The notes under the pieces: generated by a model
Seen by the model: only the letters and a program-made list of their open reading frames with translations
What the model was told of the DNA's origin: nothing
Database searches by the model: none
Source: a virus
Taxonomy: Duplodnaviria; Caudoviricetes
Direction: 5' to 3' (one strand)
IMG/VR virus record: IMGVR_UViG_3300025647_000034
Location: 1 to 62,767 of that record
DNA length: 62,767 nt
Made by a program: the position numbers and the translations under genes
In this document: piece by piece, positions 1 through 62,767 of the stretch
How the letters are laid out: each line of letters opens with the position of its first letter
Position numbering within the stretch: the stretch's first letter is position 1

Positions 1-667
1 CACGCCTCAAATCACTGACGAGCTCATGGCTGACGCAAGACAGATTGTTAAGGATGCTATCATGGCTCAGGTAGACTACAAAGAAGAACAGGGTCTTACA
101 GAGTACCAAAAAAGAGTCCTTGCTCAAAACGCTGAACAAATAAGGCTCCAAAAAATAGCGCTGGAAGAGAAGAATAGGCAAGGGTATGTATCGGGCCAGA
201 TCAAAGAAGAACTCGTTGACATGAGGATTAAAAACTCAAATGATTTTGCCGCAAACCCAACAGATCCAAAAGGTGCGTTTAGTAATATTAAAGGAGCTAA
301 CTTCCCTGGAATGGGCATGCTTCATTCTATATCTGAAAATCCAGATGGCACCTACACCATGAAGTTTAGGCAAGGATCTGGAGCTAATACGGTAGAGAGA
401 GTTGCTACGTATACACAAGGAGAGTTAAAACCTTTCTACAACGAAGCCTCTAACATACTCGCTACAGACGACGAGTTCAAGATCTCGTGGGAGCTGATAC
501 AGAATAGAGTAAACAGAAAGCCTTTGGCCCTGCCAAAAACAGGCGCATTCCCAACATCAACTGGTGGAATGAGTCTGGGTAACACTGGTTTGGGTTTTGA
601 ATCTACAGGACCCGCAGCAATGGGCAGAACGCCTGGTCTTCTAGACAACCTTGGATTCGGAGGTTAA
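1..667 (+). CDS. C-terminal part of putative internal virion/ejection protein (continues from 61929-62767 across the circular junction)
   Basis: Frame is continuous across the window ends: ...CCT GAT GAA AAG AG|C ACG CCT CAA... in frame with the ATG at 26; lies between ejection-type genes. Confidence 0.7.
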   Translation, partial: TPQITDELMADARQIVKDAIMAQVDYKEEQGLTEYQKRVLAQNAEQIRLQKIALEEKNRQGYVSGQIKEELVDMRIKNSNDFAANPTDPKGAFSNIKGANFPGMGMLHSISENPDGTYTMKFRQGSGANTVERVATYTQGELKPFYNEASNILATDDEFKISWELIQNRVNRKPLALPKTGAFPTSTGGMSLGNTGLGFESTGPAAMGRTPGLLDNLGFGG

Positions 668-674
668 TATTGCG

Positions 675-682
675 TATATTTG
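675..682 (+). promoter_or_regulatory. Bacteroidota sigma70 -7 element TATATTTG
   Basis: Matches TAnnTTTG, upstream of the giant gene (likely ATG 707). Confidence 0.7.
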
Positions 683-706
683 CAGAAGTCTCAAGGACTT
701 CTAGCA

Positions 707-3700
707 ATGCCAAGAATAGACGAACTCTACAACGCCCTTAATAAACAAGGTCTTTACACAAAGAGTCTTGATGATTTCAAGACACAATTCTCAACTCCAG
801 AAGCTATCAATCAGCTTCACTTTGCGTTGAAGCAGGAAGGCCTTTATACAAAGCCGTTAGCTGATTTCAACAATCAGTTCTTCTCTGATCAATTAAAAAA
901 AAAAGAAGAGGGATTGCCTTCAATGCCTTCGGCAGAAGGTGGTTTCTTGGGTACATCTCCAACGGAACCCAGAGTTCCATCGGGCTTATCTGGAGATATA
1001 ACTGAGGCTGAGCTTATTGATTTCATGCCGTTTGCCCCAGACGAGGCAGTCGTGAATCAATATCTTCCAGAAAACTTTGAGTCTCTTAGCCCAAACGAAA
1101 AGATCAAGGCTACAGCAGAAGTTCTAAAAGTTCCTGGAGTTAAAGATGTAATACAAAGCAGACTAGACTACCAAAAGTCTGTAGATCAGGCTATAGCAGA
1201 TAGGACACAAGCAGCTATAGACAAAGAAGTTGATGTAGAAAGTGATTACTTTACTGGTGAGTTTTCTAACTTCTTAAAGGCCATGGACAATCCAATGGTT
1301 AACATTGGATGGATGGGCCTTGGCGAAAAGATAGACGATCTTGGACGAGCGATTGCAACTGGATTGGCGCAGGGCGATATTGTAGAAGAAACCATTCCAA
1401 TGGCTTGGGGGGGTAGCAAAACGCCAGATCAAGACATTGATAAGTATATAGCCATATCAAAAAAGATGGATGAACTAGGTCCATCAAATGAAATGGTTAG
1501 ATTTCAAAATATATACGAAGCGGCTGGAGGTGATGTTTTTGCTGCAATGAAAGCAATGTATCATTCTCCAGGAGCAATCCCAGAAATTTTAGCAACATCT
1601 CTTTCTTCAATGTTGAATACAGCATCATTGTCTGCTGCTGGAACTACTGTTGCTGGCGGAGCTGGAGCTGGGGCTTTGACAGGAGGAGCACCAGGTGCTG
1701 TTACTGGAGCAATAAAAGCCGTTCCGTATGCATTTTCTGCAGCTAATGGCTTTGTTGAATATGGTAGTTCGTTCAATGAGTTTCTAAAAGAGGAACTTGA
1801 GAAAAAAGGTTTAGACTTTACTAGAAATGGCATCAAGGCAGTATTGGAAGATCCAGAAGCGCTGTCAAGAATAAGAAATAGGGCTTCAGCACGTGCAGGA
1901 ACTGTTGTTGCTATTGATGCACTTACTGCAAACCTAGCTGGATCTGTAGGTGCTAAACTCGCAAATACAACAAGAGCTGGACAGATAAAGGCAGCTGCAG
2001 CAACAACAGGTATAGAGATGGCTGGTGGATCTATAGGTGAAGCAACAGCACGAGGTATTGCTGGTCAAGAGCAAGACGCAGCAGAGATTCTATTAGAAGG
2101 TGTTGGAGAAGGCCCCATGGGTATTGTTGATATTGCATCTGCGGTTGCTATAAGGAATAGAGACGCCGCAAATGCAGCGATGAAGCCAGACCAAAGAAAG
2201 CAATACCAAGAAAACAAGGCTAAGATCGAAGCCCTTCAACGAAGCGCAGATGCCAGTACAGACGAAACAGTAGCGTCTACAATGAGAGAGGCTATTAATA
2301 GCATAAAGGATCAGAATGAGGTTATTAAAAAAGATGTATCTGACGTTGTAAGTAACTTGAGCGAAGAAGATAAGGACAATATATCTAGACTAACAAAAGA
2401 AGCAGATGATCTAAAAAACAAAGCGATCAAAATAAATGATGATCCAAATATAGACAAAGAAACAAAGGCCATTGCTCTTGGAGAGCTCAAGAAACAAGCA
2501 ATTGCCAAACTACAAGAACAACAAACAATTATAGATAATGCCGTTCAAAAGCAAGCAACAAGTGAAGTTCCTGTTCAGCCAGAAGCCAGAGTTGGCGAAG
2601 AAGTGGCGCAAGGAGCACCCGAAGCAAAACCTGAAGTCGTTACCGAAGAAGGTGTCCAAGAAGAAGTAACAATAGACGCTCCGGCTATTGTGGCAAACAC
2701 AAAGCCAGAAGTCGATGTTGTTGTTGCTGCTGCGCCAGAAGTCGAGACAGGACAAACATTCAATTCAGATGGAACCGTTTATTCAAATGGCGGACTTGTT
2801 GTTCCTGTAACCAGCGAGAATATTACACAGCAAGAACTAACGCCAGAGCGTATTGCTGAATTTGTTGAAGCAAACAAAGCCAAGATTGGATCAAACGCAG
2901 TAAAGGTTGGAATTTATAAATTCCCAAACAGCAATAAAGTATCATTAGATCTAAACATTGTAGTCCCCAAGGAGAATAGAGCAGCTGCTCTTGAGTTTGG
3001 GAAAATGGCAGGACAAGAGTCTCTGTTTGATCTTGACACATTTGAGAACGTTAAGACTGGTGCAGACGGAATGAATCCAATGTCATTCACCGACGATCAG
3101 TTTAAGCAGATAGCAAAATCATTGAGCGAAGGCAAAGTTCCTGACTTCATGATGACACCAGCTGATCAAGCTACAGTTGGACAGACCATTCAGAATACGG
3201 CTCAGTCACTTCAAGTGGCTTTCCCTGAGGTTGAGTTCATTGTTGGAGACAACCTAGAAGATACCCGTGCACGCATTGTAGAGGCGCTCACGCCACGTGT
3301 AGGCATGGAGAAGGCCCAAGAGGTAGCCAACGACTTTAAAGACGTTCGTGGGCAGGCTCTGTTTGCAGGAGATAGGCCAGTTGCCATTGTCGTTGACAAA
3401 ACCGCTGCTAACACTCGCACAGCAGGGCACGAGGCTTGGGAGGTTATGCTAAACGATGCGTTTGGTAAAAACCCTGAGAAGTTTGCAGAGTTCCGTAAAA
3501 GCATTGACCGTCAGCTTCGATTGTCTGGTTTTAATGACATCGCAGAGGAACTTCGTGCGTTCTCAGAGACATACTCAAAAGAAGGCAACGAAGTCGTGTT
3601 CCGTGAGTACATGGCCGAGTTTGGTGGCATGCTGGTAGAAGGTGGTTTCGATATTCAAAACCTGACACCACAGCAGAAGTCATTCCTTCAGAAGATCAAG

Positions 3701-6700
3701 GATATCATCAATGACTTTGCCATGCAGCTTACCGGCAAGGAAGTTTTCTTGAAGGATGCCACAGCCGAGAACATCATTGACTTCATGAGCACGATCTCTC
3801 AGAAGGTAGCCAAAGGAGAAACGGTTGAGGAGTTCTTTGAAACAAAAGACACAACAGAAATAGAAAATACAGATACTGTTTTCAAAAATAGAAGCCAAAA
3901 GATTGGTGACTTTGATATATATTATTTCGAGGATGAGGCAGAGTTTCAAAAGCTCGTAGAAGATGGTCTTGTTGTTCAAAATGCATCGATAGATGAGGCA
4001 GCTGGAGAACCAGTCGCTGTTCACCAGCCAGATAATCTCTTTGTAGGCAATCTCAGCTACAAAGGGAAAAAGATAATGGATGGCAATGGAGGCGTATACT
4101 ATGTTTTAAAGTTTGGAAACGTATGGGCCTCTGGAGCAAAGTCATCGGCCAGCGGCCTAGTAAAGCTAATAAACGAATCTAGGGAAAAGTCTTCCGATAA
4201 AAAAGCCAGACTTGTTCTTGTAAGGGGCTCTCAGGACAAAATGATTAGCTCTGTACAAGGCGTGAAAGCAGCAATGCAGATTCTTGAAGAGCTTGTGTTT
4301 AGTGGTTTGATTTCTACATCTGACTTCAGAACAGCTTTGAAGGCTGCAGGAAAGAAATATAATATTGATTTTTCAGGAACATCATCTGCTTCATCAATTA
4401 AGGCAGACATCGAGAATAAGTTCATGAATGTATCCGACTCTACCTTTGAGAAGCGTGGTACATTCTTTAGCGATTTAGTAGATGAACTTGGCAAGCTTGA
4501 ATCTCCAAAGAAAAATATCAAGGAAATACAAAAGGCCATTGGAGCTAAGAAGAATATTCGATTCACAAAACAAGGGATACGTGAGCAGCTTGGAACGATT
4601 ATGACAGAACGATTGCTTCTTGGTCTTCCTAGTAGCCATGCTTATGCGATGATCGAGGTAGACGAGGATGTTACATTCAAGGAAGACAAGGAACACCCTA
4701 GCTATCCATATGCTATTGTAACTAAAAGTGGCAAACCTCCTGTGCTAAAGATATTTGGGTACAGACCAAAGGCCGTTGAGGCTATACGTAGAATTGATGG
4801 GTCTCCAGCATCTAATGCCCAGTTGGGATTAGCTCAACGTGGAATGGGTATTGGTCGTGTTGCTACAGATACTAAAATAACCGCCCGTGCGCAGAAGAAA
4901 GCTCCTGCAGCTATCTCTGAAGACGTATATAAGTACTTGACAGAGGACGATAATGGAAACATTGTTTTTCATCACTACTCTTCATCACAGCGTGATCAGA
5001 TCAAGCCATCTTCTGGACAAGGAAGCTTGTTGACCAGCAAAGAAGAACAGCAGGCCCTGTCGTCTGTAGGAGGTCTTGCTATGTACTATGCACAAGAAGG
5101 CCAAAAGGAGCCTGGTGTTGGCAATGAGCTACACACGGTTGTCGTTCCACGTGACAAGGTTTATGATATCCGAAAGGATCCTATGAACTTCTACGACGAA
5201 GCCAAGGAGCGATTCCTGGAGCACATGAACCGCAACAACACTGGCAAGCCAATTGAATATGCGTTCTCACCAAACTACCAAGTGGCATGGATCACAAAGG
5301 TTGCAGGAGAGAATGGCTTTGACATGACCGTTGCTCAGTGGAAAAACAAGGCAGACTATAGGGCCCAGAGCACAAAGACACTTACCCCAGAAGCCGAAAA
5401 CATCAAGATGAAGCCCATTGAGGGCGAAATTGAGGTTGGAGACCTTGTTCAGATATATGGTCAAGAGTCTGTCATTACAGACATTGATGAGAATGGCGTG
5501 CTGTCATACGTTCAAAAAGGTAGCTCTGGCAAGTTTGATCTTCCTATGTCTAAGCGATCAATGCGTATGGGCAAGGCAACATTGCTAGATAAAGGCCCTT
5601 ATATCTTTGACGAGGCCAAGCAAGAACCTGTCAAAGAAACCATCACCGCCCGTGCTCAGAAATTAACTTCAGAAGAAATAAAAGTTTTAAACGAAAACTT
5701 TGGAATTCAAGACGGAAAGGTCGAATTAAAAGCTAGATCACAAAAAATAACACCATCTGAGGTAAAGGCTGTTTCAGAATCTTTGTCTTCCCTTAGCGAA
5801 TCAAAACTCGAGTCGCTAAAAGAGTTGATACACAAGGACGTAAAAGCACCTCAAAAAACACAAAAAGCATATAAGCTATTCAAAGTAAAGAAAAACTTCC
5901 CAGGAGAGCTATTCCCATTGTTTGTAGGCGCTAATGAATCAGTTACTACAGGCGATTGGATAGAAGCTAAAGCAGGTGAATTGACTACTACAAAAGAAGG
6001 CAAAACAATGGTAAAGTCAACACTTGGACCATTGGCGTATAGGCCTGGCTGGCATTCTGGAGAATTTGCTATTGCAACTCATATTGGTGCCAAAAAGAAT
6101 GCTTCAGACAAAGCTCCATCTTTAAGAGATAGCGATCAAGTGTGGGCAGAGGTAGAGGTTGGGGATGACTTTGATTGGCAAACAGAAGCTAATCGCCGTG
6201 CGGATAGGAATAAAAATGGAGACATAGTTCCAAGAACAGCCCATATAACAGACCAGATTCCTTCTGGAGGTAACTACAAATACAAAACAAACTCTAACAT
6301 GACTGGAAGCTGGATTATATCTGGCGAAATGAAAGTCAACAGAGTTCTTACCGATGAAGAAGTTGCTAGAATTAATAAACAATCCGGATCTAACGATCTA
6401 CCAAGACTTGCTCCATTTGACTTTGAGGCTTATGGCTTTAACCAAGACGGTACACCTAAAGACAAAAAACAAGTAATCTCTAATCAAGTTGCAAGAGCAT
6501 ATATAATTGCAAAAGAAACTGGAGATAATCCAGAGTTGGTTTCCGCTGTTGATTCATCAACAACCATCACAGCCCGTGCTCAGAAGATCAACTACAAGGA
6601 CCTCCCTGGCTATGATCGCATGCGAAATAAGGTTGATGGTATCATTGAAAAAGCAACAAAGCGTGGAGCCACGAAAGCCCGTATCGCAGATGACGTGATT

Positions 6701-9700
6701 AATTACGTTCAGAAGAGTGCTGTATACGAAAGAGCCAATGACTCTCAGCGTGATCAGATGATCCGTGACCTCAAGAAGGAACTTGGGCAGCGAGTAAAGT
6801 CTGCTCCAAAGGCAGATAGGCTGCTTGGTACTATTAAAGATGCCAAGAAAGTCACTGTCGACGAAATGATGGCATTGAAAGAAAAGATCAAGGCCGAAGC
6901 AAAAGCAGCTAAAGACGCTGTGGCGTTTATCAACGGTATCAGAGCTCGAATAGCCCAAGAAATAAAGGCTATGGAAAAGTCCGGTGTATTGTCAGCCAAG
7001 CAAGTACAGACAATCATCAATAAGGCCAGCAAGGTGAATCTCACCAAGCCTGATGCTGTCAACAACTTTGTTGATTACATGGAGAAGGTATTTAAGAATG
7101 CCGAGTACGGAGAGAAGCTTTCACAGTCAAACACACTTCAGAGGAAAATCAAGAACCTTTCTAAGTCTGACTCCGTAGCCGCAGGCACAAAGGCAATAGC
7201 CAAGCAGTTTGCTAAGATAGAGCCACGACGTGTTGGAAACATCGAAGAATATCTGGAGTACGCATCCTCCCTTTACAATGCCATGAAACCAACCACTGGT
7301 CGTGTGACGGAGGAAGGCGCAGATGTTTCGTTCAAGAGCGCTGTTGAGTATGACAAAATACAGGATTACGCAAACGAAGAAATTAAGCGCCAAGAGAAGC
7401 AAAAGGTTGATGAGATACTGGCACGAAACGAGGATTTAGTAATGGCAGGTATTCTTACCGAGGACATGAATATCGATGAGATCAAAAAGATTATCGATGC
7501 CATCAACTCAGAGGATCCAAAAACACTTCCACCAGCAGAGAAGGAGAAGATGATTCGTGACTATGTCAAGAAGGCGTTCGGATACTACAGAACTATTGCG
7601 CTATCAATGATACAGCGTGGTGTTGACCCATTCACAGGAGAGGAGATAGAGCTCACTGAGTCACAGAAAAAGCTTGCTAGAAGGTTCCTTGAGGTTGACA
7701 CAGATATGATGCCACTTAAGGAGGCATATGCAGCTGTAGAGGCTATTGACAACTTTATAGTAAACAAGGTTACTGATGGGATGGCAGCGACTATCGCTGA
7801 CTATGTTGGTCAGGTTAACGCAAAGAATCTAGCGAAAGAAGGATACCGTGGAAAGCCATTGCGCCTGTTCTATTCAAAGAACGCTGGACGTGCATGGGCT
7901 GAGCAAATCGAGCAGCTTGACCTTATGGTTCAAAGGATGTTTGGCGGTGTAAACAGGGCACTTGCGTTTATGCGTGCATCTGGAGCCAATGCATTCAAAG
8001 TAGGTAAGACCACCACACAGGTTCAGCTAAACAACATGCTCAACAAGTACGCTGCAAAGTTTGGCGAGGTAAAAGGCTTCAGAGATCTTGAGAACGTTAT
8101 GGAGCGTGGCGTATTGGCTTTTGTTTCAAGAAGCGTAAACGAAAACTCAACAAAACAACAGAACGAGTTCGAGAGAAGAAAAGCCCTGGTAGAGGAAACA
8201 CTTGCATACATGAAGACTGGAACCGAAAAGGAACAGTCTCAGGCAGTTGAACTGCAAAAAGTATATGACAACATACTCAAAGGGTCTAGCTCAATAGACC
8301 AAGTAGAGTCCAAGGTTAAGGACTTCAATAAGGATGCTGTTAAGTTCTGGGTTGATGAGTGGTCTAGCAAATACGATGATCTACAGGACTTGTCAAGAAA
8401 CGTATACAACGTTGTTCTTGGAAGTGACATCAACTACACCCCAGATAGATTCAAGCGTGTGTCAGGAAAAGATGTGGCCGAGGCACAGTGGGGAGAAAGC
8501 ATGTTTGCCGACTCAAGCGACTACTTTGACACCAAGGAAGCAGGAGTGTTGATGGAGAATAAGCGCATCCAAACACTTGGCAAACGCCCATCACGCATTG
8601 TAAGCTTCGACTTTGACGTTAATATGTCAAACTCAATGTATGATGCATTGATGGACATCAATACCGCAGAGGCCACACGGCAGATGAAGTCATTCTTTAA
8701 TTCAGATGGATTTGAAAAAATTGTTCCAACCAAAGAAGATCGTGACCTTATGGTTGATAGAATGAAGAAGTTTGTCATTCGTTCAAAGCGCAAAGACTAT
8801 GTCAGCCAGGATCAGCTCAGTGGAGTATTTAAAGCTATGAATACTATCGCTGGTCTAGGTGCAGGACGTGCGCTGGGTGGTATTCTTCAGGCTCCCAAAC
8901 AGACGATTGGTGTTGCATTTAATACAATGATCAACTCCGGTGGACGTCTATCTGTTGTTGACGCCATACAGGCTAACCAATTCATCAATGACTCCGGGTA
9001 TGCCATAGCCCTTCGTGGTATCGCATCAAACGCCGATATTCAGAGTATCAATAAGATTCTAGAAAAGGCAAGTCAAACAAAAGGAGATGCCGCACTTAAG
9101 TTGCTTAATAAGGCGAGCGAGATGTGGCTTAATACATTCCTCGTTAAACCTGACGTTTGGATTGCTCGTACGTCTTGGATATCCTACTACAAGCAACAGC
9201 TTGACAAGATGGGCTACGATACTAGCAACATGGATTGGAGCAGCCACAAACTAAACAAAGAGGCAGCGGACTATGCTCAGGCAATGCTAGACAGACAGCA
9301 AAACTATTCTGATTCTGATCTTGCTGGAGAATTCTTTGCGTCAAAGGAACCAATGAAAATGTTCCTTAGAAAAACGTTCTTCCCATTCATGACGTTCGTT
9401 ATGAACCAAAAGTCTCGTATGTACGCAGACCTGTCAATCATTGGGAACAAGGAAGCATCCACGCAAGAGAAAATCAACGCTGGAAAATCACTAACAGGTA
9501 TGGCTATCGAGATGGGCGTTTACTCTGCCATGTCAATGTTCTTCGCAAATCTACTTACAGAGATGACCGATGCATTGTGGGGCTACGACGAGGATGAGGA
9601 AGAGAAGAAGAAGCGAATGAAACGTTCTTCTCAATACTATGCAAAGAATATTGTAATGGACGTATTGTCTCCGCTTCCTGTAACAAACGAAGTTGTTAGA

Positions 9701-10108
9701 ATTACAATAAACAAAGGGCTAGAAGCAGTTGGAATAGACAAGGATACATTTGAGCTTCCCAAAAACTTCGAGTCTGGATCTTGGATGAGTGACTTTGGCA
9801 TGAATGCTATTGCAGCAGAGAAGATGCTATCAGCATACGACAAGCTTCACATGGCAGCAACCGGAGAATATACGAAGCAGGACTTCTTTGGAAACGATGT
9901 AACCATGCAGCTTGATGAAGAAGCCAAACAAAAGATGGCATATGTTGCACTGGCAGACTTCATGTACTCGCTAGGACTTGCTCCAACAGAGATTGGAAGT
10001 ATGGCCAATAAGGCTACTGGGCGTGCAAAGAAAACAGGAAAGAAAGTAAAAGAATCTGGATCCCAACCAGGCGGAGTGATCAAGGCTAAGGTAATCCAAG
10101 CTAAATAA
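707..10108 (+). CDS. Giant (~3130 aa) modular internal virion/ejection protein, polyvalent-protein-like
   Basis: Last gene of the structural arm; duplicated N-terminal LYxAL..GLYTK..DF repeat, Ala/Gly-rich hydrophobic region, HEAWE zincin-like motif, domains separated by (I/L)xARxQK linkers, long helical C-terminus; ATG 707 preferred over TTG 680, which lies inside the promoter. Confidence 0.75.
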   Translation: MPRIDELYNALNKQGLYTKSLDDFKTQFSTPEAINQLHFALKQEGLYTKPLADFNNQFFSDQLKKKEEGLPSMPSAEGGFLGTSPTEPRVPSGLSGDITEAELIDFMPFAPDEAVVNQYLPENFESLSPNEKIKATAEVLKVPGVKDVIQSRLDYQKSVDQAIADRTQAAIDKEVDVESDYFTGEFSNFLKAMDNPMVNIGWMGLGEKIDDLGRAIATGLAQGDIVEETIPMAWGGSKTPDQDIDKYIAISKKMDELGPSNEMVRFQNIYEAAGGDVFAAMKAMYHSPGAIPEILATSLSSMLNTASLSAAGTTVAGGAGAGALTGGAPGAVTGAIKAVPYAFSAANGFVEYGSSFNEFLKEELEKKGLDFTRNGIKAVLEDPEALSRIRNRASARAGTVVAIDALTANLAGSVGAKLANTTRAGQIKAAAATTGIEMAGGSIGEATARGIAGQEQDAAEILLEGVGEGPMGIVDIASAVAIRNRDAANAAMKPDQRKQYQENKAKIEALQRSADASTDETVASTMREAINSIKDQNEVIKKDVSDVVSNLSEEDKDNISRLTKEADDLKNKAIKINDDPNIDKETKAIALGELKKQAIAKLQEQQTIIDNAVQKQATSEVPVQPEARVGEEVAQGAPEAKPEVVTEEGVQEEVTIDAPAIVANTKPEVDVVVAAAPEVETGQTFNSDGTVYSNGGLVVPVTSENITQQELTPERIAEFVEANKAKIGSNAVKVGIYKFPNSNKVSLDLNIVVPKENRAAALEFGKMAGQESLFDLDTFENVKTGADGMNPMSFTDDQFKQIAKSLSEGKVPDFMMTPADQATVGQTIQNTAQSLQVAFPEVEFIVGDNLEDTRARIVEALTPRVGMEKAQEVANDFKDVRGQALFAGDRPVAIVVDKTAANTRTAGHEAWEVMLNDAFGKNPEKFAEFRKSIDRQLRLSGFNDIAEELRAFSETYSKEGNEVVFREYMAEFGGMLVEGGFDIQNLTPQQKSFLQKIKDIINDFAMQLTGKEVFLKDATAENIIDFMSTISQKVAKGETVEEFFETKDTTEIENTDTVFKNRSQKIGDFDIYYFEDEAEFQKLVEDGLVVQNASIDEAAGEPVAVHQPDNLFVGNLSYKGKKIMDGNGGVYYVLKFGNVWASGAKSSASGLVKLINESREKSSDKKARLVLVRGSQDKMISSVQGVKAAMQILEELVFSGLISTSDFRTALKAAGKKYNIDFSGTSSASSIKADIENKFMNVSDSTFEKRGTFFSDLVDELGKLESPKKNIKEIQKAIGAKKNIRFTKQGIREQLGTIMTERLLLGLPSSHAYAMIEVDEDVTFKEDKEHPSYPYAIVTKSGKPPVLKIFGYRPKAVEAIRRIDGSPASNAQLGLAQRGMGIGRVATDTKITARAQKKAPAAISEDVYKYLTEDDNGNIVFHHYSSSQRDQIKPSSGQGSLLTSKEEQQALSSVGGLAMYYAQEGQKEPGVGNELHTVVVPRDKVYDIRKDPMNFYDEAKERFLEHMNRNNTGKPIEYAFSPNYQVAWITKVAGENGFDMTVAQWKNKADYRAQSTKTLTPEAENIKMKPIEGEIEVGDLVQIYGQESVITDIDENGVLSYVQKGSSGKFDLPMSKRSMRMGKATLLDKGPYIFDEAKQEPVKETITARAQKLTSEEIKVLNENFGIQDGKVELKARSQKITPSEVKAVSESLSSLSESKLESLKELIHKDVKAPQKTQKAYKLFKVKKNFPGELFPLFVGANESVTTGDWIEAKAGELTTTKEGKTMVKSTLGPLAYRPGWHSGEFAIATHIGAKKNASDKAPSLRDSDQVWAEVEVGDDFDWQTEANRRADRNKNGDIVPRTAHITDQIPSGGNYKYKTNSNMTGSWIISGEMKVNRVLTDEEVARINKQSGSNDLPRLAPFDFEAYGFNQDGTPKDKKQVISNQVARAYIIAKETGDNPELVSAVDSSTTITARAQKINYKDLPGYDRMRNKVDGIIEKATKRGATKARIADDVINYVQKSAVYERANDSQRDQMIRDLKKELGQRVKSAPKADRLLGTIKDAKKVTVDEMMALKEKIKAEAKAAKDAVAFINGIRARIAQEIKAMEKSGVLSAKQVQTIINKASKVNLTKPDAVNNFVDYMEKVFKNAEYGEKLSQSNTLQRKIKNLSKSDSVAAGTKAIAKQFAKIEPRRVGNIEEYLEYASSLYNAMKPTTGRVTEEGADVSFKSAVEYDKIQDYANEEIKRQEKQKVDEILARNEDLVMAGILTEDMNIDEIKKIIDAINSEDPKTLPPAEKEKMIRDYVKKAFGYYRTIALSMIQRGVDPFTGEEIELTESQKKLARRFLEVDTDMMPLKEAYAAVEAIDNFIVNKVTDGMAATIADYVGQVNAKNLAKEGYRGKPLRLFYSKNAGRAWAEQIEQLDLMVQRMFGGVNRALAFMRASGANAFKVGKTTTQVQLNNMLNKYAAKFGEVKGFRDLENVMERGVLAFVSRSVNENSTKQQNEFERRKALVEETLAYMKTGTEKEQSQAVELQKVYDNILKGSSSIDQVESKVKDFNKDAVKFWVDEWSSKYDDLQDLSRNVYNVVLGSDINYTPDRFKRVSGKDVAEAQWGESMFADSSDYFDTKEAGVLMENKRIQTLGKRPSRIVSFDFDVNMSNSMYDALMDINTAEATRQMKSFFNSDGFEKIVPTKEDRDLMVDRMKKFVIRSKRKDYVSQDQLSGVFKAMNTIAGLGAGRALGGILQAPKQTIGVAFNTMINSGGRLSVVDAIQANQFINDSGYAIALRGIASNADIQSINKILEKASQTKGDAALKLLNKASEMWLNTFLVKPDVWIARTSWISYYKQQLDKMGYDTSNMDWSSHKLNKEAADYAQAMLDRQQNYSDSDLAGEFFASKEPMKMFLRKTFFPFMTFVMNQKSRMYADLSIIGNKEASTQEKINAGKSLTGMAIEMGVYSAMSMFFANLLTEMTDALWGYDEDEEEKKKRMKRSSQYYAKNIVMDVLSPLPVTNEVVRITINKGLEAVGIDKDTFELPKNFESGSWMSDFGMNAIAAEKMLSAYDKLHMAATGEYTKQDFFGNDVTMQLDEEAKQKMAYVALADFMYSLGLAPTEIGSMANKATGRAKKTGKKVKESGSQPGGVIKAKVIQAK

Positions 10109-10133
10109 AAAAGGGCCCCTAGGGGCCCTCTTC
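10107..10133. terminator. Intrinsic terminator between the convergent arms
   Basis: AGGGCCCC-TA-GGGGCCCT hairpin with flanking A-run. Confidence 0.8.
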
Positions 10134-10134
10134 G

Positions 10135-11253
10135 TTAGAATATGTGGGTAAGTCTTGCGACCTGCCCGTGGTTTTTAGAGTGTATGAATCCCTCAATGGC
10201 TTTCGGATTGTGTGCGTAGCCATTTCTGTGATGCCAACTGTCCGTGCCTGATGGAGAGCGCAGGCTTTCGACAGTAACTCCAATAAAGTCCTTAGACGTC
10301 TTGTGGTGTACGTGGTGTGTGTACACGTACCGGTGCTTGGTATCAGACCAATCAACCGAAGCCTCCTGGGCCATCAACAATGGAAGATCTTGGGCCTTCG
10401 CTCCGTCACCATGCGTGGTACCGATCAAGTTGTTGTGGTATCTGTAGTACTTGCGATGTGCGATGCCACAGTCAAATGTAATGTTCTCGCAGTTGTGGAA
10501 CCAGCTCTGAATCACATCAGCCAGGAAGAAACCATTGGTATAGTCGTGGTTTGATGGATTGAAGCAGAAGTGCACAGGCGCTGTCTCCATAAGCAGCTCA
10601 AGAACGTGTACGTATAACTTCTTGGCAGTCAAGAAGTTCTCGTACCACATGCCGTCAGTATCCTGTGGCGTACCACTTGTAGTGGTTCTGCGTGGAGTGT
10701 CAATGTGCAGGATATCGTTTCCTGCAACGAACAAGATTTGGTCTATTTTGAATCCTGACGCTTTCTCAAGGATGCCGTGGACACCTTCGATGACACGAGC
10801 CACAGCTGTTTGTGAATCGTAATCCTCGCCAGTCTCAAAAGCGCTGGCCAGTTTGCCGATGTGTACATCCGCCGGATCAACGACAAGCAGGTGACCGTTG
10901 GTTTGCTTGGGGTATTGTATTCTTTCATATTTGTAGGCGTGTGATTGCATGTCTGAGATGACATCTTCCTTGATGTCCTCCCATGACGTTACATTAGATC
11001 CCTTGACATTGATTGAGTAGTGCTTCCCTTTGTACCAGTAGTGCGATACGTTTTCCATGGGAAGACCAACCTCTTTGCATTCTTCTTCAAGGCCTTTGTG
11101 TTTTTGTTTGTTGATGTACTTTGAAATTGCCTTACGTAGATTCTCTACGCTGCCATCCAAGCCATGCTTTTCCTTAATTGCTCTAGCAATCTCGGCTTTC
11201 GTCCCGAAGCCACTCTCAAACATCTCAAGTGCTTCCTTTTTGTAATTTGACAT
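10135..11253 (-). CDS. Calcineurin-like metallophosphoesterase with N-terminal HTH-like region
   Basis: DVHIG, GNDILH, SNHD, HGD and HVHH motifs. Confidence 0.8.
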   Translation of the reverse strand: MSNYKKEALEMFESGFGTKAEIARAIKEKHGLDGSVENLRKAISKYINKQKHKGLEEECKEVGLPMENVSHYWYKGKHYSINVKGSNVTSWEDIKEDVISDMQSHAYKYERIQYPKQTNGHLLVVDPADVHIGKLASAFETGEDYDSQTAVARVIEGVHGILEKASGFKIDQILFVAGNDILHIDTPRRTTTSGTPQDTDGMWYENFLTAKKLYVHVLELLMETAPVHFCFNPSNHDYTNGFFLADVIQSWFHNCENITFDCGIAHRKYYRYHNNLIGTTHGDGAKAQDLPLLMAQEASVDWSDTKHRYVYTHHVHHKTSKDFIGVTVESLRSPSGTDSWHHRNGYAHNPKAIEGFIHSKNHGQVARLTHIF

Positions 11254-11263
11254 AATTGGTTTG

Positions 11264-11440
11264 TTAAATTGTGAGTTCGCTGTTATGATCAGAGCGTATC
11301 TGTCTGATTATCTCCAGCATTTTTTCGCATATGGACACGACTTCTTTATCTTCTCCGTCGGCCATAGCCTCATATAGATCAATAGACAGACCATGAAGCC
11401 CGTCCATCAACTCATTGATATAGTGTATTTTGTCTTTCAT
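11264..11440 (-). CDS. Hypothetical protein (58 aa, MKDKIHYINELMDG...)
   Basis: Open frame read manually; below the ORF-track cutoff; fills the intergenic gap. Confidence 0.6.
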   Translation of the reverse strand: MKDKIHYINELMDGLHGLSIDLYEAMADGEDKEVVSICEKMLEIIRQIRSDHNSELTI

Positions 11441-11573
11441 AATCGCTTAGCGAAAGGGGCCTGCTTCCGCAGACCCCGTCACTACCACATTATCAAACCA
11501 TTTGAACCTAATCGTCAAACAACTTAACAAATATAATATAGATCGCTATGTTACGATTAACATGTTATACACA

Positions 11574-13430
11574 TTACTGCACCTCGCAGGCGCCACCAGC
11601 GCACGCTGCTTCGCCCATAAGGTTGGTGTTGTCCTGGCCCTCCCTTACGTCACGCAAATCAATGTCGTGAAGCGTAGTCATCATCTGGTCGTACACCTCT
11701 TTGGTGGTTGACTCAAATGGTGTTTGAACATAGGTGCCAAGGTCCTTCGGCAAAAACGAAAGGCCGTTGTAATAATCCTTATTGTTCCATAGCCACCCTC
11801 CTACTTCTTCCCATTCACTATCATCAATAGTGACTGTAGCAGAAATATTGTGAGTATTATCTCCTGTCTTGTGGCCGGGCTTGATCCAATCAATAGAGAA
11901 CTTCTTGATGCGCTCCAAGAACTGCAAAGCTGTTTCTTCATTACGCAACACCGAACCTTCTGGAGCACACTGAGGAATTGAAATCACGGCCTGCTCTGTT
12001 GGCTTGAAGAAGTCATCCTCTAGAATCTCAGGGGCATACTCCGACAAGTACTTGTACAATGGCTCTTCTTTACCAACACGAACACGACGGATATAGTATT
12101 GGTCATGCCAAGCATGGATACCGCTTGAGGTTCCGAGCACGATTGATGATGTACCGCTTGGCTTCACGCAAGTGATACGAGCTGCGTCATTGATGTTGAT
12201 ATCGCTAGACACCTGCTTGTTAACAGCCTTAGCCACGTCAACTGCCTCCTCCAAGTTCAGACCATTGACAGCATTAGATGCGATGCCGGTCATTCCAATG
12301 CCCAACAATGCATCTTCTTCCGTTGTACGCTGCCAAACTGGGCGCAAGTAGTGAAAGTCAGTATAAGACGCTTGGAGCGTTCCAATTACAGCTGCAGCAC
12401 CCACACGTTGGTTAAGGTCGAGTTGGTCCTCTACGTCGCTTGCATTGACCTCTACGAGGTTGCAAAACTGGAAAGGCTTGAGCCCAATCTCACAACATGG
12501 ATTTGTACCCCAATCTTTGTTGTGAGTAAAGTAGAACCCTGGCTCTCCGCTGTTGCTTAGCTCAACCTTCTTCCACAGATCCATGAAGTACTCGTGGCTG
12601 ATCTTGTCTCGCTCCAACACAACGCTGTTGTTTGCACGTCCACGCTGTGGGTTTAGCTCCCACCAATTGCCAAACTTACAAGTCAGCATCTCGTCGTCGT
12701 TCTTGTCAAACAGGCTAATCATTGCACTGCGACGGATACCACCAGCCAACACAGAGTCAGCGATATGACACATGATGTCGTGGCATTCTAAAGGGCTAAG
12801 GCTGGTTCCTTCTTTCTTGTTCTCAAGGATGCCTTTGATTTTACCCAATGCCACACGCAATGGTCCAGGACCAGGAGCCACGCCACCACTGGTTTTCAAT
12901 GGTTCGCCCTGTGCACGGATAGATCGAAAATCGAATACAGGCTCAGCACTAGACAATCCGAAGTAAGCCTTCATCAATGCCTTTACGGCATCGGCCCAAC
13001 CCATCACGTCATCGCTGATCAAGAACTTGCGCTGCTTAGTTGGCTTGGAGATGCGTGGCAAACGATCAACGTGGTGACGCTGAACAGAGTACCCAACACC
13101 ACAGCCAGACAATAACAAGAAGAATGCCTCAGAGAACGCACGATAGTCGTCAATGGGCAAGTAAGAACAGTTGAACAAACGAGCGTTGTTCACCTCGATG
13201 GCAGTGCCACCAAACTGCAATGAACGCATTGATGGAAGAATCTTCTTGTCGTACACCAACTTATATGCGTCCTCGATCTGGTCCTTCATGTGAGGGAACT
13301 TGCGGATGTGCATGTTCTTGTTGCGTGTGACGATCTCCTCCCAGGTCTCACGTCGTCCGATTAAATTGTTGTAGCGTGCGTACTTAGAGTACACAATGAT
13401 GTCTGATAATATTTTTTGTGAGATATTCAT
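11574..13430 (-). CDS. nrdJ: Class II (adenosylcobalamin-dependent) ribonucleotide reductase
   Basis: RRETW, LPSMR, FNCSY, RRSAMI, TNPCCEI, VKPSGT motifs and C-terminal CAGGAC. Confidence 0.9.
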   Translation of the reverse strand: MNISQKILSDIIVYSKYARYNNLIGRRETWEEIVTRNKNMHIRKFPHMKDQIEDAYKLVYDKKILPSMRSLQFGGTAIEVNNARLFNCSYLPIDDYRAFSEAFFLLLSGCGVGYSVQRHHVDRLPRISKPTKQRKFLISDDVMGWADAVKALMKAYFGLSSAEPVFDFRSIRAQGEPLKTSGGVAPGPGPLRVALGKIKGILENKKEGTSLSPLECHDIMCHIADSVLAGGIRRSAMISLFDKNDDEMLTCKFGNWWELNPQRGRANNSVVLERDKISHEYFMDLWKKVELSNSGEPGFYFTHNKDWGTNPCCEIGLKPFQFCNLVEVNASDVEDQLDLNQRVGAAAVIGTLQASYTDFHYLRPVWQRTTEEDALLGIGMTGIASNAVNGLNLEEAVDVAKAVNKQVSSDININDAARITCVKPSGTSSIVLGTSSGIHAWHDQYYIRRVRVGKEEPLYKYLSEYAPEILEDDFFKPTEQAVISIPQCAPEGSVLRNEETALQFLERIKKFSIDWIKPGHKTGDNTHNISATVTIDDSEWEEVGGWLWNNKDYYNGLSFLPKDLGTYVQTPFESTTKEVYDQMMTTLHDIDLRDVREGQDNTNLMGEAACAGGACEVQ

Positions 13431-13666
13431 GGTTTATATATTTCTACGTTGAATCCGTTGTCTCTCAGTTCTTTGATTCGATACTCCTGAAGGGCAGAGA
13501 GTCTCCCTTTAGCAGCCTTAATTTCAGAGAATAGAATCCCCCTCTCTGGATGCAGAGCAATCAGGTCAGGGATCCCGTTCTTGTTAGTCTTGATTAGTTT
13601 GATGACATAGTAGCCCTCCGCCTCGAGTTCTTTTATTCTCTTGGCTTGGATCTGCTGTTCTGTCAT
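13427..13666 (-). CDS. VRR-NUC nuclease (putative resolvase)
   Basis: EQQIQ...GIPDL...EIK...LSALQ pattern. Confidence 0.85.
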   Translation of the reverse strand: MTEQQIQAKRIKELEAEGYYVIKLIKTNKNGIPDLIALHPERGILFSEIKAAKGRLSALQEYRIKELRDNGFNVEIYKP

Positions 13667-14907
13667 AGGGGGAACAAATTTAGCAAATCTCTTTTGAAAT
13701 GCTGGAGCGTGTAGTCCTTCTTTTTATTCACAGTTTGGTAGATTTTTTCCTCAATACCTCCCTTAGCAAAGACCCAGTAAACCTTGTTAAACTTCCTGTC
13801 CTTCGTCGTCATCCTATCCCTTGCCTGCCAATAACTTGTGGCAGAAAAGTCGATATTGTAGAAGACCAAGTACTCAGCATTTCGTAAAGATATACCTTCA
13901 CGTCCGCTGACAATTTGTAAAGCTATGACCTTACAATCAGTGTTGTCGAACGTTGCAATGTCCTGCGTTACATTCTCCTTTCCGAACACCTGCTTGATGG
14001 CCTCGAACTCTGCCTTGAACTTATAGAAGATTCCGATCTTCTTGCCGTCAAACTTCTTAGCGATAGCCTCGGCCTTGCTCGTGTCAGTGACCATTGAGTT
14101 GCCAGACTCGAAGATTATCGTTCCGCTAAACAGCTGGTGAAGCTTCTGCATGAGCTTAGCACCGGTATCAGCAACCACAACCTCGTCCTTGCCAGTCAAC
14201 ACAAGGTCCTTCTTCAGAGTCCTACACATGTTGTACGTGGATCCATTCATCTCGACGTACATCACCTCCTCCTCGATCTCACCAACGAATCCGGCCTCCT
14301 TCTGCGTATAGCTGATGGTGTATGGCTTCATGGCGTCAATGATCGATGGCCTTCCCATGGTGTAGTCTTTGACCATGCCATGACCCAGGTACCGCTGCAT
14401 CACATTCACATGTTTATCAGCAAATCGATAGAAGTTTCTAAACTCAGCAAATGGATTGTTTGGGTGAACAAACACCTGGTGGTACATTTGAGAGAACGAC
14501 TCTGGCGTTGGTGTCCCAGACATGAAGATGACCTTAGACCTGTTCTTTGCTACCAGCTCCTTCACTTGCTTTGATCGCTTGCTCGGCTTTGGGAACGCAC
14601 CCATTGTGTGAGCCTCATCACACACGATCACGTCCCACTTCACATCAGGAAGCTTATGGATGCTTTCGTAGTTCATGATGAACAAAACAAACGAAGGGCA
14701 CAGCATGTTGCAGTCGTCAGCGATCGAGCTCATAGCCTTCTTCTTCGTCAAGAACAACACGTTGTCTGCCTTGACCCTATCACATATTGACAATGATGTC
14801 AATGTCTTTCCTGTACGAACCTCCATGGACAGATACAACATACCACGAGAGGCGAGGACAGCCGCCCCTTGCGAAGCGATGTCCTCTTGATAATCTCTAA
14901 GTTTCAT
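13663..14907 (-). CDS. Superfamily 2 (SNF2-like) helicase
   Basis: LRDYQ, RTGKT, DEAH, SGTP, GREGISL, QARDR motifs. Confidence 0.88.
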   Translation of the reverse strand: MKLRDYQEDIASQGAAVLASRGMLYLSMEVRTGKTLTSLSICDRVKADNVLFLTKKKAMSSIADDCNMLCPSFVLFIMNYESIHKLPDVKWDVIVCDEAHTMGAFPKPSKRSKQVKELVAKNRSKVIFMSGTPTPESFSQMYHQVFVHPNNPFAEFRNFYRFADKHVNVMQRYLGHGMVKDYTMGRPSIIDAMKPYTISYTQKEAGFVGEIEEEVMYVEMNGSTYNMCRTLKKDLVLTGKDEVVVADTGAKLMQKLHQLFSGTIIFESGNSMVTDTSKAEAIAKKFDGKKIGIFYKFKAEFEAIKQVFGKENVTQDIATFDNTDCKVIALQIVSGREGISLRNAEYLVFYNIDFSATSYWQARDRMTTKDRKFNKVYWVFAKGGIEEKIYQTVNKKKDYTLQHFKRDLLNLFPL

Positions 14908-14910
14908 AAA

Positions 14911-17313
14911 TTAAAATTCAATATCACCATCTTCCTCAACCTCTTCGTCAGGGGTCTTGATCATAATGGTTTTGCCTCTTGCGTTTCTGCTCTCCAATGG
15001 ATCGTTGCCAAATACAAATCGAGTGTAGGCCGTTAGCCACCTTGACATCTGACGTGTAGAGATAGCGTACTTTCCACGACCACCAAAGTCAGGGTACTCG
15101 GTAGTGAACGAGTTCATCAGATCAGCTACGTTCAAATACGTGTTGTACTTGAACCTAGTACCAAGCTCGTCCTTACACCAGTCTGCGAACTCTTTGCATG
15201 TCTCTGCATGGAACTTACGCTCCTTCAAGTTGACAAAGTCACTCTTGACCAGGCCATGCTCAAGGTACATCTGAAGACAACTGATCATGTAGTTATCAAA
15301 CCTACACCACTCGTCCTCGTCCCAGTCACTGAACAGCATACGTCCAAACTCTTCGAATGGCGTATAGTCCTTTGAATAGAACTTCTTGAACTCCAGCTCC
15401 CACTTTCTCCTCTCGAATGAGTTACCGGATCCCTTGATGGCATAGTTCGTTGTAATGACAATCTTCGGTGACCTTTCAAATGGTATTTTAATTGCGTCCT
15501 TATTCTTCTTCTCAAGCGTTATCCCCTCCGTTACGATAGAGAACAACCTCTCGAAGTCAAAGTGCTTTCTAACGTCGTCAAACGTCAGCACTTGAGTGTC
15601 TGCCGATACCAATTGGTATGCAAACGATCGCTCGAAATTAAACGCTTTGCCATCAATGGTCACCATCTTTTTCATCTTGCCGATGGCATTGACAAAGATA
15701 CCCTTACCAGTTCCACCTTCAGGCTGGTCAGATATCACCTCGTCATTGATGATCACAGCAGGAGAGTACGACAAACGCTTGTGCCCGTGCAGTAGGTACC
15801 CGATGGTACTCTCAATGGATCCTACACGCTCGCCATCCTTTCCGCTGATGTTCTGTATGAACTGCTTGAAGTCACACTTCGTGCTGTTGCACACCTCGAA
15901 GTCACGATCAATCACCTGATCCTTCCACACAAAACCATTGAGATCTATGTAGTCGATGATCCGTACGTCGTCCTTCTTTATCTGAACGGCACAGTTTCTA
16001 AAGTACAGGTACGATATATCTGCTGTGTCTTGCATGAAGTATACGTCAACAGGCGACAACAGCTTCAGATAGTCCTCCTTGAAGTACTTGGTCTTGTCAG
16101 CGAAGTGATTGTACACCGACATATCACCAAGCTTCTCTAGATAGCTCAGTACAAAGTCCTTGATGATATCTTCCGAAGTACTCGATATAAGGCTATTCGT
16201 AACCCTAACGAAGATAAACGCATCAGACCCATCCGGCCTATATTTCCTAAACCCATTGCTTTCTAAGAATTGTTTGAACAAATGTGGAGCGATGCTGACG
16301 ACGCCTCTGTCACTTCTGGTCCAGAACTCGGAAACACCCGAGTCTTCCTCTGCAGTTCGAATGACATTATCAATAGCGGAATCTTCAACTCCAGCATCCC
16401 TAAGCTGAGTCCGCAGTTCTTTTTTTGGCACACCTCCTCTGATTTGTCTCTTGACATTATCAATGGTGTCAGTGTCCTCAAAGCACTTTGTGTTAAACTT
16501 CTCCGTTGCTCGGTATGCGCTCTCAACAATGGTCTTGATCTCAGACGCAGGGAACCCGTCGTGCTGGTACCCAGCCATGACAAAGTGTGCCATGTCCTTG
16601 TTGATGCCAAAGTCATTAAACGCAGCGGCAAGCTTGAATAGGTTATTGTTACGCTCACCTACCACGACACCAAACTTCTTGTCCCACCAAAGGGTAAGGC
16701 GTCTAACGATCTCGTTGCTGTCCTTAATCTTTATTATTGGTGCGGAAGAAGAAACGTCATACTGCTCGTACTCACGTTCAACAATACCGGTCCACGTCAG
16801 GCTGTCCTCGTTGATGAAGATCATAGGGTCGTATGACTCATAGCATACACGGCTTATGTTCTTACAGCTCTTGTCGAAGTACTCAGAGTCATAGTGATTC
16901 TGAAGGCCCTCGAAGTAGTCTCTATGCTTGTCAGGATCAGCCGGTATCTTGACCAAAGCCTTTAGCCCGTTTCCGCTTGGAGACGTAAACACACTAAACG
17001 TGTACTTGTCCTTCATCAATACCTCACGCATGGAGCCCATCTCTGTGCGTCCAGGGAAGTTGTCAAAGTCAAGACAGATAAGGCCACTATGCTTAACAAG
17101 GGCCTTGTCTTCTCTCTTGTTGAACTCGCCAGAGAAACACACGGCAGGAAGCTGCTGTTTGATCAAGTTCCTCTTAGTCTTATCCTTCTCTGCTCGGATC
17201 TTAGACACAACATCCTTTGACTTGCCGTCACGGATGCGATCCAATACGACCATCACGTCCCTAAAGAACGGGGTCTCTGTGTCTTTAATGTCTTTAAATA
17301 TCGTTACGTTCAT
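14911..17313 (-). CDS. Primase-helicase: BT4734/VirE-N AEP domain + PriCT + SF3-type helicase
   Basis: CLDFD, SPSGNGLK, CYESYDP; GERNNNLFKLA; Walker A GGTGKG, FDDV, ITTNY. Confidence 0.85.
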   Translation of the reverse strand: MNVTIFKDIKDTETPFFRDVMVVLDRIRDGKSKDVVSKIRAEKDKTKRNLIKQQLPAVCFSGEFNKREDKALVKHSGLICLDFDNFPGRTEMGSMREVLMKDKYTFSVFTSPSGNGLKALVKIPADPDKHRDYFEGLQNHYDSEYFDKSCKNISRVCYESYDPMIFINEDSLTWTGIVEREYEQYDVSSSAPIIKIKDSNEIVRRLTLWWDKKFGVVVGERNNNLFKLAAAFNDFGINKDMAHFVMAGYQHDGFPASEIKTIVESAYRATEKFNTKCFEDTDTIDNVKRQIRGGVPKKELRTQLRDAGVEDSAIDNVIRTAEEDSGVSEFWTRSDRGVVSIAPHLFKQFLESNGFRKYRPDGSDAFIFVRVTNSLISSTSEDIIKDFVLSYLEKLGDMSVYNHFADKTKYFKEDYLKLLSPVDVYFMQDTADISYLYFRNCAVQIKKDDVRIIDYIDLNGFVWKDQVIDRDFEVCNSTKCDFKQFIQNISGKDGERVGSIESTIGYLLHGHKRLSYSPAVIINDEVISDQPEGGTGKGIFVNAIGKMKKMVTIDGKAFNFERSFAYQLVSADTQVLTFDDVRKHFDFERLFSIVTEGITLEKKNKDAIKIPFERSPKIVITTNYAIKGSGNSFERRKWELEFKKFYSKDYTPFEEFGRMLFSDWDEDEWCRFDNYMISCLQMYLEHGLVKSDFVNLKERKFHAETCKEFADWCKDELGTRFKYNTYLNVADLMNSFTTEYPDFGGRGKYAISTRQMSRWLTAYTRFVFGNDPLESRNARGKTIMIKTPDEEVEEDGDIEF

Positions 17314-17324
17314 TTGGTTTGATT

Positions 17325-17346
17325 AAAAGGGGCCCCGAAAGGCCCC
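17325..17346 (-). terminator. Intrinsic terminator after the SSB gene
   Basis: GGGGCC/GGCCCC stem followed by a T-run on the minus strand. Confidence 0.6.
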
Positions 17347-17355
17347 GTGTGAAAC

Positions 17356-17664
17356 TTAGAATGGCATGTCGTCATCCAGCTGCGGCTGTGGCTTAGGCTT
17401 TGGCGCCTGCTGCTTGCTCTCGGCTGCAGCAATCTTGCCATCAGTCCAAACAACCTTGCCGCCACCCACATAGGACTTGGCTGACTTTTGGTCACGCTCC
17501 TCCTTTGTTTGTGAGTGGTAGACGCTTGCGTTCTTTCCGTAGTCGTTGGTCTCGTCGTTTACAGAGATGGTAAGGTCCAAATACTTGGCACCATTCTTAC
17601 CTTCGACGATTCGTGATTTGTCGATCTTAGACAGATCGAGTGAAATTGTTACTAAACTTGACAT
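17356..17664 (-). CDS. ssb: Single-stranded DNA-binding protein
   Basis: Acidic C-terminal tail DDDMPF; next to recombination genes. Confidence 0.75.
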   Translation of the reverse strand: MSSLVTISLDLSKIDKSRIVEGKNGAKYLDLTISVNDETNDYGKNASVYHSQTKEERDQKSAKSYVGGGKVVWTDGKIAAAESKQQAPKPKPQPQLDDDMPF

Positions 17665-17674
17665 ATAAAATTAA

Positions 17675-18394
17675 TTAAAGGGTTTCTTGAATAAAATACT
17701 GGGACAATTTTTCTGTGGCTCCTGGTGCAAAGAACTTATTATACACCTCGATCGCCTTGTACACCTTCTCACGCCCAGCGTCTAAGAAGGCTTCGCTGCA
17801 CTCAAACAATCCGGTACGGCATGTCTTCTTCTCGATGACAATGAATACTAACGGAACACCGAACAGCTGATTGTATATCCACGCCTGTGAGTCGTAGTTA
17901 TACTTTCGTGCCGACCACTTGAAGTCGTCGATGTTGCTCGTGGTCTTCAGGTCCACTATATAGTCAGCGGTAAGCACGTCGGCCTTTCCCTTCCACATGG
18001 TAGACTTGATCTCCCCGATGGCAGGCTCCTCGAACTTGGCACCTTCAGCGTACACCATATCAAAGAACTCGATGTTGCCTTGGATGGTGTCGACCATTCT
18101 GTCTAGGTCAGCCCTCTCGCTTTCCAACAGCAGGATGTCTCCACCAGCGGCTTCTTTGTACTTGTTGGTTGAACGTGTTGATGCATCAACGAATTGAAAG
18201 TTCACCAGTTTCTCAGGCTCCAATAAAGCCGTGTGGAAGTATGAGCCCTCCACCATCGGAACGGTTTTGGGCTTGTCCTTCCTGAACGTGAACGGATCTT
18301 TTAATAGAGAACCAATATCAGAGTTGGATAAGTACTTCTTGCCTTCTGCTCCGTAGTAGTTCTCATCGGACCTAAGCAAGTTGATGGTACTCAT
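17675..18394 (-). CDS. PD-(D/E)XK exonuclease, RecE/ExoVIII-like (DUF3799-type)
   Basis: LSNSDI, GSYFHTALLEP, KGKADVL..IVDLKTT, YDSQAWIY. Confidence 0.85.
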   Translation of the reverse strand: MSTINLLRSDENYYGAEGKKYLSNSDIGSLLKDPFTFRKDKPKTVPMVEGSYFHTALLEPEKLVNFQFVDASTRSTNKYKEAAGGDILLLESERADLDRMVDTIQGNIEFFDMVYAEGAKFEEPAIGEIKSTMWKGKADVLTADYIVDLKTTSNIDDFKWSARKYNYDSQAWIYNQLFGVPLVFIVIEKKTCRTGLFECSEAFLDAGREKVYKAIEVYNKFFAPGATEKLSQYFIQETL

Positions 18395-19013
18395 TGTAAA
18401 TCTCTGCGTTGGTCTTGATGTCTAACTTTCCTTTCTTGGCCTCGATCGCCTCTAGGACCTGATCCCATGTCTCGCCACGCTTTTTGGCAGCGGTCATGAA
18501 CTTGGTCAATGCCTTTCGGTCAATGACTCCGGCCTTGTCTTTGTCTTCTTGAGTGGCAACTCTGAATCCGTCCTTCTTCATCTGCTCAGCGGCAGACTCA
18601 GCGGCAGACTCAGGCATGTCCTCTCCGGCATAGATGTACAGACCCAGACCGTGCATAGCGATAGCCTTGGTGGCTGATCGTTGGATGGCTTTGTTTACAT
18701 CAAATGATGTAACACGCTCCAATGGAATGGCGTTGTTGCGCATGTCCATGATCGGCAGGTAGTCGATGTGCTCTATGCCATCGATCTCAACACCGACCTT
18801 CACCCAGCATGTCTTGCCGTCTGTGAAATAGTTGTTTCCGCTTGGATCTTCGTACACCTTGCGCTGTACGTTTGGAAAGTGTTTCTTGACCTCTGCCCAG
18901 GCATATGCCCAAGACAGATAGGTTTGGTTTCCCTTTTTCTCGGTCTTGTCGTTTACGTTAATAGCGGATAAGACTTCGTAAACACTTTTTTGGTTTGATT
19001 TTTGGTTTTCCAT
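18372..19013 (-). CDS. Sak3/DUF1071 single-strand annealing protein
   Basis: YLSWAYAW, LPIMDMRN, KAIAMHGLGLYIYAGED. Confidence 0.85.
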   Translation of the reverse strand: MENQKSNQKSVYEVLSAINVNDKTEKKGNQTYLSWAYAWAEVKKHFPNVQRKVYEDPSGNNYFTDGKTCWVKVGVEIDGIEHIDYLPIMDMRNNAIPLERVTSFDVNKAIQRSATKAIAMHGLGLYIYAGEDMPESAAESAAEQMKKDGFRVATQEDKDKAGVIDRKALTKFMTAAKKRGETWDQVLEAIEAKKGKLDIKTNAEIYNEYHQLA

Positions 19014-19014
19014 T

Positions 19015-19263
19015 TTATTTAGATATTTTTAATAGTATTAGGTATCCAATCAGGTCCATTACAGAATCTTCAGTATCGTCCGATTGTTGGTTCATTATTC
19101 TATTAAGCTTATCGTCTATTCTAACTTTAAGCTGTTCTTTTGAGTCGGCCTTCGAAAAGATCCTTGATGGGTTCATCGCAGAATCGCCGTACTTTCTGTT
19201 TTTTTCAATAAGCAAGCTTTTTATTTCTTCGCACGCTATTGTTATTTTTTCTTCTGTTGTCAT
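19015..19263 (-). CDS. DUF1599/Nmad1-like protein
   Basis: KNRKYGDS...RIDDKLNRI...DLIGYLIL; true start MTTEEK at 19263. Confidence 0.7.
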   Translation of the reverse strand: MTTEEKITIACEEIKSLLIEKNRKYGDSAMNPSRIFSKADSKEQLKVRIDDKLNRIMNQQSDDTEDSVMDLIGYLILLKISK

Positions 19264-19264
19264 T

Positions 19265-19504
19265 TTAATTATAGTTGATTGTGCATGGCTGGAAGTAGTC
19301 CACGATGGCATCATGATCGATGTCAAAGATGTCTGCTTGAACATGTCCTTCATCTGTCTCGGTGTGAGCGAACATGACCTTGACGGAGTCGCTATCGATC
19401 GATACGTGATGGCAGTAGATGAATCTCTTTTCATGTTCAATGTACAAAAATACCCCAGCCTTTAGTTCCAACGCAAGTGAAGTTGTCAACAAGTTATCAA
19501 TCAT
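19265..19504 (-). CDS. Hypothetical protein
   Basis: Tightly packed ORF in the operon. Confidence 0.6.
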   Translation of the reverse strand: MIDNLLTTSLALELKAGVFLYIEHEKRFIYCHHVSIDSDSVKVMFAHTETDEGHVQADIFDIDHDAIVDYFQPCTINYN

Positions 19505-19519
19505 GGTACATTAAAGGTA

Positions 19520-19699
19520 CTATCTTTTTGGGATATATCCTTCAATTCTGTACAATGAGTCGATAATTACAGTGTCTCCAACGCTCATGCGCTCAGGCAG
19601 TCTCATCCGGCCAGTCTGGCCAGTGGCTGAGTCCTTGAATGCGTACTGGTAACCGCCAATCTCCATGGCGAATACAGATAAAATTACTAGTGTTTTCAT
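19520..19699 (-). CDS. Hypothetical protein (MKTLVIL...)
   Basis: ORF with A-rich leader. Confidence 0.55.
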   Translation of the reverse strand: MKTLVILSVFAMEIGGYQYAFKDSATGQTGRMRLPERMSVGDTVIIDSLYRIEGYIPKR

Positions 19700-19712
19700 T
19701 TTGGTATTGTTA

Positions 19713-19922
19713 TTAGTTATTAAAAGTTCCTGTCTCACCATCAATATGTGGATCTGCCGAATACCCGTCATAAGTTCCGTCAGGGTTAAAGTAGTGATAC
19801 ACGCCAGCTGAATCCCTTAGTATCAAAGCATAAATCTCTGATTTTGCTGAACTCCACACTATGGGTAGGGTTATTTTCACCTCATCCAGTCGTATGTTGG
19901 ATGTTCTTTCTTGGTCTTTCAT
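19713..19922 (-). CDS. Hypothetical protein
   Basis: Start overlaps the upstream stop codon. Confidence 0.6.
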   Translation of the reverse strand: MKDQERTSNIRLDEVKITLPIVWSSAKSEIYALILRDSAGVYHYFNPDGTYDGYSADPHIDGETGTFNN

Positions 19923-20296
19923 TTCTCTTTTGTGTATTTATGTCTATCTCCTTTAAGTACATTCTCTGATTGACTAATGCGCTGAAGATTATCTAATCTA
20001 TTGTTTAATACATCTCCATCTATGTGGTCAATGACATTAAATCTACACCCGTCAGGCTCAGTTCCGTTAAATGAATTAAATACAGCGGTATGTACATAGA
20101 TGGTTGACTTAACATCGTTTTCGCTTATTGTAAAGAGTTTGTACCCGTGTTTATTGGTAGCCGTATTCAACACCTTACCCTTTTGTTTCATCTTCCCGTA
20201 TCTGGAATGTGGCACAACTCTTTCAACGCTTCTAACATTTCCTGCGTCACTCACCTCGTAGTAGTCTGAGCAATATAGTTTAGTCCAGTTCTCCAT
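19919..20296 (-). CDS. NUMOD4/HNH endonuclease
   Basis: ENW..YEVSDAGNVRS (NUMOD4) and IDHIDGDVLNNRLDNL..ISQSEN (HNH). Confidence 0.85.
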   Translation of the reverse strand: MENWTKLYCSDYYEVSDAGNVRSVERVVPHSRYGKMKQKGKVLNTATNKHGYKLFTISENDVKSTIYVHTAVFNSFNGTEPDGCRFNVIDHIDGDVLNNRLDNLQRISQSENVLKGDRHKYTKEK

Positions 20297-20297
20297 T

Positions 20298-20507
20298 TCA
20301 TTTAGTGTTAAAGGTTTCGTTGTAGTATCGTTGTGATCCAATTACATATTCATCTTGAATACCAAATATATAAGCATCCATAATAACCTCTTTCTCTTTC
20401 TCAAGCATTGACTCAATCTTCTGCTCAATCATTCTTGGCCAGTCTAAATCCATTGGCAGGGTTGCCCTAACCCATTCCAACATTTCTTGCATTGGTGTTT
20501 GTTTCAT
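20298..20507 (-). CDS. Hypothetical protein, paralog of the next gene
   Basis: TPMQE...EKEKEVIMDA...YYNE shared with the neighbouring gene. Confidence 0.65.
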   Translation of the reverse strand: MKQTPMQEMLEWVRATLPMDLDWPRMIEQKIESMLEKEKEVIMDAYIFGIQDEYVIGSQRYYNETFNTK

Positions 20508-21022
20508 TTTATGTTATAAATATCTCTGCAATTTTCACAAAATGCCATAAAGTTTTGCATGGCACTCAGCTTAACGTCTTTGTTACCACCACACTCAACA
20601 CACCTTAGATCAGACGAACTACTCATAAATGTCACGCACTCTTTTTGAGTTCCCTTAAAAAGTACTTGGTCATTGAAGTCAAAGACTTGGTACTCGTCAT
20701 CGAATGGTTGTAGGCTAACTAGTTTCATTTCTATTTGGTTAAAGTTTTCGTTGTAATATTGTTCTGCTTGATCATTAGTCCATTGTGTGTGTGGAAATTT
20801 ATCAAATACTCTTTGACCCTCAATGTGAGCATCCATAATCACCTCTTTCTCTTTCTGGAGCATTGATTTACACAATCTAATAAAGTGCTCTTTTACTTGA
20901 ACCATTTGATTGGCGTGTTGAACCATATATAGTTCATAACTCAACGGGTTGTCTTGAACGTATTTGTCATCAAGCATCCAAGTTTCTAAATGCTCAATCA
21001 ACTCTTGCATTGGTGTTTTCAT
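20504..21022 (-). CDS. Hypothetical protein with C-terminal CxxC..CxxC motif
   Basis: Start MKTPMQEL; CVECG and CENCR. Confidence 0.6.
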   Translation of the reverse strand: MKTPMQELIEHLETWMLDDKYVQDNPLSYELYMVQHANQMVQVKEHFIRLCKSMLQKEKEVIMDAHIEGQRVFDKFPHTQWTNDQAEQYYNENFNQIEMKLVSLQPFDDEYQVFDFNDQVLFKGTQKECVTFMSSSSDLRCVECGGNKDVKLSAMQNFMAFCENCRDIYNIK

Positions 21023-21091
21023 TTCTCTTTTATTTTTATTTATTCCCGTTCGGGTTAATATGCGCCTGTTTTTAATCATTTGCGCCCGTTT

Positions 21092-21388
21092 TTAGACTTT
21101 CCACAACTCATAGGTTGAGTTTAGTGTGTTGAATTTCACATAGTCATCCTTCTGATCTACTATCTCGGTTACCTTAGTGGTTAGCCATGTGAATTGCATT
21201 CTGTGAGGATCCAGCATACATGACCTGCCAATAGCTGGCTCATCATGTTGTACCTTGAAAGTTCCATCCTCATTCCACTCAATCCAGCCAATCTGTCTTC
21301 CATGATGAGTTAAGCCGTCTTGTTCACGGACTAGCCTGTATGTAGGCTCAATATCCATTGGGATTTTTGTTTGATTTAGTTTACTCAT
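21092..21388 (-). CDS. Hypothetical protein
   Basis: ORF in the operon. Confidence 0.65.
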   Translation of the reverse strand: MSKLNQTKIPMDIEPTYRLVREQDGLTHHGRQIGWIEWNEDGTFKVQHDEPAIGRSCMLDPHRMQFTWLTTKVTEIVDQKDDYVKFNTLNSTYELWKV

Positions 21389-21466
21389 AATATTTATCGG
21401 TCAAAGTTGGGCTATATATCGGTCAATTATAGCCCATACTGACTGAATTTAGCTAAATAGCGTCAG

Positions 21467-21625
21467 TTAAGTGACGGAATTATCATCTCCAAATCGTGAC
21501 CGATCCTTTGCATACTTTAGGGCTGCTTCGTATGTCGGGAATGTGGCCTCAACATTTTGGTTGACGTAGACCCTCCACAAAGGGATGCCGTTGACTTTGG
21601 CTTCTACAATTCTGACGCTTAGCAT
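21467..21625 (-). CDS. Hypothetical protein (52 aa, MLSVRIVEAK...)
   Basis: Open frame read manually. Confidence 0.5.
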   Translation of the reverse strand: MLSVRIVEAKVNGIPLWRVYVNQNVEATFPTYEAALKYAKDRSRFGDDNSVT

Positions 21626-21659
21626 ATGGTTTAACAAATTTAAAATCAGTTACATGCGC

Positions 21660-22049
21660 CTAATACACAACTTGTTCACAATCGATCCCGTGCATGATCA
21701 GCATCCCGATCCCACGCAGGTCACGATAGGTTACCTTGTAGAAAACCTTCCCGATGCCGGCCTGTATGATCAACTTGGCGCAGTCCACGCAAGGCGAGTG
21801 GGTCACATAAAGATGGGCACCATCACTAGACGACACCGACCTTGCGCACTTGGCGATGGCGTTCGACTCAGCGTGGAGCACCTCCTCCCTCGTTCTTCCA
21901 CTATCATCTTCGCATATGTTAGGCCAGCCCGATGGGGTGCCGTTGTACCCGATGGCAATCACATTCCCATCCTTGACAATGACAGCCCCAACTTGGGCCC
22001 TCTTGCAGTATGACTGGCCAGCGACAAGTTCAGCCATCTTCATGAACAT
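21660..22049 (-). CDS. dCMP deaminase
   Basis: VGAVIVKD..GYNG, HAESNAI, SPCVDC. Confidence 0.9.
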   Translation of the reverse strand: MFMKMAELVAGQSYCKRAQVGAVIVKDGNVIAIGYNGTPSGWPNICEDDSGRTREEVLHAESNAIAKCARSVSSSDGAHLYVTHSPCVDCAKLIIQAGIGKVFYKVTYRDLRGIGMLIMHGIDCEQVVY

Positions 22050-22285
22050 GTGTAGATGTGCCTCCCCGCAATCTGCTTCAGTAGTGTTGACCTCTCCGCT
22101 ATGACTGATATGCCCTGTGGTATTTGGTAGAAACTCGTACCCTTCCCGTTTGGCCGTACATAGTAGATTGGGCTCTCGAACTCTAGTTCCTCGAAGTGCT
22201 CGACAGCAGTGAACTCTGCCTCGCCCTTGTCCTCGTGCTCAAACCAATGACGCTTGGGCACAATATCAAATCTTCTTCCTCTCAT
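22040..22285 (-). CDS. Hypothetical protein
   Basis: Overlaps both neighbouring genes. Confidence 0.6.
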   Translation of the reverse strand: MRGRRFDIVPKRHWFEHEDKGEAEFTAVEHFEELEFESPIYYVRPNGKGTSFYQIPQGISVIAERSTLLKQIAGRHIYTCS

Positions 22286-22785
22286 TTTACTTGTGTTATC
22301 TTGTTTACATAATCGCCAGGAGCAGCGTACTTGCCGTCGATGTTCTTCAGGTATCGGTTCTGAATCCGGACATAGTCCTTCAGGCAGTCACGATAGGATC
22401 GGTACACGCAGTGGTCTCGGTTCTTCCCGATGACATACTTGGATCGGCTGGTCTTGATTCCAGCCAAGTTGAAGTTCTCTCTGCAGATGGCCGACTTGAA
22501 GTGGCCACTCTCAATCTTGAACTGAGCCAGTGCCACATTCGGCAGCACACACCCCAACTTCACCAATTCTGACGTGATGGCTGAGTCAGTGAGCGGCATG
22601 GGATCAATCTTTATCGTATCCCTGTGGATCATGTGAACGACCCTAGTGCTAACCGATGTCTTCGATGTCGCTATCGCTAACGCTAAAAGCAAATTCATTG
22701 TTAAAGATACCCACAACAATCTTCTGCAAGTATTCGCGGGCTTCATCGTCAAGGACTCGTCGTCCCAAAGCATTAATTTTTTCAT
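22282..22785 (-). CDS. Membrane-anchored glucosaminidase (GH73/FlgJ-like)
   Basis: N-terminal hydrophobic helix; ALAQFKIESG...NLAGIK...YA..GDY. Confidence 0.75.
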   Translation of the reverse strand: MKKLMLWDDESLTMKPANTCRRLLWVSLTMNLLLALAIATSKTSVSTRVVHMIHRDTIKIDPMPLTDSAITSELVKLGCVLPNVALAQFKIESGHFKSAICRENFNLAGIKTSRSKYVIGKNRDHCVYRSYRDCLKDYVRIQNRYLKNIDGKYAAPGDYVNKITQVK

Positions 22786-23158
22786 GATGGTTTCTAATTT
22801 CTTGTAATAATGATGTGCGTCTTGTCTTGTACTTCTCGATAGTCGACGCATTCTTCGAGTTTTGTATGTTCCGGTTGGCCACCTTCACCCACTGCATGAG
22901 CGTGTGAATGGAGATGAGCCGTGCCCCAATCTCGAACCCATACACTCGCATCCATGACTCTTGGATGTAGGTCAGTGGACCATAGAAGTCTCCGCCTATG
23001 CGGGTGTTCTTCAGTGTCAACTCTCCGGTCTCTCTGTCCCGTGAGACCTTGATCCCGTAGTTGATGAAGTAGTCGCTGCCGTTGTGATGGAATATCTGCT
23101 CGTACTCCGATGCATTTATCCACAACTTGCTGTCGTTCATGAATCCAGTGGCAATCAT
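22649..23158 (-). CDS. Hypothetical protein
   Basis: ATGA-coupled start; 3' end overlaps the glucosaminidase gene. Confidence 0.6.
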   Translation of the reverse strand: MIATGFMNDSKLWINASEYEQIFHHNGSDYFINYGIKVSRDRETGELTLKNTRIGGDFYGPLTYIQESWMRVYGFEIGARLISIHTLMQWVKVANRNIQNSKNASTIEKYKTRRTSLLQEIRNHHEKINALGRRVLDDEAREYLQKIVVGIFNNEFAFSVSDSDIEDIG

Positions 23159-23319
23159 ACCAACTCCTCCCCGATTCCAATTAACTCAGCGATAAAGAAC
23201 GCAGCGGCCATAGCCTCTAGTCCCATTCCGTTAATGAACACAGCCACACAGCCCAACAGGCGGATGAGGCTCTTGCACACGCTCAAGATGAGGTGCATCA
23301 GTGCATCAGGGTGCATCAT
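23155..23319 (-). CDS. Small membrane protein (54 aa)
   Basis: MMHPDALMHLILSVCKSLIRLLGCVAVFING...; ATGA coupling at both ends. Confidence 0.6.
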   Translation of the reverse strand: MMHPDALMHLILSVCKSLIRLLGCVAVFINGMGLEAMAAAFFIAELIGIGEELV

Positions 23320-23981
23320 ATAGCCACCTCCTGTTTGTTGTATGCGTCGTAGACGACACGCTGTCGTAACTCTAGGGCCTCGTTCACTGCGTCTGTCATG
23401 GTTGGATATTCTTGCATGATAGAAAGTTCAACAGAGGATCCTAGAACGCGTCCACGGAGGAATATGGTCTCGTCCTCCAACATGTCTAGATTGGTGACGA
23501 TGATGCTATCCTTCTCGAATAGTGAGTCGAGAGAGAACTTTGATACCGGCACCACGACGGGTGTCGATGCTTGGATGAAGTATCCGTTGCTAGGGTTAAA
23601 CTCTTGGGTCTCCATGTTGTACATGGCCTCGCCCTTGCTGATGATGGTTCGGTGAAATGTTAATACATTGCTCATTTTGTTGATGGTTAGGTCTGTTTCT
23701 TTTGAGAAGATCTTGTTGTACACGACATTCTCGTACTTGTAGTTCTTGGGTAGTGCTTTCCAGTTCTCGACAGCCTCGACTGCGTGAATCACGGTTGAGT
23801 GATCACGGCCAAAGAACTTGCCGATCGACTTCAGGGTGTGGCCCTGCTGTCGTAGGTAATACATGAGTGACTGACGAACAATCACATGGTCTCTTAGTCT
23901 GCGTCCGCTGTTGATAAAGAACTCGATGTTCATACCCATGTGGTTGCGGACAGCCTCTCTTACTTTTTGTTCAATTTCCAT
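23316..23981 (-). CDS. DnaA C-terminal-type HTH protein fused to a degenerate paralog of 24624-24986
   Basis: LKSIGKFFGRDHSTVIHAV signature; C-half from MSNVL (23675) aligns with the 24624 ORF. Confidence 0.75.
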   Translation of the reverse strand: MEIEQKVREAVRNHMGMNIEFFINSGRRLRDHVIVRQSLMYYLRQQGHTLKSIGKFFGRDHSTVIHAVEAVENWKALPKNYKYENVVYNKIFSKETDLTINKMSNVLTFHRTIISKGEAMYNMETQEFNPSNGYFIQASTPVVVPVSKFSLDSLFEKDSIIVTNLDMLEDETIFLRGRVLGSSVELSIMQEYPTMTDAVNEALELRQRVVYDAYNKQEVAI

Positions 23982-24157
23982 TTTTCTAAATTTTGTGTGT
24001 ACTCGTTGAATCCGTCAACATACGGGTCCCGTGGGGGACATGGTCTTGGTGGCACCTCGTGGACTACATTGCGTCTGTTGATGCGTCGTTGGATGTGCCA
24101 TTTGATAAATGCTTTAATCGTTCTCATAAAATTCATACATGAAGTGTTCGACAACAT
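23960..24157 (-). CDS. Hypothetical protein (start uncertain)
   Basis: Fills the gap in the operon. Confidence 0.45.
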   Translation of the reverse strand: MLSNTSCMNFMRTIKAFIKWHIQRRINRRNVVHEVPPRPCPPRDPYVDGFNEYTQNLEKWKLNKK

Positions 24158-24377
24158 CAGCGAAGTTGACGCCTCGGATGCTGTGCCACAGGTCAGGGTC
24201 CCAGTCCATCACTTGCGTAAGGCGTCCCCTCATCTCAAAGGCAGCGTCCGACCTGTCGAGGTCGCTGAAAAATACTCTGTCGCATACAAGTTTTACTGAT
24301 GCCATCAGCTGGGTGTGCGACTCAATGTGTTTGATTAGTCTTTCGGTCATGGTTGAGCGAATTAAGTAGTCTCTCAT
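24114..24377 (-). CDS. Hypothetical protein (start uncertain)
   Basis: ORF in the operon. Confidence 0.55.
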   Translation of the reverse strand: MRDYLIRSTMTERLIKHIESHTQLMASVKLVCDRVFFSDLDRSDAAFEMRGRLTQVMDWDPDLWHSIRGVNFADVVEHFMYEFYEND

Positions 24378-24390
24378 GCGTGCATGAGAG

Positions 24391-24580
24391 AATGCTGAAA
24401 TGCTGTTTCAATCTCCCTTTTTTACTTTTTATTTCTTTTATTCTTTCTATGTTTTAATTTTTCTAGAAATGGGAAATAAAACAGCATTTCTACATTTTAG
24501 TAAGTAAGTTATTGAAAGTTAGTTAATTACACGATGCTGTTTTGAATGCTGTACGATGCTGTTTTAGACGAAACAGCACT
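24391..24580. repeat. Origin-like element A: AAACAGCA repeats around an AT-rich, strand-biased tract
   Basis: Several AAACAGCA/TGCTGTTT copies; degenerate inverted copy at 30445-30643. Confidence 0.65.
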
Positions 24581-24623
24581 GACCAACACAAGATTACTTT
24601 AGTAGCCTGACAATAGCGTGACA

Positions 24624-24986
24624 TTAGAGGTCTATCGATCGATTTTGTGCCAAATCCCAAACAGCATTTTGGTTGTTGCTCAGACCATAGGCAAGGGCCT
24701 CTTCTAGGGTCTCAAAATGTAGACTGATGTCAAGGTACCACGACTCGGTCTCTTGGTCAAACCAACACCCAAGGTAGGTCTCTCCGTCAGATAATATGTC
24801 TGCATTGAATAGGGTGTATAGTTTGACTTGGTTGACTAGGTCTTGGCCATTGCGGACCTCCATCTCGTGTCCCTCCATGGATGCCATGTAGCCGTGGCTC
24901 GGTGCCTCCTCTCCGGTGGTGATGTTGTAACTGAAGCCGGTATTGTTGGCCTCAGCGTTGCGGGATAGTGCTAGTAGATTGCTCAT
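24624..24986 (-). CDS. Early protein, possibly SAM-lyase-like fold; same domain occurs in the giant protein
   Basis: GFSYN...GY...YLGCW....YLDIS...A...G..NQNAVWDL; start MSNLLA. Confidence 0.6.
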   Translation of the reverse strand: MSNLLALSRNAEANNTGFSYNITTGEEAPSHGYMASMEGHEMEVRNGQDLVNQVKLYTLFNADILSDGETYLGCWFDQETESWYLDISLHFETLEEALAYGLSNNQNAVWDLAQNRSIDL

Positions 24987-25237
24987 TTTACAATTAGGTT
25001 GTTTACTTTGGTTAATGTTTGCAAGTTGATGAGTCGGTAGTTCTTTTTGCTCATGTCCCACACGCACAGGTACCCGAGTTCTTGTGGGTCGTATGCCCGT
25101 GGCTTTGCGTTTTCTTTCAGGCCTTTTACTACGCCTGAGCGTCCATGGAGACGGCGGGTTGTGCCGTCTTTCTTAGTGAATTCGCAAGAGAAGAAGCGTC
25201 CACTCTTGATAATTTGGATTGATTGTTTCTTGTTCAT
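24983..25237 (-). CDS. SH3/WYL_2-like beta-barrel protein
   Basis: FTKKDGTTR...VWDM...YRLIN pattern. Confidence 0.65.
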   Translation of the reverse strand: MNKKQSIQIIKSGRFFSCEFTKKDGTTRRLHGRSGVVKGLKENAKPRAYDPQELGYLCVWDMSKKNYRLINLQTLTKVNNLIVK

Positions 25238-25239
25238 AG

Positions 25240-25443
25240 TTAAAATTCTTCGTCGGTTGATAATAGGCTGATGCTAGTCAGCGTGGTGTTGGTCTCCTCG
25301 TCGTAAAGGTCCTCGAATACATGGCCGATGCTGTGCACATCAGAGTTCAGGTCGTAGCGGAAGTTTACACTTAGGTCGTCAAGGCTCACGCCATGCTCGA
25401 TGGCGAGTTCTTGGATTTGGCGAATCAGTTTAGATGCGTTCAT
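25240..25443 (-). CDS. Early hypothetical protein, acidic (MNASKLI...)
   Basis: ORF in the operon. Confidence 0.6.
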   Translation of the reverse strand: MNASKLIRQIQELAIEHGVSLDDLSVNFRYDLNSDVHSIGHVFEDLYDEETNTTLTSISLLSTDEEF

Positions 25444-25702
25444 AGATGTTGTTGTAGTAGTTGATTGAGTTCTGGATGGTGCCAGTGGTTCCCTCTTGGA
25501 GCTCGTCTCGGCTTGGAACCTTGTTGCCGTAGGCGTCATAGAATGCTTTCTTTGGTAGGAAACATGCACCTGACTTGAGCATACTCATGGCAAGTCGGCC
25601 CGTTGAGCCTTCCATTTGCCACGCTGTGCCGTTGTCGATGAGTCGTTGGATCGGGGCGTACCCCATGTCTTGTTGGATTGTTCGAATGTCTTTGATTTTC
25701 AT
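25430..25702 (-). CDS. Early hypothetical protein
   Basis: ORF in the operon. Confidence 0.7.
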   Translation of the reverse strand: MKIKDIRTIQQDMGYAPIQRLIDNGTAWQMEGSTGRLAMSMLKSGACFLPKKAFYDAYGNKVPSRDELQEGTTGTIQNSINYYNNIYERI

Positions 25703-25863
25703 GGTAGTTTAATTATTTCGTAGTACTCATAACCCTCTTCAGGGTCGCTGTTTAAATGTTCGCACAGCAAATCTGCATCTCCTTTGGTCATCTCGGTTGA
25801 GATGAACTCGGGCCATCCGGTCATATCGAAACCGATGATGGCCCACTTGTTCAGTTCTCTCAT
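25699..25863 (-). CDS. Early hypothetical protein (54 aa, MRELNKW...)
   Basis: ATGA coupling at both ends. Confidence 0.6.
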   Translation of the reverse strand: MRELNKWAIIGFDMTGWPEFISTEMTKGDADLLCEHLNSDPEEGYEYYEIIKLP

Positions 25864-26183
25864 ATCTCGTTCCATTTAGGGTCTTCTAGGTCGACCATGA
25901 CTTGCATGGAATCTTCTAGGTCCTCGGTCCAAATGGTCACCCATACTAGGTCGCCAATTATTGTGGCGTTGTACCCGTTTTCTTCTAGGTATGCATGGAC
26001 GGCCTCTGCCTTGCTCATGGCGACGAACTCTCTGTATTCCTCGCCATCGTTGAACTCTTGGATAGACTTGTAGTCGGTGCCAAAGTGCTCGTTGTGCTCT
26101 TGAATCATTAACTCCACATCTTGGAAGGTAAGGTTCACGACGAGAGCATCTGCGTCGTCTGTTTCGTTGTAATAAAATTTCAT
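25860..26183 (-). CDS. Early hypothetical protein, highly acidic
   Basis: About 26 D/E vs 5 K/R in 107 aa. Confidence 0.7.
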   Translation of the reverse strand: MKFYYNETDDADALVVNLTFQDVELMIQEHNEHFGTDYKSIQEFNDGEEYREFVAMSKAEAVHAYLEENGYNATIIGDLVWVTIWTEDLEDSMQVMVDLEDPKWNEI

Positions 26184-26185
26184 GG

Positions 26186-26551
26186 TTATATTTCGTTTTC
26201 TAGTTCATGGTTTGCTGTGTATAAGTGCCCGTCTACCCATACTGAGATGACATTCCCTTGGTTGTCTCGAACAACACGGGTCTGCTCAGTTGTTACATGG
26301 TGGTTGTACTCGTGTTGGTGGACCTCTCTCTCACTATCATCGAAGCACTCTGCAACAAGGTCGTCGATGTGAAACTTGTACTGGGCCAAGTTGTCGGCCA
26401 AGGCCTTGTCGCCATGGTCGAGAGCGGCCTCTATGTCTTGCTCTAGCCACTCGCTTAGGTCCTCCAAGGTGTTGACGATTTGGCTGTCTGTACTTCTCGT
26501 GAATGAGAATAGGTTGAGCGCAAGGCTCACGATGAAGATTGTCTTTTTCAT
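26186..26551 (-). CDS. Early protein with signal peptide
   Basis: N-terminus MKKTIFIVSLALNLFSF. Confidence 0.7.
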   Translation of the reverse strand: MKKTIFIVSLALNLFSFTRSTDSQIVNTLEDLSEWLEQDIEAALDHGDKALADNLAQYKFHIDDLVAECFDDSEREVHQHEYNHHVTTEQTRVVRDNQGNVISVWVDGHLYTANHELENEI

Positions 26552-26572
26552 AATAGTTTGATTTAGGGTTGG

Positions 26573-26821
26573 TTATAGGTACTTGGTCCTGATTTCTTTT
26601 TTGATTACATTCATTCGGTCCTTGGCGATTTGCTCTTCGGTCCAAGAGTCGTCGTCGTCGTTCCGATAGGCGGTTACTAGGGCGTCTAGCCATTCGCCAA
26701 TGGCGTACGCCTCGACCAACTCAAACCTAGCGTCTAGGTACATGGTCACTAGTTCTTCGAATGTGACTCGCTTCGAGAGGTCCTCGACCTCCATGGCGAT
26801 TACTTCAGGCTTGAGTTTCAT
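26573..26821 (-). CDS. Early hypothetical protein
   Basis: ORF in the operon. Confidence 0.65.
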   Translation of the reverse strand: MKLKPEVIAMEVEDLSKRVTFEELVTMYLDARFELVEAYAIGEWLDALVTAYRNDDDDSWTEEQIAKDRMNVIKKEIRTKYL

Positions 26822-27168
26822 TCTCCGTCCTCCTCTCGATTTTGTACGCTGTCCAAAGAGTCAAAGTACTCGGTGATTAAGTCCCATGCGGCATCTGCCT
26901 TGCTTAGGTCGTTGTTCAGTTGCAAGACATCTAGCGTCGCCAGAATCATTGCGGATTCGATTTTTGTTAGCATAGTTTGATTTTTTGTTGATGGCTCGAT
27001 GCCATAGGTGTTGTTGTTGTCGAATGAATGGCCTTCGTCAATCAAAGATTCGCTCAAGTCGTCATAGATTTGATAGACCTCATGATTTGACTGGTGGAGT
27101 GATTTCGCTTCAGATGCGTCAACTATGTGCCATGTGAAGTTGTCTGGGGTTGTGATTGTTTTTTTCAT
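26818..27168 (-). CDS. Early hypothetical protein
   Basis: Directly downstream of mini-tRNA 1. Confidence 0.65.
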   Translation of the reverse strand: MKKTITTPDNFTWHIVDASEAKSLHQSNHEVYQIYDDLSESLIDEGHSFDNNNTYGIEPSTKNQTMLTKIESAMILATLDVLQLNNDLSKADAAWDLITEYFDSLDSVQNREEDGE

Positions 27169-27186
27169 AATAGTTTGATTTATGTT

Positions 27187-27235
27187 TGGCTCCCCACCTA
27201 GGTCATGAGCCTTCGCCTTCTATAGGTGGTGGGGA
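27187..27235 (-). ncRNA. Mini-tRNA-like element 1 (49 nt)
   Basis: TCCCCAC-CA.CCT.ATAGA.AGG.C-GAAGG.CTCATGA.CCTAG-GTGGGGA-GCCA. Confidence 0.75.
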
Positions 27236-27241
27236 TGGGTG

Positions 27242-27508
27242 CTACCCGTGGAAATCTAGGTCGGGGTAGACATGGATGGTGTCGGGGTCACCGAACTTGG
27301 TCTGGAACTTGTAGAACAAGTCGCCAAGGTCGTTGCCTTGCTTCTCATGCCACTTGCAGAATTCGTCGAAGCGGTAGCGTGGCACGACCAAGTAGCCCAT
27401 GTCGTAGTTGTCGTATTGCAACTCGGGGTCGGGGCTGATGTACTGCGTGTGAAGGTTGCTGTCTCTGTAGAACAAGCGGTGGTCCCTTCTGAAACTTACG
27501 CCTTCCAT
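27242..27508 (-). CDS. Early hypothetical protein (MEGVSFRRD...)
   Basis: TAATG-coupled start. Confidence 0.65.
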   Translation of the reverse strand: MEGVSFRRDHRLFYRDSNLHTQYISPDPELQYDNYDMGYLVVPRYRFDEFCKWHEKQGNDLGDLFYKFQTKFGDPDTIHVYPDLDFHG

Positions 27509-27600
27509 TATCCGAAGATGATTAAGGCGAACAGACATGCCGCAAGAGCGGGTAACAAGGCTAAAAAGCCAACTAGGGTTTCTTTTAAATCTTGATTCAT
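27508..27600 (-). CDS. Early 30-aa membrane peptide
   Basis: MNQDLKETLVGFLALLPALAACLFALIIFG; coupled to the next gene. Confidence 0.55.
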   Translation of the reverse strand: MNQDLKETLVGFLALLPALAACLFALIIFG

Positions 27601-27602
27601 GG

Positions 27603-27995
27603 TTAGAAAATTTGAATGGGTTCGAAAGATGTTGATACGAATGTGTTGTCTACTAGGTCTGCGACTTGGAATTGGCGTTCATCAAGTTTGTTGCACAAGG
27701 CCTTGGCTTGATGATGGTGAAGGCCTTTCTTCACAAGGCCAATCTTTTCGCCTCTGAAGAACTGCGCTACACCCCATCTTGGGGGTAGTTCAGTCACTAC
27801 CCAATCGCTGTCGTAGTTCAGTTCCTCGACAGCAAAATCTGTCACCTCTCGAATATCGAATCGGTACACATTGCTGCTTACCTTGTCGATGCGAATCAGT
27901 GGCTTGAAGCCTTGAAGAGCGACGATTAAGTTCATGTGCTCGTCGATGAATTCTTGTGGGTCGTAGCCCTCGTAATAAGTTACTAGTTTGTTCAT
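27603..27995 (-). CDS. Early hypothetical protein
   Basis: ORF in the operon. Confidence 0.65.
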   Translation of the reverse strand: MNKLVTYYEGYDPQEFIDEHMNLIVALQGFKPLIRIDKVSSNVYRFDIREVTDFAVEELNYDSDWVVTELPPRWGVAQFFRGEKIGLVKKGLHHHQAKALCNKLDERQFQVADLVDNTFVSTSFEPIQIF

Positions 27996-28000
27996 GGTTA

Positions 28001-28255
28001 TTAATAGTTAGTCCAATCGTCTGATTCGTCGTTGTTAAGGTCGGTAGCAATTAAGATGTTCTCGATGTGAGACCAAGCGTAGTCGGCCACATCAGTGGGT
28101 CGATAAAGGTCGAAGCCATTGTCGATGGCCCATGCCTTAAACTGACGGGCGTCCTCCTCAGCGAATGCCAAGCGGCGCTTCAGTTCGTTGATTTGCTTGA
28201 TGGCGTCACTCAAGGTGGCGGCCAATTCTTGTTCGGTCATTTTGTGATTTTTCAT
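28001..28255 (-). CDS. Early hypothetical protein
   Basis: Directly downstream of mini-tRNA 2. Confidence 0.65.
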   Translation of the reverse strand: MKNHKMTEQELAATLSDAIKQINELKRRLAFAEEDARQFKAWAIDNGFDLYRPTDVADYAWSHIENILIATDLNNDESDDWTNY

Positions 28256-28272
28256 CTTAGTTTGATTAGGTT

Positions 28273-28321
28273 TGGCTCCCTGAGTGAGTCATGAACTCTC
28301 GCCGTCTTATGGGCTCAGGGA
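28273..28321 (-). ncRNA. Mini-tRNA-like element 2 (49 nt)
   Basis: TCCCTGA-GCCCATAAGACGGC-GAGAG.TTCATGA.CTCAC-TCAGGGA-GCCA. Confidence 0.75.
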
Positions 28322-28330
28322 AGGTTGTGG

Positions 28331-28687
28331 TTAGTACCACTCGGTGTAGTAACACATGTCGTCGGCGTAGGCCGCCTCGATGATGTCGGCGTTTGACATG
28401 GTGGCGGGGTAGCCGCATGACTCTCTAAGGTACTTGGCCGCAAGGTCGGCGTCGTCGGTGTAACGGGCGCCATCTGCGATGCAAAAGCCCTCATTGAAAA
28501 CCTTGCCCGTCCAAGAGCAGACACGATGGTCGTCTGCGTCTTCTGAGTGGGTGAACAAAAGTGTCGTAGACCTGATGAACTCGACAGCCTTGTCTCTAGT
28601 CTCAAATGTGTCAAGCAGTTCGCCTGAAAGGGCATAGTATGCCGACCATGTCAGGTTGAAATTTGGGGTTAAGATTACTTCTCTCAT
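28331..28687 (-). CDS. Early hypothetical protein
   Basis: ORF in the operon. Confidence 0.65.
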   Translation of the reverse strand: MREVILTPNFNLTWSAYYALSGELLDTFETRDKAVEFIRSTTLLFTHSEDADDHRVCSWTGKVFNEGFCIADGARYTDDADLAAKYLRESCGYPATMSNADIIEAAYADDMCYYTEWY

Positions 28688-28693
28688 GGTGGT

Positions 28694-28948
28694 TTAGTAT
28701 GTGATAATGTGGTCGGTTGAGATTCCAATTGACTTGCAAGTATCGAAGCCTTGCTCAGTTAGGCAGAACATGTAGCCCATGTCCATTCCCTCGTAGGCGT
28801 CGTAGACTAGGCCCTTCTTGATGAGCGACCCTAGGACGCCCTTCTCTTGGTTGCCGCAGACCTCTTGAAAGCCTGAGTAGTTGTCTTCGGTTTGTTCCCA
28901 CGCTACCTTTTCCAAGGTGGCAGTTTCTAGTTGTGTTAGATTTGTCAT
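28694..28948 (-). CDS. Early protein, possible winged-helix
   Basis: GVLGSLIKKGLV...LTEQG pattern. Confidence 0.65.
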   Translation of the reverse strand: MTNLTQLETATLEKVAWEQTEDNYSGFQEVCGNQEKGVLGSLIKKGLVYDAYEGMDMGYMFCLTEQGFDTCKSIGISTDHIITY

Positions 28949-28965
28949 AATAGTTTAGATTGGGT

Positions 28966-29014
28966 TGGCTCCCCGCCTAGGTCTCGAACCTACGCTGTCT
29001 CTCAGTGACGGGGA
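28966..29014 (-). ncRNA. Mini-tRNA-like element 3 (49 nt)
   Basis: TCCCCGT-CA.CTG.AGAGA.CAG.C-GTAGG.TTCGAGA.CCTAG-GCGGGGA-GCCA. Confidence 0.8.
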
Positions 29015-29021
29015 TGGGTGG

Positions 29022-29249
29022 TTAGTCTCGGTTGATGCTGTAAAGCATGTGCCAAAAGTCATCCAAGAATCCATCAACATCGTTGAATCGTTGTGCGATT
29101 GCTTGGTCGCTGTCGTCAGACCAATCGTCGTAGGTCTCTCTCATCCTGTCTGAGATTTTGTACTTGGCGTGGAGCCTACGCATCTTGTCGCAGACAGCAG
29201 CGATGTCATTCTCCATGGATAGGAGTTGTTTGTCGGTGAACTTTTTCAT
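29022..29249 (-). CDS. Early hypothetical protein (MKKFTDKQLL...)
   Basis: Lies between the hammerhead and mini-tRNA 3. Confidence 0.65.
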   Translation of the reverse strand: MKKFTDKQLLSMENDIAAVCDKMRRLHAKYKISDRMRETYDDWSDDSDQAIAQRFNDVDGFLDDFWHMLYSINRD

Positions 29250-29262
29250 GGTGGTATTGTTT

Positions 29263-29312
29263 GTCAAAGACGCCCGAGGGCGTTTCGGCTATTGAAGCCT
29301 CATCAGTTTGAC
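29263..29312 (-). ncRNA. Type I hammerhead ribozyme
   Basis: GTCAAA-CTGATGA-GGCT.TCAAT.AGCC-GAA-ACGCC.CTCG.GGCGT-C-TTTGAC: full catalytic core, three perfect stems, GUC site (cut between 29269 and 29268). Confidence 0.93.
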
Positions 29313-29492
29313 TTAGTTTTTAAAACTTGACAAATAGTGGTCTACATCGTCTTGGTTCAATCCAAAAAAGACCTCAATTTCGCCATTTGGTTTTTTGATT
29401 TTAACAATGTGTCTTTTGAAATTCCAACAGGCATTTGGCATTTCTACATAGTTCTCAATTACTTCAATCGTGTTGTTTTGTTCGTTGTTCAT
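29313..29492 (-). CDS. First early gene, hypothetical (59 aa, MNNEQNNTIE...)
   Basis: Open frame read manually; its TAA abuts the hammerhead. Confidence 0.65.
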   Translation of the reverse strand: MNNEQNNTIEVIENYVEMPNACWNFKRHIVKIKKPNGEIEVFFGLNQDDVDHYLSSFKN

Positions 29493-29508
29493 AATGGTTT
29501 AGTTTAAG

Positions 29509-29559
29509 TGGCTCCACAAGGCCCGACTCGAACGGGCGGCAAACCTATTGGCTTGGGAA
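29509..29559 (-). ncRNA. Mini-tRNA-like element 4 (~51 nt)
   Basis: TTCCCAA-GC.CAA.TAGGT.TTG.C-C-GCCCG.TTCGAGT.CGGGC-C-TTGTGGA-GCCA; canonical T-arm, imperfect acceptor stem. Confidence 0.7.
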
Positions 29560-29637
29560 GTATGTAGTGCTCACCTAGTGGCGTTAAGGTGTGGGTGGAG
29601 GGAGCCATCCCTCGGCACTATGCAATAGTATCAGTAA

Positions 29638-29667
29638 GTCAAAGAGCGGTTGTTGATGTAATTCAAC
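29638..29667 (-). promoter_or_regulatory. boxB-like hairpin plus boxA-like antitermination element
   Basis: GTTGA.ATTACA.TCAAC at the predicted +1, followed by CGCTCTTTGAC. Confidence 0.55.
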
Positions 29668-29671
29668 GATA

Positions 29672-29703
29672 CAAAGTTGGGGAGAGGTTTTGACTCCACC
29701 AAA
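29672..29703 (-). promoter_or_regulatory. Early promoter (TTTG-N20-CAACTTTG)
   Basis: Bacteroidota -33/-7 architecture with one mismatch; predicted TSS ~29667. Confidence 0.6.
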
Positions 29704-29724
29704 TTTTTCTTGAAGAAATGTGGA

Positions 29725-29743
29725 ATTTAGAATGATTCTAAAT
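29725..29743. promoter_or_regulatory. Fur-box-like palindrome ATTTAGAATGATTCTAAAT
   Basis: Perfect 9-1-9 inverted repeat; resembles the Fur box described for Flavobacteriales (from memory). Confidence 0.6.
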
Positions 29744-29796
29744 AATACTCATTGAATATCAATCAGTTAGCCCTAAAAAAAGTTTTATGCAAAATG

Positions 29797-30070
29797 AGGG
29801 CCTAAGGGACTAAGCACATGTGGGGCTAGGTTTTTGGGGCGAAGTTGAGGGGCTCGAGGGGGTAAACCCCTCCTTCTAGGTGGTAGGAAGTGGGGTAAGG
29901 TGGGGCTAGGCGGGGCCGAGTGGACCTGCTCACTGCTGCCTATTTAGATTGATTCTAAATAGTTTACTGCTAGACGATGGGCCTAGACGGGGCAAAATTG
30001 CGTGGCCATCCTGTAGCAGTTTGTGTAGTTTGGCGGGGCTAGGTGGTGTGGCCTAGGTGACCTAGGTAAG
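29797..30070. repeat. G-rich tract with GGGGCTAGG/CCTAGG repeats
   Basis: GGGGCTAGG at 29822, 29902 and 30035; strong G skew; non-coding. Confidence 0.6.
29942..29960. promoter_or_regulatory. Second Fur-box-like palindrome ATTTAGATTGATTCTAAAT
   Basis: One mismatch to the 29725 copy. Confidence 0.55.
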
Positions 30071-30202
30071 CCCTACCGACGGGCCAACCAAAACCCCAAA
30101 AAATCGGGGAAGGCCGAGCGAAATCCCGACCCCCCCGGTCGAAAAAAGTCGGTTTCCGGATCGGGCGGGTGGGCGTGAAATTATACTATTACCCTCAACC
30201 CC

Positions 30203-30210
30203 TACATTTG
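30203..30210 (+). promoter_or_regulatory. -7 element TACATTTG
   Basis: 4 nt before ATG 30215. Confidence 0.65.
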
Positions 30211-30214
30211 CGAC

Positions 30215-30364
30215 ATGGTTATTTCTATAGAATCCCGACTCCGCTACGGCCTACTGCTAGGCTTCCAGTTGTACAATCCTGACGACGAGGATCCGTACTA
30301 TGAGATTGTAATCGACCTTTTGGTGGTCCGTTTGAGCTTTGCTTGGATGCCAAAGATGGATTAA
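30215..30364 (+). CDS. Hypothetical protein (49 aa, MVISIESRLRYGLLLGFQLY...)
   Basis: Open frame directly after the promoter. Confidence 0.6.
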   Translation: MVISIESRLRYGLLLGFQLYNPDDEDPYYEIVIDLLVVRLSFAWMPKMD

Positions 30365-30444
30365 AAAATGCTAAAACATTTTGGACAAACTCCATCGCAA
30401 TAATGCGATAATGACATTTCTGTGACATAACATTATGTTAAGTA

Positions 30445-30643
30445 GTGCTGTTTCACGGTTTCACGGACAAAACAGCACTATTGTACATTTAAAACAGCAT
30501 CGTGTAACTTATTGATTTTCATAGAAATACTTTTTTCAATGCTCTAATGCTGTTTTTTTTACAGTTTTCAGAAAATTTAAAAAGTATAAAAGAAGAATAA
30601 AATAAAAAAGAAAAAGAGAGCTTCAAAACAGCATTTCTACATT
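30445..30643. repeat. Origin-like element B (inverted relative to A)
   Basis: AAAACAGCATCGTGTAA at 30491-30507 is the reverse complement of 24527-24543; same order of repeats and A-tract. Confidence 0.65.
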
Positions 30644-30680
30644 ATTTACTTCAAATGAAAAAAATCCGTATATTTGCTCC

Positions 30681-31199
30681 ATGTACAAATGCATGCTAAC
30701 AAACAGATCATTCACTGACGTGGTTTCATACTGCAATGAAGTTGGTTTATCTACGTCATCCTTCTACTCGATGATGGAAGGTTATACCAGAAATATGTCG
30801 TTTGTCATCAAGGCGAATAGTTTTGGAGATGCTGCTCTATTGAAGAGGATCATTCAGATCAACGCACTTTCAAGATCAAGGGCTATTGTTGATACATCGA
30901 CTGGTCGTGTATGGAAGAGCATGGCCGCTCTTCTGAAGGATGGACATTCATACGACCACAAGACCATGGTTTCAATAACGGATATGTTAAAGGAGCGTGG
31001 CCTATATGAGGAGCCAAGGAAGTATGAAAAGAAGAAGTCTGGTCGTCCATCAAGGCCTGTTGTTAACCGTGAGACTGGAGAGGTTGTTGATAGCCTAACA
31101 AAGCTTGCTGATGTTCTAGGCTGTAGCATTGGGCATCTCCATAACAAGCTCAGTGTTGGATCATATTTAGGATGGTCCTTTAGCGATAGTGAACTGTAG
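30681..31199 (+). CDS. Putative DNA-binding protein with NUMOD1-like repeats
   Basis: AIVDTSTGRVWKSM and PVVNRETGEVVDSL..LA..LG motifs; promoter TATATTTG at 30669. Confidence 0.6.
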   Translation: MYKCMLTNRSFTDVVSYCNEVGLSTSSFYSMMEGYTRNMSFVIKANSFGDAALLKRIIQINALSRSRAIVDTSTGRVWKSMAALLKDGHSYDHKTMVSITDMLKERGLYEEPRKYEKKKSGRPSRPVVNRETGEVVDSLTKLADVLGCSIGHLHNKLSVGSYLGWSFSDSEL

Positions 31200-31215
31200 G
31201 TATTACCTTTGCCTT

Positions 31216-31863
31216 ATGGATATCAAAGACCTCAACCTAATCCAAAGTCCATTGGATGCGTCACAGTACGTGAACGAGACAACGACGAAGAATCAAATTG
31301 TATTGCACCATACTGTGAGTGGTCCTGACGCTGCCAAGGTGGTTCGGAGTTGGAACGCCAACAAGGAGAGAATTGCCACGTGTGTGGCGATCTCAAGGAA
31401 CGGTGAGATCCACCAGGCATTTCCTTCGAGCAAGTGGGCCTATCATTTGGGATTGGGCACGAAGCACTTCACCAAGGTTGGTCTCCCGTACCGCAATTTG
31501 GACAAGACTACTATTGGCATCGAGTTGTGTGCGTTTGGTTGGTTAAAGTACGATGCAGGCAAGTTCTATAACATATATGGAGGAGAGATTAACTCGAACG
31601 AAGTAGAAGAATTAGAGACCCCATACAAAAACCATAGGTTTTGGCATTCATATTCAAATGAACAAATTGAATCTACGATCAAGCTGATACAATACTGGTC
31701 TAAGAAGTATGATATACCAGCTGTATACAACGAAGACATGTGGGACGTTAATAAAGATGCAATGTCTGGAATTCCAGGTGTTTGGACTCACACAAGTTAT
31801 CGTTACGATAAAAGCGACTGCTATCCATCCTCAGATCTCATTAATGCGTTGAAGTCTATATGA
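31216..31863 (+). CDS. Endolysin, N-acetylmuramoyl-L-alanine amidase (Amidase_2)
   Basis: IVLHHT, AYHLG, IGIEL, THTSY..KSDCYP; start MDIKDL after promoter TACCTTTG at 31204. Confidence 0.88.
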   Translation: MDIKDLNLIQSPLDASQYVNETTTKNQIVLHHTVSGPDAAKVVRSWNANKERIATCVAISRNGEIHQAFPSSKWAYHLGLGTKHFTKVGLPYRNLDKTTIGIELCAFGWLKYDAGKFYNIYGGEINSNEVEELETPYKNHRFWHSYSNEQIESTIKLIQYWSKKYDIPAVYNEDMWDVNKDAMSGIPGVWTHTSYRYDKSDCYPSSDLINALKSI

Positions 31864-32567
31864 TTGTTTACAGACACATAAGGATTGATAATAATGAGCC
31901 ATTCTATATTGGAATAGGGTCTAAAAAATCAAGAGCGTTTTCCAAGGACAGTAGAAACCCACTGTGGAAACGTGTTGTTAAAAAAACCAAATATCGTGTA
32001 GATATACTGTTTGACGATTTGACAAAAGAAGAAGCCTGTGAAAAAGAAAAAGAGTTTATAGCCTTGTATGGTAGAAAGAACTTAGGAACTGGAACGCTGT
32101 GTAATCTTACTGCAGGCGGAGATGGTACTGTCGATCTTGTTATATCTAAAGAAACAAAGAAGATATGGAAAGAACAGAGAAAAGGTTCTGGAAATTCCAT
32201 GTATGGAAAAACTCACACGGACTCAACAAAAGAAAAAATATCAATAGCAAACAAGGGAAGAAAAATGACTGAAGAGCAGGTTGCCGCGATGTCAGAAAGA
32301 GCTAAGGGCCGTGTTCTTAAAGAATCATCAAAAGAAAAGTTGTCTATAATGAGGAATACTCTTGTGGAGTCTTTTTGTTATAATGGACAAGTTCCATTAA
32401 TAAACGATGAGACTGGAGATGTGATACCATCGATAAAGAAGTTTTGCAAAAAATTCAACATGCCAAGCTCAACCGCAAAAAGAAGAATAAAGAACGGATG
32501 GGTTGATAAGTCATTTGGGTATAGAAAAATGACAGACACAGAGATTGAGGCGTTGAAGGGGATCTAG
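31860..32567 (+). mobile_element. Free-standing GIY-YIG-type homing endonuclease with NUMOD3 repeats
   Basis: IVYRH...FYIGIG..R..E..NLTAGGDG; GKTHTDSTKEKIS; AT-rich relative to flanks. Confidence 0.8.
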
Positions 32568-32615
32568 CCAGACCTAATAAGATTTCATCTTCTCAGGAAT
32601 ACGTATATTTGCACC

Positions 32616-34280
32616 ATGGCAATTATCCCTGGCAATACTCGGTTCATTGGTATATCACCTACGGTCGACTTAACGGAGAAGAAATCGGCTCGCCTCAATT
32701 CTGAGCAGGAGCCGTATACAATGGCTGACTTTCAGGAGAGCATCAGCCCTGACCTGGCTCCTATTTCTGTGGATGGCGAGAGTGTTGGCATTGCTGCTGA
32801 CCCGACGGCCACCACACAGAGCGTTGCTGTCATTCAGTCCTCCACCACTAATGCTGGTCTTGTCCTCAATCCAAACGGCACGGGTGCTATTATGGCTAAC
32901 ATTCCCGATGGCACAGTTGCGGGTGGTACTGCGAGGGGGCAGTATGCGGTGGATTTGCAGATGATTAGAGGTTTTAATTACGAAGTATCATCTGGACCTT
33001 ATTCTTTTGCTGCTGGATTTGGTTGTGCTGCTTCGGGACGATCTTCTATTGCTATGGGAGAAAGAAATACAGCAAGTGGTCTTAGATCAACAGCCATTGG
33101 TGGCGGTGCTGGAGCTGGTCAAGGAGTAAATGCAACAAATTCGTATGCTACTGCTGTTGGTGGGCTTCAAAATAATGCAAGTGGACAATATAGCGGAGTT
33201 TTTAGTGGTTTTGTAAACACCGCATCATCTAGCTACTCCACCATCTCAGGCGGCCAATCCAACACCGCCTCTACAGGTTCTCACGCTACTGTTGTGGGGG
33301 GATACGGAAATGTAGCTAGTGGACAGAATTCTATTGCTGGAGGACTGGGAAGTGTAGCGAGTGGTTTATCTTCTATTGCATTAGGAGAAAGTAATACAGC
33401 AAGTGGGCCTAGAAGTGTAGCTTTAGGTAGAGCTTGTAGTGCAGGAGAATATTCTATTGTTGCAGGTAATGCTAACCAAGGAACAGGAACAGGGAGTGTT
33501 GTTTTTGGTTATAGTAATAATTCAGGTAGTAGAAATTATGCTACTATTAGCGGTGGCATAAGTAACTCAATTTCAAGCAATTCTCACGCTACTGTTGTGG
33601 GGGGAAGCACTAACACAGCCAGTGGGCAGTATTCTGTGGCTGGGGGGATTGGTAATGTATCGAGTAGTCAAGCTTCCACAACTTTTGGGTATGGCAATAC
33701 AGCAGCTAATACTTGGAGTTTTGCTGTTGGTGGATTTAATTACGCAGCTGGTGAGTTTTCGGCTGCTTTTGGACAAAAATCATCAACATATCTTCAAGGA
33801 CAACATGCTATTGCTAGCGATAGATTTGGTGGTACAGCTGATGCTCAACAATCTCTATTAACCGCTCGTAAACAAGATACCCTTGCTTCGGCAGCCACAA
33901 CCGTTCTTTCGCTTGATGGGACTGGCACAACCAATCTTATTATTCCCCTTAACAACAACAGAGCCTGGAATGTAACGGTGAAATGGGTGGCGGTTGTCAC
34001 TTCTATAACGGGAACAGCAACTGGAGTTTCTGTTGGCGATACAATGATGCAAGTTGACACCTTTGGATTCAAGAAAATCTCAGGAACATCTTCAATGGTT
34101 GGCTCTGCAAATACACTATCCACTAACAACGACACATCAATGGCAACTGCTGCTATGGGATACACGGCAGGAACATCACAAGAACTCAAATTGACATTCA
34201 CCGCTCCAACTTTTACTGGTGGTGGAAGTGTAACTTGCCGAGTAGTTGCCAAAGTTGAACTAACTGAAGTCGCTTACTAA
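32616..34280 (+). CDS. Tail fibre/receptor-binding protein 1 (YadA/Hep_Hag-like repeats)
   Basis: Many NTASGxxSxAxG repeats; N-terminal anchor shared with the 34684 gene. Confidence 0.8.
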   Translation: MAIIPGNTRFIGISPTVDLTEKKSARLNSEQEPYTMADFQESISPDLAPISVDGESVGIAADPTATTQSVAVIQSSTTNAGLVLNPNGTGAIMANIPDGTVAGGTARGQYAVDLQMIRGFNYEVSSGPYSFAAGFGCAASGRSSIAMGERNTASGLRSTAIGGGAGAGQGVNATNSYATAVGGLQNNASGQYSGVFSGFVNTASSSYSTISGGQSNTASTGSHATVVGGYGNVASGQNSIAGGLGSVASGLSSIALGESNTASGPRSVALGRACSAGEYSIVAGNANQGTGTGSVVFGYSNNSGSRNYATISGGISNSISSNSHATVVGGSTNTASGQYSVAGGIGNVSSSQASTTFGYGNTAANTWSFAVGGFNYAAGEFSAAFGQKSSTYLQGQHAIASDRFGGTADAQQSLLTARKQDTLASAATTVLSLDGTGTTNLIIPLNNNRAWNVTVKWVAVVTSITGTATGVSVGDTMMQVDTFGFKKISGTSSMVGSANTLSTNNDTSMATAAMGYTAGTSQELKLTFTAPTFTGGGSVTCRVVAKVELTEVAY

Positions 34281-34299
34281 AAATAAGATTAACATCATT

Positions 34300-34596
34300 A
34301 TGCTTAAAATAAACACAACAATCACAACTCAAGAAGGATTCCAAGTGCAAGGTGCTTTGGGATACCTCGACATCTTCATCTTGGCCGACAACTGGGTCAA
34401 CTTGCGTTACTACAAGAGCGAGGCCGACTATGAGGCTGGCATGGCTCCATTGAACACCTCATTGCCATCACGTGTGAGCACGGACTTGACGCAGGAGGAG
34501 TTCTGGGGCACGGCTCTTGCGATGACCATCCACGACAAGTGTAAGGCTGCCATTGAGGAGATCACTGGCGCTGGCACTGTTGAGGTGGTCTCGTGA
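34300..34596 (+). CDS. Putative tail fibre chaperone
   Basis: Small gene directly after fibre 1. Confidence 0.55.
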   Translation: MLKINTTITTQEGFQVQGALGYLDIFILADNWVNLRYYKSEADYEAGMAPLNTSLPSRVSTDLTQEEFWGTALAMTIHDKCKAAIEEITGAGTVEVVS

Positions 34597-34618
34597 TGCG
34601 TAGCATTATGAGTTATAC

Positions 34619-34640
34619 AAGGGCCCCGATGGGGCTCTTT
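34619..34640 (+). terminator. Intrinsic terminator
   Basis: AAGGGCCCC.GAT.GGGGCTCTTT. Confidence 0.65.
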
Positions 34641-34683
34641 GTCGTTATGGCCGCACTTGATAAATAATGCCTAAATTTGCACT

Positions 34684-35799
34684 ATGGCCATTATACCAAG
34701 CGACACCCGATTTATAGGAATATCTCCAGGCGTAAATCTAGTAGAGAAGAAGAGTACGCAGCTCAATAGCGAGACGCAGCCGTACACCATGCAGGACATC
34801 ATCGATACCGCTGGCGGTGGAGGAGCTGGTCTGCAGCTTAAAGACGGAGCGACAATCACCTCAACCTTACAGGTTGTTGCTGATGCCGACAACACGAGTA
34901 CAGCACTCCTTGTTTCAACTAAAGGCGTAACGAGTTACGGTAACGGTGGATACAACACCCATACTGCATATGGAAATCAAGCATTGAATAGTGCAACCGG
35001 AAGTACAAATCAAACGGCTATCGGCTACAATGCCTTGGGTGCTCACAACCACGCAACTTATGGTAGCAATACTGCTGTAGGATATAATGCACTAGGAAAC
35101 GGAATCAATGTTGGAGAATCTGTAGCAGTTGGCTACAATGCTGGTTTGGCTGACAGGGATGGATCTAACGTATATATCGGAAACGAAGCAAAGTCTATAT
35201 CTCCATGGGGTTCATATAACGTAGCCGTTGGATGGTGGGCTGGCCGTGAGTTAAGCACTGGTCTTTGGACTGCAGTTGGTGGTGGTGCTATGTATCAGAT
35301 GTCAGGTAGCGTTGGAGACTCTTGTGTTGCTGTTGGTACTTTTGCTATGGACAATGGTACCGGTAACTTCAACACTGCTGTTGGATACCAAGCAGCCCGT
35401 TTTATGGGTGGATACCAAAACGTAGCACTTGGAATGGAAGCGATGTATGGCGGAACTGGTAACAAGAACATTGCCATTGGTTACAATTCCTTCTTTAGTT
35501 CAACTACGGGATCTAGCAACGTATGTGTTGGAGATTCTTCTGGTCGTTATCTTACTACTGGAAGCAACAACATCTGCATTGGAGATGCTGCACAGGGCGT
35601 AATAGGCGGTGCTCCTTACAATGCTGTAAACAACTGCCTTTTGATTGGTCGTAATGCAATTGCCAACGCAAGTAACCAAGTTGTAATTGGTTCTACTGCA
35701 TACCCATTTGCTCCAGTAACGGCTGGGGCTCAAACACAGACTCACTATTGGACCGTCAAAATTAACGGTACTGATTATAAAATCCTCTTAGCATCATAA
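34684..35799 (+). CDS. Tail fibre/receptor-binding protein 2
   Basis: NTAxGxxAL repeats; C-terminal VKINGTDYKILL; shared N-terminal anchor. Confidence 0.8.
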   Translation: MAIIPSDTRFIGISPGVNLVEKKSTQLNSETQPYTMQDIIDTAGGGGAGLQLKDGATITSTLQVVADADNTSTALLVSTKGVTSYGNGGYNTHTAYGNQALNSATGSTNQTAIGYNALGAHNHATYGSNTAVGYNALGNGINVGESVAVGYNAGLADRDGSNVYIGNEAKSISPWGSYNVAVGWWAGRELSTGLWTAVGGGAMYQMSGSVGDSCVAVGTFAMDNGTGNFNTAVGYQAARFMGGYQNVALGMEAMYGGTGNKNIAIGYNSFFSSTTGSSNVCVGDSSGRYLTTGSNNICIGDAAQGVIGGAPYNAVNNCLLIGRNAIANASNQVVIGSTAYPFAPVTAGAQTQTHYWTVKINGTDYKILLAS

Positions 35800-35800
35800 T

Positions 35801-36130
35801 ATGGAAATCACTTATAAATACCAAACAGTTTCGTTAAGCACAGAAGACACTCAAGTTTCTGGATTTGTGAATAAAGCAACAATCGTAATGATTGCTTCCA
35901 CAACTGTTGATGGAGCCGAATACGATGCTACTGCATCAATGGAATTGAGTTTTGAATATGACGAAGCTCAAACTTTAACTCCATACTCTGATTTGACAGA
36001 AGAGCAGGTTGTTGGATGGGTGATTGACGGATTGGGAACCGAAGAAGTTGACAAACTCAAAGCTACTGCAAAAGGAAAAATAGAAACCAAAGTAAACTCT
36101 ATTAAACCAAATCAATTACCATGGAGCTAA
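35801..36130 (+). CDS. Putative tail fibre chaperone
   Basis: PYSDLTEEQVVGWV...LPWS; follows fibre 2. Confidence 0.6.
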   Translation: MEITYKYQTVSLSTEDTQVSGFVNKATIVMIASTTVDGAEYDATASMELSFEYDEAQTLTPYSDLTEEQVVGWVIDGLGTEEVDKLKATAKGKIETKVNSIKPNQLPWS

Positions 36131-36288
36131 AAGACGCAAAACAAATCATCACGCAGGCTATCAATGCCGCTACACTAAAAGGATGTTACAACATCGAGGA
36201 CATTAGATTGATTGTCCAAGCACTGGATAAAATCAATGGCCAGCCCGACGTTGAGTTCGGCGAGATTACTCCTCTACCAGAGGAGTAA
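36121..36288 (+). CDS. Hypothetical protein (55 aa, MELKDAKQII...)
   Basis: Open frame read manually. Confidence 0.6.
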   Translation: MELKDAKQIITQAINAATLKGCYNIEDIRLIVQALDKINGQPDVEFGEITPLPEE

Positions 36289-36400
36289 GCTACGCCTGAC
36301 AAACTGTCACACAAACTAAGCCAAATATGTAGATAGGCGCCAAGATGGCGCCTATTGCATTTATGGCACAGATTTAGTAAGTTTGTGACCAATTGAATTT

Positions 36401-37930
36401 ATGGCAATTTTAAAGCATGTGCATCTTGGCGGAGAAGGCCAGGAGAAGTTAATCAAAGGCATCAACACATTGGCAGATGCCGTGAAGAGCACGCTGGGTC
36501 CAAAGGGCCGTACGGTGCTGATCGAGTCTGAGAACCACACCCATGGCGTGACCATCACAAAAGATGGCGTCACGGTGGCCAAGTCCATTACGCTGTTCGA
36601 CCCTGTCGAGAACATGGCGGTGAACGTGGCACGTGAGGCGTCAGAGAAGACGGCCACACAGGCTGGTGATGGAACCAGTACTAGTATAGTACTGGCTCAA
36701 GCAATAGTCAATGAAGCCAAGAAGCACGCCAAGGACGGCACCGACATGGGAACGCTGGCCAAGGAGATTCAGGTCATTGCAGCGAAGGTCGTTGACTACA
36801 TCAAGGATACGGCCATCCCAGTAACGCCTGAGACGTTGGTTGATGTGGCTACTATTAGTGCCAACGGTGACGCTGAGCTTGGTGCACTGATCGCTGACGC
36901 CTACTCAAAGGTGTCATACGTGACGGTGGCTGACTCAAAGACCCACGAGACCTATGCCGACATCATTGAGGGCATCAAGGTGGACAGACCTGTTGGGTCA
37001 AGATTCTTTATTACAGACCAAAAGAAGAATGAATGCGTGCTTCAGGACCCCTACATCTTGGTCTCTGACCAGAAGATCGAGAACCTATCGTCTTTGGAGC
37101 ACGTGCTGGCGCCAATTGTACAGGGTGGCAAGAGTTTGTTGATCATCTCTGAGATGGGGATGAACGCTTTGAACACTCTGAACGTGAACGCCATGAAGGG
37201 CACGATCAAGGTGTGCCAGGTGTTGCCTCCTGACTTCGGCTACAGACGTAAGGAGCTGATGGAGGACATCGCTGCTATGGTCGGTGCACGACTGGTGAGC
37301 GAGGACACGGGCGATGAGCTGAGCCTGGTTGGTATGGACTGGTTGGGTAAGGCCGACAAAGTCATCAGCGGACAGGAGCAGACCATCATTGTAGGTGGAC
37401 ACGGTGAGGAGAGTGCGATTAAGGTGAAAATTGAATCCCTATCGGGATCCAATGACACGTTCGACAAGCAGCGTGTGGCCAATATGACGGGTGGTATCGG
37501 CATTATTTACGTCGGTGCTGACTCTGAGATCGAGCAGAAGGAGAAGAAGGACCGTGTTGACGACGCTGTGTGTGCTGTTAGAGCCGCCATGGACGAGGGG
37601 ATCCTTGCAGGGGGAGGAGTCGCGTTACATAACGCTACTTCAGTCGTTGTCAAGTCGACCTCAACAGCCTCAAAAATCATGTCCGAGGCGTTAAAAGCGC
37701 CAATGAGGCAGATTTTGAAGAACGCTGGCGACGATTGGTCCTATGTAGAGGGTCAAATGAGCGAGCCAGGGCTCGGTTTCGACGTCAGAGCGCAACGATA
37801 TGGCGATATGATAAAGATGGGTGTCACTGACCCTGCGAAAGTGACTAGAACGGCCCTACAAAACGCTGTGAGCGTAGCTACGACCATTATGGGGACAAAC
37901 GTTATTGTATCTAATGTAAGAGATTTATGA
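36401..37930 (+). CDS. groEL: Phage chaperonin GroEL (Cpn60)
   Basis: TLGPKGR, ITKDGVTVAK, AGDGTST, GILAGGG, DPAKVTRTALQNA. Confidence 0.95.
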   Translation: MAILKHVHLGGEGQEKLIKGINTLADAVKSTLGPKGRTVLIESENHTHGVTITKDGVTVAKSITLFDPVENMAVNVAREASEKTATQAGDGTSTSIVLAQAIVNEAKKHAKDGTDMGTLAKEIQVIAAKVVDYIKDTAIPVTPETLVDVATISANGDAELGALIADAYSKVSYVTVADSKTHETYADIIEGIKVDRPVGSRFFITDQKKNECVLQDPYILVSDQKIENLSSLEHVLAPIVQGGKSLLIISEMGMNALNTLNVNAMKGTIKVCQVLPPDFGYRRKELMEDIAAMVGARLVSEDTGDELSLVGMDWLGKADKVISGQEQTIIVGGHGEESAIKVKIESLSGSNDTFDKQRVANMTGGIGIIYVGADSEIEQKEKKDRVDDAVCAVRAAMDEGILAGGGVALHNATSVVVKSTSTASKIMSEALKAPMRQILKNAGDDWSYVEGQMSEPGLGFDVRAQRYGDMIKMGVTDPAKVTRTALQNAVSVATTIMGTNVIVSNVRDL

Positions 37931-38208
37931 GCAAATTGAGTGGAGTTACGGCCATTGGCCGCTATATCTTGGTCGAAGAGGTCAAGGAGCAGGAGAAGAC
38001 CACGGAGAGTGGGCTGTATTTTGGTGTAAAGGAGAGCAATGAGCTCCGATACAAGAAGGCTACTGTTCTGGCGGTGGGGACTGAGTGCCACCCTTCTTTG
38101 AAGGAAGGCCTTCTTTTGTATGTCGATAAGACCGCCGGCCATCCGATTTTGGTAAACGGTGTCTCTTGTTATGTGATTCGGGAGCAGGACGTAGTTCTTG
38201 TGTGTTGA
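37927..38208 (+). CDS. groES: Co-chaperonin GroES
   Basis: ILVE...TESGL...ATVLAVG...IREQDVV. Confidence 0.85.
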   Translation: MSKLSGVTAIGRYILVEEVKEQEKTTESGLYFGVKESNELRYKKATVLAVGTECHPSLKEGLLLYVDKTAGHPILVNGVSCYVIREQDVVLVC

Positions 38209-38569
38209 TCATACGCTCACGCATTAGGTTGTAGTACTTCACGGAGTACTCACCGCCTTTGAAGCGTGGCATTGACTCTTCGCCGGTCAGTTTACGGTAC
38301 ATATGGGCGACGATGCCCTTAGCATGTTGAGAGAGTGCGTAGCGTGCCTTTGATCGGTATGGTACGTGCTCTTTTACTTTTATGATAAAGCCTTTGTTCA
38401 TGACTTCTTCGAAGATCTTGCGGTCCCAGGACATGATCTCGCCTATGATGTCGAAGTCACCACGTGTGAACCAGTGTTCGGAGTAGAGGAACAGGAGCAT
38501 ATCAAGCTCTGAGTTTTTGAGCTTGTATTCACGGAGTATCCATATACGGACGGGCCTCCAGAATTTCAT
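38060..38569 (-). CDS. Putative winged-helix regulator
   Basis: Lone minus-strand gene with its own promoter TACCTTTG (38607-38614); ELDMLLFLY...KGFI...YALS. Confidence 0.6.
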   Translation of the reverse strand: MKFWRPVRIWILREYKLKNSELDMLLFLYSEHWFTRGDFDIIGEIMSWDRKIFEEVMNKGFIIKVKEHVPYRSKARYALSQHAKGIVAHMYRKLTGEESMPRFKGGEYSVKYYNLMRERMINTQELRPAPESHNKRHRLPKSDGRRSYRHTKEGLPSKKGGTQSPPPEQ

Positions 38570-38678
38570 GAAGTCGTATTGCACTGTATCAAATTTTAAT
38601 TTGATGCAAAGGTACAACACGAGGGCATTGGTCAGACTCATCAAATTTACATTTGACGAGATTACGTATATTTGCTAT

Positions 38679-39620
38679 ATGAAATCTCGCAAACCATCGC
38701 CTAGAAAAAGTGCAGACTATACCATTGGCACATCATATGGGGCCAAGAAAGAAAGTTCTCTTGGCTATATGATGTCAAAGCTTGACAAAATAGAGGCAAA
38801 GCAGGCTAAGCAAAAGGCAAGAGTTGAGACTCGTGCTGCTAAGAGTGCATTTCGTGAGGCAAGCAGAGCGGCAAAGGTTGGTCGAGGTTCTTCTTCTCGG
38901 GGCGGATCTTACACCACAACTCCCGACAACAAATATGTTTATAAGGGTTCTTATAAGACAGCACAAGAGGCCCCTGTGTACTCTAAAGGTGTTCGATTGA
39001 ACCAAGAGCAATCACGCACAACAAAGGTTGAGTATACTAAAAACTTGAGTCCTAAATTGAGAAAGGCAAAGAAGGAGCTTGTTTCTGATGAGCGTTTTGA
39101 TCGTAGCAACTTAGGTGTTACCAAGCAAAGCAAAAAAGTTAGAGGTATAAACGCTAAAGAGGCAGCTGCTCGTACACTTGGCATGACCGGAAAGGCTGAT
39201 CGCCTTAGAAAAAGAGGAACGAGAGTAGAAAATCGCCCTGGAAACGCTGCTATTAGACAAGCAGACAGAGCGTATGCTGCAAGTGGTTTTGTAAAGCAAC
39301 CTGGTTGCGCACAGCAAGGAGATTGTTATGCTGTTGGTGCTAATAAGACTCGTTTTGATAGAAGAGAGAACAGGCAAAAGGCTCGTTCGATTGTAAAATA
39401 TGCAAGAAAAACAAACCAAAGTGGAGCTGGAAAAGTGCTTGAAAGTGCGGCTAGCAAGGTAAGTCGTAAGTTGGGCGCACAGGTAAGAGGCGTTCAAAAT
39501 CAAAAAATCGCCAAAGCTAAGAAAAAATACGGGCCTGCTATGGGCAAATCCAAAGGAACAAGCGCTTTGATAATCGGTCAAGGAAACTTTGGTGCGAAAA
39601 AATCAATGAAAAAACGATGA
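38679..39620 (+). CDS. Highly basic K/R-rich protein
   Basis: Start MKSRKP 4 nt after TATATTTG at 38667. Confidence 0.7.
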   Translation: MKSRKPSPRKSADYTIGTSYGAKKESSLGYMMSKLDKIEAKQAKQKARVETRAAKSAFREASRAAKVGRGSSSRGGSYTTTPDNKYVYKGSYKTAQEAPVYSKGVRLNQEQSRTTKVEYTKNLSPKLRKAKKELVSDERFDRSNLGVTKQSKKVRGINAKEAAARTLGMTGKADRLRKRGTRVENRPGNAAIRQADRAYAASGFVKQPGCAQQGDCYAVGANKTRFDRRENRQKARSIVKYARKTNQSGAGKVLESAASKVSRKLGAQVRGVQNQKIAKAKKKYGPAMGKSKGTSALIIGQGNFGAKKSMKKR

Positions 39621-39775
39621 AAAGTAAAGGCTTAGGCGACACCATCGAGAAGATGACCATCGCAACTGGGATCAAGAAGTTGGCTGAGAAGTACACTCAG
39701 GTCACTGGCAAGGACTGCGGCTGCAACAAGCGCAAGGCTGCACTAAACAAGGCGTTCCCATATGGCAAGGGCTAA
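39617..39775 (+). CDS. Small basic protein (GLGDTIEK...DCGC..RK..LN)
   Basis: ATGA-coupled; read manually. Confidence 0.65.
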   Translation: MKSKGLGDTIEKMTIATGIKKLAEKYTQVTGKDCGCNKRKAALNKAFPYGKG

Positions 39776-39911
39776 GGGTTCGGATGTTGCGTTCAAGGCG
39801 AAGCCTGTCGTACGCAGACCTGGTGTTCATGCCAAGACGAAGATGTCCAAGACCAAGAGTAGTAAGAACTACAAGAAGATGAGCCGTGGACAGGGCTGTG
39901 GTCGGCGGTAA
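39762..39911 (+). CDS. Small basic protein (MARAKG...SRGQG)
   Basis: Open frame read manually. Confidence 0.55.
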   Translation: MARAKGSDVAFKAKPVVRRPGVHAKTKMSKTKSSKNYKKMSRGQGCGRR

Positions 39912-39993
39912 GTCAGACGTCGTCTCTGACGACGCAGTCGTTAGAGTCAGACCTGACAAATAAATATTTGCCAGGAGTACGTATCTTTGCATC

Positions 39994-40260
39994 ATGGCAT
40001 ACCAAAAACTTCAATCGTCTAGAGCTGCGGTAGTTACTCCTAGCGACACTGTCAATATTCCAAGCGTATCCTCACAAGACGGATCTGGCAACAACGGCTG
40101 CGTATTGTACGTAGCTGGTGCCGGCAACCTTCGTGTATTGACTGTCGGTGGGGATGACGTATTGTTCTCCAACATTCAAGGAGGATCATTCTTGCCCGTG
40201 CAGGTCAAGCGTGTATTCTCAACCAACACTACAGCAACAGGAATCGTAGCCCTCTGGTAA
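39994..40260 (+). CDS. Head spike base protein (RcGTA Rcc01079-like)
   Basis: AAVVTPSDT...LYVAGAGNL...LPVQVKRV..TNTTATGIVALW. Confidence 0.8.
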   Translation: MAYQKLQSSRAAVVTPSDTVNIPSVSSQDGSGNNGCVLYVAGAGNLRVLTVGGDDVLFSNIQGGSFLPVQVKRVFSTNTTATGIVALW

Positions 40261-41033
40261 TGTTTATCGGCATTGCAAATATCATTGGTCAACGCTTTGG
40301 TGGTGGTGGCGGTGGTGGCTTTGATGCCGACTATCAGGCCGTTTTAAACTATGCCACAACGCAAGGTTATACCCTACCAAGTGCATCGCAACAAGCGTTG
40401 CAAAATCAGTTAGTTGTTGATTTGAAAGCCGCTGGAGTTTGGTCTAAACTTGACACCTTTGCCGTGTTTGCAACGGACGGAGATAGTGACTTTGCTTTGA
40501 TTGATTGGATAAATTTAAGTCAATACACAGCAGTTAATAGTCCTACGTTTACGACTAATGGAGGCTTTACGGGTAATGGAACGAGCAGTTATGTTAATAC
40601 GAATTATAACGCATCAACAAGTGCTACGAATTATCAGCTAAATAATGCAAGTAGATTTTATTGGGTTGATAATAGAACGGGTACAAATTGGGAAGATAAT
40701 TTATCAGGTCGAGCAATTAGTGGAAATAACAATTCAACATTAATAAGAATTAACTCTCAAACTACTTCATTAAATTCTGCTGTTGATATGAGAAGTGACG
40801 GTTTTAAATCAATAAACAGAACTTCATCGACAAATGTGGAAGTTTTCCAAAATACTACTCAGTATTCGAGAACAGCAACTTCAGTTGATATTGATGGGGG
40901 GACTCAAGTTTTTTTAAGGGCAGTAACTGGTTATAATGCGTCCAGATTTAGATTCTATGGAATGGGGGCTTCTATTGTTTCTGAAAATACCGATTTTTAT
41001 AACGCTTTAAACACTTACATAACTTCATTATGA
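40260..41033 (+). CDS. Putative head fibre with lectin-like domain
   Basis: MFIGIANII anchor, poly-Gly hinge, beta-rich domain; follows the spike base gene. Confidence 0.65.
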   Translation: MFIGIANIIGQRFGGGGGGGFDADYQAVLNYATTQGYTLPSASQQALQNQLVVDLKAAGVWSKLDTFAVFATDGDSDFALIDWINLSQYTAVNSPTFTTNGGFTGNGTSSYVNTNYNASTSATNYQLNNASRFYWVDNRTGTNWEDNLSGRAISGNNNSTLIRINSQTTSLNSAVDMRSDGFKSINRTSSTNVEVFQNTTQYSRTATSVDIDGGTQVFLRAVTGYNASRFRFYGMGASIVSENTDFYNALNTYITSL

Positions 41034-41242
41034 TAGTACTACATCCCAACACCGAACAATACAACGCTTTAAATGGCTACAAATACAAGTCAAGCGAATT
41101 GCTATTTGTAAAAGACGGAAGTGATAGATGGATAGTGGGACTTCAAGTTTTAGACGATGTCAACTTTTTAGAAATACACGACCAACTTGAGCAACTTGAA
41201 AGAATAGAATACACACCTTTCCCACCCGAACCAGATGCCTAA
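41030..41242 (+). CDS. Hypothetical protein
   Basis: Coupled to the fibre gene. Confidence 0.6.
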   Translation: MIVLHPNTEQYNALNGYKYKSSELLFVKDGSDRWIVGLQVLDDVNFLEIHDQLEQLERIEYTPFPPEPDA

Positions 41243-41576
41243 AGACGCTTGCTATAGTAAGGTAAAGAGCCAGTACAAGGTGTTCCCTAGTGCAAGGGCC
41301 TCTCAGGCTATTGCCAAGTGCCGGAAGGCCAGCGGCAATGTCAAGAAGACCGAGAAAGGTACAGCATTGAAGCGTTGGGGTGCTGAGAAGTGGGTCGATA
41401 CCAAGAGTGGTAAGGCCTGCGGTGCAGGAGGCAAGAACGAGTACTGCCGTCCAACCAAGCGTGTAAGCTCAAAGACTCCAGTGACGAAGGGAGAGATGTC
41501 TGCGTCAAAGCTTCGTGCCAAGAAGGCTGAGAAGAGCCGTGTAGGCATGGGCAAGCGTGTAAAGCCTGTTAAGTAA
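41235..41576 (+). CDS. Basic hypothetical protein
   Basis: K/R-rich with several Cys. Confidence 0.65.
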   Translation: MPKDACYSKVKSQYKVFPSARASQAIAKCRKASGNVKKTEKGTALKRWGAEKWVDTKSGKACGAGGKNEYCRPTKRVSSKTPVTKGEMSASKLRAKKAEKSRVGMGKRVKPVK

Positions 41577-41830
41577 TGCCGAAGAACAAGATCATAGGAA
41601 AGAACAAACGCCTAGGGTCTACCAAGGCCACGGGCCGTGACTACTCCAAGGAGAAGGAGTACCAGTCCTCTCCCGCTCGCAAGAAGTATCGGGCGCTTCT
41701 CAATAAGGCCAACCGAAAGGCTAAAACATACGGAAATGGCGACAATATGGACATGAGCCATACCAAGAGCGGTAAGCTAGTCAAAGAGTTACAGAGCAAA
41801 AACAGAGCTCGTAACAGAGGAAAGAAGTAA
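41576..41830 (+). CDS. Basic protein with degenerate HNH-like motif
   Basis: GDNMDMSH...KNRARN. Confidence 0.6.
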   Translation: MPKNKIIGKNKRLGSTKATGRDYSKEKEYQSSPARKKYRALLNKANRKAKTYGNGDNMDMSHTKSGKLVKELQSKNRARNRGKK

Positions 41831-41889
41831 GACTTACAGATGCAAAAGGTGGCTCCAAAAATAAATTCTTGGAGCCTTATCTTTGTAAG

Positions 41890-42150
41890 GTGAAACTACC
41901 TGTATCATTTTCCGAATTCTCTAAGGACCCATCCAAGGCGGTCACGTATTTGATGATTTTTGCTGTTATATTTTTGTATGTACGTATGGAGAACCAAGAC
42001 AAGCAGGTGAACAATGGTTGCGAGGATCGCCTGACCCGTTGCGAGCAAAAGCTGGACCAATTCTCTAGCATGCTCAAGACGCAGGACTCTATCTCCTCTG
42101 CTCTCCGTGCTGAACTGACCACATACCAAAAACTAGGCATCATCAAATAA
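41890..42150 (+). CDS. Membrane protein with coiled coil (lysis cluster)
   Basis: GTG start 4 nt after TATCTTTG at 41878; TM helix. Confidence 0.6.
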   Translation: MKLPVSFSEFSKDPSKAVTYLMIFAVIFLYVRMENQDKQVNNGCEDRLTRCEQKLDQFSSMLKTQDSISSALRAELTTYQKLGIIK

Positions 42151-42503
42151 TGAAACACATCATCCTATTGTCTACGCTTGTACTGGCCTCCACGCCAAAA
42201 GCGCCACAACTCTCTTCTACGGATCCATACAAGAAGTACGACATGCAGCTTGACCACGCTCAGGCCAGCATCGCAATGACCAAGGCCGCCATTGAGGAGG
42301 CAAAGGTCATGAACGAAGAAATGATCGAGAAGACCGTTGCTAAGATGGACAGCATCAAACAAGAGGCCGAGCAGGTCAAGGAGAAGGTAGAGCTGATGAT
42401 GGTGGTACTTGAGACCAACAACATTGAAGTTCCAAAGAATCGTGAAGAGTGGTTTGAGGACTCTGTCCGCACCGCCAACATGATTGAAATAAATAAAAAA
42501 TGA
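42150..42503 (+). CDS. Secreted coiled-coil protein
   Basis: Signal-like N-terminus. Confidence 0.6.
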   Translation: MKHIILLSTLVLASTPKAPQLSSTDPYKKYDMQLDHAQASIAMTKAAIEEAKVMNEEMIEKTVAKMDSIKQEAEQVKEKVELMMVVLETNNIEVPKNREEWFEDSVRTANMIEINKK

Positions 42504-42724
42504 AAACATTCATCAAACAAATGTTCTCCTCCAAAGACGGAGACATCTCCCACAAGCGTATCCTAGGAAGCATCGGCTTCTTGGCGTTGGTATTCACTAT
42601 GATCGCCAACTCTTTTTCTCCTGTAGAAGTAGCACCTAGCCCTGAACTGGTTAGCGCAGTTGAATACTTGGTTATGTCAACTGTCTTCGGTTCCGTGCTT
42701 GAAAAGTTCGCAAAGAATGCCTGA
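42500..42724 (+). CDS. Putative holin
   Basis: 74 aa with two TM segments. Confidence 0.6.
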   Translation: MKTFIKQMFSSKDGDISHKRILGSIGFLALVFTMIANSFSPVEVAPSPELVSAVEYLVMSTVFGSVLEKFAKNA

Positions 42725-43007
42725 TAAGAGCAAAATGAAGTGCAACGTCCCACGGCCTAGCACACGGCCTGGGAAGAAGATGATGGTCAAGGCTTGCTCT
42801 GGCGGGCAAGAGAAGATCGTCCACTTCGGTGCCAAAGGATACGGACACAACTATAGTGCTGCTGCTCGTAAGAGTTTCAAGGCACGTCACAAGTGTTCAA
42901 GTGCAACAGACAAGTTAACTCCACGCTATTGGGCCTGCAAGAAGTTGTGGGCTGGTCCCGGAGGATCAACCAAGAGTAGTCCAAAAACACGTAAAGGAAA
43001 ATACTGA
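42717..43007 (+). CDS. Basic hypothetical protein
   Basis: KIVHFG..G...RKSFKARHKC...YWAC..LW. Confidence 0.65.
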   Translation: MPDKSKMKCNVPRPSTRPGKKMMVKACSGGQEKIVHFGAKGYGHNYSAAARKSFKARHKCSSATDKLTPRYWACKKLWAGPGGSTKSSPKTRKGKY

Positions 43008-43072
43008 TATGAAATACGGAAAACCATGCACTACTAAGGTGCAATCTGCTGTTAAGAAACCAAAGAAGTAAG

Positions 43073-43492
43073 ATGCGGCTACTCAAGTCTATTCTAATCG
43101 CATTGCTTCTTACCTCATGCTCTGCCAACTGGCACATGAAGCGTGCAGTACAGAAGGAGCCGAGTATATTGACAGAGCGAGTAATCTTTGATACTATTGT
43201 TATCAAGGAGGAGAAAATCCTGCATGATACATTTCATACAACAGAGTATGATACGATTACCATGGAGGACTCGTTTGTATATACCCAAGTGATACGTGAA
43301 AAGGATATCATAAAAGTATATACCAAGTGCAAGGCTGATACGGTACGCATTACAAAGACTCTTCCTCCTCAGGTCAACTACATCGAGAAGAAGAACGACT
43401 GGAAGAAGAGCCTTGATTGGCTTCTTATCATCTTCGGTTTGTTAGCCTTGACAAATTTGCTTAAATTTGTAGGCAAATGGATAAAGAATTAG
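43073..43492 (+). CDS. Putative unimolecular spanin
   Basis: Lipobox LLTSC, beta-rich middle, C-terminal TM helix. Confidence 0.65.
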   Translation: MRLLKSILIALLLTSCSANWHMKRAVQKEPSILTERVIFDTIVIKEEKILHDTFHTTEYDTITMEDSFVYTQVIREKDIIKVYTKCKADTVRITKTLPPQVNYIEKKNDWKKSLDWLLIIFGLLALTNLLKFVGKWIKN

Positions 43493-43698
43493 AATCAAGT
43501 GAGTTTGAGCAGCTCAAAGTGCTCGTAGACAAACGACACAACTTGGAGCGAGACATCGCACAGGTTGAGTTGCACAGACTAAAAAAGACAATCGAATACG
43601 AAGCTGTCATGGAAGAGTTAGGAACGTTTCAAGCAAACCTCCACTCCAAGTACGGTGACGTAAAGATTGACATGAAAACAGGACACATAAATGACTAA
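43477..43698 (+). CDS. Hypothetical coiled-coil protein
   Basis: Promoter TAAATTTG at 43462. Confidence 0.6.
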   Translation: MDKELESSEFEQLKVLVDKRHNLERDIAQVELHRLKKTIEYEAVMEELGTFQANLHSKYGDVKIDMKTGHIND

Positions 43699-44296
43699 GA
43701 TCTCCTCATACGCTGCCGTCACTCCCACAGGGACTGACCTTCTCATTGGAACCGATACCAGTGCATCTGACGCTACCAAGAACTTTACGGTATCATCGTT
43801 GGCAACTTTCATTGGTGGCCAAATGACTGCCACTCAAGTATTGAACGCTTCTAGCACAGTTGCTCAAAACCCAAGTGGACTAGACACCGCTCTTCAGGTT
43901 TCTTTTGGCGCAGCGCAAGGCACAGCGTCTGATCCTGTCATGATTGACGCAGCTGGAACTGTAACCTTCAATGAGACCGGGTTGTACTTGGTGAATGGCA
44001 TGGGCAACATTCATCGCACAGGTCCAAGCGGAATCGCTTTGTTGCTGTTCCGTGGCTTGGTGAATGGATCACAGGCTGGAATCATCAAAGGATTTGAGTT
44101 GGATACTGCAGATGTAATGATGCCGTATGAGATTACTATTCCTTTCTCTGTTTCTGTTGCTGGAACTACGTTTGCTTTCCAAATCATGCGTGACAGCTCT
44201 GGTGCTGATGATGGAGGATTGATCCCTCAAGTCACCGCCGGTCCTTGGGATGATATCCCATCTGCTAATATGCAGATTTGGAAGATAGGAGGATAA
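43691..44296 (+). CDS. Putative virion fibre/decoration protein
   Basis: MTKISSY..DLLIGTD..TKNFTV anchor plus beta-sandwich-like C-terminus. Confidence 0.6.
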   Translation: MTKISSYAAVTPTGTDLLIGTDTSASDATKNFTVSSLATFIGGQMTATQVLNASSTVAQNPSGLDTALQVSFGAAQGTASDPVMIDAAGTVTFNETGLYLVNGMGNIHRTGPSGIALLLFRGLVNGSQAGIIKGFELDTADVMMPYEITIPFSVSVAGTTFAFQIMRDSSGADDGGLIPQVTAGPWDDIPSANMQIWKIGG

Positions 44297-44297
44297 T

Positions 44298-44516
44298 ATG
44301 GACATCCGCAAAATTTCAATCGGATCTGACTACAAAAACGCTATGAACTACGTAAAGGGCCAATCGGTCCTTTCGGGTTCGTATACGATCAACCACATTC
44401 GTAGGACTACAGACGGAGAGTTCCAGGTGTGGATTGAAAAAGATAAAGAGGTTTTCTTATGGAAATCGTTCACGGTCAACATGCCGTGCTCAGTTGAATA
44501 CAATATCGAATTTTAA
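44298..44516 (+). CDS. Hypothetical protein
   Basis: ORF in the operon. Confidence 0.65.
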   Translation: MDIRKISIGSDYKNAMNYVKGQSVLSGSYTINHIRRTTDGEFQVWIEKDKEVFLWKSFTVNMPCSVEYNIEF

Positions 44517-44519
44517 TAT

Positions 44520-45095
44520 ATGCAATCGCTCTACTATTTTGTGGTAGAGCCTGTTGATGGGAAAAGGTACACTAATACCAGAAGCTACGGAGACAAAGAG
44601 TTCATTATTAGCACCTCGCAAGAGGACCACACCGTTACGAACAGGCTCGCAGAGGTCGTCAATGTCCCCTTTGGATATGGCGGCCCTATCGCTATTGGTG
44701 ATCACGTCATTGTTCACCATAATGTTTTTCGCAAGATGTTTGATATGAGGGGGAAGGAAATCGACTCCTACTCATTCATCCGTGAAAATCTATACTACCT
44801 TGACGACATGCAGCTGTACGCCTACAAACATCCAGGCGAGGACTGGGAGCCTGTAGGCCGTTACTGCTTCGTAGAGCCAATAAAAGAAGAGAAAGATACC
44901 ATCATAGCCAAGAAGGGTGCGAACGTCGCTCTATGGGGCTCTATGGTGTATCCTAACGATAGATTGCGTGAGCTTGGCGTCTCACGTGGAGATGTTATAT
45001 CCTTTCAGCCTGACTCTGAGTATGAGTTCAGAATTGACGATAGGATTTTGTATAGAATGTATGACTCAAACATATGTCTCAAACAAGGAAGCTAA
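44520..45095 (+). CDS. Tandem GroES-like protein
   Basis: Two repeats of FVEP...(V/G)...GD.V(I/V) GroES-fold pattern. Confidence 0.6.
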   Translation: MQSLYYFVVEPVDGKRYTNTRSYGDKEFIISTSQEDHTVTNRLAEVVNVPFGYGGPIAIGDHVIVHHNVFRKMFDMRGKEIDSYSFIRENLYYLDDMQLYAYKHPGEDWEPVGRYCFVEPIKEEKDTIIAKKGANVALWGSMVYPNDRLRELGVSRGDVISFQPDSEYEFRIDDRILYRMYDSNICLKQGS

Positions 45096-45361
45096 AGGAA
45101 GAGATCATAACGGCTGGCGAGCACGCTGTCAAGGAGCTAATCAAAGTGGCTAAAGAACCCATCGTAACAGGCGACATTGAGAGCGACCTGTCGGCTGACA
45201 GGCTCAAGAACGCTGCTGCCGCCAAGAGGCTGGCCATCATGGACGCATTTGACATTCTGCGTAGAATAGACGAGGAGCGGAACCTCCTCACGGCAGAAGA
45301 TTCTGTCGTGTCCGAGTCAATCACATCAACCAAGGGCTTTGCGGAAAGACGTAGCAAGTGA
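45074..45361 (+). CDS. Putative terminase small subunit
   Basis: Small helical gene coupled to the large terminase. Confidence 0.5.
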   Translation: MSQTRKLKEEIITAGEHAVKELIKVAKEPIVTGDIESDLSADRLKNAAAAKRLAIMDAFDILRRIDEERNLLTAEDSVVSESITSTKGFAERRSK

Positions 45362-47556
45362 ACTATGGCTTATACCAAATAACGGATATCAAGTTACCCA
45401 AGCGGAAGCATTGGGACTATGGCTACGTGCCTGAGCACGACGTGGTGGTCATCTCTCGTGACGGGACAGTCGGAGAGGTGTACGAGATCAATGGACTGAA
45501 GGTGGCGCTCCCAAAGGCTCCCGACAAGATTGACAAGACCCATAACAAGTGGATGCCAAAAGACTTGCCAAAGGAGCTGGACAAGGTCAAGAGCATATTC
45601 GAGTGGAACAGGCGTGACAACGCCTTCAAGGCCAAGTGGGTGGACTACATCGAGCAGGAGTTTGACAGACGTGACAACGGGCATTGGTTCATGAACAATG
45701 GCAAGCCAACCTACGTTACAGGATCGCACTACATGTATCTGCAGTGGACAAAGATTGACGTAGGTCACCCTGAGTTCCGTGAGGCCAACCGCATATTCTA
45801 CATATACTGGGAGGCCTGCAAGGCAGACACGAGGAGCTTCGGCATGTGCTACCTCAAGAACCGTCGTTCGGGTTTCTCATTCATGTCCAGCTCGGAGATA
45901 GTTAACCAAGCAACAATTACTAGAGATTCTCGCTTTGGTATAGTATCAAAGACAGGTGCTGACGCCAAGAAGATGTTTACCGACAAGGTGGTGCCAATTT
46001 CTAGTCACTATCCGTTCTTCTTCAAGCCGGTACAGGACGGTATGGACAAGCCAAAGACAGAGCTTGCCTATCGTGTCCCTGCGTCCAAGATTACACGCAA
46101 GAACATTGACAACAGAGAAGAGGAGGATCTAGAGGGACTTGATACTACTATAGACTGGCGCAACACTGACGACAACAGCTATGACGGTGAGAAGCTACGC
46201 ATGCTCATCGAGGACGAGGCTGCGAAGTTGGAGCGTCCGAACAATATCCTGAATGGTTGGCGTGTTCGTAAGACATGTCTTCGTTTGGGTAGTAAGGTCA
46301 TTGGCAAGTGCATGATGGGCTCTACCTGTAATGCATTGGACAAGGGTGGTGACAACTTCAAGAAGCTGTACGAGGACTCGAACCCACGTGAGCGCAACGC
46401 CAACGGGCAGACCAAGAGTGGTCTGTACGCCCTGTTCATACCCATGGAGTGGAACTTCGAAGGTTACTTTGACGAGTATGGCTGGCCCATCCTTGAGGTT
46501 GAGCCTGGTCAGCACGTAGTAAACTCAGAAGGTAACTACATGGATATCAGCGTGATACAATACTGGGAGAACGAGGTCAAGTCACTCAAGAGCGACTCTG
46601 ACGCACTGAACGAGTTCTATCGTCAGTTCCCACGCACAGAGGCACATGCGTTCCGTGACGAGAGTAAGAACTCTCTGTTCAACCTGACCAAGATATACCA
46701 ACAGATAGATTACAATGATACACTTATTAAAGAGCGTGTTCTCACACGTGGCCGCTTCCATTGGCGTGATGGCAAGCAAGACACGGAGGTCATTTGGACG
46801 CCTGACCCCAGTGGTAGGTTTCTCGTTTCTTGGCTACCGGCACAACACCAACGCAACCGAGTCACAACAAGAAATGGACTAAAGTACCCGGGCAATGAGC
46901 ACATGGGCTCGTTCGGATGTGACCCATATGATATCTCTGCTGTTACGTTTGGCCGTGGCTCTGCTGGGGCTCTTCATGGTATGACCAAGTTCCACATGGA
47001 CGAGGGGCCAAGCAATACGTTCTTCTTGGAATACGTGGCAAGGCCACAGACGGCTGAGATATTCTTCGAGGACATTATAATGGCCATACACTTTTATGGC
47101 ATGCCAATCTTGGCGGAGAACAACAAGGCACGTCTGCTGTACTACATGAAGGAGCGTGGCTACAGGCCGTTCTCTATGAACAGGCCAGATCGTAAGCTCA
47201 ATATGCTATCGAAGACCGAGAAAGAGTTGGGTGGTATACCAAACTCATCGGAAGATGTGAAGCAGGCTCACGCCACAGCCATTGAGACATATATAGAGAA
47301 GCATGTCGGTTTTGATGCGGAGGGTTCATACCGAGAGCCTGACGAGATTGGTAACATGTACTTTTCAAGGACCTTACAGGACTGGGCACGGTTTGACATA
47401 AACAACCGTACAAAATATGACGCAGCCATTAGCAGCGGATTGGCATTGATGGCAAATCAAAAGTTTATGTTGGACACAAAGCCAAAGAATGAAAAGATTA
47501 GCATCAAGTTTCCAACGTATACAAATAAAGGGTATATTAGCGAGATAAGGAAATAG
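45358..47556 (+). CDS. terL: Terminase large subunit
   Basis: KNRRSGFS (Walker A variant), IEDEAAK (Walker B), MGST, GCDPYD nuclease motif, YDAAISSGLAL. Confidence 0.9.
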   Translation: MNYGLYQITDIKLPKRKHWDYGYVPEHDVVVISRDGTVGEVYEINGLKVALPKAPDKIDKTHNKWMPKDLPKELDKVKSIFEWNRRDNAFKAKWVDYIEQEFDRRDNGHWFMNNGKPTYVTGSHYMYLQWTKIDVGHPEFREANRIFYIYWEACKADTRSFGMCYLKNRRSGFSFMSSSEIVNQATITRDSRFGIVSKTGADAKKMFTDKVVPISSHYPFFFKPVQDGMDKPKTELAYRVPASKITRKNIDNREEEDLEGLDTTIDWRNTDDNSYDGEKLRMLIEDEAAKLERPNNILNGWRVRKTCLRLGSKVIGKCMMGSTCNALDKGGDNFKKLYEDSNPRERNANGQTKSGLYALFIPMEWNFEGYFDEYGWPILEVEPGQHVVNSEGNYMDISVIQYWENEVKSLKSDSDALNEFYRQFPRTEAHAFRDESKNSLFNLTKIYQQIDYNDTLIKERVLTRGRFHWRDGKQDTEVIWTPDPSGRFLVSWLPAQHQRNRVTTRNGLKYPGNEHMGSFGCDPYDISAVTFGRGSAGALHGMTKFHMDEGPSNTFFLEYVARPQTAEIFFEDIIMAIHFYGMPILAENNKARLLYYMKERGYRPFSMNRPDRKLNMLSKTEKELGGIPNSSEDVKQAHATAIETYIEKHVGFDAEGSYREPDEIGNMYFSRTLQDWARFDINNRTKYDAAISSGLALMANQKFMLDTKPKNEKISIKFPTYTNKGYISEIRK

Positions 47557-47576
47557 CCCTATCTTTGCAGAAAACA

Positions 47577-50006
47577 ATGGCGGATCAGAAAATTATTCTT
47601 CCATACGTATCGTTCCCGAACCAACTTGCTACCGACGCTGAGAAGGCATCGGAGGAGTATGGCCTGAAGGTGGGCCAAAGCATCCAATACGAGTGGTTCA
47701 GGAATGGTGGCGGTTCATGCCGCTACTACGATCAATGGATTCAGTTTCACAAACTCCGCTTGTACGCACGTGGTGAGCAGCCCGTTGGGAAGTACAAGAA
47801 TGAGTTGGCTGTAGACGGGGACTTGTCCTACATGAACCTTGACTGGACGCCTGTTCCTATCATTCCAAAGTTCGTTGACATTGTCGTCAACGGAATGGCT
47901 GATCGGTTGTTTACGGTTAAGGCCTATGCCCAGGATGCCATGAGCGCAGAGAAGCGTTCTCAGTATCAGGACATGGTCGAGGCCGATATGGTGGCTAAGG
48001 ATTTCTTGCTGCAAGCTAAAGAAACATTTGGACTGGACGCATTCAGCGTTCCTCCCGATGAGCTTCCAGGTAGCGATCAAGAGTTGAATCTGTATATGCA
48101 GATCAACTACAAGCCAAGCATTGAAATTGCAGAAGAAGAAGCTATACACACTTTGCTCGACAAGAATCGCTATGATGAGATTCGCAAACGGGTTGATTAT
48201 GACATTACAGTCGTGGGCCTTGGAATGGTTAAACATTCCTTCGACATGGCCAATGGTGTTAAGATTGATTACGTTGATCCTGCTAATGTCGTATATTCAT
48301 ACACGGAATCTCCTACGTTTGATGACTGCTTCTACTTCGGAGAGGTCAAGACGGTCCCGATTACAGAGATTAAAAAGATCAAGCCTGATATTACAAAGGA
48401 AGAGCTTGAGGAGATTTCGAAGATTGGCAGCAGTTGGTGGGATTATTACCCTGCGATTCGGGCATACCGTGACAGCCTCTTTGATAGAGACGCCGTCACG
48501 TTGCTATACTTCAGTTACAAAACTGACAAGAAGTTTGTATACAAGAAGAAGTTCTTAGAGAACGGAGGAGAGAAGGTAATCCGCAAGGACGAGAGCTTCA
48601 ATCCCCCAGCAGAAGAGCAAGAGCGCTACGAGCGTATCGAGAAGCGTATTGACGTGTGGTATGATGGCGTGATGGTCATGGGCTCTAATACTCTCCTCAA
48701 GTGGGAGCTTCAGAAGAACATGGTTCGTCCAAAGTCTGCATCTCAGTATAGCATTCCTACCTACATTGCTGTTGCGCCTCGCATGTACAAGGGCGTTATT
48801 GAGTCGTTGGTTAGACGAATGATTCCATTCGCAGACTTGATTCAGGTTACGCACTTGAAGCTTCAGCAGGTCCTGTCTAAGATTGTACCCGATGGTGTAT
48901 TCATTGATGCAGATGGCTTGAATGAGGTTGACCTAGGCAATGGTGCTGCGTACAACCCAGAGGACGCCTTGCGTCTATACTTCCAAACGGGTAGTGTAAT
49001 TGGACGCTCCTACACTCAAGACGGAGAGTTTAACAACGCACGAGTTCCCATCCAGGAGCTTAGCAAGAACAGTGGACAGGCGAAGATTGCAAGCCTTATT
49101 GGTGCTTATAACCAATACATGCAGCAGCTTCGTGATGTGACTGGTCTTAATGAGGCACGTGATGGCTCTATGCCGGATCCCGACTCGTTGGTTGGTCTTC
49201 AGAAGTTGGCTGCCGCAAACAGCAACACGGCTACTCGCCACATCTTGGAGGGATCACTGACCATCACTAAGCGTTTGGCTGAAGCCGTATCATGTCGTGT
49301 GGCTGACATCTTAGAGTATGCTGACTTTGCTGAAGAGTTCGCCATGCAGATCGGCAAGAACAATGTCGGTGTACTGGACGAAATCTCTGACCTATACATC
49401 TACGACTTTGGTATCTTCATCGAGGTTTCTCCCGACGAGGAGCAGAAGGCTCAGCTTGAGGCCAACATTCAGATGGCTTTGAGCCGTGACCAGATCTCAT
49501 TGGAGGACGCCATTGACATCCGTCAGATGAAGAACATCAAGTTGGCCAACGAGCTGCTGAAGATGAAGCGCAAGCAGAAGCAGAAGCAAGACATGGACAA
49601 CGAGCAGCAGAAGATGCAGATGCAGACTCAAGCCAATATCCAGTCTTCTCAGGCTGCAGCTGAGTCTAAGATGCAGCAGATCCAAGCTGAGTCACAGGCC
49701 AAGATGCAGATCGAGCAGGCCAAGAATCAGTTCGAGATCGAGAAGATGCAGGCGGAGGCCAACCTGAAGCTGCAGTTGATGGAGCGTGAGTTCCAAATGC
49801 AGATGCAGTTGAAAGGTGTAGAGGCTGAAGCTCTGAAGACTCGTGAACAGGACAGAGAGAAGGCTAAGGACAATCGTGTTAGCCTGCAGAATACGCAACA
49901 ATCAAAGCTCATTGAACAGAGGCAGAAAGATCTGCCTTCGATAAACTTCGAGTCTACTGAGGACACCTTGGATGGCTTCGATTTATCGCAATTTGAGCCT
50001 AGATAA
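47577..50006 (+). CDS. Portal protein
   Basis: Follows terL; PIIPKFVDIVVNG, TGLNEARDG, Q-rich C-terminal coil; promoter TATCTTTG at 47560. Confidence 0.85.
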   Translation: MADQKIILPYVSFPNQLATDAEKASEEYGLKVGQSIQYEWFRNGGGSCRYYDQWIQFHKLRLYARGEQPVGKYKNELAVDGDLSYMNLDWTPVPIIPKFVDIVVNGMADRLFTVKAYAQDAMSAEKRSQYQDMVEADMVAKDFLLQAKETFGLDAFSVPPDELPGSDQELNLYMQINYKPSIEIAEEEAIHTLLDKNRYDEIRKRVDYDITVVGLGMVKHSFDMANGVKIDYVDPANVVYSYTESPTFDDCFYFGEVKTVPITEIKKIKPDITKEELEEISKIGSSWWDYYPAIRAYRDSLFDRDAVTLLYFSYKTDKKFVYKKKFLENGGEKVIRKDESFNPPAEEQERYERIEKRIDVWYDGVMVMGSNTLLKWELQKNMVRPKSASQYSIPTYIAVAPRMYKGVIESLVRRMIPFADLIQVTHLKLQQVLSKIVPDGVFIDADGLNEVDLGNGAAYNPEDALRLYFQTGSVIGRSYTQDGEFNNARVPIQELSKNSGQAKIASLIGAYNQYMQQLRDVTGLNEARDGSMPDPDSLVGLQKLAAANSNTATRHILEGSLTITKRLAEAVSCRVADILEYADFAEEFAMQIGKNNVGVLDEISDLYIYDFGIFIEVSPDEEQKAQLEANIQMALSRDQISLEDAIDIRQMKNIKLANELLKMKRKQKQKQDMDNEQQKMQMQTQANIQSSQAAAESKMQQIQAESQAKMQIEQAKNQFEIEKMQAEANLKLQLMEREFQMQMQLKGVEAEALKTREQDREKAKDNRVSLQNTQQSKLIEQRQKDLPSINFESTEDTLDGFDLSQFEPR

Positions 50007-50038
50007 AAATCTATAACTTTGTACCAAAATTTAATCTT

Positions 50039-51133
50039 ATGGCAGAATTAAAAATCCGTGAAGTTTCTGCTGAAGAGCCAAAGTCAGTCCAAGAGGTTGA
50101 AGAGGCACTTTTGCAGAAACACGAAGAGGAACAAGCGGCCCTCGAACAAACACAGGAGGAAACCCCTGTAGAAGAACCTGAAGCGAAAGAAGAGGCAACT
50201 CCAATTGAGCTTACAGAACAAGACGTTCTAAGTTTTATTAAGAATCGCTACAACAATGTAGAGGCAAACTCCATCGACGACATCTTGGCTTCACGTAGCC
50301 AGGAAGAGTTGCCAGAGGATGTGTCTGCATTTTTGAAGTACAAAAAGGAAACAGGTCGTGGACTCGATGACTTCATGAAGTTGAATCAAGACTTCGAGAA
50401 GATGAGTTCAGACCAATTGTTGGCTTCTTACATCAAGGAAACAAACCCAATGTTTGATGACGAGGATGTGTTGATGGAAATGGAAAACTTCAAGTATGAT
50501 GAAGACTTGGACGACGACAAGACCATTAAGAAGCAGAAGCTGGCAATGAAAAGAGAGCTTGCAAAAGCCAAGGAGTATTTTGAGAAGCAGAAGGAGCAAT
50601 ACAAAGTGCCATTAGAGTCTAAGGCAACTTCAGTTCCCGCAGCGGACCAAGAAGGCTACGAGGCTTACAAGAAATATAACCAAGAGCTCACGCAGATGCA
50701 ACAAGAGCAGATGAAGCGTTCAGAGTTTTTCCTGCAGAAAACCAATGAGGTGTTCAACGACAAGTTCGAAGGTTTCGACTTTACAATCGGAGAATCAACC
50801 TATAAGTTTAAACCAGGGGAGGCGGAGAAGGTAAAGGCTTCTCAATCTGACATCAACAACTTCATTTCCAAATTCGTTGACGAAAATGGATATGTGAAAG
50901 ATGCAGCTGCGTATCACAAGGCAATGTCTGCCGCTTTGAATGCCGATGCTTTGGCCAGGTTCTTCTACGAGAAGGGCAAGTCCGAGGCGATTGAAAGTGT
51001 AAGCAAGGAGAGCAAGAATGTCCAAATGGGTGTTCGCCAATCTGCTCAACCTGCCGCAAACTTCAGTGGTTTAAAAGTGTCGTCATTGGATAGTGATTCG
51101 GGCAACGGGTTAAGAATAAAGATAAAACAATAA
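50039..51133 (+). CDS. Putative scaffolding protein
   Basis: Acidic helical protein between portal and capsid genes. Confidence 0.7.
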   Translation: MAELKIREVSAEEPKSVQEVEEALLQKHEEEQAALEQTQEETPVEEPEAKEEATPIELTEQDVLSFIKNRYNNVEANSIDDILASRSQEELPEDVSAFLKYKKETGRGLDDFMKLNQDFEKMSSDQLLASYIKETNPMFDDEDVLMEMENFKYDEDLDDDKTIKKQKLAMKRELAKAKEYFEKQKEQYKVPLESKATSVPAADQEGYEAYKKYNQELTQMQQEQMKRSEFFLQKTNEVFNDKFEGFDFTIGESTYKFKPGEAEKVKASQSDINNFISKFVDENGYVKDAAAYHKAMSAALNADALARFFYEKGKSEAIESVSKESKNVQMGVRQSAQPAANFSGLKVSSLDSDSGNGLRIKIKQ

Positions 51134-51159
51134 CAATAACTTTTTAAAAACACACAAAA

Positions 51160-52545
51160 ATGGCTGTATTAAGCGTACCGGGTTATGACTTAACCCCCAG
51201 TTCCGTGAAGGCTGCATTGCCCACGAACTACATTACTAATTTTGACTTCTTGAACCAGTATCTTCCTGATACTTACGAGAAGGAATTCGAGCGTTATGGA
51301 AACCGTTCCATCGCTTCTTTCTTGCGCATGGTAGGTGCAGAAATGCCCTCCAACTCTGACTTGATCAAATGGGCTGAGCAAGGCCGTTTGCACACTCAGT
51401 ACACTGGTGTATCTACTACTGGTGCTGTTTCTTCCGGTACTCAAACCTTCGACATCGGAACTGGAACTTGTGTTTTCCGTGTAGGTCAAACCGTTATCTT
51501 GTCTTCTGCTGCTGGCGCTAAGGTTCAAAAGGGTATCATCACCGCTTTGCCTGCTGCTGATCAGTTCACAGTTGCTTTCTACGGTGCTACCTCTCCTGGA
51601 TTCACTAGCCCCACAACTGACATCGTTGCTTTCGTTTATGGTTCTGAATTCAAAAAAGGATCAAACGGTATGCAAGGTTCTTTGGAGGCTGAAGACGTAA
51701 TCTTCGAAAACAGCCCCATCATCATCAAGGATAAGTATGCTGTTAGCGGTTCTGACATGGCTCAGATCGGCTGGGTAGAAGTGACTACCGAGAACGGTGC
51801 TACTGGTTACTTGTGGTACTTGAAGAGTGAGCACGAGACTCGCTTGCGTTTCGAAGACTACTTGGAAATGGCTATGGTTGAAGGCGTTCCTGCTGAAACT
51901 GGTTCTGGCGCTGTAGCCGTAACTGGTGACGTTGGAAACAAGGGTACCGAAGGTATGTTCTATACCATCGAAAACCGTGGTAACGTTTGGGGCGGTGGCT
52001 ATCCCACCACTTTGAGCGACTTTGATGCCATCATTCAGCGTTTGGACAAGCAAGGTTCTATCCAAGAAAACGCTTTGTTCGTAAACCGTGAGTTCAGCTT
52101 CTCTATCGACGACATGTTGGCTGCTCAAAACAGCTACGGTGCTGGTGGAACTAGCTACGGTTTGTTCAACAACAGCGAGCAAATGGCTTTGAACTTGGGC
52201 TTCACCGGCTTCAAGCGTGGCTATGAGTTCTACAAGACCGATTGGAAGTATTTGAACGATCCCACTTTGCGTGGTGGTGTTACTGCTGACAACGTGAACG
52301 GTGTATTGGTTCCTGCTGGTTCTACCACTGTTTATGACATGGTTTTGGGTAAGAACGCCAAGCGTCCTTTCTTGCACGTTCGTTACCGTGCCTCTGAGGC
52401 CGAGAATCGTCGTTACAAGACTTGGATGACTGGTTCTGCTGGAGGTGCTGCTACTAGCGACTTGGACGCAATGGAAGTTCACTTCTTGTCTGAGCGTGCT
52501 TTGTGCACCATGGGTGCTAACAACTTCTTCATCTTCCAAGACTAA
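51160..52545 (+). CDS. Major capsid protein
   Basis: Position, strong codon bias, following terminator. Confidence 0.85.
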   Translation: MAVLSVPGYDLTPSSVKAALPTNYITNFDFLNQYLPDTYEKEFERYGNRSIASFLRMVGAEMPSNSDLIKWAEQGRLHTQYTGVSTTGAVSSGTQTFDIGTGTCVFRVGQTVILSSAAGAKVQKGIITALPAADQFTVAFYGATSPGFTSPTTDIVAFVYGSEFKKGSNGMQGSLEAEDVIFENSPIIIKDKYAVSGSDMAQIGWVEVTTENGATGYLWYLKSEHETRLRFEDYLEMAMVEGVPAETGSGAVAVTGDVGNKGTEGMFYTIENRGNVWGGGYPTTLSDFDAIIQRLDKQGSIQENALFVNREFSFSIDDMLAAQNSYGAGGTSYGLFNNSEQMALNLGFTGFKRGYEFYKTDWKYLNDPTLRGGVTADNVNGVLVPAGSTTVYDMVLGKNAKRPFLHVRYRASEAENRRYKTWMTGSAGGAATSDLDAMEVHFLSERALCTMGANNFFIFQD

Positions 52546-52570
52546 GATAGTCGTTAGACAGACAATAAGA

Positions 52571-52598
52571 AGAGGGGTGGAAACGCCCCTCTTTTTTT
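52571..52598 (+). terminator. Intrinsic terminator after the capsid gene
   Basis: AGAGGGGTG.GAAA.CGCCCCTCT plus T-run. Confidence 0.85.
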
Positions 52599-52629
52599 GT
52601 GCTATATTTGCAGTGTAAAATTTAATATT

Positions 52630-53358
52630 ATGGAATTTAAAGATCGAATTTATGCACTGAAGGGTCGCAGTACCCCTCTGTCATTCACCTTGGCTTCTCG
52701 CCACACACAGAAATCACCACTTCTTTACTTTGACGAAAAGACCGGCATGAACCGTGCTTTGCGTTATGCACGAAACCAAAAGTCGCCATTCATGGATGAG
52801 CAGGACGAGCATGCTATCGTTGAGCCCATCGTATTTGAGGATGGCATATTGAAGGTTGACAAGAAGAACACAATGCTAAATAAGTTCTTGGAATTGCACC
52901 CAAAGAATGGCGTTGTGTTCGAAGAGGTTGATGTTGAGCGTGATGCGCAAAAAGAACTTGATGACATCAATTATGAAATTGAAGCTTTGATTGCTGCCAA
53001 GTCTTTGCCAATTGAAAAGATGGAAGCCATCTGTCGTGTAGCTTTAGGCTTGAACGTTGAGAAGATGTCATCTTCAGAATTGAAGCGTGACGTATTGATC
53101 TATGCAAAAGGAAATCCAAAAGAGTTCTTAGAGATGCTTGACGACCCCGACATGGACTTGGATGATCATGCATACCAATTTGTAAATGCAGGCCTGATTT
53201 CCGTTCGCAGAAACGGTGACTTGTGGTTTAGTTTGCCAGATAACAAGAAGAAGATCTGTTCCACACCATACGGTCAAGACCCTATGGACGTATTGGCCGC
53301 ATGGCTGATGACAGACGAAGGTATAGAGGCTACTAAGACATTGTCAGCAATGTTATAA
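52630..53358 (+). CDS. Hypothetical protein (head module)
   Basis: Start MEFKDR; promoter TATATTTG at 52603. Confidence 0.7.
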   Translation: MEFKDRIYALKGRSTPLSFTLASRHTQKSPLLYFDEKTGMNRALRYARNQKSPFMDEQDEHAIVEPIVFEDGILKVDKKNTMLNKFLELHPKNGVVFEEVDVERDAQKELDDINYEIEALIAAKSLPIEKMEAICRVALGLNVEKMSSSELKRDVLIYAKGNPKEFLEMLDDPDMDLDDHAYQFVNAGLISVRRNGDLWFSLPDNKKKICSTPYGQDPMDVLAAWLMTDEGIEATKTLSAML

Positions 53359-53378
53359 TCTACACCTATACAGTAAAG

Positions 53379-53407
53379 GGCCATCCGACCTCGGGTGGCC
53401 TTTTTTT
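53379..53407 (+). terminator. Intrinsic terminator
   Basis: GGCCATCCGA.CC.TCGGGTGGCC plus T7. Confidence 0.85.
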
Positions 53408-53422
53408 GTTATCTTTGTGCAA

Positions 53423-54130
53423 ATGATCAACGAGGTCAGAAACACTGTGATGGCAGTCTTGAACAAGGACAACAACGGGTACGTAACACCCGAAGAGTTC
53501 AACTTGTTCGCCAAGCAAGCGCAGCTTGAAGTCTTCGAGGATTACTTCTTCCGTTATCGTAATGCAGTGACAATGATGAATAGCCGCACTTCTAACAGCG
53601 GCTATGCTGACTTGCTCAAACAAACAGGAGAAGTGATTGACTCGTTCTCCGAGTCTGCTACATTGGTACTGGACAGCGGAAGCAGCTTTAAGCTTCCAGC
53701 CAATTATTATTCTATCAACCAGGTTATCTACAACGGAAAAGAGGTAGAGCCTGTTACGCAATATAAAATCTTGAATCTGCTTTCGTCTAACTTGACTGCG
53801 CCAACAACTGGCTATCCAGCCTACATACAGCGTGATCGTGCTGCAGACGGAAGTGATTTGATTACCGTATACCCAACCACGATCAATGCCGGTGTTAGTG
53901 CGTTCTACGTTCGCTACCCACTTGATCCAAAGTGGACATACACTCAGATTGGCGGTAACCCATTGTTCAACCAGTCAGCTGTTGACTATCAGGACTTTGA
54001 GCTGCCTTTGTCAAACTTCAACGACATTGTCCTTCGCATCTTGCAGTATGCTGGTGTCAACATCCGTGAATACGAGGTTGCTCAGTTTGCAAAGCAAGAA
54101 GAGATGATGAATAAACAACAAGGAGAATAA
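53423..54130 (+). CDS. Putative head-tail adaptor/ring protein
   Basis: EFNLFAKQAQ...YVRYP...FELP...ILQYAG; position. Confidence 0.7.
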   Translation: MINEVRNTVMAVLNKDNNGYVTPEEFNLFAKQAQLEVFEDYFFRYRNAVTMMNSRTSNSGYADLLKQTGEVIDSFSESATLVLDSGSSFKLPANYYSINQVIYNGKEVEPVTQYKILNLLSSNLTAPTTGYPAYIQRDRAADGSDLITVYPTTINAGVSAFYVRYPLDPKWTYTQIGGNPLFNQSAVDYQDFELPLSNFNDIVLRILQYAGVNIREYEVAQFAKQEEMMNKQQGE

Positions 54131-55047
54131 TGGCCTACATTAGTAATTATCAATACTACACAAACAACGGAGTAGCGCCTACCGATCAGAACTGGGGCGA
54201 GTACCAGTATGTCAGCCTCTCCGACGTTGTCAATAACTTCATGATGATGTACATTGGAGATGACAAGCTCATCAACAATGTGAGTCGTTACAACGTTTTG
54301 TTTCACGCCAAGCGTGGTATCCAAGAGATTAACTACGATGCGCTGAAGAATACCAAGGTGATTGAGATTGAGGTTGGAGACGACCTTCAATTGATTCTCC
54401 CTCCAGACTATGTGAACTACATCCGTGTATCTGTTCAGAACAGCGGCGTGTTGTACCCATTGCACGAGAACACAAAGGTTAACTACGCCTCTGCGTACTT
54501 GCAGGACAATGACCTGAACGTGTTGTTTGACCAAGACGGCAATGTATTGACCGGTACATCTGACTTGGACGCACAACGCATCATGGGCAACCCACAGGCG
54601 CTGTACAATGGCACAGGCCCTTACGCAGGACAGTACGGCTGGTACGTTGACGGTGACTGGTACTTCGGTTACGCAGTCGGTGGATACTTTGGTTTGAACA
54701 CCGAGACCGCAAACGTGAACCCAAGCTTCCGTGTGAACAAGGCAGCCGGTGTCATTAACTTCAGCTCAGGCGTAGCCAACCAACTGATTGTGCTAGAGTA
54801 CGTATCAGATGGAATGGAGAACGGAGATGATGATAGTGTAAAGATCCACAAGTTCGCAGAAGAGTTCTTGTACTCTTACGTGAAGTGGGCTTTGCTCAAC
54901 AATAAGTTTGGTGTTCAAGAGTACGTGGTCAACCGAGCAAAGAAGGAGAAGACCGCAAACTTGCGCAACGCCAAGATCAGACTTAGCAATTTACACCCTG
55001 GCCGACTCTTGATGAACCTGAGAGGACAGGATAAGTGGATTAAATAA
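54130..55047 (+). CDS. Putative tail ring protein
   Basis: LPPDYVNY, LEYVSDG; position. Confidence 0.65.
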   Translation: MAYISNYQYYTNNGVAPTDQNWGEYQYVSLSDVVNNFMMMYIGDDKLINNVSRYNVLFHAKRGIQEINYDALKNTKVIEIEVGDDLQLILPPDYVNYIRVSVQNSGVLYPLHENTKVNYASAYLQDNDLNVLFDQDGNVLTGTSDLDAQRIMGNPQALYNGTGPYAGQYGWYVDGDWYFGYAVGGYFGLNTETANVNPSFRVNKAAGVINFSSGVANQLIVLEYVSDGMENGDDDSVKIHKFAEEFLYSYVKWALLNNKFGVQEYVVNRAKKEKTANLRNAKIRLSNLHPGRLLMNLRGQDKWIK

Positions 55048-55049
55048 AT

Positions 55050-58000
55050 ATGAAGATAACCAAGAGTTTCGTTGCTGGGATCATGAATAAGGATCTCGAT
55101 GAGCGTTTGATACCCGACGGTCAGTACGTCGATGCTATGAACATTCAGATTGGCTCATCAGAGGCCACGAATGTTGGTGCTGTCGAGAACGAGTACGGCA
55201 ACAGCCTTGTGGATAGTGCGGCATATGAGCATAGTACAGGAACCTGTATAGGTGCTATTGCTGTTGAGGAAGTTGGCTGCATTTATTGGTTTGTTATTGG
55301 GAACAACGGTAACTACATCTACGAATACAACCAAGATACAGGGGACGTCGTTGTAGTGCTAAAAGATACTCGACCAGGCGCAAACAATGTCCTGAACTTT
55401 GACAACGAGCATATAATCACGGGCGTAAACTATGTCAATGGTTTCCTGTGTTGGACGGACGACCTAAACCCACCACGCAAGATTAATATCCAGCGTGCCA
55501 AGGCGTATGGCGCAAATAACTTTAACGATGATGACATTAGCGTCATTGTAAAGCCACCATTGAATCCACCAACTATAACTGGTAGAAATGACTCAACAAT
55601 TAACTCCAATAATCTATCAGAGAAGTTTCTATACTTTGCTTACAGATACAAATATGTAGATGACGAGTATAGCTCGTTGTCCCCGTTTTCGGAAGTTGCA
55701 TTTACTCCAGAGCGTTTCTCAGTCGATGGGTCTAGTGGGGTAAACAATGCGATGGTAAATGTGAATAACGTATACGACGTCACATTTGAGACCGGAGACG
55801 AGAACGTCACTGACATACAGTTAATATTTTACGACACAAGTAAAATCAATGCGTATATTATTGACACATTCAACAAGGAAGAACGTAAGTATGACAACAA
55901 CGATGTAGAGACATTCTCTTTTTACAACAATAAGATATACGCACCTCTTCAAACAGACCAGCTTACTCGTTTGTTTGATAACGTTCCATTGAAGGCAAAG
56001 GCTCAAGAGCTTGTTGGAAATAGATTGGCATATGGAAACTACACGCAGTTCTATGACATTAGAGACTGCGATGGTTTGGATATACCCATCTCATATAACA
56101 TAGAATTAAACTCTAACACCTATGACGATTTGGGTGAAACAATAGAGACGCCTCTTCCAACATGGAAGTCAAACAGGGATTATGAAATTGGTATTGTGTA
56201 CTTGGATGAATATGGTCGCATGACCACCGTTCAAACATCTCCAAATAACAACATATTTATTGATCCCGAGTATTCGGACAACCAAAACAAGCTTCGAGTA
56301 AACATATACAACGAAGCCCCTTGTTTTGCTACTCATTATAGATTGGCTATCAAACAAAGCAAAGGGGACTACTATAACATATACCCTACGTTCTTTGTTG
56401 AGGATGGCTCATACAAATATTTTAAAATCAATAAATCAGACGTAGACAAGGTTCAAGCAAATCAATACATCGTGTTTAAAACGGATTCGGGTGGTGTCGT
56501 AAATAGCGCTCCACAATATAAGGTCCTCGATGTATCTTATTTGTCAAAAGACCAATTAGGGGCTGGTGTTCCTAGCGTAGAAGGTGTTTACATCAAGCTC
56601 TCTGTAGACAATGAAGTCAAGATATCAAAGGACATTGTTCAGACAACAAAGTACAGGGGCCAAGGTGCAAATTCCACGGCTGGTTTAAGAACTGCTCCTC
56701 AAATTACGTGTAACAACGGAACCAAAAATCCAATACTATCAAATGTAAGTTCCACAGTTAAGGATGGTGCCAGAACCGTTGACAATCCAATATTTTATGG
56801 TGTCAATTCACAGGCAGCAAACATTCTTAATATAGAAAGAAGCAATCAGTTCTTTGGGACTTTTGATATTAGATACAGAATTGAAATTACGTCTGGTGGA
56901 GCGTCACCAAAGTTTAACTATTACATGTTTGGTGATTCACAAAAAGTACTTGCGTCTGACCAAACAATTATAGCGGGAACAGAGATTGCTCTAAAGGATG
57001 GTCAAAACGGAACTGACGTCGCTTATATTTCTTTTTCTTCAACATCAAATCTTACGGTTGGCGACTATTGGACTATTAGTTGCAGATCAAGCGGAGGGAA
57101 GAACTTGTTTGGAACTCGTACAGCATTTGACGACAAGCAGCGATTTGGTGGATTTGCTATAATTCCTGCTGATTACCAAATAAATGTTGGGGCTCAAATT
57201 AAGTTTAGAATTTCTGAAAGCCAAAACGTACCAGATCAACCAGAACAGATATTCACATCATCTAGAAGCTATGTAAACCTTGAAGAATGGTTTTACGAAG
57301 ATGGCATATACAATAAGTTTGTAATGCTTTCTGGCACATTGGTTGGAGATGCCCCTGGTACAAACAAAGGTTCAAAGAGTGTGTTCTTTAGAAGAGGAGA
57401 CTCGCTAGATAACTCTCCTGTTCGTGGTCAAAGAGTTGGGCAAATCATCCAAAACGGAAAGTCAATCGACGTTGCCAATGGCGAATTGTTCATGCTGATC
57501 CAAGGATATGGGAATGCGTATAAAAATGTCGCTTCAAGGATATTGGGAACCGACTATTATTCTTGTGAAAGAAACATTATCACCGTTGATGTTGAGGTAT
57601 CTCAGTTAGTTGATACTGTTATTATAGAGACAGTTCCAAAGGATTCTGATGTAGACGTCTACCACGAACTTCCATATACGTATGAAGTGACAGATAGCTT
57701 ACACCAAAGCGCTGGTCTTACTGGTGAGCAGAATCAAACTAGGAACAGCGGATCTACAACACAGAAGCCTGCCATTATAGAAGTACCATCGTTCAATGCG
57801 TTTACATTTGGAAATGGTGCTGAGTGTTATCGCATCAAAGACGACTTCAATTCTTATACAATGAAGTATAGTCCAAGAGTTCTTTCTACTACTGATGACT
57901 ATGCTCAAGAACAAGTAAAAAATGCAATTACTTATAGCGGTGTTTACCAAGTAACGTCTGGTTTAAATAAGTTGAACGAGTTTAACTTATCAAATGCCAA

Positions 58001-60413
58001 CTTCAAATACTTGGACCAAGACTTTGGTAGCATTCAAAAGCTCTATGCCCGTGACACTGACTTGATTGTGTTCCAAGAAAATAAGGTGTCAAAGGTATTG
58101 TACGAAAAGAACCTATTGAGCGATGCGGTAGGCGGAGGCACAGTGGCTTCAATACCACAGGTACTTGGAACGCAGATTGCATACAGCGGTGAGTATGGCA
58201 TTTCTAATAACCCTGAAAGCTTCGCCAAGTGGGGTAACAACGTATTCTTTACCGATGAGCGAAGAGGGGCTGCTCTTCGATTGGGCCAAGATGGTATATA
58301 TGAAATATCGTCTCAAGGAATGAGAGATTGGTTCCGTGACTTGTTTATCAATGACGGATCAAAACAGAAGCTTGGAGCCTACGACCCATATCATGGTATG
58401 TATGTGTTGTCATCAAACGAGACCAATGCGGTACCATGTGAGTTTGATATCTCAAGGAATGGCCTGTTTGTTTCAAAGACAGCAAATAGCTCAATGTATC
58501 TTTTTACAATTAGAAGTAATAGATCTTGGACTATCACATACTCAGCCGCTTGGTTGACAAATGTCACGTTGAGCGGAAGTGGAAACTTGGACGTATACGG
58601 AACTCTTGCCGAGAACAACGGATCAACAGTCCGTTCTGTCGTTGTTACTGTTGCAGGATGCTCAGGTAATGAATCATTTACATTGCAGCAAGGGCCATCT
58701 CAAAAGGTGAACCGATATGTAGTCGTCGTAAACAATACAACTGACGCCACGAAGGTCGCTACCCAGTTGTACAATATGACTAGCACAGGTGGACTTGGTA
58801 TACAGTTCGTTGATACCGTCTTGCAACCAACCAATGTGTCTTTGTATGACCTCTATGGCGGGTACTCTGGAGATGGACAAATTCCTTTGCCATCTGAAGT
58901 TGTTACCATGCGTGGATACGATGAGGTTGTTGGAATCAACGGAGGTACGGCTAAGCCATTTATCCCTGCTCTTGGAAACAAGATGTACTACTTGGTTTCA
59001 AACACTAAGTATGAGCAAACGGATTACGAGACATTGATCGCTGCTGCTACTCAGATTACTCCGTCATATGTGAGCGGAAATTATGATGCCACATATACAT
59101 ATACAAACCCATCTAACGACGATTACTTGTATATGATTTGGGACTACAGAAACATCCTGGATTGTGGTGAAACTGGGTCATACTCGGGATCAGCTAGTCA
59201 AGTACCATTGATATTCAATGTTGGCCAAGATCGTGGTTTGATTGATGTGTCATACACTGTAAATACCGGAGATATGAGGTTCCAAATCTCATACGACGGC
59301 TCTGTTGTTGCCGACTCAGGCGTAGTGTCAACAAGTGGAACGCTGTCTTTTATCAAGAGAAGTTCATCTCCTACAACAGCCACGTTGATTATAACCAACG
59401 AGAACATTGGAGGAGGAACAATAGACTTTGACGCAAGCATGGCTTGCCCTGTTCTTACGCCAATTGAGATTGACCCAACCAATGGGGACTCGTCAAATGT
59501 ATGTAGTCAAACGAGCTACGGAACTTACTACGCAGATAGTTCTAGTGGAGCTGTTGAGTTAGGTGCACGCATCTATACCGACTCACTTGGAACTACTCCG
59601 TTTGATGGTGGAAATGCATATCACAGAGTTGGCCCTGGAGGAACAGATTACTCAGTTATTGACGAGAATGGATACGTAATAGCGTTCAACTCTTGTACGT
59701 GCTCTGAGGTCGCTGTACCAACAGTGACTCAGTCAGATGTTGTGTTTGCTCCCAACCAAGAAATCTTCATTCAGCTTGAGGCGTCTAACAACCCAATCGA
59801 ATGGGATCTGTCTTCTTCTTGTTTGAGATATGAGCTTTCAGGCGGAACATCAGGCGGCGTGTTTACTGGTATCAACTGCACAACAGGACTGCCAAACGTG
59901 GTGTCTGTAAACGCAGGGGAAACCATATACGCATGCTCATCAGCCGTGTTTGTGAAGAACATCGGCACAGATGCATCATCTACTAGCACGGGGGTATGTG
60001 GAGAAGAGATTCTTCCTCCAGGTGTTACCATTGACTCCATAAGTGGAACAATCTACGGCACATCAGAGTCAATCGGTACATTTGAGGTAACTGTCAACGC
60101 CACTAACTGCTTTGGAACTAGTGCAGATGAAACATTCTTTATCTTGGTACAAGACGAGCAAGAAAAACTAACTGCCTTTGGTATTGACTCGACTGGATAT
60201 GCGACGGCTGCTGCGTCATGTGGTGTTGTCACAAACATCCAAATCAAGTACCACAGTGGAGAGTTTACATTCCCTGTCTTGAATGATTATATTTATGCAG
60301 ACCAAAACAAGGTTTCCCCTGTTGATGGGTCTAGCCTTTGGTATGCAATGAACAATGGTCAAACCATACAGGTTGATGGAACCGGCAAGGTAATAGGTAT
60401 TGAAAATTGCTAA
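55050..60413 (+). CDS. Large tail nozzle/muzzle-type protein
   Basis: MNKDLDERL..GQYVDAMNI N-terminus, YGISNNPES, beta-rich; C-terminal Ig-like and Cys-containing extensions. Confidence 0.75.
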   Translation: MKITKSFVAGIMNKDLDERLIPDGQYVDAMNIQIGSSEATNVGAVENEYGNSLVDSAAYEHSTGTCIGAIAVEEVGCIYWFVIGNNGNYIYEYNQDTGDVVVVLKDTRPGANNVLNFDNEHIITGVNYVNGFLCWTDDLNPPRKINIQRAKAYGANNFNDDDISVIVKPPLNPPTITGRNDSTINSNNLSEKFLYFAYRYKYVDDEYSSLSPFSEVAFTPERFSVDGSSGVNNAMVNVNNVYDVTFETGDENVTDIQLIFYDTSKINAYIIDTFNKEERKYDNNDVETFSFYNNKIYAPLQTDQLTRLFDNVPLKAKAQELVGNRLAYGNYTQFYDIRDCDGLDIPISYNIELNSNTYDDLGETIETPLPTWKSNRDYEIGIVYLDEYGRMTTVQTSPNNNIFIDPEYSDNQNKLRVNIYNEAPCFATHYRLAIKQSKGDYYNIYPTFFVEDGSYKYFKINKSDVDKVQANQYIVFKTDSGGVVNSAPQYKVLDVSYLSKDQLGAGVPSVEGVYIKLSVDNEVKISKDIVQTTKYRGQGANSTAGLRTAPQITCNNGTKNPILSNVSSTVKDGARTVDNPIFYGVNSQAANILNIERSNQFFGTFDIRYRIEITSGGASPKFNYYMFGDSQKVLASDQTIIAGTEIALKDGQNGTDVAYISFSSTSNLTVGDYWTISCRSSGGKNLFGTRTAFDDKQRFGGFAIIPADYQINVGAQIKFRISESQNVPDQPEQIFTSSRSYVNLEEWFYEDGIYNKFVMLSGTLVGDAPGTNKGSKSVFFRRGDSLDNSPVRGQRVGQIIQNGKSIDVANGELFMLIQGYGNAYKNVASRILGTDYYSCERNIITVDVEVSQLVDTVIIETVPKDSDVDVYHELPYTYEVTDSLHQSAGLTGEQNQTRNSGSTTQKPAIIEVPSFNAFTFGNGAECYRIKDDFNSYTMKYSPRVLSTTDDYAQEQVKNAITYSGVYQVTSGLNKLNEFNLSNANFKYLDQDFGSIQKLYARDTDLIVFQENKVSKVLYEKNLLSDAVGGGTVASIPQVLGTQIAYSGEYGISNNPESFAKWGNNVFFTDERRGAALRLGQDGIYEISSQGMRDWFRDLFINDGSKQKLGAYDPYHGMYVLSSNETNAVPCEFDISRNGLFVSKTANSSMYLFTIRSNRSWTITYSAAWLTNVTLSGSGNLDVYGTLAENNGSTVRSVVVTVAGCSGNESFTLQQGPSQKVNRYVVVVNNTTDATKVATQLYNMTSTGGLGIQFVDTVLQPTNVSLYDLYGGYSGDGQIPLPSEVVTMRGYDEVVGINGGTAKPFIPALGNKMYYLVSNTKYEQTDYETLIAAATQITPSYVSGNYDATYTYTNPSNDDYLYMIWDYRNILDCGETGSYSGSASQVPLIFNVGQDRGLIDVSYTVNTGDMRFQISYDGSVVADSGVVSTSGTLSFIKRSSSPTTATLIITNENIGGGTIDFDASMACPVLTPIEIDPTNGDSSNVCSQTSYGTYYADSSSGAVELGARIYTDSLGTTPFDGGNAYHRVGPGGTDYSVIDENGYVIAFNSCTCSEVAVPTVTQSDVVFAPNQEIFIQLEASNNPIEWDLSSSCLRYELSGGTSGGVFTGINCTTGLPNVVSVNAGETIYACSSAVFVKNIGTDASSTSTGVCGEEILPPGVTIDSISGTIYGTSESIGTFEVTVNATNCFGTSADETFFILVQDEQEKLTAFGIDSTGYATAAASCGVVTNIQIKYHSGEFTFPVLNDYIYADQNKVSPVDGSSLWYAMNNGQTIQVDGTGKVIGIENC

Positions 60414-61144
60414 TGGCTAATTATACACTAACATATTCTCAACAGGGACAAGGGTGGACATCATTCCACTCTTACTATCCCGATTGGATGCTTGGAATGT
60501 CAAGCCGCTTTTATACGTTTCATGAAGGTAAACTGTACTTACACAACGACCCAAATGTAGACAGGAATTCGTTTTATGGAGACCCGACTGTTGCGTCCAA
60601 AGTGGTGATGGTTTTTAACCAAGATCCATTGTCGGCTAAGATGTTTAAGACATTGGAGGTAGAGACAGATTCACCTTGGGACACCGTTATTACAACTGAC
60701 ATGTCTTCAGGGTCAATGGATGCGTCTTACTACGACTTGAAGGAGGGCAATTATTTCACGTACATACGTAGAAACCAAAACGCCACTAACCTTGATTTGT
60801 TGTCAGCGCAGGGAATTGGAGCATTGCAGTCTGTAGTTGGTACTACTTTGAACTTTGCATTTCAAGTTCCAGGAGCCATTAGTGTGGGAGATGTGATTTA
60901 TTACGATAACGCTGGCACTATTGTTCAAGTTGGAGTTGTCTCTGCTCATACTGGTAGTTCTATAACGGTTACTACATTACTGAGTTCGCCATCACCTGGA
61001 GATTTTATTCTTTACATTAAGAACAGCCAAGCTGAGTCATTTGGCGCCCGTGGTTATTACATGCAGGTTGAATTAACTAACGATAGCACGACTGACATCG
61101 AGCTATTTTCTGTTTCTTCAGAGGTGTTCAAGAGTTACCCGTAA
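60413..61144 (+). CDS. Tail protein (nozzle C-terminal-like)
   Basis: TAATG-coupled; GWTSFHSY.P, GARGYY. Confidence 0.65.
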   Translation: MANYTLTYSQQGQGWTSFHSYYPDWMLGMSSRFYTFHEGKLYLHNDPNVDRNSFYGDPTVASKVVMVFNQDPLSAKMFKTLEVETDSPWDTVITTDMSSGSMDASYYDLKEGNYFTYIRRNQNATNLDLLSAQGIGALQSVVGTTLNFAFQVPGAISVGDVIYYDNAGTIVQVGVVSAHTGSSITVTTLLSSPSPGDFILYIKNSQAESFGARGYYMQVELTNDSTTDIELFSVSSEVFKSYP

Positions 61145-61163
61145 TATATAGTATCTTTGCAAT

Positions 61164-61925
61164 ATGCCAGTTTTACCATTAGCAATACCAATAGCTACAA
61201 CGCTTATAGGCTCTGGCCTTAATGTTGGGCAAGCAATTGGAGCATCAAAAAAACGCAAAGAAGCCGAGGCTGCTGCAGATGAAGCTGCTGCTCGCTTAAG
61301 GGCTATGCGATACGAAGACACGATGGCTGGTCTTCAAGTACCAATGATGGGATTTGAGCAGGCTGCCCAAAAACAAGCACAGCGTGAAGCCATGCAGATT
61401 CAAGCACTACAGGAAGCTGGTGGAGCTGCTGTACTTGGCGGTACTCCTGGTCTTGCCGCCATGGGGGCAGAAGAAGACTTGGCACGAATGGCTCAGATTG
61501 ACCAAATGGAGTACGCAAGAAATTTAGAGCGTGCTCGCAACCAGCAAGCTATATCAAATGCCAACCTTGAGTTACAAGCCAACATTGAGGGAATGGAACT
61601 TGGTGGAGCACAGCAAGCTGCTGCTCAAGCTGAGTCAGACAAGCGTGCTGCATTAAGTAGTGCTGCTCAAACAGTTGCGCAGGCCGGCATTGATATTTAT
61701 GGATTAAGTGCTTTGTATCCACAACAGAAGACAAAGGCTGCTGCACCAAAACAAAACATATTTAATGCTCCTCAAGCATTTGAAGGTGTAAGCAGGACTC
61801 CAAAAATAGATGTTAGACCAAAGTCTATTTACGATGGGCTAACTGTACCCGATTACCTAACAGGTGGTGCATTAGTAACTCCTCCTATATCATCTATAAC
61901 CTCAGGTACTGAACTGAATTTTTAA
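61164..61925 (+). CDS. Putative ejection protein
   Basis: Hydrophobic Gly/Ala N-terminus plus Ala/Gln coil; promoter TATCTTTG at 61152. Confidence 0.65.
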   Translation: MPVLPLAIPIATTLIGSGLNVGQAIGASKKRKEAEAAADEAAARLRAMRYEDTMAGLQVPMMGFEQAAQKQAQREAMQIQALQEAGGAAVLGGTPGLAAMGAEEDLARMAQIDQMEYARNLERARNQQAISNANLELQANIEGMELGGAQQAAAQAESDKRAALSSAAQTVAQAGIDIYGLSALYPQQKTKAAAPKQNIFNAPQAFEGVSRTPKIDVRPKSIYDGLTVPDYLTGGALVTPPISSITSGTELNF

Positions 61926-61928
61926 TAA

Positions 61929-62767
61929 ATGGCAACATTTGCAAAATATGTAGCACCACAGGTCCAGCGAACAGATTGGGGAGCCATTACTCGTGGCTTA
62001 TCAACTGGTTTGCAGGAGGTGTATAAAGACCGTGAACAGCAGAAGGCTGATCTCGACAAGCTCGAGATGGACGCCGCTGCAGAGGTCAACAATACTGAGA
62101 TGGGTAAGTCTCAGACCTTTAATGAGTTCACTCTTAAAGGCATCAACACCACTAAGGAGTACATGGCTTCTCAGAACAAACTTCTAAAGCAAGGCCTCAT
62201 TACTCCGGCTCAGTATAAGCTAAACATCCTTCGTGCTCAAGAAGGATGGCAGACATTTGCAAAGAATGCAGAGACATTTAACCAAGACTACGCAGACTTC
62301 TTGGATCGTCTCGATAAGGGAGAGGCATCTTCATTAGAAGAGTTTGCTCGTGAGAACTATTTGTCTCTCACTGATCTTACCAATAAGCAGATCTATGTAA
62401 ACCCTGTTGACGGTAATGTATACATCGCTAAGGTTGATCCAAAGACGGGTCAGGTTATGACCGATGGCTTGATGGATGTTAAGACCATCAACAACGCCTT
62501 GAACCAAAAGGTCACAAAGTTAAACCTTGCTGCAGCCGTAAACGACTATGTGAAAGTATATGGTCAGTACGGAGGTAAAGATCCTGTTACCGGTAAATAC
62601 GTCTTATCTGGAATTGATCTAAATAAGAAGGACGAGATCTTGAACACCACCACTGACGCTATCCTTGCAAACAGCAAAGCCGTTGCGTCTGTTCTTCTTG
62701 ACAATGCCAAGGGATACAGAGCTGTTAGTCCTGAGACCTACGCTTCATTGAGCCCTGATGAAAAGAG
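61929..62767 (+). CDS. N-terminal part of putative ejection protein (MATFAKYVAPQ...), continues at position 1
   Basis: Open from ATG 61929 to the window end; missing from the ORF track. Confidence 0.75.
   Translation, partial: MATFAKYVAPQVQRTDWGAITRGLSTGLQEVYKDREQQKADLDKLEMDAAAEVNNTEMGKSQTFNEFTLKGINTTKEYMASQNKLLKQGLITPAQYKLNILRAQEGWQTFAKNAETFNQDYADFLDRLDKGEASSLEEFARENYLSLTDLTNKQIYVNPVDGNVYIAKVDPKTGQVMTDGLMDVKTINNALNQKVTKLNLAAAVNDYVKVYGQYGGKDPVTGKYVLSGIDLNKKDEILNTTTDAILANSKAVASVLLDNAKGYRAVSPETYASLSPDEK

Follow-up and report, generated by a model that had tools for sequence, protein, structure and literature searches.

The window (the whole stretch of DNA that was analysed, 62,767 nt) belongs to a ~63-kb podophage, here G000, whose named relatives infect Flavobacteriia; G002 is its closest related phage. 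A block of small ORFs on the minus strand is split by four mini-tRNA elements (E1 to E4) and by a candidate hammerhead ribozyme (Table 1). A PHROG search with ten ORFs, namely the nine of this block and the ORF at 26186-26551, returned one weak match, to a PHROG of unknown function, and nine ORFs were without a match. Homologues in G002 exist for only 2 of the first 10 ORFs of the window. Judged by its position, the operon is probably an early one. Two putative leftward promoters, proposed from their sequence, lie upstream of E4 (29672..29762), as does a conserved leader hairpin, which reads GAGAGA-CGGC-UCUCUC in G002, a compensatory change relative to the window. An antisense promoter was also considered, on the basis of a TAnnTTTG motif (the reverse complement of CCAAAC(A/C)UA) behind E1 and E2, and was set aside: neither E3 nor E4 has the motif behind it, and G002 lacks it as well.

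Table 1. Features of the punctuated operon (positions in the window; R2, covariance model)
Feature	Position	Strand	Description
Promoter-proximal block of nine small ORFs (59-130 aa)	26573..29492	(-)	Split by E4, hammerhead, E3, E2, E1
'Empty' junction	26547..26575	(-)	Element-type flanks (UAA-CCAACCC, then UAAAUCAAACUAUUAUG), no mini-tRNA between
Mini-tRNA E1	27187..27235	(-)	49 nt (27235->27187); 50.3 bits with R2
Mini-tRNA E2	28273..28321	(-)	49 nt (28321->28273); 50.4 bits with R2
Mini-tRNA E3	28966..29014	(-)	49 nt (29014->28966); 54.1 bits with R2
Candidate type-I hammerhead	29263..29312	(-)	GUCAAA-CUGAUGA-stem II-GAAA-stem III-GUC/UUUGAC, predicted cut after GUC
Mini-tRNA E4	29509..29558	(-)	50 nt (29558->29509); 49 bits with R2
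Conserved leader hairpin upstream of E4	29598..29613	(-)	GAGGGA-UGGC-UCCCUC
Candidate near-Bacteroidota-type promoter upstream of E4	~29703-29672	(-)	TTTG-N20-CAACTTTG, conserved in G002
Candidate sigma-70-like leftward promoter upstream of E4	29762-29735	(-)	TTGATA-16-TAGAAT

Anatomy and placement of the mini-tRNA elements

The initial annotation had described four intergenic elements, each made of an acceptor stem, a T-arm and GCCA, on the coding strand of this region. Reading the minus strand directly, we found all four at the sites given, E1 to E3 being 49 nt each, and the genes of the region do lie on that strand; the end claimed for E4 (29559) took in one extra U. The acceptor stems are those reported (UCCCCAC/GUGGGGA, UCCCUGA/UCAGGGA and UCCCCGU/GCGGGGA), the last of which, in E3, contains one U.G pair (the U7.G66 wobble), and the stem of E4, UCCCAAG/CUUG(U)GGA, requires one bulged U. 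A 14-nt linker was likewise confirmed in 4/4 window elements; across all copies it measures 11-16 nt, often with a tiny hairpin, and stands in place of the D and anticodon arms. The description of the T-arm held for its 7-nt loop (CUCAUGA in E1, UUCAUGA in E2, the canonical UUCGAGA in E3 and UUCGAGU in E4), and its stems proved weaker than implied, with standard pairs at 3/5 positions in E1, the weakest, 4/5 in E2 and E3, and 5/5 in E4. The layout of E4 is thus UCCCAAG, the linker, GCCCG-UUCGAGU-CGGGC, CUUG(U)GGA and GCCA. No nucleotide separates the 3' strands of the T stem and the acceptor, so the 7-bp acceptor is continuous with a 4-5-bp T stem to give ~12 stacked pairs, followed in all four elements by the unpaired GCCA tail.

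The elements sit tightly between stop and start codons. E1 (6 nt past the stop of ORF 27242-27538) is followed 18 nt later by the AUG at 27168; E2 (9 nt past the stop of ORF 28331-28687) and E3 (7 nt past the stop of ORF 29022-29249) are each followed at 17 nt, by the AUGs at 28255 and 28948 respectively. E4 belongs to the 5' leader of the first small gene, whose AUG, at 29492, comes 16 nt after the element. The distances to the AUG agree with those first reported. When the relatives described below are included, 10/12 clade copies start 5-9 nt past a same-strand stop codon and the remaining two, E4 and G2a (G2a to G2d being the four elements of G002), head the operon. The distance from CCA to AUG is 15-21 nt in 8 clade copies and 1-5 nt in 4; the AUG stands 1-2 nt behind CCA in three genomes, and one AUG 2 nt past CCA is supported by a full-length orthologue (84/84 aa, 77% identity). 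The leaders that come after the elements are A/C-rich, whereas an intrinsic terminator has a U run after its GC-rich hairpin, so the elements do not read as terminators; from 24000 to 29560 the minus (coding) strand showed no terminator-like site.

Covariation and distribution

Single-sequence folding gave unimpressive z-scores (-1.67, -2.63, -2.11 and -0.96 for the four elements), with predicted stem stabilities of -15.6 to -19.6 kcal/mol. Structural descriptors did not rise above chance in the window, the loose one finding 16 matches against 9.1 +/- 3.4 in 100 shuffles and the strict one 2 matches against a mean of 0.98, with at least 2 in 51/200 shuffles. A covariance model of the four elements with their flanks scored them at 79.7-89.8 bits and the next match at 23 bits (whole window, filters off), and cores without flanks scored 35.5-44.6 bits. 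The signal resides in the family of copies rather than in the fold of a single sequence or a bare descriptor. Hit 5 of the flank-inclusive model was the 'empty' junction, at 23 bits with 52 model positions deleted.

A covariance-model search, which the initial annotation had proposed as a check, recovered homologues in related phages, and covariation was present among them. Four further elements were found in G002, with U, G, C and A as discriminators and CCA fixed in all four, 1-2 elements each in three more distant clade members, and others in a few unrelated phage contigs. Among the 8 copies of G000 and G002, 92.4% of cells pair and double changes occur in 7/12 pairs; among 20 aligned copies, in 12 of which the search pattern itself had fixed CCA, TCCC/GGGA and some of the T loop, the values are 95.7% and 9/12, and both counts lean towards the structure since the alignments were fitted to that of the model. 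Model-fitted alignments were used because MAFFT alone misaligned E4 and gapped the stems. The covariation score was 0.64 for the 8 copies (0.13 in shuffles) and 0.622 for the 20 copies (0.120 in shuffles), values that 0/500 shuffles reached in either case. Sliding the stem partners in the 20 copies lowered pairing to 25-55%, and RNAalifold, unaided, returned the 7-bp stem and a 4-bp T stem with a 7-nt loop.

Two pairs are invariant in 20/20 copies, namely pair 3-70, always C-G, and the G-C that closes the T loop (G53-C61). C56 is present in all 8 close copies (G000 and G002), of which four (E3, E4, G2a and G2c) carry the full tRNA T-loop consensus, UUCRANY; in the other four, E1 and E2 have U at the A58 position, and G2b and G2d start with AGC, not UUC. 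An unpaired NCCA ends 8/8 of these copies, with G, U, C and A all represented at the discriminator, and 19/20 of the aligned copies, 12 of which have it by demand of the search pattern. Two matches lack the NCCA end, an aligned copy (L233:906-952) and a weak match (L225:8284-8333), both of them found by the model alone.

Presence varies between relatives. E4 has orthologues in G002 (L177:5248-5296), G043 and G044, and E1 corresponds in position to G002 element c, as the genes that precede the two are orthologous; G2d precedes a gene whose window orthologue carries no element. The core model matched 3/43 primase-linked records at E <= 0.5, one of them weakly (14 bits). Most relatives are thus without an element, which must therefore be dispensable. 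A search with a mini-tRNA pattern gave 41 matches in viral contigs, 11 of which had 7/7 acceptor and at least 4/5 T-stem pairs and lay outside ARAGORN tRNAs, compared with 0/82 in cellular genomes (Fisher p = 2e-6). No match was obtained in a 5-kb blastn search of the region against GenBank phages, no related loci with a DnaA_C-like protein as bait, and nothing with R2 and RF00163 in the named relatives MW202828.1, NC_055853.1 and NC_055855.1. The E4-type pattern gave 20 loci, 3 of them known copies; R2 confirmed none of the other 17, one being a partial match without a T arm. Doubtful members were set apart, namely the L220 type, which lies inside a 720-aa ORF, and L235, on a contig of 71% GC.

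Relation to tRNAs and described RNA families

The resemblance to the 3' end of tRNA-Asn that had been pointed out was borne out: 50/81 matches to the T-loop...GGAGCCAA pattern in phage contigs are ARAGORN tRNA-Asn genes, and this DNA pattern, used as a family search, returned mostly real tRNA-Asn genes. When E4 and E3 were compared with GenBank phages by blastn, the 3' half alone aligned, to tRNA genes, and 0 records covered 80% of the query. ARAGORN found 0 tRNA genes and no tmRNA in the window, and Rfam 15 gave no match at the window elements, at the gathering score or at E <= 10, and none for the elements of G002. The elements have remained unannotated because tRNA finders and Rfam miss them. 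A canonical tRNA was rejected, as 11-16 nt between the acceptor and T stems leave no D or anticodon arm, and so was the tRNA-like domain of a tmRNA, given the C-G at pair 3-70 and the ARAGORN result. Sites of the integron attC type were set aside as well: there is no integrase among the ORFs tested, there are no R/L core boxes, and the tRNA-specific features would be left unexplained. The claim that no described family matches is in agreement with Rfam 15, GenBank phages and the literature searched; in the latter, tRNA-like punctuation is known from mitochondria, and we could not find a description of it for phages.

A candidate hammerhead ribozyme in the same operon

The candidate hammerhead begins directly past a stop codon (29315-29313), and the AUG at 29249 follows its predicted cut, between 29269 and 29268, at a distance of 19 nt. 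Its CUGANGA...GAAA...UH core is intact, with stems II and III closed and stem I open. In the window it scores below Rfam cut-offs (20.8 bits with RF03152, gathering score 56.3), and RF00163 gave no match there at E <= 0.1; the syntenic hammerhead of G002 passes the cut-off (37.5 bits vs 34). Two relatives have the hammerhead in syntenic position, compensatory changes affect stems I and II among G000, G002 and G045, and Hammerhead_1 matches occur in 12/43 clade records (E <= 0.1). The order mini-tRNA, small ORF, hammerhead, one or more ORFs and another mini-tRNA recurs in all three phages, and the hammerhead cut-to-AUG distance, 19-21 nt, gives the same leader length as that from CCA to AUG. 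Between the E4-type element and the hammerhead, G000 and G002 carry unrelated ORFs, for which BLASTP gave no alignment at E <= 100.

Interpretation of the elements

On balance, we lean towards reading the elements as cis-acting, tRNA-mimicking signals for processing the polycistronic RNA that is transcribed from the promoter-proximal small genes, and so as the phage counterpart of tRNA punctuation in mitochondria and of plant t-elements. The interpretation first offered, which also named processing signals, is supported in part: its anatomy and punctuation layout hold, and among its proposals, which also included 5' stabilisers and released decoys, processing is the one with the best, though indirect, support from context, namely by placement between stop and start codons, by an NCCA kept with a varying discriminator and by a hammerhead at an equivalent junction. 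We infer the cleavage steps, the enzymes and the effect on expression as follows. Each element would fold as the acceptor/T-arm half of a tRNA with a free NCCA tail; since this half is what bacterial RNase P reads, a cut by the host enzyme would be expected immediately 5' of nucleotide 1, which is 5-9 nt past the stop codon upstream. A further cut by host tRNA 3'-end machinery, at CCA or immediately past it, is likely, at any rate in copies with an AUG 1-5 nt behind CCA. Between them the cuts would break the operon up into discrete mRNAs whose leaders are short and free of structure, the same job as that of the hammerhead at the neighbouring junction. Ribosomes that terminate 5-9 nt upstream would, however, melt the acceptor stem, and folding would have to contend with translation. 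The weak folding of single copies, the chance-level descriptor, the off-consensus T loops, the 3-pair T stem of E1 and the lack of an element in most relatives count against processing. The polarity also differs from that of the hammerhead, as a 5' RNase P cut would leave the structure on the downstream RNA.

It is unlikely that the released RNA is itself the product, in the form of ~48-nt CCA-ending mini-tRNAs cut out at both ends and mimicking tRNAs in trans. Possible targets of such a sponge or decoy are RNase P, the CCA-adding enzyme, and host toxins or defence nucleases that attack tRNA acceptor ends; mRNA cutting would then be a by-product, and the account is compatible with processing signals. 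Retention of NCCA with all four discriminators and the occurrence of several copies per genome in the first-transcribed region speak for it, and an AUG 1-5 nt past CCA in 4 copies suggests a precise 3' cut. Without an anticodon arm, however, the elements cannot decoy anticodon nucleases, and the variable discriminators and stems do not suit the identity rules of any one synthetase. The alanine identity of tRNA, G3.U70, is excluded by C3-G70 in every copy. Nor would a trans-acting RNA need a stop/start junction, and the elements are missing from most relatives. A tentative and rather unlikely possibility joins the two ideas: two-sided excision by host tRNA-maturation enzymes would yield leaderless or short-leader mRNAs together with an early pool of ~48-nt mini-tRNAs that could act in trans, and mini-tRNAs and hammerheads would be interchangeable RNA-processing modules.

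The stems, stable as they are predicted to be, might alternatively serve as uncleaved insulators that shield mRNA ends from exonucleases or uncouple the translation of cistrons with no dedicated endonuclease, their likeness to tRNA being due to descent from a tRNA-Asn gene. The match of the 3' half to tRNA-Asn genes and, in 8 clade copies, a position that barely clears the ~15 nt preceding the AUG fit this account, which we nevertheless consider distinctly improbable, as a plain hairpin needs no conserved NCCA tail, no 7-nt T-type loop with an invariant G-C (20/20) and no 7+5 helix geometry, and copies with an AUG 1-2 nt past CCA would block initiation unless removed. Promoter-stem-loop cassettes are described in T4-type phages, and DNA-level junction cassettes, acting as recombination linkers or small mobile insertions that shuffle early gene modules, would make the RNA features secondary. 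In keeping with this, the flanks are repeated too and one junction has flanks without an element, orthologous junctions differ in presence (the gene behind G2d and its element-free window orthologue), and gene content changes around conserved elements, as with the unrelated ORF before the hammerhead and the 2/10 first ORFs with a G002 homologue. Yet recombination needs sequence identity, not compensatory changes, and the stems differ while pairing is kept; the U.G pair of E3 works on the sense RNA strand alone, and there is no recombinase among the subset of ORFs tested, so that we hold cassettes to be very unlikely. N4-like phages use hairpin promoters for a phage-borne RNA polymerase, and each element could in principle start a transcript in this manner; E4 heads the operon, and a 3142-aa virion-type ORF is present (680-10108). 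That giant ORF, however, has no Pfam family, PDB sequence match or DxDGD-type motif, candidate promoters of host type that are conserved in G002 lie upstream of E4, and where CCA and AUG are 1-2 nt apart a start site could not be accommodated; with T-loop and NCCA features that are tRNA-specific, and a hammerhead that implies long processed transcripts, hairpin promoters seem extremely improbable.

Comparison with known systems

In animal mitochondria, tRNAs between cistrons are the cut marks, and the resulting mRNAs have almost no untranslated regions. Those marks are functional tRNAs, whereas the phage elements are without the decoding half and so can only be a signal or a mimic. The tRNA-like domain of tmRNA also has an acceptor stem, a T-arm and an NCCA and is processed by RNase P; it carries G3.U70 for alanylation and is joined to an mRNA-like domain, unlike the elements, which have C3-G70 (20/20 copies) and no mRNA-like domain. 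Synthetic acceptor/T-arm molecules are model substrates of RNase P. Among its non-tRNA substrates, those named in one source are the phi80 M3 RNA, the P1/P7 C4 antisense RNA precursor and intercistronic sites in polycistronic E. coli mRNAs (PMC11143913). They share with the mini-tRNAs a coaxial acceptor/T-type helix and a 3' RCCA, and some are of phage origin, but as described there they are single sRNA precursors or weak mRNA sites and form no repeated family at stop/start junctions. Also close in kind are the t-elements of plant mitochondria (Forner et al. 2007, PMC1920247), tRNA-like structures in mRNA precursors with a T-arm motif and an acceptor-like stem, which lie at 5' or 3' mRNA ends and are proposed or shown to direct cuts by RNase P and RNase Z. 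As portrayed in that work, they differ in being organellar, in forming non-canonical cloverleaves rather than a 48-50-nt minihelix, and in not standing serially between short cistrons; their CCA is not encoded, non-encoded C/A being added, whereas the phage elements encode it.

Hammerheads of phages and prophages resemble the mini-tRNAs in lying between cistrons of phage operons, where their suspected role is the processing of polycistronic RNA (Perreault et al. 2011, PMC3088659; PMC6765202); here the two are interleaved. Unlike the mini-tRNAs, hammerheads are self-cleaving and need no host enzyme, and the ribozyme remains on the upstream fragment. According to a review, the purpose of self-cleaving ribozymes in phages and bacteria is still unknown (PMC6765202), and the interleaving of mini-tRNAs and hammerheads suggests a concrete, testable answer, in which RNA is self-cut or host-cut at equivalent junctions. 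Should the cuts prove real, tRNA punctuation would extend beyond organelles, and a phage would have pared a tRNA down to an RNase P handle that serves as a genetic comma. In practical terms the elements could be put to use as compact operon insulators for Bacteroidota, and they mark module boundaries in a fast-changing, presumably early region.

Mini-tRNA elements in the leftward operon

The record is complete (62,767 bp; IMG/VR virus), and the genes of the flagged region are carried on its minus strand. Reading of this strand bore out the four mini-tRNA elements (acceptor stem, short linker, T-arm and NCCA tail, without D and anticodon arms) observed in the initial annotation. In all four (E1–E4, see Table), the acceptor stem is 7 bp long, a linker of 14 nt leads to a T-type arm whose loop has 7 nt, and the terminal GCCA is unpaired. 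Their T stems are imperfect, with standard pairs at 3, 4, 4 and 5 of the five positions in E1, E2, E3 and E4, respectively. E1, E2 and E3 start 6, 9 and 7 nt after the upstream ORF's stop codon, and the next AUG lies 16–18 nt beyond the end of each of the four elements. ARAGORN predicted no tRNA anywhere in the window. The leftward operon opens with nine small ORFs in ~2.4 kb, and its long gaps are occupied by E4, a candidate hammerhead ribozyme, E3, E2 and E1. Searches of PHROG with ten ORFs gave one weak match, of unknown function, and nine ORFs without a match.

Table. Features of the window and of related or unrelated viral contigs (L numbers; L177 belongs to the related phage record G002, L245 to G045)
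Feature	Position	Strand	Description
E1	27235-27187	minus	49 nt; acceptor stem UCCCCAC/GUGGGGA
E2	28321-28273	minus	49 nt; acceptor stem UCCCUGA/UCAGGGA
E3	29014-28966	minus	49 nt; acceptor stem UCCCCGU/GCGGGGA
E4	29558-29509	minus	50 nt; acceptor stem UCCCAAG/CUUG(U)GGA, one bulged U required
Mini-tRNA copy, G002		operon strand	ACCCAAG...CUUGGGU-UCCA
Mini-tRNA copy, G002		operon strand	UCCCCUG...CAGGGGA-GCCA
Mini-tRNA copy, G002		operon strand	UCCCGCC...CGCGGGA-CCCA
Mini-tRNA copy, G002		operon strand	UCCCCGA...ACGGGGA-ACCA
Mini-tRNA copies followed by hairpin	L225:9067-9113; L208:710-756	minus	unrelated phage contigs
Mini-tRNA copy followed by hairpin	L233:133-181	plus	unrelated phage contig
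Hammerhead candidate	29312-29263	minus	full type-I core; directly after stop codon
Hammerhead copy, G002	L177:5503-5552	plus
Hammerhead copy, G045	L245:3974-4023	minus
Cloverleaf tRNA-like sequences	L141:3666-3738; L143:6181-6274; L144:1543-1615; L168:8789-8861; L133:1901-1993	plus	full size
Primase	14911-17313	minus	BT4734-like domain
3142-aa ORF	680-10108	plus	no Pfam or PDB sequence match
NUMOD3 homing-endonuclease-like gene	31860-32567	plus
GroEL-type chaperonin	36401-37930	plus
Protein with crAss 'muzzle' C-terminal domain	60407-61144	plus
TAnnTTTG boxes	30203; 30669; 31204	plus	exactly 4 nt before ATG
TAnnTTTG, reverse complement of CCAAAC(A/C)UA	27181; 28267	plus	motif behind E1 and E2
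Palindrome	29725-29743		perfect, 9+9
AT-rich gap	24378-24623	minus	246 nt

Copies in related phages and in other contigs

Using the window primase as bait, we retrieved 51 related loci and searched the whole records of 42, the nine omitted being contigs no longer than 11.8 kb. R1, a covariance model built from the four elements and their flanks, matched one of the 42 records, G002 (59,215 bp; primase identity 81%). Among the copies of the window and G002, pair 1-72 switches from U-A to A-U, and the discriminator takes all four nucleotides across the G002 copies while CCA is constant. Strong matches to a core-only model (R2) were likewise confined to these two among 43 records. A DNA pattern requiring short spacing between 5' TCCC and the T loop was found at 41 places in viral contigs, and R2 combined with a pairing check identified clear copies in G043, G044 and G045, members of the same clade (primase identity 57–60%), as well as further copies in unrelated contigs (L225/G047, L208, L233, L214 and L232); the L220 type, which lies within a 720-aa ORF, and L235, on a contig of 71% GC, are doubtful. 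The same pattern gave at least 82 matches (80 loci) in cellular genomes, 22 of them, among the matches listed, in tRNA genes. A full acceptor and T stem outside tRNA was present in none of the 82 cellular matches listed versus 11 of the 41 viral ones (Fisher p = 2e-6).

In three copies from unrelated phage contigs (L225, L208 and L233), a conserved hairpin (UGUCGGGAAUAGUUCCCGACA type) directly follows the mini-tRNA, and the next ORF starts ~48 nt past the CCA.

Chance and covariation

Taken singly, the elements are not more than chance would provide; as a family, they are. Folding z-scores of single elements ranged from -0.96 to -2.63, and a bare descriptor made up of 7 bp, linker, T arm and NCCA showed no excess in the window over shuffled sequences. 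R1, run on the whole window with filters off, scored E1–E4 at 79.7–89.8 bits and the next match at 23 bits; at the latter (26575-26547), the flanks are repeated (stop, CCAACCC, then UAAAUCAAACUAUUAUG) and the element is absent.

Covariation in homologues, named beforehand in the initial annotation as a check, was seen. In the eight copies of the window and G002, 92.4% of cells were paired, with double changes in 7 of 12 pairs and a covariation score of 0.64 (0.13 when shuffled), reached by none of 500 shuffles. A set of 20 copies, for which 12 sources were chosen, excluding duplicates and loci in or resembling tRNA-gene fragments, gave 95.7% paired cells, double changes in 9 of 12 pairs and a score of 0.622 (0.120 when shuffled), again reached by 0/500 shuffles; shifting the partners by 1–3 columns lowered pairing to 25–55%. 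These alignments were fitted to the model, and in copies derived from the pattern, the search itself fixed pairs 1-4, G53-C61, CCA and part of the T loop; the covariation evidence rests on the free pairs, namely 5-7 and the T stem. Without guidance, RNAalifold predicted the acceptor stem together with a T stem of 4 bp. The structure of the mini-tRNA elements and their standing as a family are well supported.

Spacing and turnover

The distance from CCA to AUG was 15–21 nt in 8 of 12 clade copies and 1, 2, 2 and 5 nt in the other four. One of the 2-nt cases, in G002, is a real start: the gene and window ORF 25237-24983 are orthologous over their full length (77% identity over 84 aa). Unlike that in G002, the window junction at this ORF is without an element, and presence of the elements varies between close relatives. 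Orthologous genes precede E1 and G002 element c. The ORF between the E4-type element and the hammerhead, both conserved, is unrelated in the window and G002, and conservation is therefore higher for the RNA elements than for the genes between them.

TRNA-type sequences were also seen elsewhere in the clade. G001, whose primase is 99% identical, has other sequence (L122:198-1120 versus window 20518-21490) for the region of a 191-aa ORF, ending in a tRNA-Thr(UGU)-like gene 24 nt before a conserved 69-aa ORF; this replacement is a module swap at a tRNA-type junction. Upstream of the primase, other members have cloverleaf tRNA-like sequences of full size on the operon strand, with abnormal anticodon loops of 6 or 8 nt or with long insertions. 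Across the 51 loci ARAGORN made nine predictions, all on the gene strand, five of which have non-standard anticodon loops.

The hammerhead candidate

The window hammerhead scores under the Rfam cut-offs; its syntenic counterpart in G002 lies above that for Hammerhead_1 (RF00163; 37.5 versus 34 bits). The window copy separates the first small gene from the second, a position shared with G002 and G045, and its stems I and II show compensatory changes among the three phages. The order mini-tRNA, small ORF, hammerhead, ORF(s), further mini-tRNA is also common to all three. Hammerhead_1 matches were found in 12 of 43 clade records (E <= 0.1), one of them above the cut-off. The predicted cut is 19 nt ahead of the next AUG.

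Proposed function and known systems

Acceptor/T-arm minihelices are classic RNase P model substrates, and cleavage after CCA is a property of some RNase Z enzymes. The elements keep the half of a tRNA that is recognised by bacterial RNase P, namely the acceptor/T-arm helix and its 3' RCCA, and we therefore propose that RNase P would cut at position 1 of each element. A second cut would fall at or after CCA, at least in copies with an AUG 1–5 nt away. On a slight balance of probability, we infer that E1–E4 function as processing signals, as the initial annotation had suggested among other roles. The predicted leader lengths agree (15–21 nt behind CCA versus 19–21 nt behind the hammerhead cut), which fits mini-tRNA and hammerhead doing the same job. 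Natural non-tRNA substrates of RNase P named in one source include phage M3 RNA, P1/P7 C4 RNA and polycistronic mRNAs (PMC11143913), and another source deals with the role of the RCCA motif (PMC12710915).

The closest systems are mitochondrial tRNA punctuation, plant mitochondrial t-elements, as presented in PMC1920247, and intergenic phage hammerheads, which PMC3088659 and PMC6765202 treat as known and their purpose as open. The earlier statement that no described family matches has held: Rfam 15 gave no match at gathering score in the window and none at E1–E4 even at E <= 10, and we found no description in the literature of acceptor/T-arm minihelices between phage genes. The motif may nevertheless be among the 8,495 unnamed IMG/VR candidates of PMC10690425, which catalogues 10,006 candidate viral RNAs and mentions tRNA-like ones overlapping ARAGORN calls. 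We file the mini-tRNAs with tRNA-like processing signals, as a variant thereof.

Host, promoters and other features

Named relatives of the large terminase (93 records) include phages of Flavobacterium (68), Cellulophaga (15), Tenacibaculum (2) and Maribacter (1). Bacteroidota start translation without Shine-Dalgarno pairing; among the 59 ORFs with 100 aa or more, a Shine-Dalgarno-like core was found for only 5. The TAnnTTTG boxes ahead of three rightward ORFs suggest that these are transcribed without a leader from Bacteroidota-type promoters. The CCAAAC(A/C)UA motifs behind E1 and E2 also read TAnnTTTG as their reverse complement, with TTG at -33 spacing; this would be a possible antisense promoter, and it is absent behind E3 and E4 and in G002.

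From 24000 to 29560, the coding strand contains no terminator-like site. Promoter candidates upstream of E4 are conserved in G002 and would place E4 in a leader of roughly 110–170 nt (estimate). The palindrome (ATTTAGAAT-G-ATTCTAAAT) of the divergent control region, also conserved in G002, overlaps the -10 of a sigma-70-like leftward promoter candidate and looks like an operator. The AT-rich gap, with about six ACAGCAT-type repeats in both orientations, adjoins the gene at 23316-23981, which encodes a DnaA C-terminal helix-turn-helix domain, and could serve as a replication origin or as a middle control region.

Follow-up and report, generated by a model that had tools for sequence, protein, structure and literature searches.

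Mini-tRNAs and a hammerhead ribozyme as candidate processing signals in the early operon of a putative flavobacterial podophage

Introduction

The early RNA of phage T7 is a host-polymerase transcript that RNase III cuts at repeated structured signals between cistrons. In MALAT1 mascRNA and in engineered tRNA- or ribozyme-flanked RNA arrays, a tRNA-like fold within a longer RNA recruits RNase P and defines the ends. To our knowledge, tRNA-like punctuation has so far been associated with mitochondria and with a few long non-coding RNAs of eukaryotes. The t-elements of plant mitochondria are described as tRNA-like, with a non-canonical fold in which the T arm is conserved (PMC1920247). E. coli RNase P RNA is reported to cleave correctly hairpins composed of an acceptor stem and a T-stem-loop, the RCCA sequence pairs with the RNase P RNA, and mRNAs and phage RNAs are also cut (PMC11143913). 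Hammerhead ribozymes lie between phage genes, where processing of long phage transcripts has been proposed, and a halovirus carries a hammerhead 13 nt upstream of the first ORF in an early transcript (PMC3088659, Perreault et al. 2011). In T4-type phages, promoter-plus-stem-loop units (PeSLs) bound shuffled early cassettes (PMC2839356).

Here, we analyze a 62,767-nt Caudoviricetes sequence (IMG/VR record IMGVR_UViG_3300025647_000034; hereafter, the window), for which rRNA-operon-like expression and processing of the early transcript had been predicted. In animal mitochondrial tRNA punctuation and plant t-elements, tRNA-like structures between cistrons are signals for tRNA-processing endonucleases; a similar arrangement is seen here, with a tRNA-like fold between cistrons in 22 of 22 contexts of an element that we call the mini-tRNA, and with no internal promoter or terminator motifs. 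Unlike the mitochondrial structures, the phage elements appear as uniform 49-nt armless derivatives of a single tRNA (Asn) with an encoded CCA, their cleavage is predicted, and they are found 15-19 nt before start codons, alternating with hammerheads. Our literature search found no published case of tRNA punctuation in a phage. As in T7, a single early transcript would be cut between cistrons by a host RNase, but RNase P with tRNA mimics, together with a ribozyme, would take the place of RNase III and its hairpins. MALAT1 mascRNA and the engineered arrays are eukaryotic or synthetic, whereas the window holds a natural phage operon. Like the phage and prophage hammerheads of Perreault et al. 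(2011), the window hammerhead lies between phage genes; however, its family is of the minimal type I, is placed at the stop codon of the first ORF, shares slots with mini-tRNAs, and falls below the Rfam cut-offs. The elements of the window resemble PeSL cassettes in being repeated, intergenic, and located at the boundaries of shuffled early cassettes, and differ from PeSLs in being tRNA mimics without a promoter or terminator motif.

Results

The TerL relatives of the window (n = 93 records) include phages of Flavobacterium (68), Cellulophaga (15), Tenacibaculum (2), and Maribacter (1), and we propose that the window is a podophage of Flavobacteriia-type hosts. Its start codons are without Shine-Dalgarno sequences. 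The phage also encodes a 3142-aa protein, the function of which is not known. The early operon spans approximately 29.67 to 24.62 kb on the minus strand, and its features are as follows:

29942..29960, no strand: operator-like palindrome, second copy, 1 mismatch
29725..29743, no strand: operator-like palindrome, perfect 19 bp (9-1-9), directly upstream of the -33 element
29672..29703, minus: Bacteroidetes-type promoter TTTG-N20-CAACTTTG (-33 TTTG at 29703-29700; -7 CAACTTTG at 29679-29672)
29652..29667, minus: 5'-proximal hairpin, GUUGA-AUUACA-UCAAC, located at the start of the transcript or close to it
29638..29647, minus: boxA-like motif GCUCUUUGAC (GCTCTTTGAC)
29566..29619, minus: Y-shaped leader structure (P1 29619-29615/29570-29566; P2 29613-29598; P3 29591-29572)
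29509..29558, minus: mini-tRNA 4, leader type; RNase P predicted to cut at 29559/29558
29313..29492, minus: early gene 1, 59 aa, without a Pfam family
29263..29312, minus: minimal type I hammerhead; predicted cleavage after C at 29269
29022..29249, minus: early gene 2, 75 aa
28966..29014, minus: mini-tRNA 3, intergenic type; RNase P predicted to cut at 29015/29014
28331..28948, minus: two early genes, of 84 aa (28948-28694) and 118 aa (28687-28331)
28273..28321, minus: mini-tRNA 2, intergenic type; RNase P predicted to cut at 28322/28321
27242..28255, minus: four early genes, encoding 84 aa, 130 aa, a membrane peptide of 30 aa, and approximately 88-98 aa
27187..27235, minus: mini-tRNA 1, intergenic type; RNase P predicted to cut at 27236/27235
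24624..27168, minus: remaining early genes of the same operon, tightly packed
26544..26572, minus: A/C-rich spacer copy, usually found after a mini-tRNA and here without one; cassette boundary

The order of features in the original prediction, from the promoter to the remaining genes, was recovered in full on the minus strand (29743 to 27187), with the exception of the label "Fur-like" for the site upstream of the promoter. This site is an operator-like palindrome, with two matches in the window versus 0.04 expected, and it is kept in 6/6 aligned leaders. Its agreement with what we take to be the Fur consensus (8 of 19 positions, compared by eye) is no better than expected of an AT-rich palindrome, and the Fur assignment is unsupported. 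The adjacent promoter was named after what we take to be the Bacteroidetes-type consensus. Since the frequency of this pattern in the window is at the level of chance (12 versus 10.2 expected), the promoter call draws its support from conservation: the promoter is invariant in 6/6 aligned leaders. The search with the Bacteroidetes-type pattern returned the leader promoter as the sole minus-strand match within the operon, with no further promoter-like site on the operon strand, and no terminator-like sites were found on that strand. We infer a single early transcript from this arrangement.

The leader is approximately 105 nt long. The 5' hairpin, described as boxB-like in the original prediction, is present in 5/6 aligned leaders, with one relative (L002) being different, and the position of the boxA-like motif that follows it is conserved in 6/6 close leaders. 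The CGTTCTTTGAC motif is also found within the otherwise dissimilar leader of MW202828. The boxA-like 9-mer by itself is not above chance in the window (6 versus 3.1 expected). It agrees by eye with 9 of 11 positions of the E. coli core, a consensus that was taken from PMC13753749. The boxA sequences of E. coli and B. subtilis are UGCUCUUUAACA and AUGAUCUUUGAAA, respectively, and a 5' hairpin precedes boxA there, too (PMC13753749). The placement of GCUCUUUGAC directly after a 5' hairpin is similar to Nus antitermination of the rrn/lambda type. The more distant leaders (L003, L007, and L232, read by eye) are without a boxA-like motif. Nus factors may act at this motif in the window, through binding of NusB/S10. 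The Y-shaped structure further downstream has compensatory changes in all three helices (RNAalifold) and no Rfam match.

The mini-tRNAs are 49-50 nt long and consist of a 7-bp acceptor stem, a T arm with a 7-nt loop, and a discriminator base followed by CCA; a 3-bp hairpin stands for the D and anticodon arms. Mini-tRNA 4 has a 7-bp acceptor stem with one bulge, the 3-bp hairpin, a 5-bp T stem (GCCCG/CGGGC), the loop UUCGAGU, and GCCA. A covariance model of copies 1-3 (R1) recovered copy 4 at E 0.014, with the next best match in the 62.8 kb at E 3.1, and it also recovered copies in L002. A second model (R2) found a held-out copy at E 0.015 and had no matches in 33 other loci. A metagenome scan with the T arm of the leader mini-tRNA returned 10 stretches, nine of which are relatives with 21 strong copies. 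Among 20 distinct copies, in an alignment fitted to the model, 91.9% of the cells are paired, versus 65.5% for shuffled and 31-47% for slid partners; 11 of the 15 pairs change on both sides, and the acceptor helix is 99.3% paired and the T helix 79%. The outer two T-stem pairs of the intergenic subtype are mostly non-canonical. The CCA is present in 20/20 distinct copies (GCCA 16, ACCA 2, UCCA 1, and CCCA 1), and a related element in MW202828 is without it. The mini-tRNAs are a conserved, covarying RNA family.

True tRNAs were considered and rejected, as there is no cloverleaf and the D and anticodon arms are replaced by the 3-bp hairpin. ARAGORN called zero tRNA genes in the window, the mini-tRNAs included, and no Rfam tRNA match to them was found even at E up to 10. 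A scan with the combined T-arm and acceptor pattern returned 18 stretches, of which nine lie in tRNA-Asn genes and one in a tRNA-Gln gene, as called by ARAGORN; R2 aligns those tRNA genes end to end, with 27-40 bits. Judging by this match of the acceptor and T arms to genuine phage tRNA-Asn genes, the mini-tRNAs evidently either stem from tRNA-Asn or mimic it. Each of the 22 distinct contexts lies between genes and has the orientation of the genes, in the order stop codon, short spacer, element, and ATG. CCA and ATG are 15-19 nt apart in 20 of the 22; two L002 copies have spacings of 2 and 5 nt. The flanks are C/A-rich and unstructured.

The mini-tRNAs have the features of a minimal RNase P substrate as given in PMC11143913, i.e., 7 + 5 stacked layers and a T loop, with RCCA in 18/20 distinct copies and, as in the minimal substrate, an unpaired 5' leader. 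RNase P cleavage at +1 is what we infer from these features. It should be noted that the T-loop position matching A58 varies between copies, that there is no D loop to support the T-loop fold, and that for leader mini-tRNA 4 the tRNA-like fold is not the minimum-energy one, an alternative hairpin fold being available.

The hammerhead is placed exactly at the stop codon of the small first ORF and has a 6-bp stem I, the core CUGAUGA, a 4-bp stem II, GAA, and a 5-bp stem III. The core is described as C3 U4 G5 A6 N7 G8 A9, G12 A13 A14, A15.1-U16.1, and H17 (PMC3088659); every core position is present in the window and, except N7, is invariant in 17 aligned relatives. It is the sole type I match in the window, and any match was found in 2 of 300 random windows. 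Among 16 distinct sequences, which had been pre-selected by a pairing filter, all cells pair and 11/15 pairs change on both sides. No tertiary contact is evident, and no hammerhead match was obtained at the Rfam gathering thresholds (best score, RAGATH-1 hammerhead, 20.8 versus 56.3 bits; Hammerhead_3, 14.4 versus 48.5). The hammerhead is a conserved, covarying RNA structure with a complete minimal type I motif, and it presumably cleaves itself in vivo.

The ribozyme does sit in the same kind of intergenic slot as the mini-tRNAs, as had been predicted: both follow a stop codon and precede the start codon of the next gene. Whether relatives swap the two at equivalent junctions was also raised by the original prediction, and such swaps are seen at two slots. 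Directly before gene 1, the window lineage has a mini-tRNA, and more distant relatives (L007, L011, and the cultured Flavobacterium phage elemoA) have a type III hammerhead. At the junction that follows gene 1, a hammerhead is found in the window and in L002, L149, L150, and L151, and its place is taken by a mini-tRNA in two close relatives, L143 and L146. Because two slots hold either kind of device among relatives, the comparison suggests that mini-tRNAs and hammerheads are interchangeable. Gene content between the elements varies among close relatives. Homology blocks of the window with L143, L145, L146, L149, and L150 begin or end at elements or spacers (29499-29471, 29252, 27153, and 26572), with L143, L145, and L150 becoming homologous again at 26572-26574. 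By these comparisons, the elements also mark recombination boundaries of shuffled early gene cassettes.

Discussion

The mini-tRNAs and the hammerhead are most likely cutting signals that would turn one long early RNA into separate messages. One RNA would be made from a single host-type promoter guarded by the operator palindrome, with a leader that bears the 5' hairpin, the boxA-like motif, and the Y-shaped structure, and its cistron groups would be parted by five processing devices, four of which are the putatively tRNA-Asn-derived mini-tRNAs. Host RNase P would see these as pre-tRNA-like minihelices and cut on their 5' side, and the fifth device, the minimal type I hammerhead, would cut itself at the stop codon of gene 1. 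As a result, the leader would be removed and separate mRNAs freed, with new 5' ends that are either base-paired and tRNA-like (RNase P) or carry a 5'-OH (hammerhead), and the stability and translation of the cassettes would be uncoupled. We consider this model as a whole (one RNA, RNase P at the mini-tRNAs, and a self-cutting hammerhead) to be just on the likely side. A point against the processing model is that the message upstream of an RNase P cut would have a 3' end without protection.

The mini-tRNAs could instead be uncut structural modules in cis, i.e., exonuclease barriers, blocks to Rho loading, or ribosome platforms for the AUG approximately 17 nt downstream. The CCA-to-ATG spacing in 20/22 contexts, the C/A-rich unstructured flanks, and a host group without Shine-Dalgarno sequences are in line with such modules; however, two L002 copies are spaced only 2 and 5 nt, an uncut module has no need for an invariant CCA, a G73-like base, and a 12-layer acceptor/T geometry, and self-cleaving ribozymes fill the same slots in relatives, so that we regard this reading as unlikely. 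Rather unlikely, and a little more so, is that the elements act mainly on DNA as repeated recombination boundaries that shuffle cassettes, similar to PeSLs of T4-type phages, with the RNA fold being secondary. Homology blocks stop and start at elements or spacers, gene content between the elements differs among close relatives, and PeSLs provide a precedent (PMC2839356, PMC4122927). Nevertheless, recombination requires sequence identity, yet the stems covary, and it is therefore the pairing, and not the sequence, that is kept; every copy is co-oriented with the genes, and a role in DNA is compatible with processing and need not replace it.

Excision on both sides would make free 49-nt CCA-ended RNAs the product, serving as competitors for RNase P or as decoys for host enzymes or for candidate defence toxins with the acceptor ends of tRNAs as targets. 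The elements mimic closely the acceptor stem and T arm of tRNA-Asn, encode CCA in 20/20 copies, and occur four per transcript, expressed early; in addition, plant t-elements are reported to be released as stable RNAs (PMC1920247). This reading is quite improbable, as 3' cleavage is without support, the MW202828 copy has no CCA, and the equivalence with hammerheads points to the cut and not to the product. A broader possibility, to which we assign a low probability, similar to that of the DNA-level role, is that excised tRNA-Asn acceptor/T-arm mimics with CCA flood the cell early and act in trans, or that tRNA-like 5' caps recruit the Shine-Dalgarno-less Bacteroidota ribosomes; the trans targets may be host enzymes of defence or stress by which the acceptor ends of tRNAs are attacked or modified, or RNase P and the CCA-adding enzyme may be diverted from host tRNAs. 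If true, trans mimics or tRNA-like caps would each represent a way of using tRNA mimicry that is new for a DNA phage. Finally, it is very improbable that the elements have no function at the RNA level and are tRNA-Asn pseudogenes in decay or signals in the DNA (promoters of a phage polymerase or origins). Their likeness to tRNA-Asn and the 3142-aa protein of unknown function would fit, whereas compensatory changes keep the pairing in 20 distinct copies, the same shortened architecture is found in all copies, all of them are intergenic and co-oriented, and there is no host-type promoter motif in or beside the elements.

Should cleavage be confirmed, the processing model would make this the first operon of a phage or bacterium with dedicated tRNA-like punctuation, and a signal for host RNase P and a self-cleaving ribozyme would be used interchangeably at the same slots. 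The exchange of devices would be a natural experiment on why phages process early RNA, and it would provide a functional context for many unexplained hammerheads of aquatic phages. The boxA-like leader would add a Bacteroidota phage to the settings in which Nus-type antitermination occurs. The 49-nt RNase P handle and the 50-nt hammerhead are compact natural parts that may serve multigene expression in Bacteroidota, a group with few genetic tools. The location of the elements at cassette boundaries suggests a route by which early "ORFan" genes become shuffled in this phage group.

Organisation of the early operon and its leader

The feature order in the original prediction, from a palindrome through leader, mini-tRNAs and hammerhead to tightly packed genes, proved correct on the minus strand when read against the sequence, the ORFs and a covariance model. 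The mini-tRNAs are 49-50-nt elements with a 7-bp acceptor stem, a 3-bp hairpin, a T arm and a terminal NCCA. They are numbered from the promoter, beginning with mini-tRNA 4 (the leader copy), and copies 1-3 form the intergenic subtype.

Features of the early operon (window coordinates)
29743-29725, minus-strand reading: operator-like palindrome
29703-29700, minus: promoter-like motif, TTTG
29679-29672, minus: promoter-like motif, CAACTTTG
29667-29652, minus: 5' hairpin
29647-29638, minus: boxA-like motif, GCTCTTTGAC
29619-29566, minus: structured leader stretch, Y-shaped
29558-29509, minus: mini-tRNA 4
29492-29313, minus: first gene after the leader
29312-29263, minus: hammerhead
29249-29022, minus: second gene
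29014-28966, minus: mini-tRNA 3, then two genes
28321-28273, minus: mini-tRNA 2, then four genes
27235-27187, minus: mini-tRNA 1
from mini-tRNA 1 to about 24624, minus: tightly packed remaining genes

On the operon strand, the sole match to a relaxed pattern of the Bacteroidetes promoter consensus is the site before the leader, and no terminator-like site was found on that strand inside the operon. The promoter pattern as such occurs at chance frequency in the window; the site is supported by its invariance in six of six aligned leaders. Transcription of the early operon as a single unit can therefore be called plausible. Imperfect inverted repeats of about 200 bp flank the early module (24391-24596 and 30428-30612); each contains many AAACAGCA/TGCTGTTT motifs and AT tracts, is able to form a long hairpin, and may represent a terminator or middle-promoter region of the two flanking operons.

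The operator-like palindrome (two matches in the window versus 0.04 expected) is conserved in the aligned leaders. It had been described as a Fur-like box, a description that is not supported: judged by eye, it agrees with the Fur consensus at only 8 of 19 positions. We read the palindrome as a putative operator for a dimeric regulator. Between its two occurrences lies a stretch (29745-29940) that is C-rich on the minus strand and contains repeated CCTAGCCCC-like units. A plus-strand TACATTTG motif, noted by eye, directly precedes the ATG at 30215 (30203-30217); should it serve as a -7 promoter element, the first message on the plus strand would be almost leaderless.

The boxA-like motif resembles boxA of E. 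coli (UGCUCUUUAACA) and B. subtilis (AUGAUCUUUGAAA), and it follows a 5' hairpin, as boxA does in the rrn leaders of B. subtilis (PMC13753749). It is kept in all six close leaders and reappears as CGTTCTTTGAC in the otherwise dissimilar leader of MW202828.1. Since the 9-mer by itself is not unusually frequent in the window (6 occurrences versus 3.1 expected) and the motif was not seen in three distant leaders (those of the compared loci L003 and L007, and of Flavobacterium phage elemoA), the possible involvement of Nus in the early operon stays a reasonable guess. The Y-shaped structure 3' of the motif has compensatory changes in all three helices and no Rfam match. In L002, a close IMG/VR relative, an insertion of about 85 nt (about 8075-8160, minus strand), GC-rich and probably structured, separates the 5' end of the leader from the boxA-like motif.

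Mini-tRNAs as a conserved family of RNA structures

Copies 1-3 belong to a 56-nt repeat family (64-79% identity) that folds into an outer stem of 7-8 bp, a small hairpin and a second hairpin; 88.9% of the cells in their alignment are paired, and 7 of 15 pairs have changed on both sides. We used covariance models in place of loose descriptors, because the latter were unspecific (18 matches versus 11.9 in random sequence). The model of copies 1-3 recovered copy 4 (19.3 bits, E 0.014), and nothing else in the window scored above 9.8 bits. Four copies are present in the same operon of L002, the GroEL of which is 83% identical; one of these, held out, was recovered by a second model (E 0.015), which had no match beyond the window and L002 in 513 kb from 35 sources. 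When the 21-base T arm of the leader mini-tRNA was used to scan metagenomes, 10 stretches were returned, 9 of them relatives with 21 further strong copies; the match L142 was discarded as a chance occurrence within a bacterial gene.

MAFFT misaligned the leader copy, and a model-based alignment was used. Among 25 copies (20 distinct), aligned by fitting to the model, which favours pairing, 91.9% of the cells are paired, versus 65.5% in shuffled sequences and 31-47% with slid partners, and both sides have changed in 11 of 15 pairs. The variety of pair types and the controls with slid partners indicate that the signal is real. The acceptor-like helix has 99.3% of its cells paired and the small hairpin 96.7%. 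The T-like helix is lower, at 79.0%, and in the intergenic subtype its two outer pairs are for the most part non-canonical. All 20 distinct copies end in NCCA (GCCA in 16, ACCA in two, UCCA and CCCA in one each). The genomic setting is equally uniform: in 22 of 22 distinct contexts the element is co-oriented with the genes and occupies the interval from one stop codon to the next start codon, where a short C/A-rich spacer usually comes after the stop. The distance from CCA to ATG is 15-19 nt in 20 of these contexts, and 2 and 5 nt in two L002 copies. The leader mini-tRNA (29509-29558) has an alternative fold, in which its 5' acceptor strand is taken up by a 6-bp hairpin; L002 conserves the two folds, so that a structural switch is possible.

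Resemblance to tRNA-Asn

ARAGORN called no tRNA in the window and none in the close relatives (39 related loci were run), and there was no Rfam match in the window at gathering scores. A search of 11 kb with E values up to 10 gave a chance microRNA match only, and blastn with the leader mini-tRNA gave only a chance match to tRNA-Gly. A bacterial Y RNA, the tRNA mimic of the YrlA type described in PMC4201824, was considered and set aside, having no supporting Rfam match. Viral contigs were scanned with a pattern of the T arm plus the 3' acceptor strand. Nine of the 18 stretches found lie in tRNA-Asn(GTT) genes called by ARAGORN and one in a tRNA-Gln gene; of the others, one is truncated at the end of its locus, six are chance-like and one is in the contig L249. 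The mini-tRNA model aligns end-to-end with the true tRNA-Asn genes (27-40 bits), with the D and anticodon arms as an insertion, and direct alignment shows that 5' UCCC, the T arm and 3' GGAGCCA are common to both. At the sequence level, the model and the direct alignments identify the elements as minihelices made of the acceptor stem and T arm of tRNA-Asn, with a 3-bp hairpin taking the place of about 29 nt. We have very little doubt that the mini-tRNAs are selected RNA structures that mimic tRNA-Asn.

In L249, an unrelated 29-kb viral contig, 48 nt of non-tRNA sequence are enclosed by an acceptor stem, T arm and GCCA that resemble those of tRNA-Asn (12448-12541, minus strand), with an ATG 20 nt downstream and no ARAGORN call. 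Such tRNA-Asn-like elements may be more widespread.

Hammerhead ribozymes

A helix-aware scan, adopted because a loose helix-free pattern performed at chance level (5 matches versus 5.2 expected), detected a single hammerhead of type I in the window; it has a full core, three stems (6, 4 and 5-6 bp) and a fold z of -3.0. Any hammerhead match, with stems of only 3 bp required, was found in 2 of 300 randomised windows. The type I hammerhead is also present in L002, L003 and L007, and a 14-base anchor scan of viral contigs extended the family to another 16 loci, a number that includes several duplicate contigs. Every cell is paired across the 16 distinct sequences, which is partly built in by a pairing filter used to pre-select the rows, and both-side changes, which are not built in, occur in 11 of 15 pairs. 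No curated Rfam model reached its cut-off (the best, RAGATH-1 hammerhead, scored 20.8 bits versus 56.3), nothing on RAGATH-1 was found in PMC5737381, and no flank complementary to loop II, hence no pseudoknot, was apparent.

In the window, L003, L043/L045, L050, L080 and L150, the ribozyme sits immediately next to the stop codon that ends a small first ORF and lies 4-23 nt before the next ATG. This ORF is located 3' of a promoter-like motif, or of the leader mini-tRNA (window and L150). Among cultured phages, blastn found the family in Flavobacterium elemo phages (14 records) and Pelagibacter phages (7 records), the fold being confirmed for elemoA. Because some members precede Shine-Dalgarno sequences, the family extends beyond phages of Bacteroidota. 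Hammerheads beside phage genes, and the proposal that they process long phage transcripts, have been published (PMC3088659), and the alignments of Perreault et al. might already include members of this family. In elemoA (NC_055852.1), unannotated hammerheads occur in the early leader (type III, about 3503-3560) and inside the operon (type I, about 1711-1765); gp68, which is annotated on the other strand, overlaps the latter and is probably spurious.

Phage and host

At 62.8 kb, the window represents a complete or almost complete phage record, with a gene divergence point at about 29.7-30.7 kb and PHROG matches to terminase, portal, virion proteins, GroEL/GroES, primase/helicase, ribonucleotide reductase and recombination proteins. 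The large terminase has relatives in 93 GenBank phage records (Flavobacterium 68, Cellulophaga 15, uncultured 6, Tenacibaculum 2, Maribacter 1, Caudoviricetes 1), the top match being MW202828.1 (68.8% identity). Start codons in the early region are preceded by A/C-rich stretches, without Shine-Dalgarno sequences. From these terminase relatives and start codons, we infer that the host is a member of Flavobacteriia. The 5-kb early region had no blastn match among GenBank phages, a search with a 221-aa protein yielded no related loci, and an early-protein alignment as query yielded the L002 contig only.

A 3142-aa ORF (680-10108) has no Pfam family and matches only PHROGs of unknown function; its MW202828 counterpart has 3859 aa. 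Other phage genes code for a protein carrying a DnaA C-terminal helix-turn-helix domain and for a phage-borne GroEL and GroES (23316-23981, 36401-37930 and 44520-45095).

Exchange of elements and cassette boundaries

The original prediction, which took both kinds of element for cleavage devices, asked whether relatives swap them at equivalent junctions, and they do so at two places. The slot before gene 1 holds the leader mini-tRNA in the window, L002, L143, L145, L146 and L148-L151, and, in the more distant L007, L011 and elemoA, a type III hammerhead that is followed after 15-28 nt by the first ATG. At the junction after gene 1, L143 and L146 have a mini-tRNA where the window, L002, L149, L150 and L151 have a hammerhead; this case is weaker, because the genes there are not all homologous. 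No mini-tRNAs were found in L003, L007 and elemoA, and MW202828 has one mini-tRNA-like element, in which CCA is absent. A different repeated intergenic device is present in the early operon of MW202828.1: all 11 exact copies of a 16-bp palindrome (0 expected) lie there, at 43745-49889, most of them about 20 nt upstream of start codons. The copies show no variation, which suggests a protein-binding site.

Homology between the window and its close relatives falls into blocks, which end at 29499-29471 (just 3' of the leader mini-tRNA), 29252 (just 3' of the hammerhead), 27600, 27153 (just 3' of mini-tRNA 1) and 26572 (a spacer copy without a mini-tRNA), and gene content between the elements varies from contig to contig. 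Thus, the elements bound shuffled gene cassettes, in which they resemble the PeSLs of T4-type phages (promoter-plus-stem-loop units). We regard the boundary role as a second property rather than the explanation, because the covariation is indicative of selection on pairing and not only on sequence.

Proposed processing of the early transcript

The most economical reading is that host RNase P would cut at the 5' side of each mini-tRNA. PMC11143913 describes correct cleavage of hairpins composed of an acceptor stem, T stem and T loop by the RNA of the E. coli enzyme, pairing of the 3' RCCA with this RNA, and cleavage of some mRNAs and phage RNAs by RNase P. No RNA-processing enzyme was found with Pfam and PHROGs among the early proteins and nearby ORFs. 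Among the sequencing runs listed by a search with the stretch, none contained it as RNA. That the cut itself is the function is argued by the relatives, where the same slots hold self-cleaving ribozymes. We slightly favour the full model, in which RNase P and the hammerhead would together process the early RNA; our confidence is limited by the non-canonical outer T pairs, a T-loop position that varies among copies, the competing fold of the leader copy and the MW202828 copy that lacks CCA.

In plant mitochondria, mRNA ends are set by tRNA-like t-elements (PMC1920247). Within the open-access literature on tRNA-like elements, RNase P and phage polycistronic RNA, on tRNA punctuation, and on hammerheads of Bacteroidetes phages or pelagiphages, no description of tRNA-like punctuation in a phage was found. 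The kind of mechanism is known; what is new is its use by a phage, together with the armless design derived from tRNA-Asn and the way the elements alternate with hammerheads.
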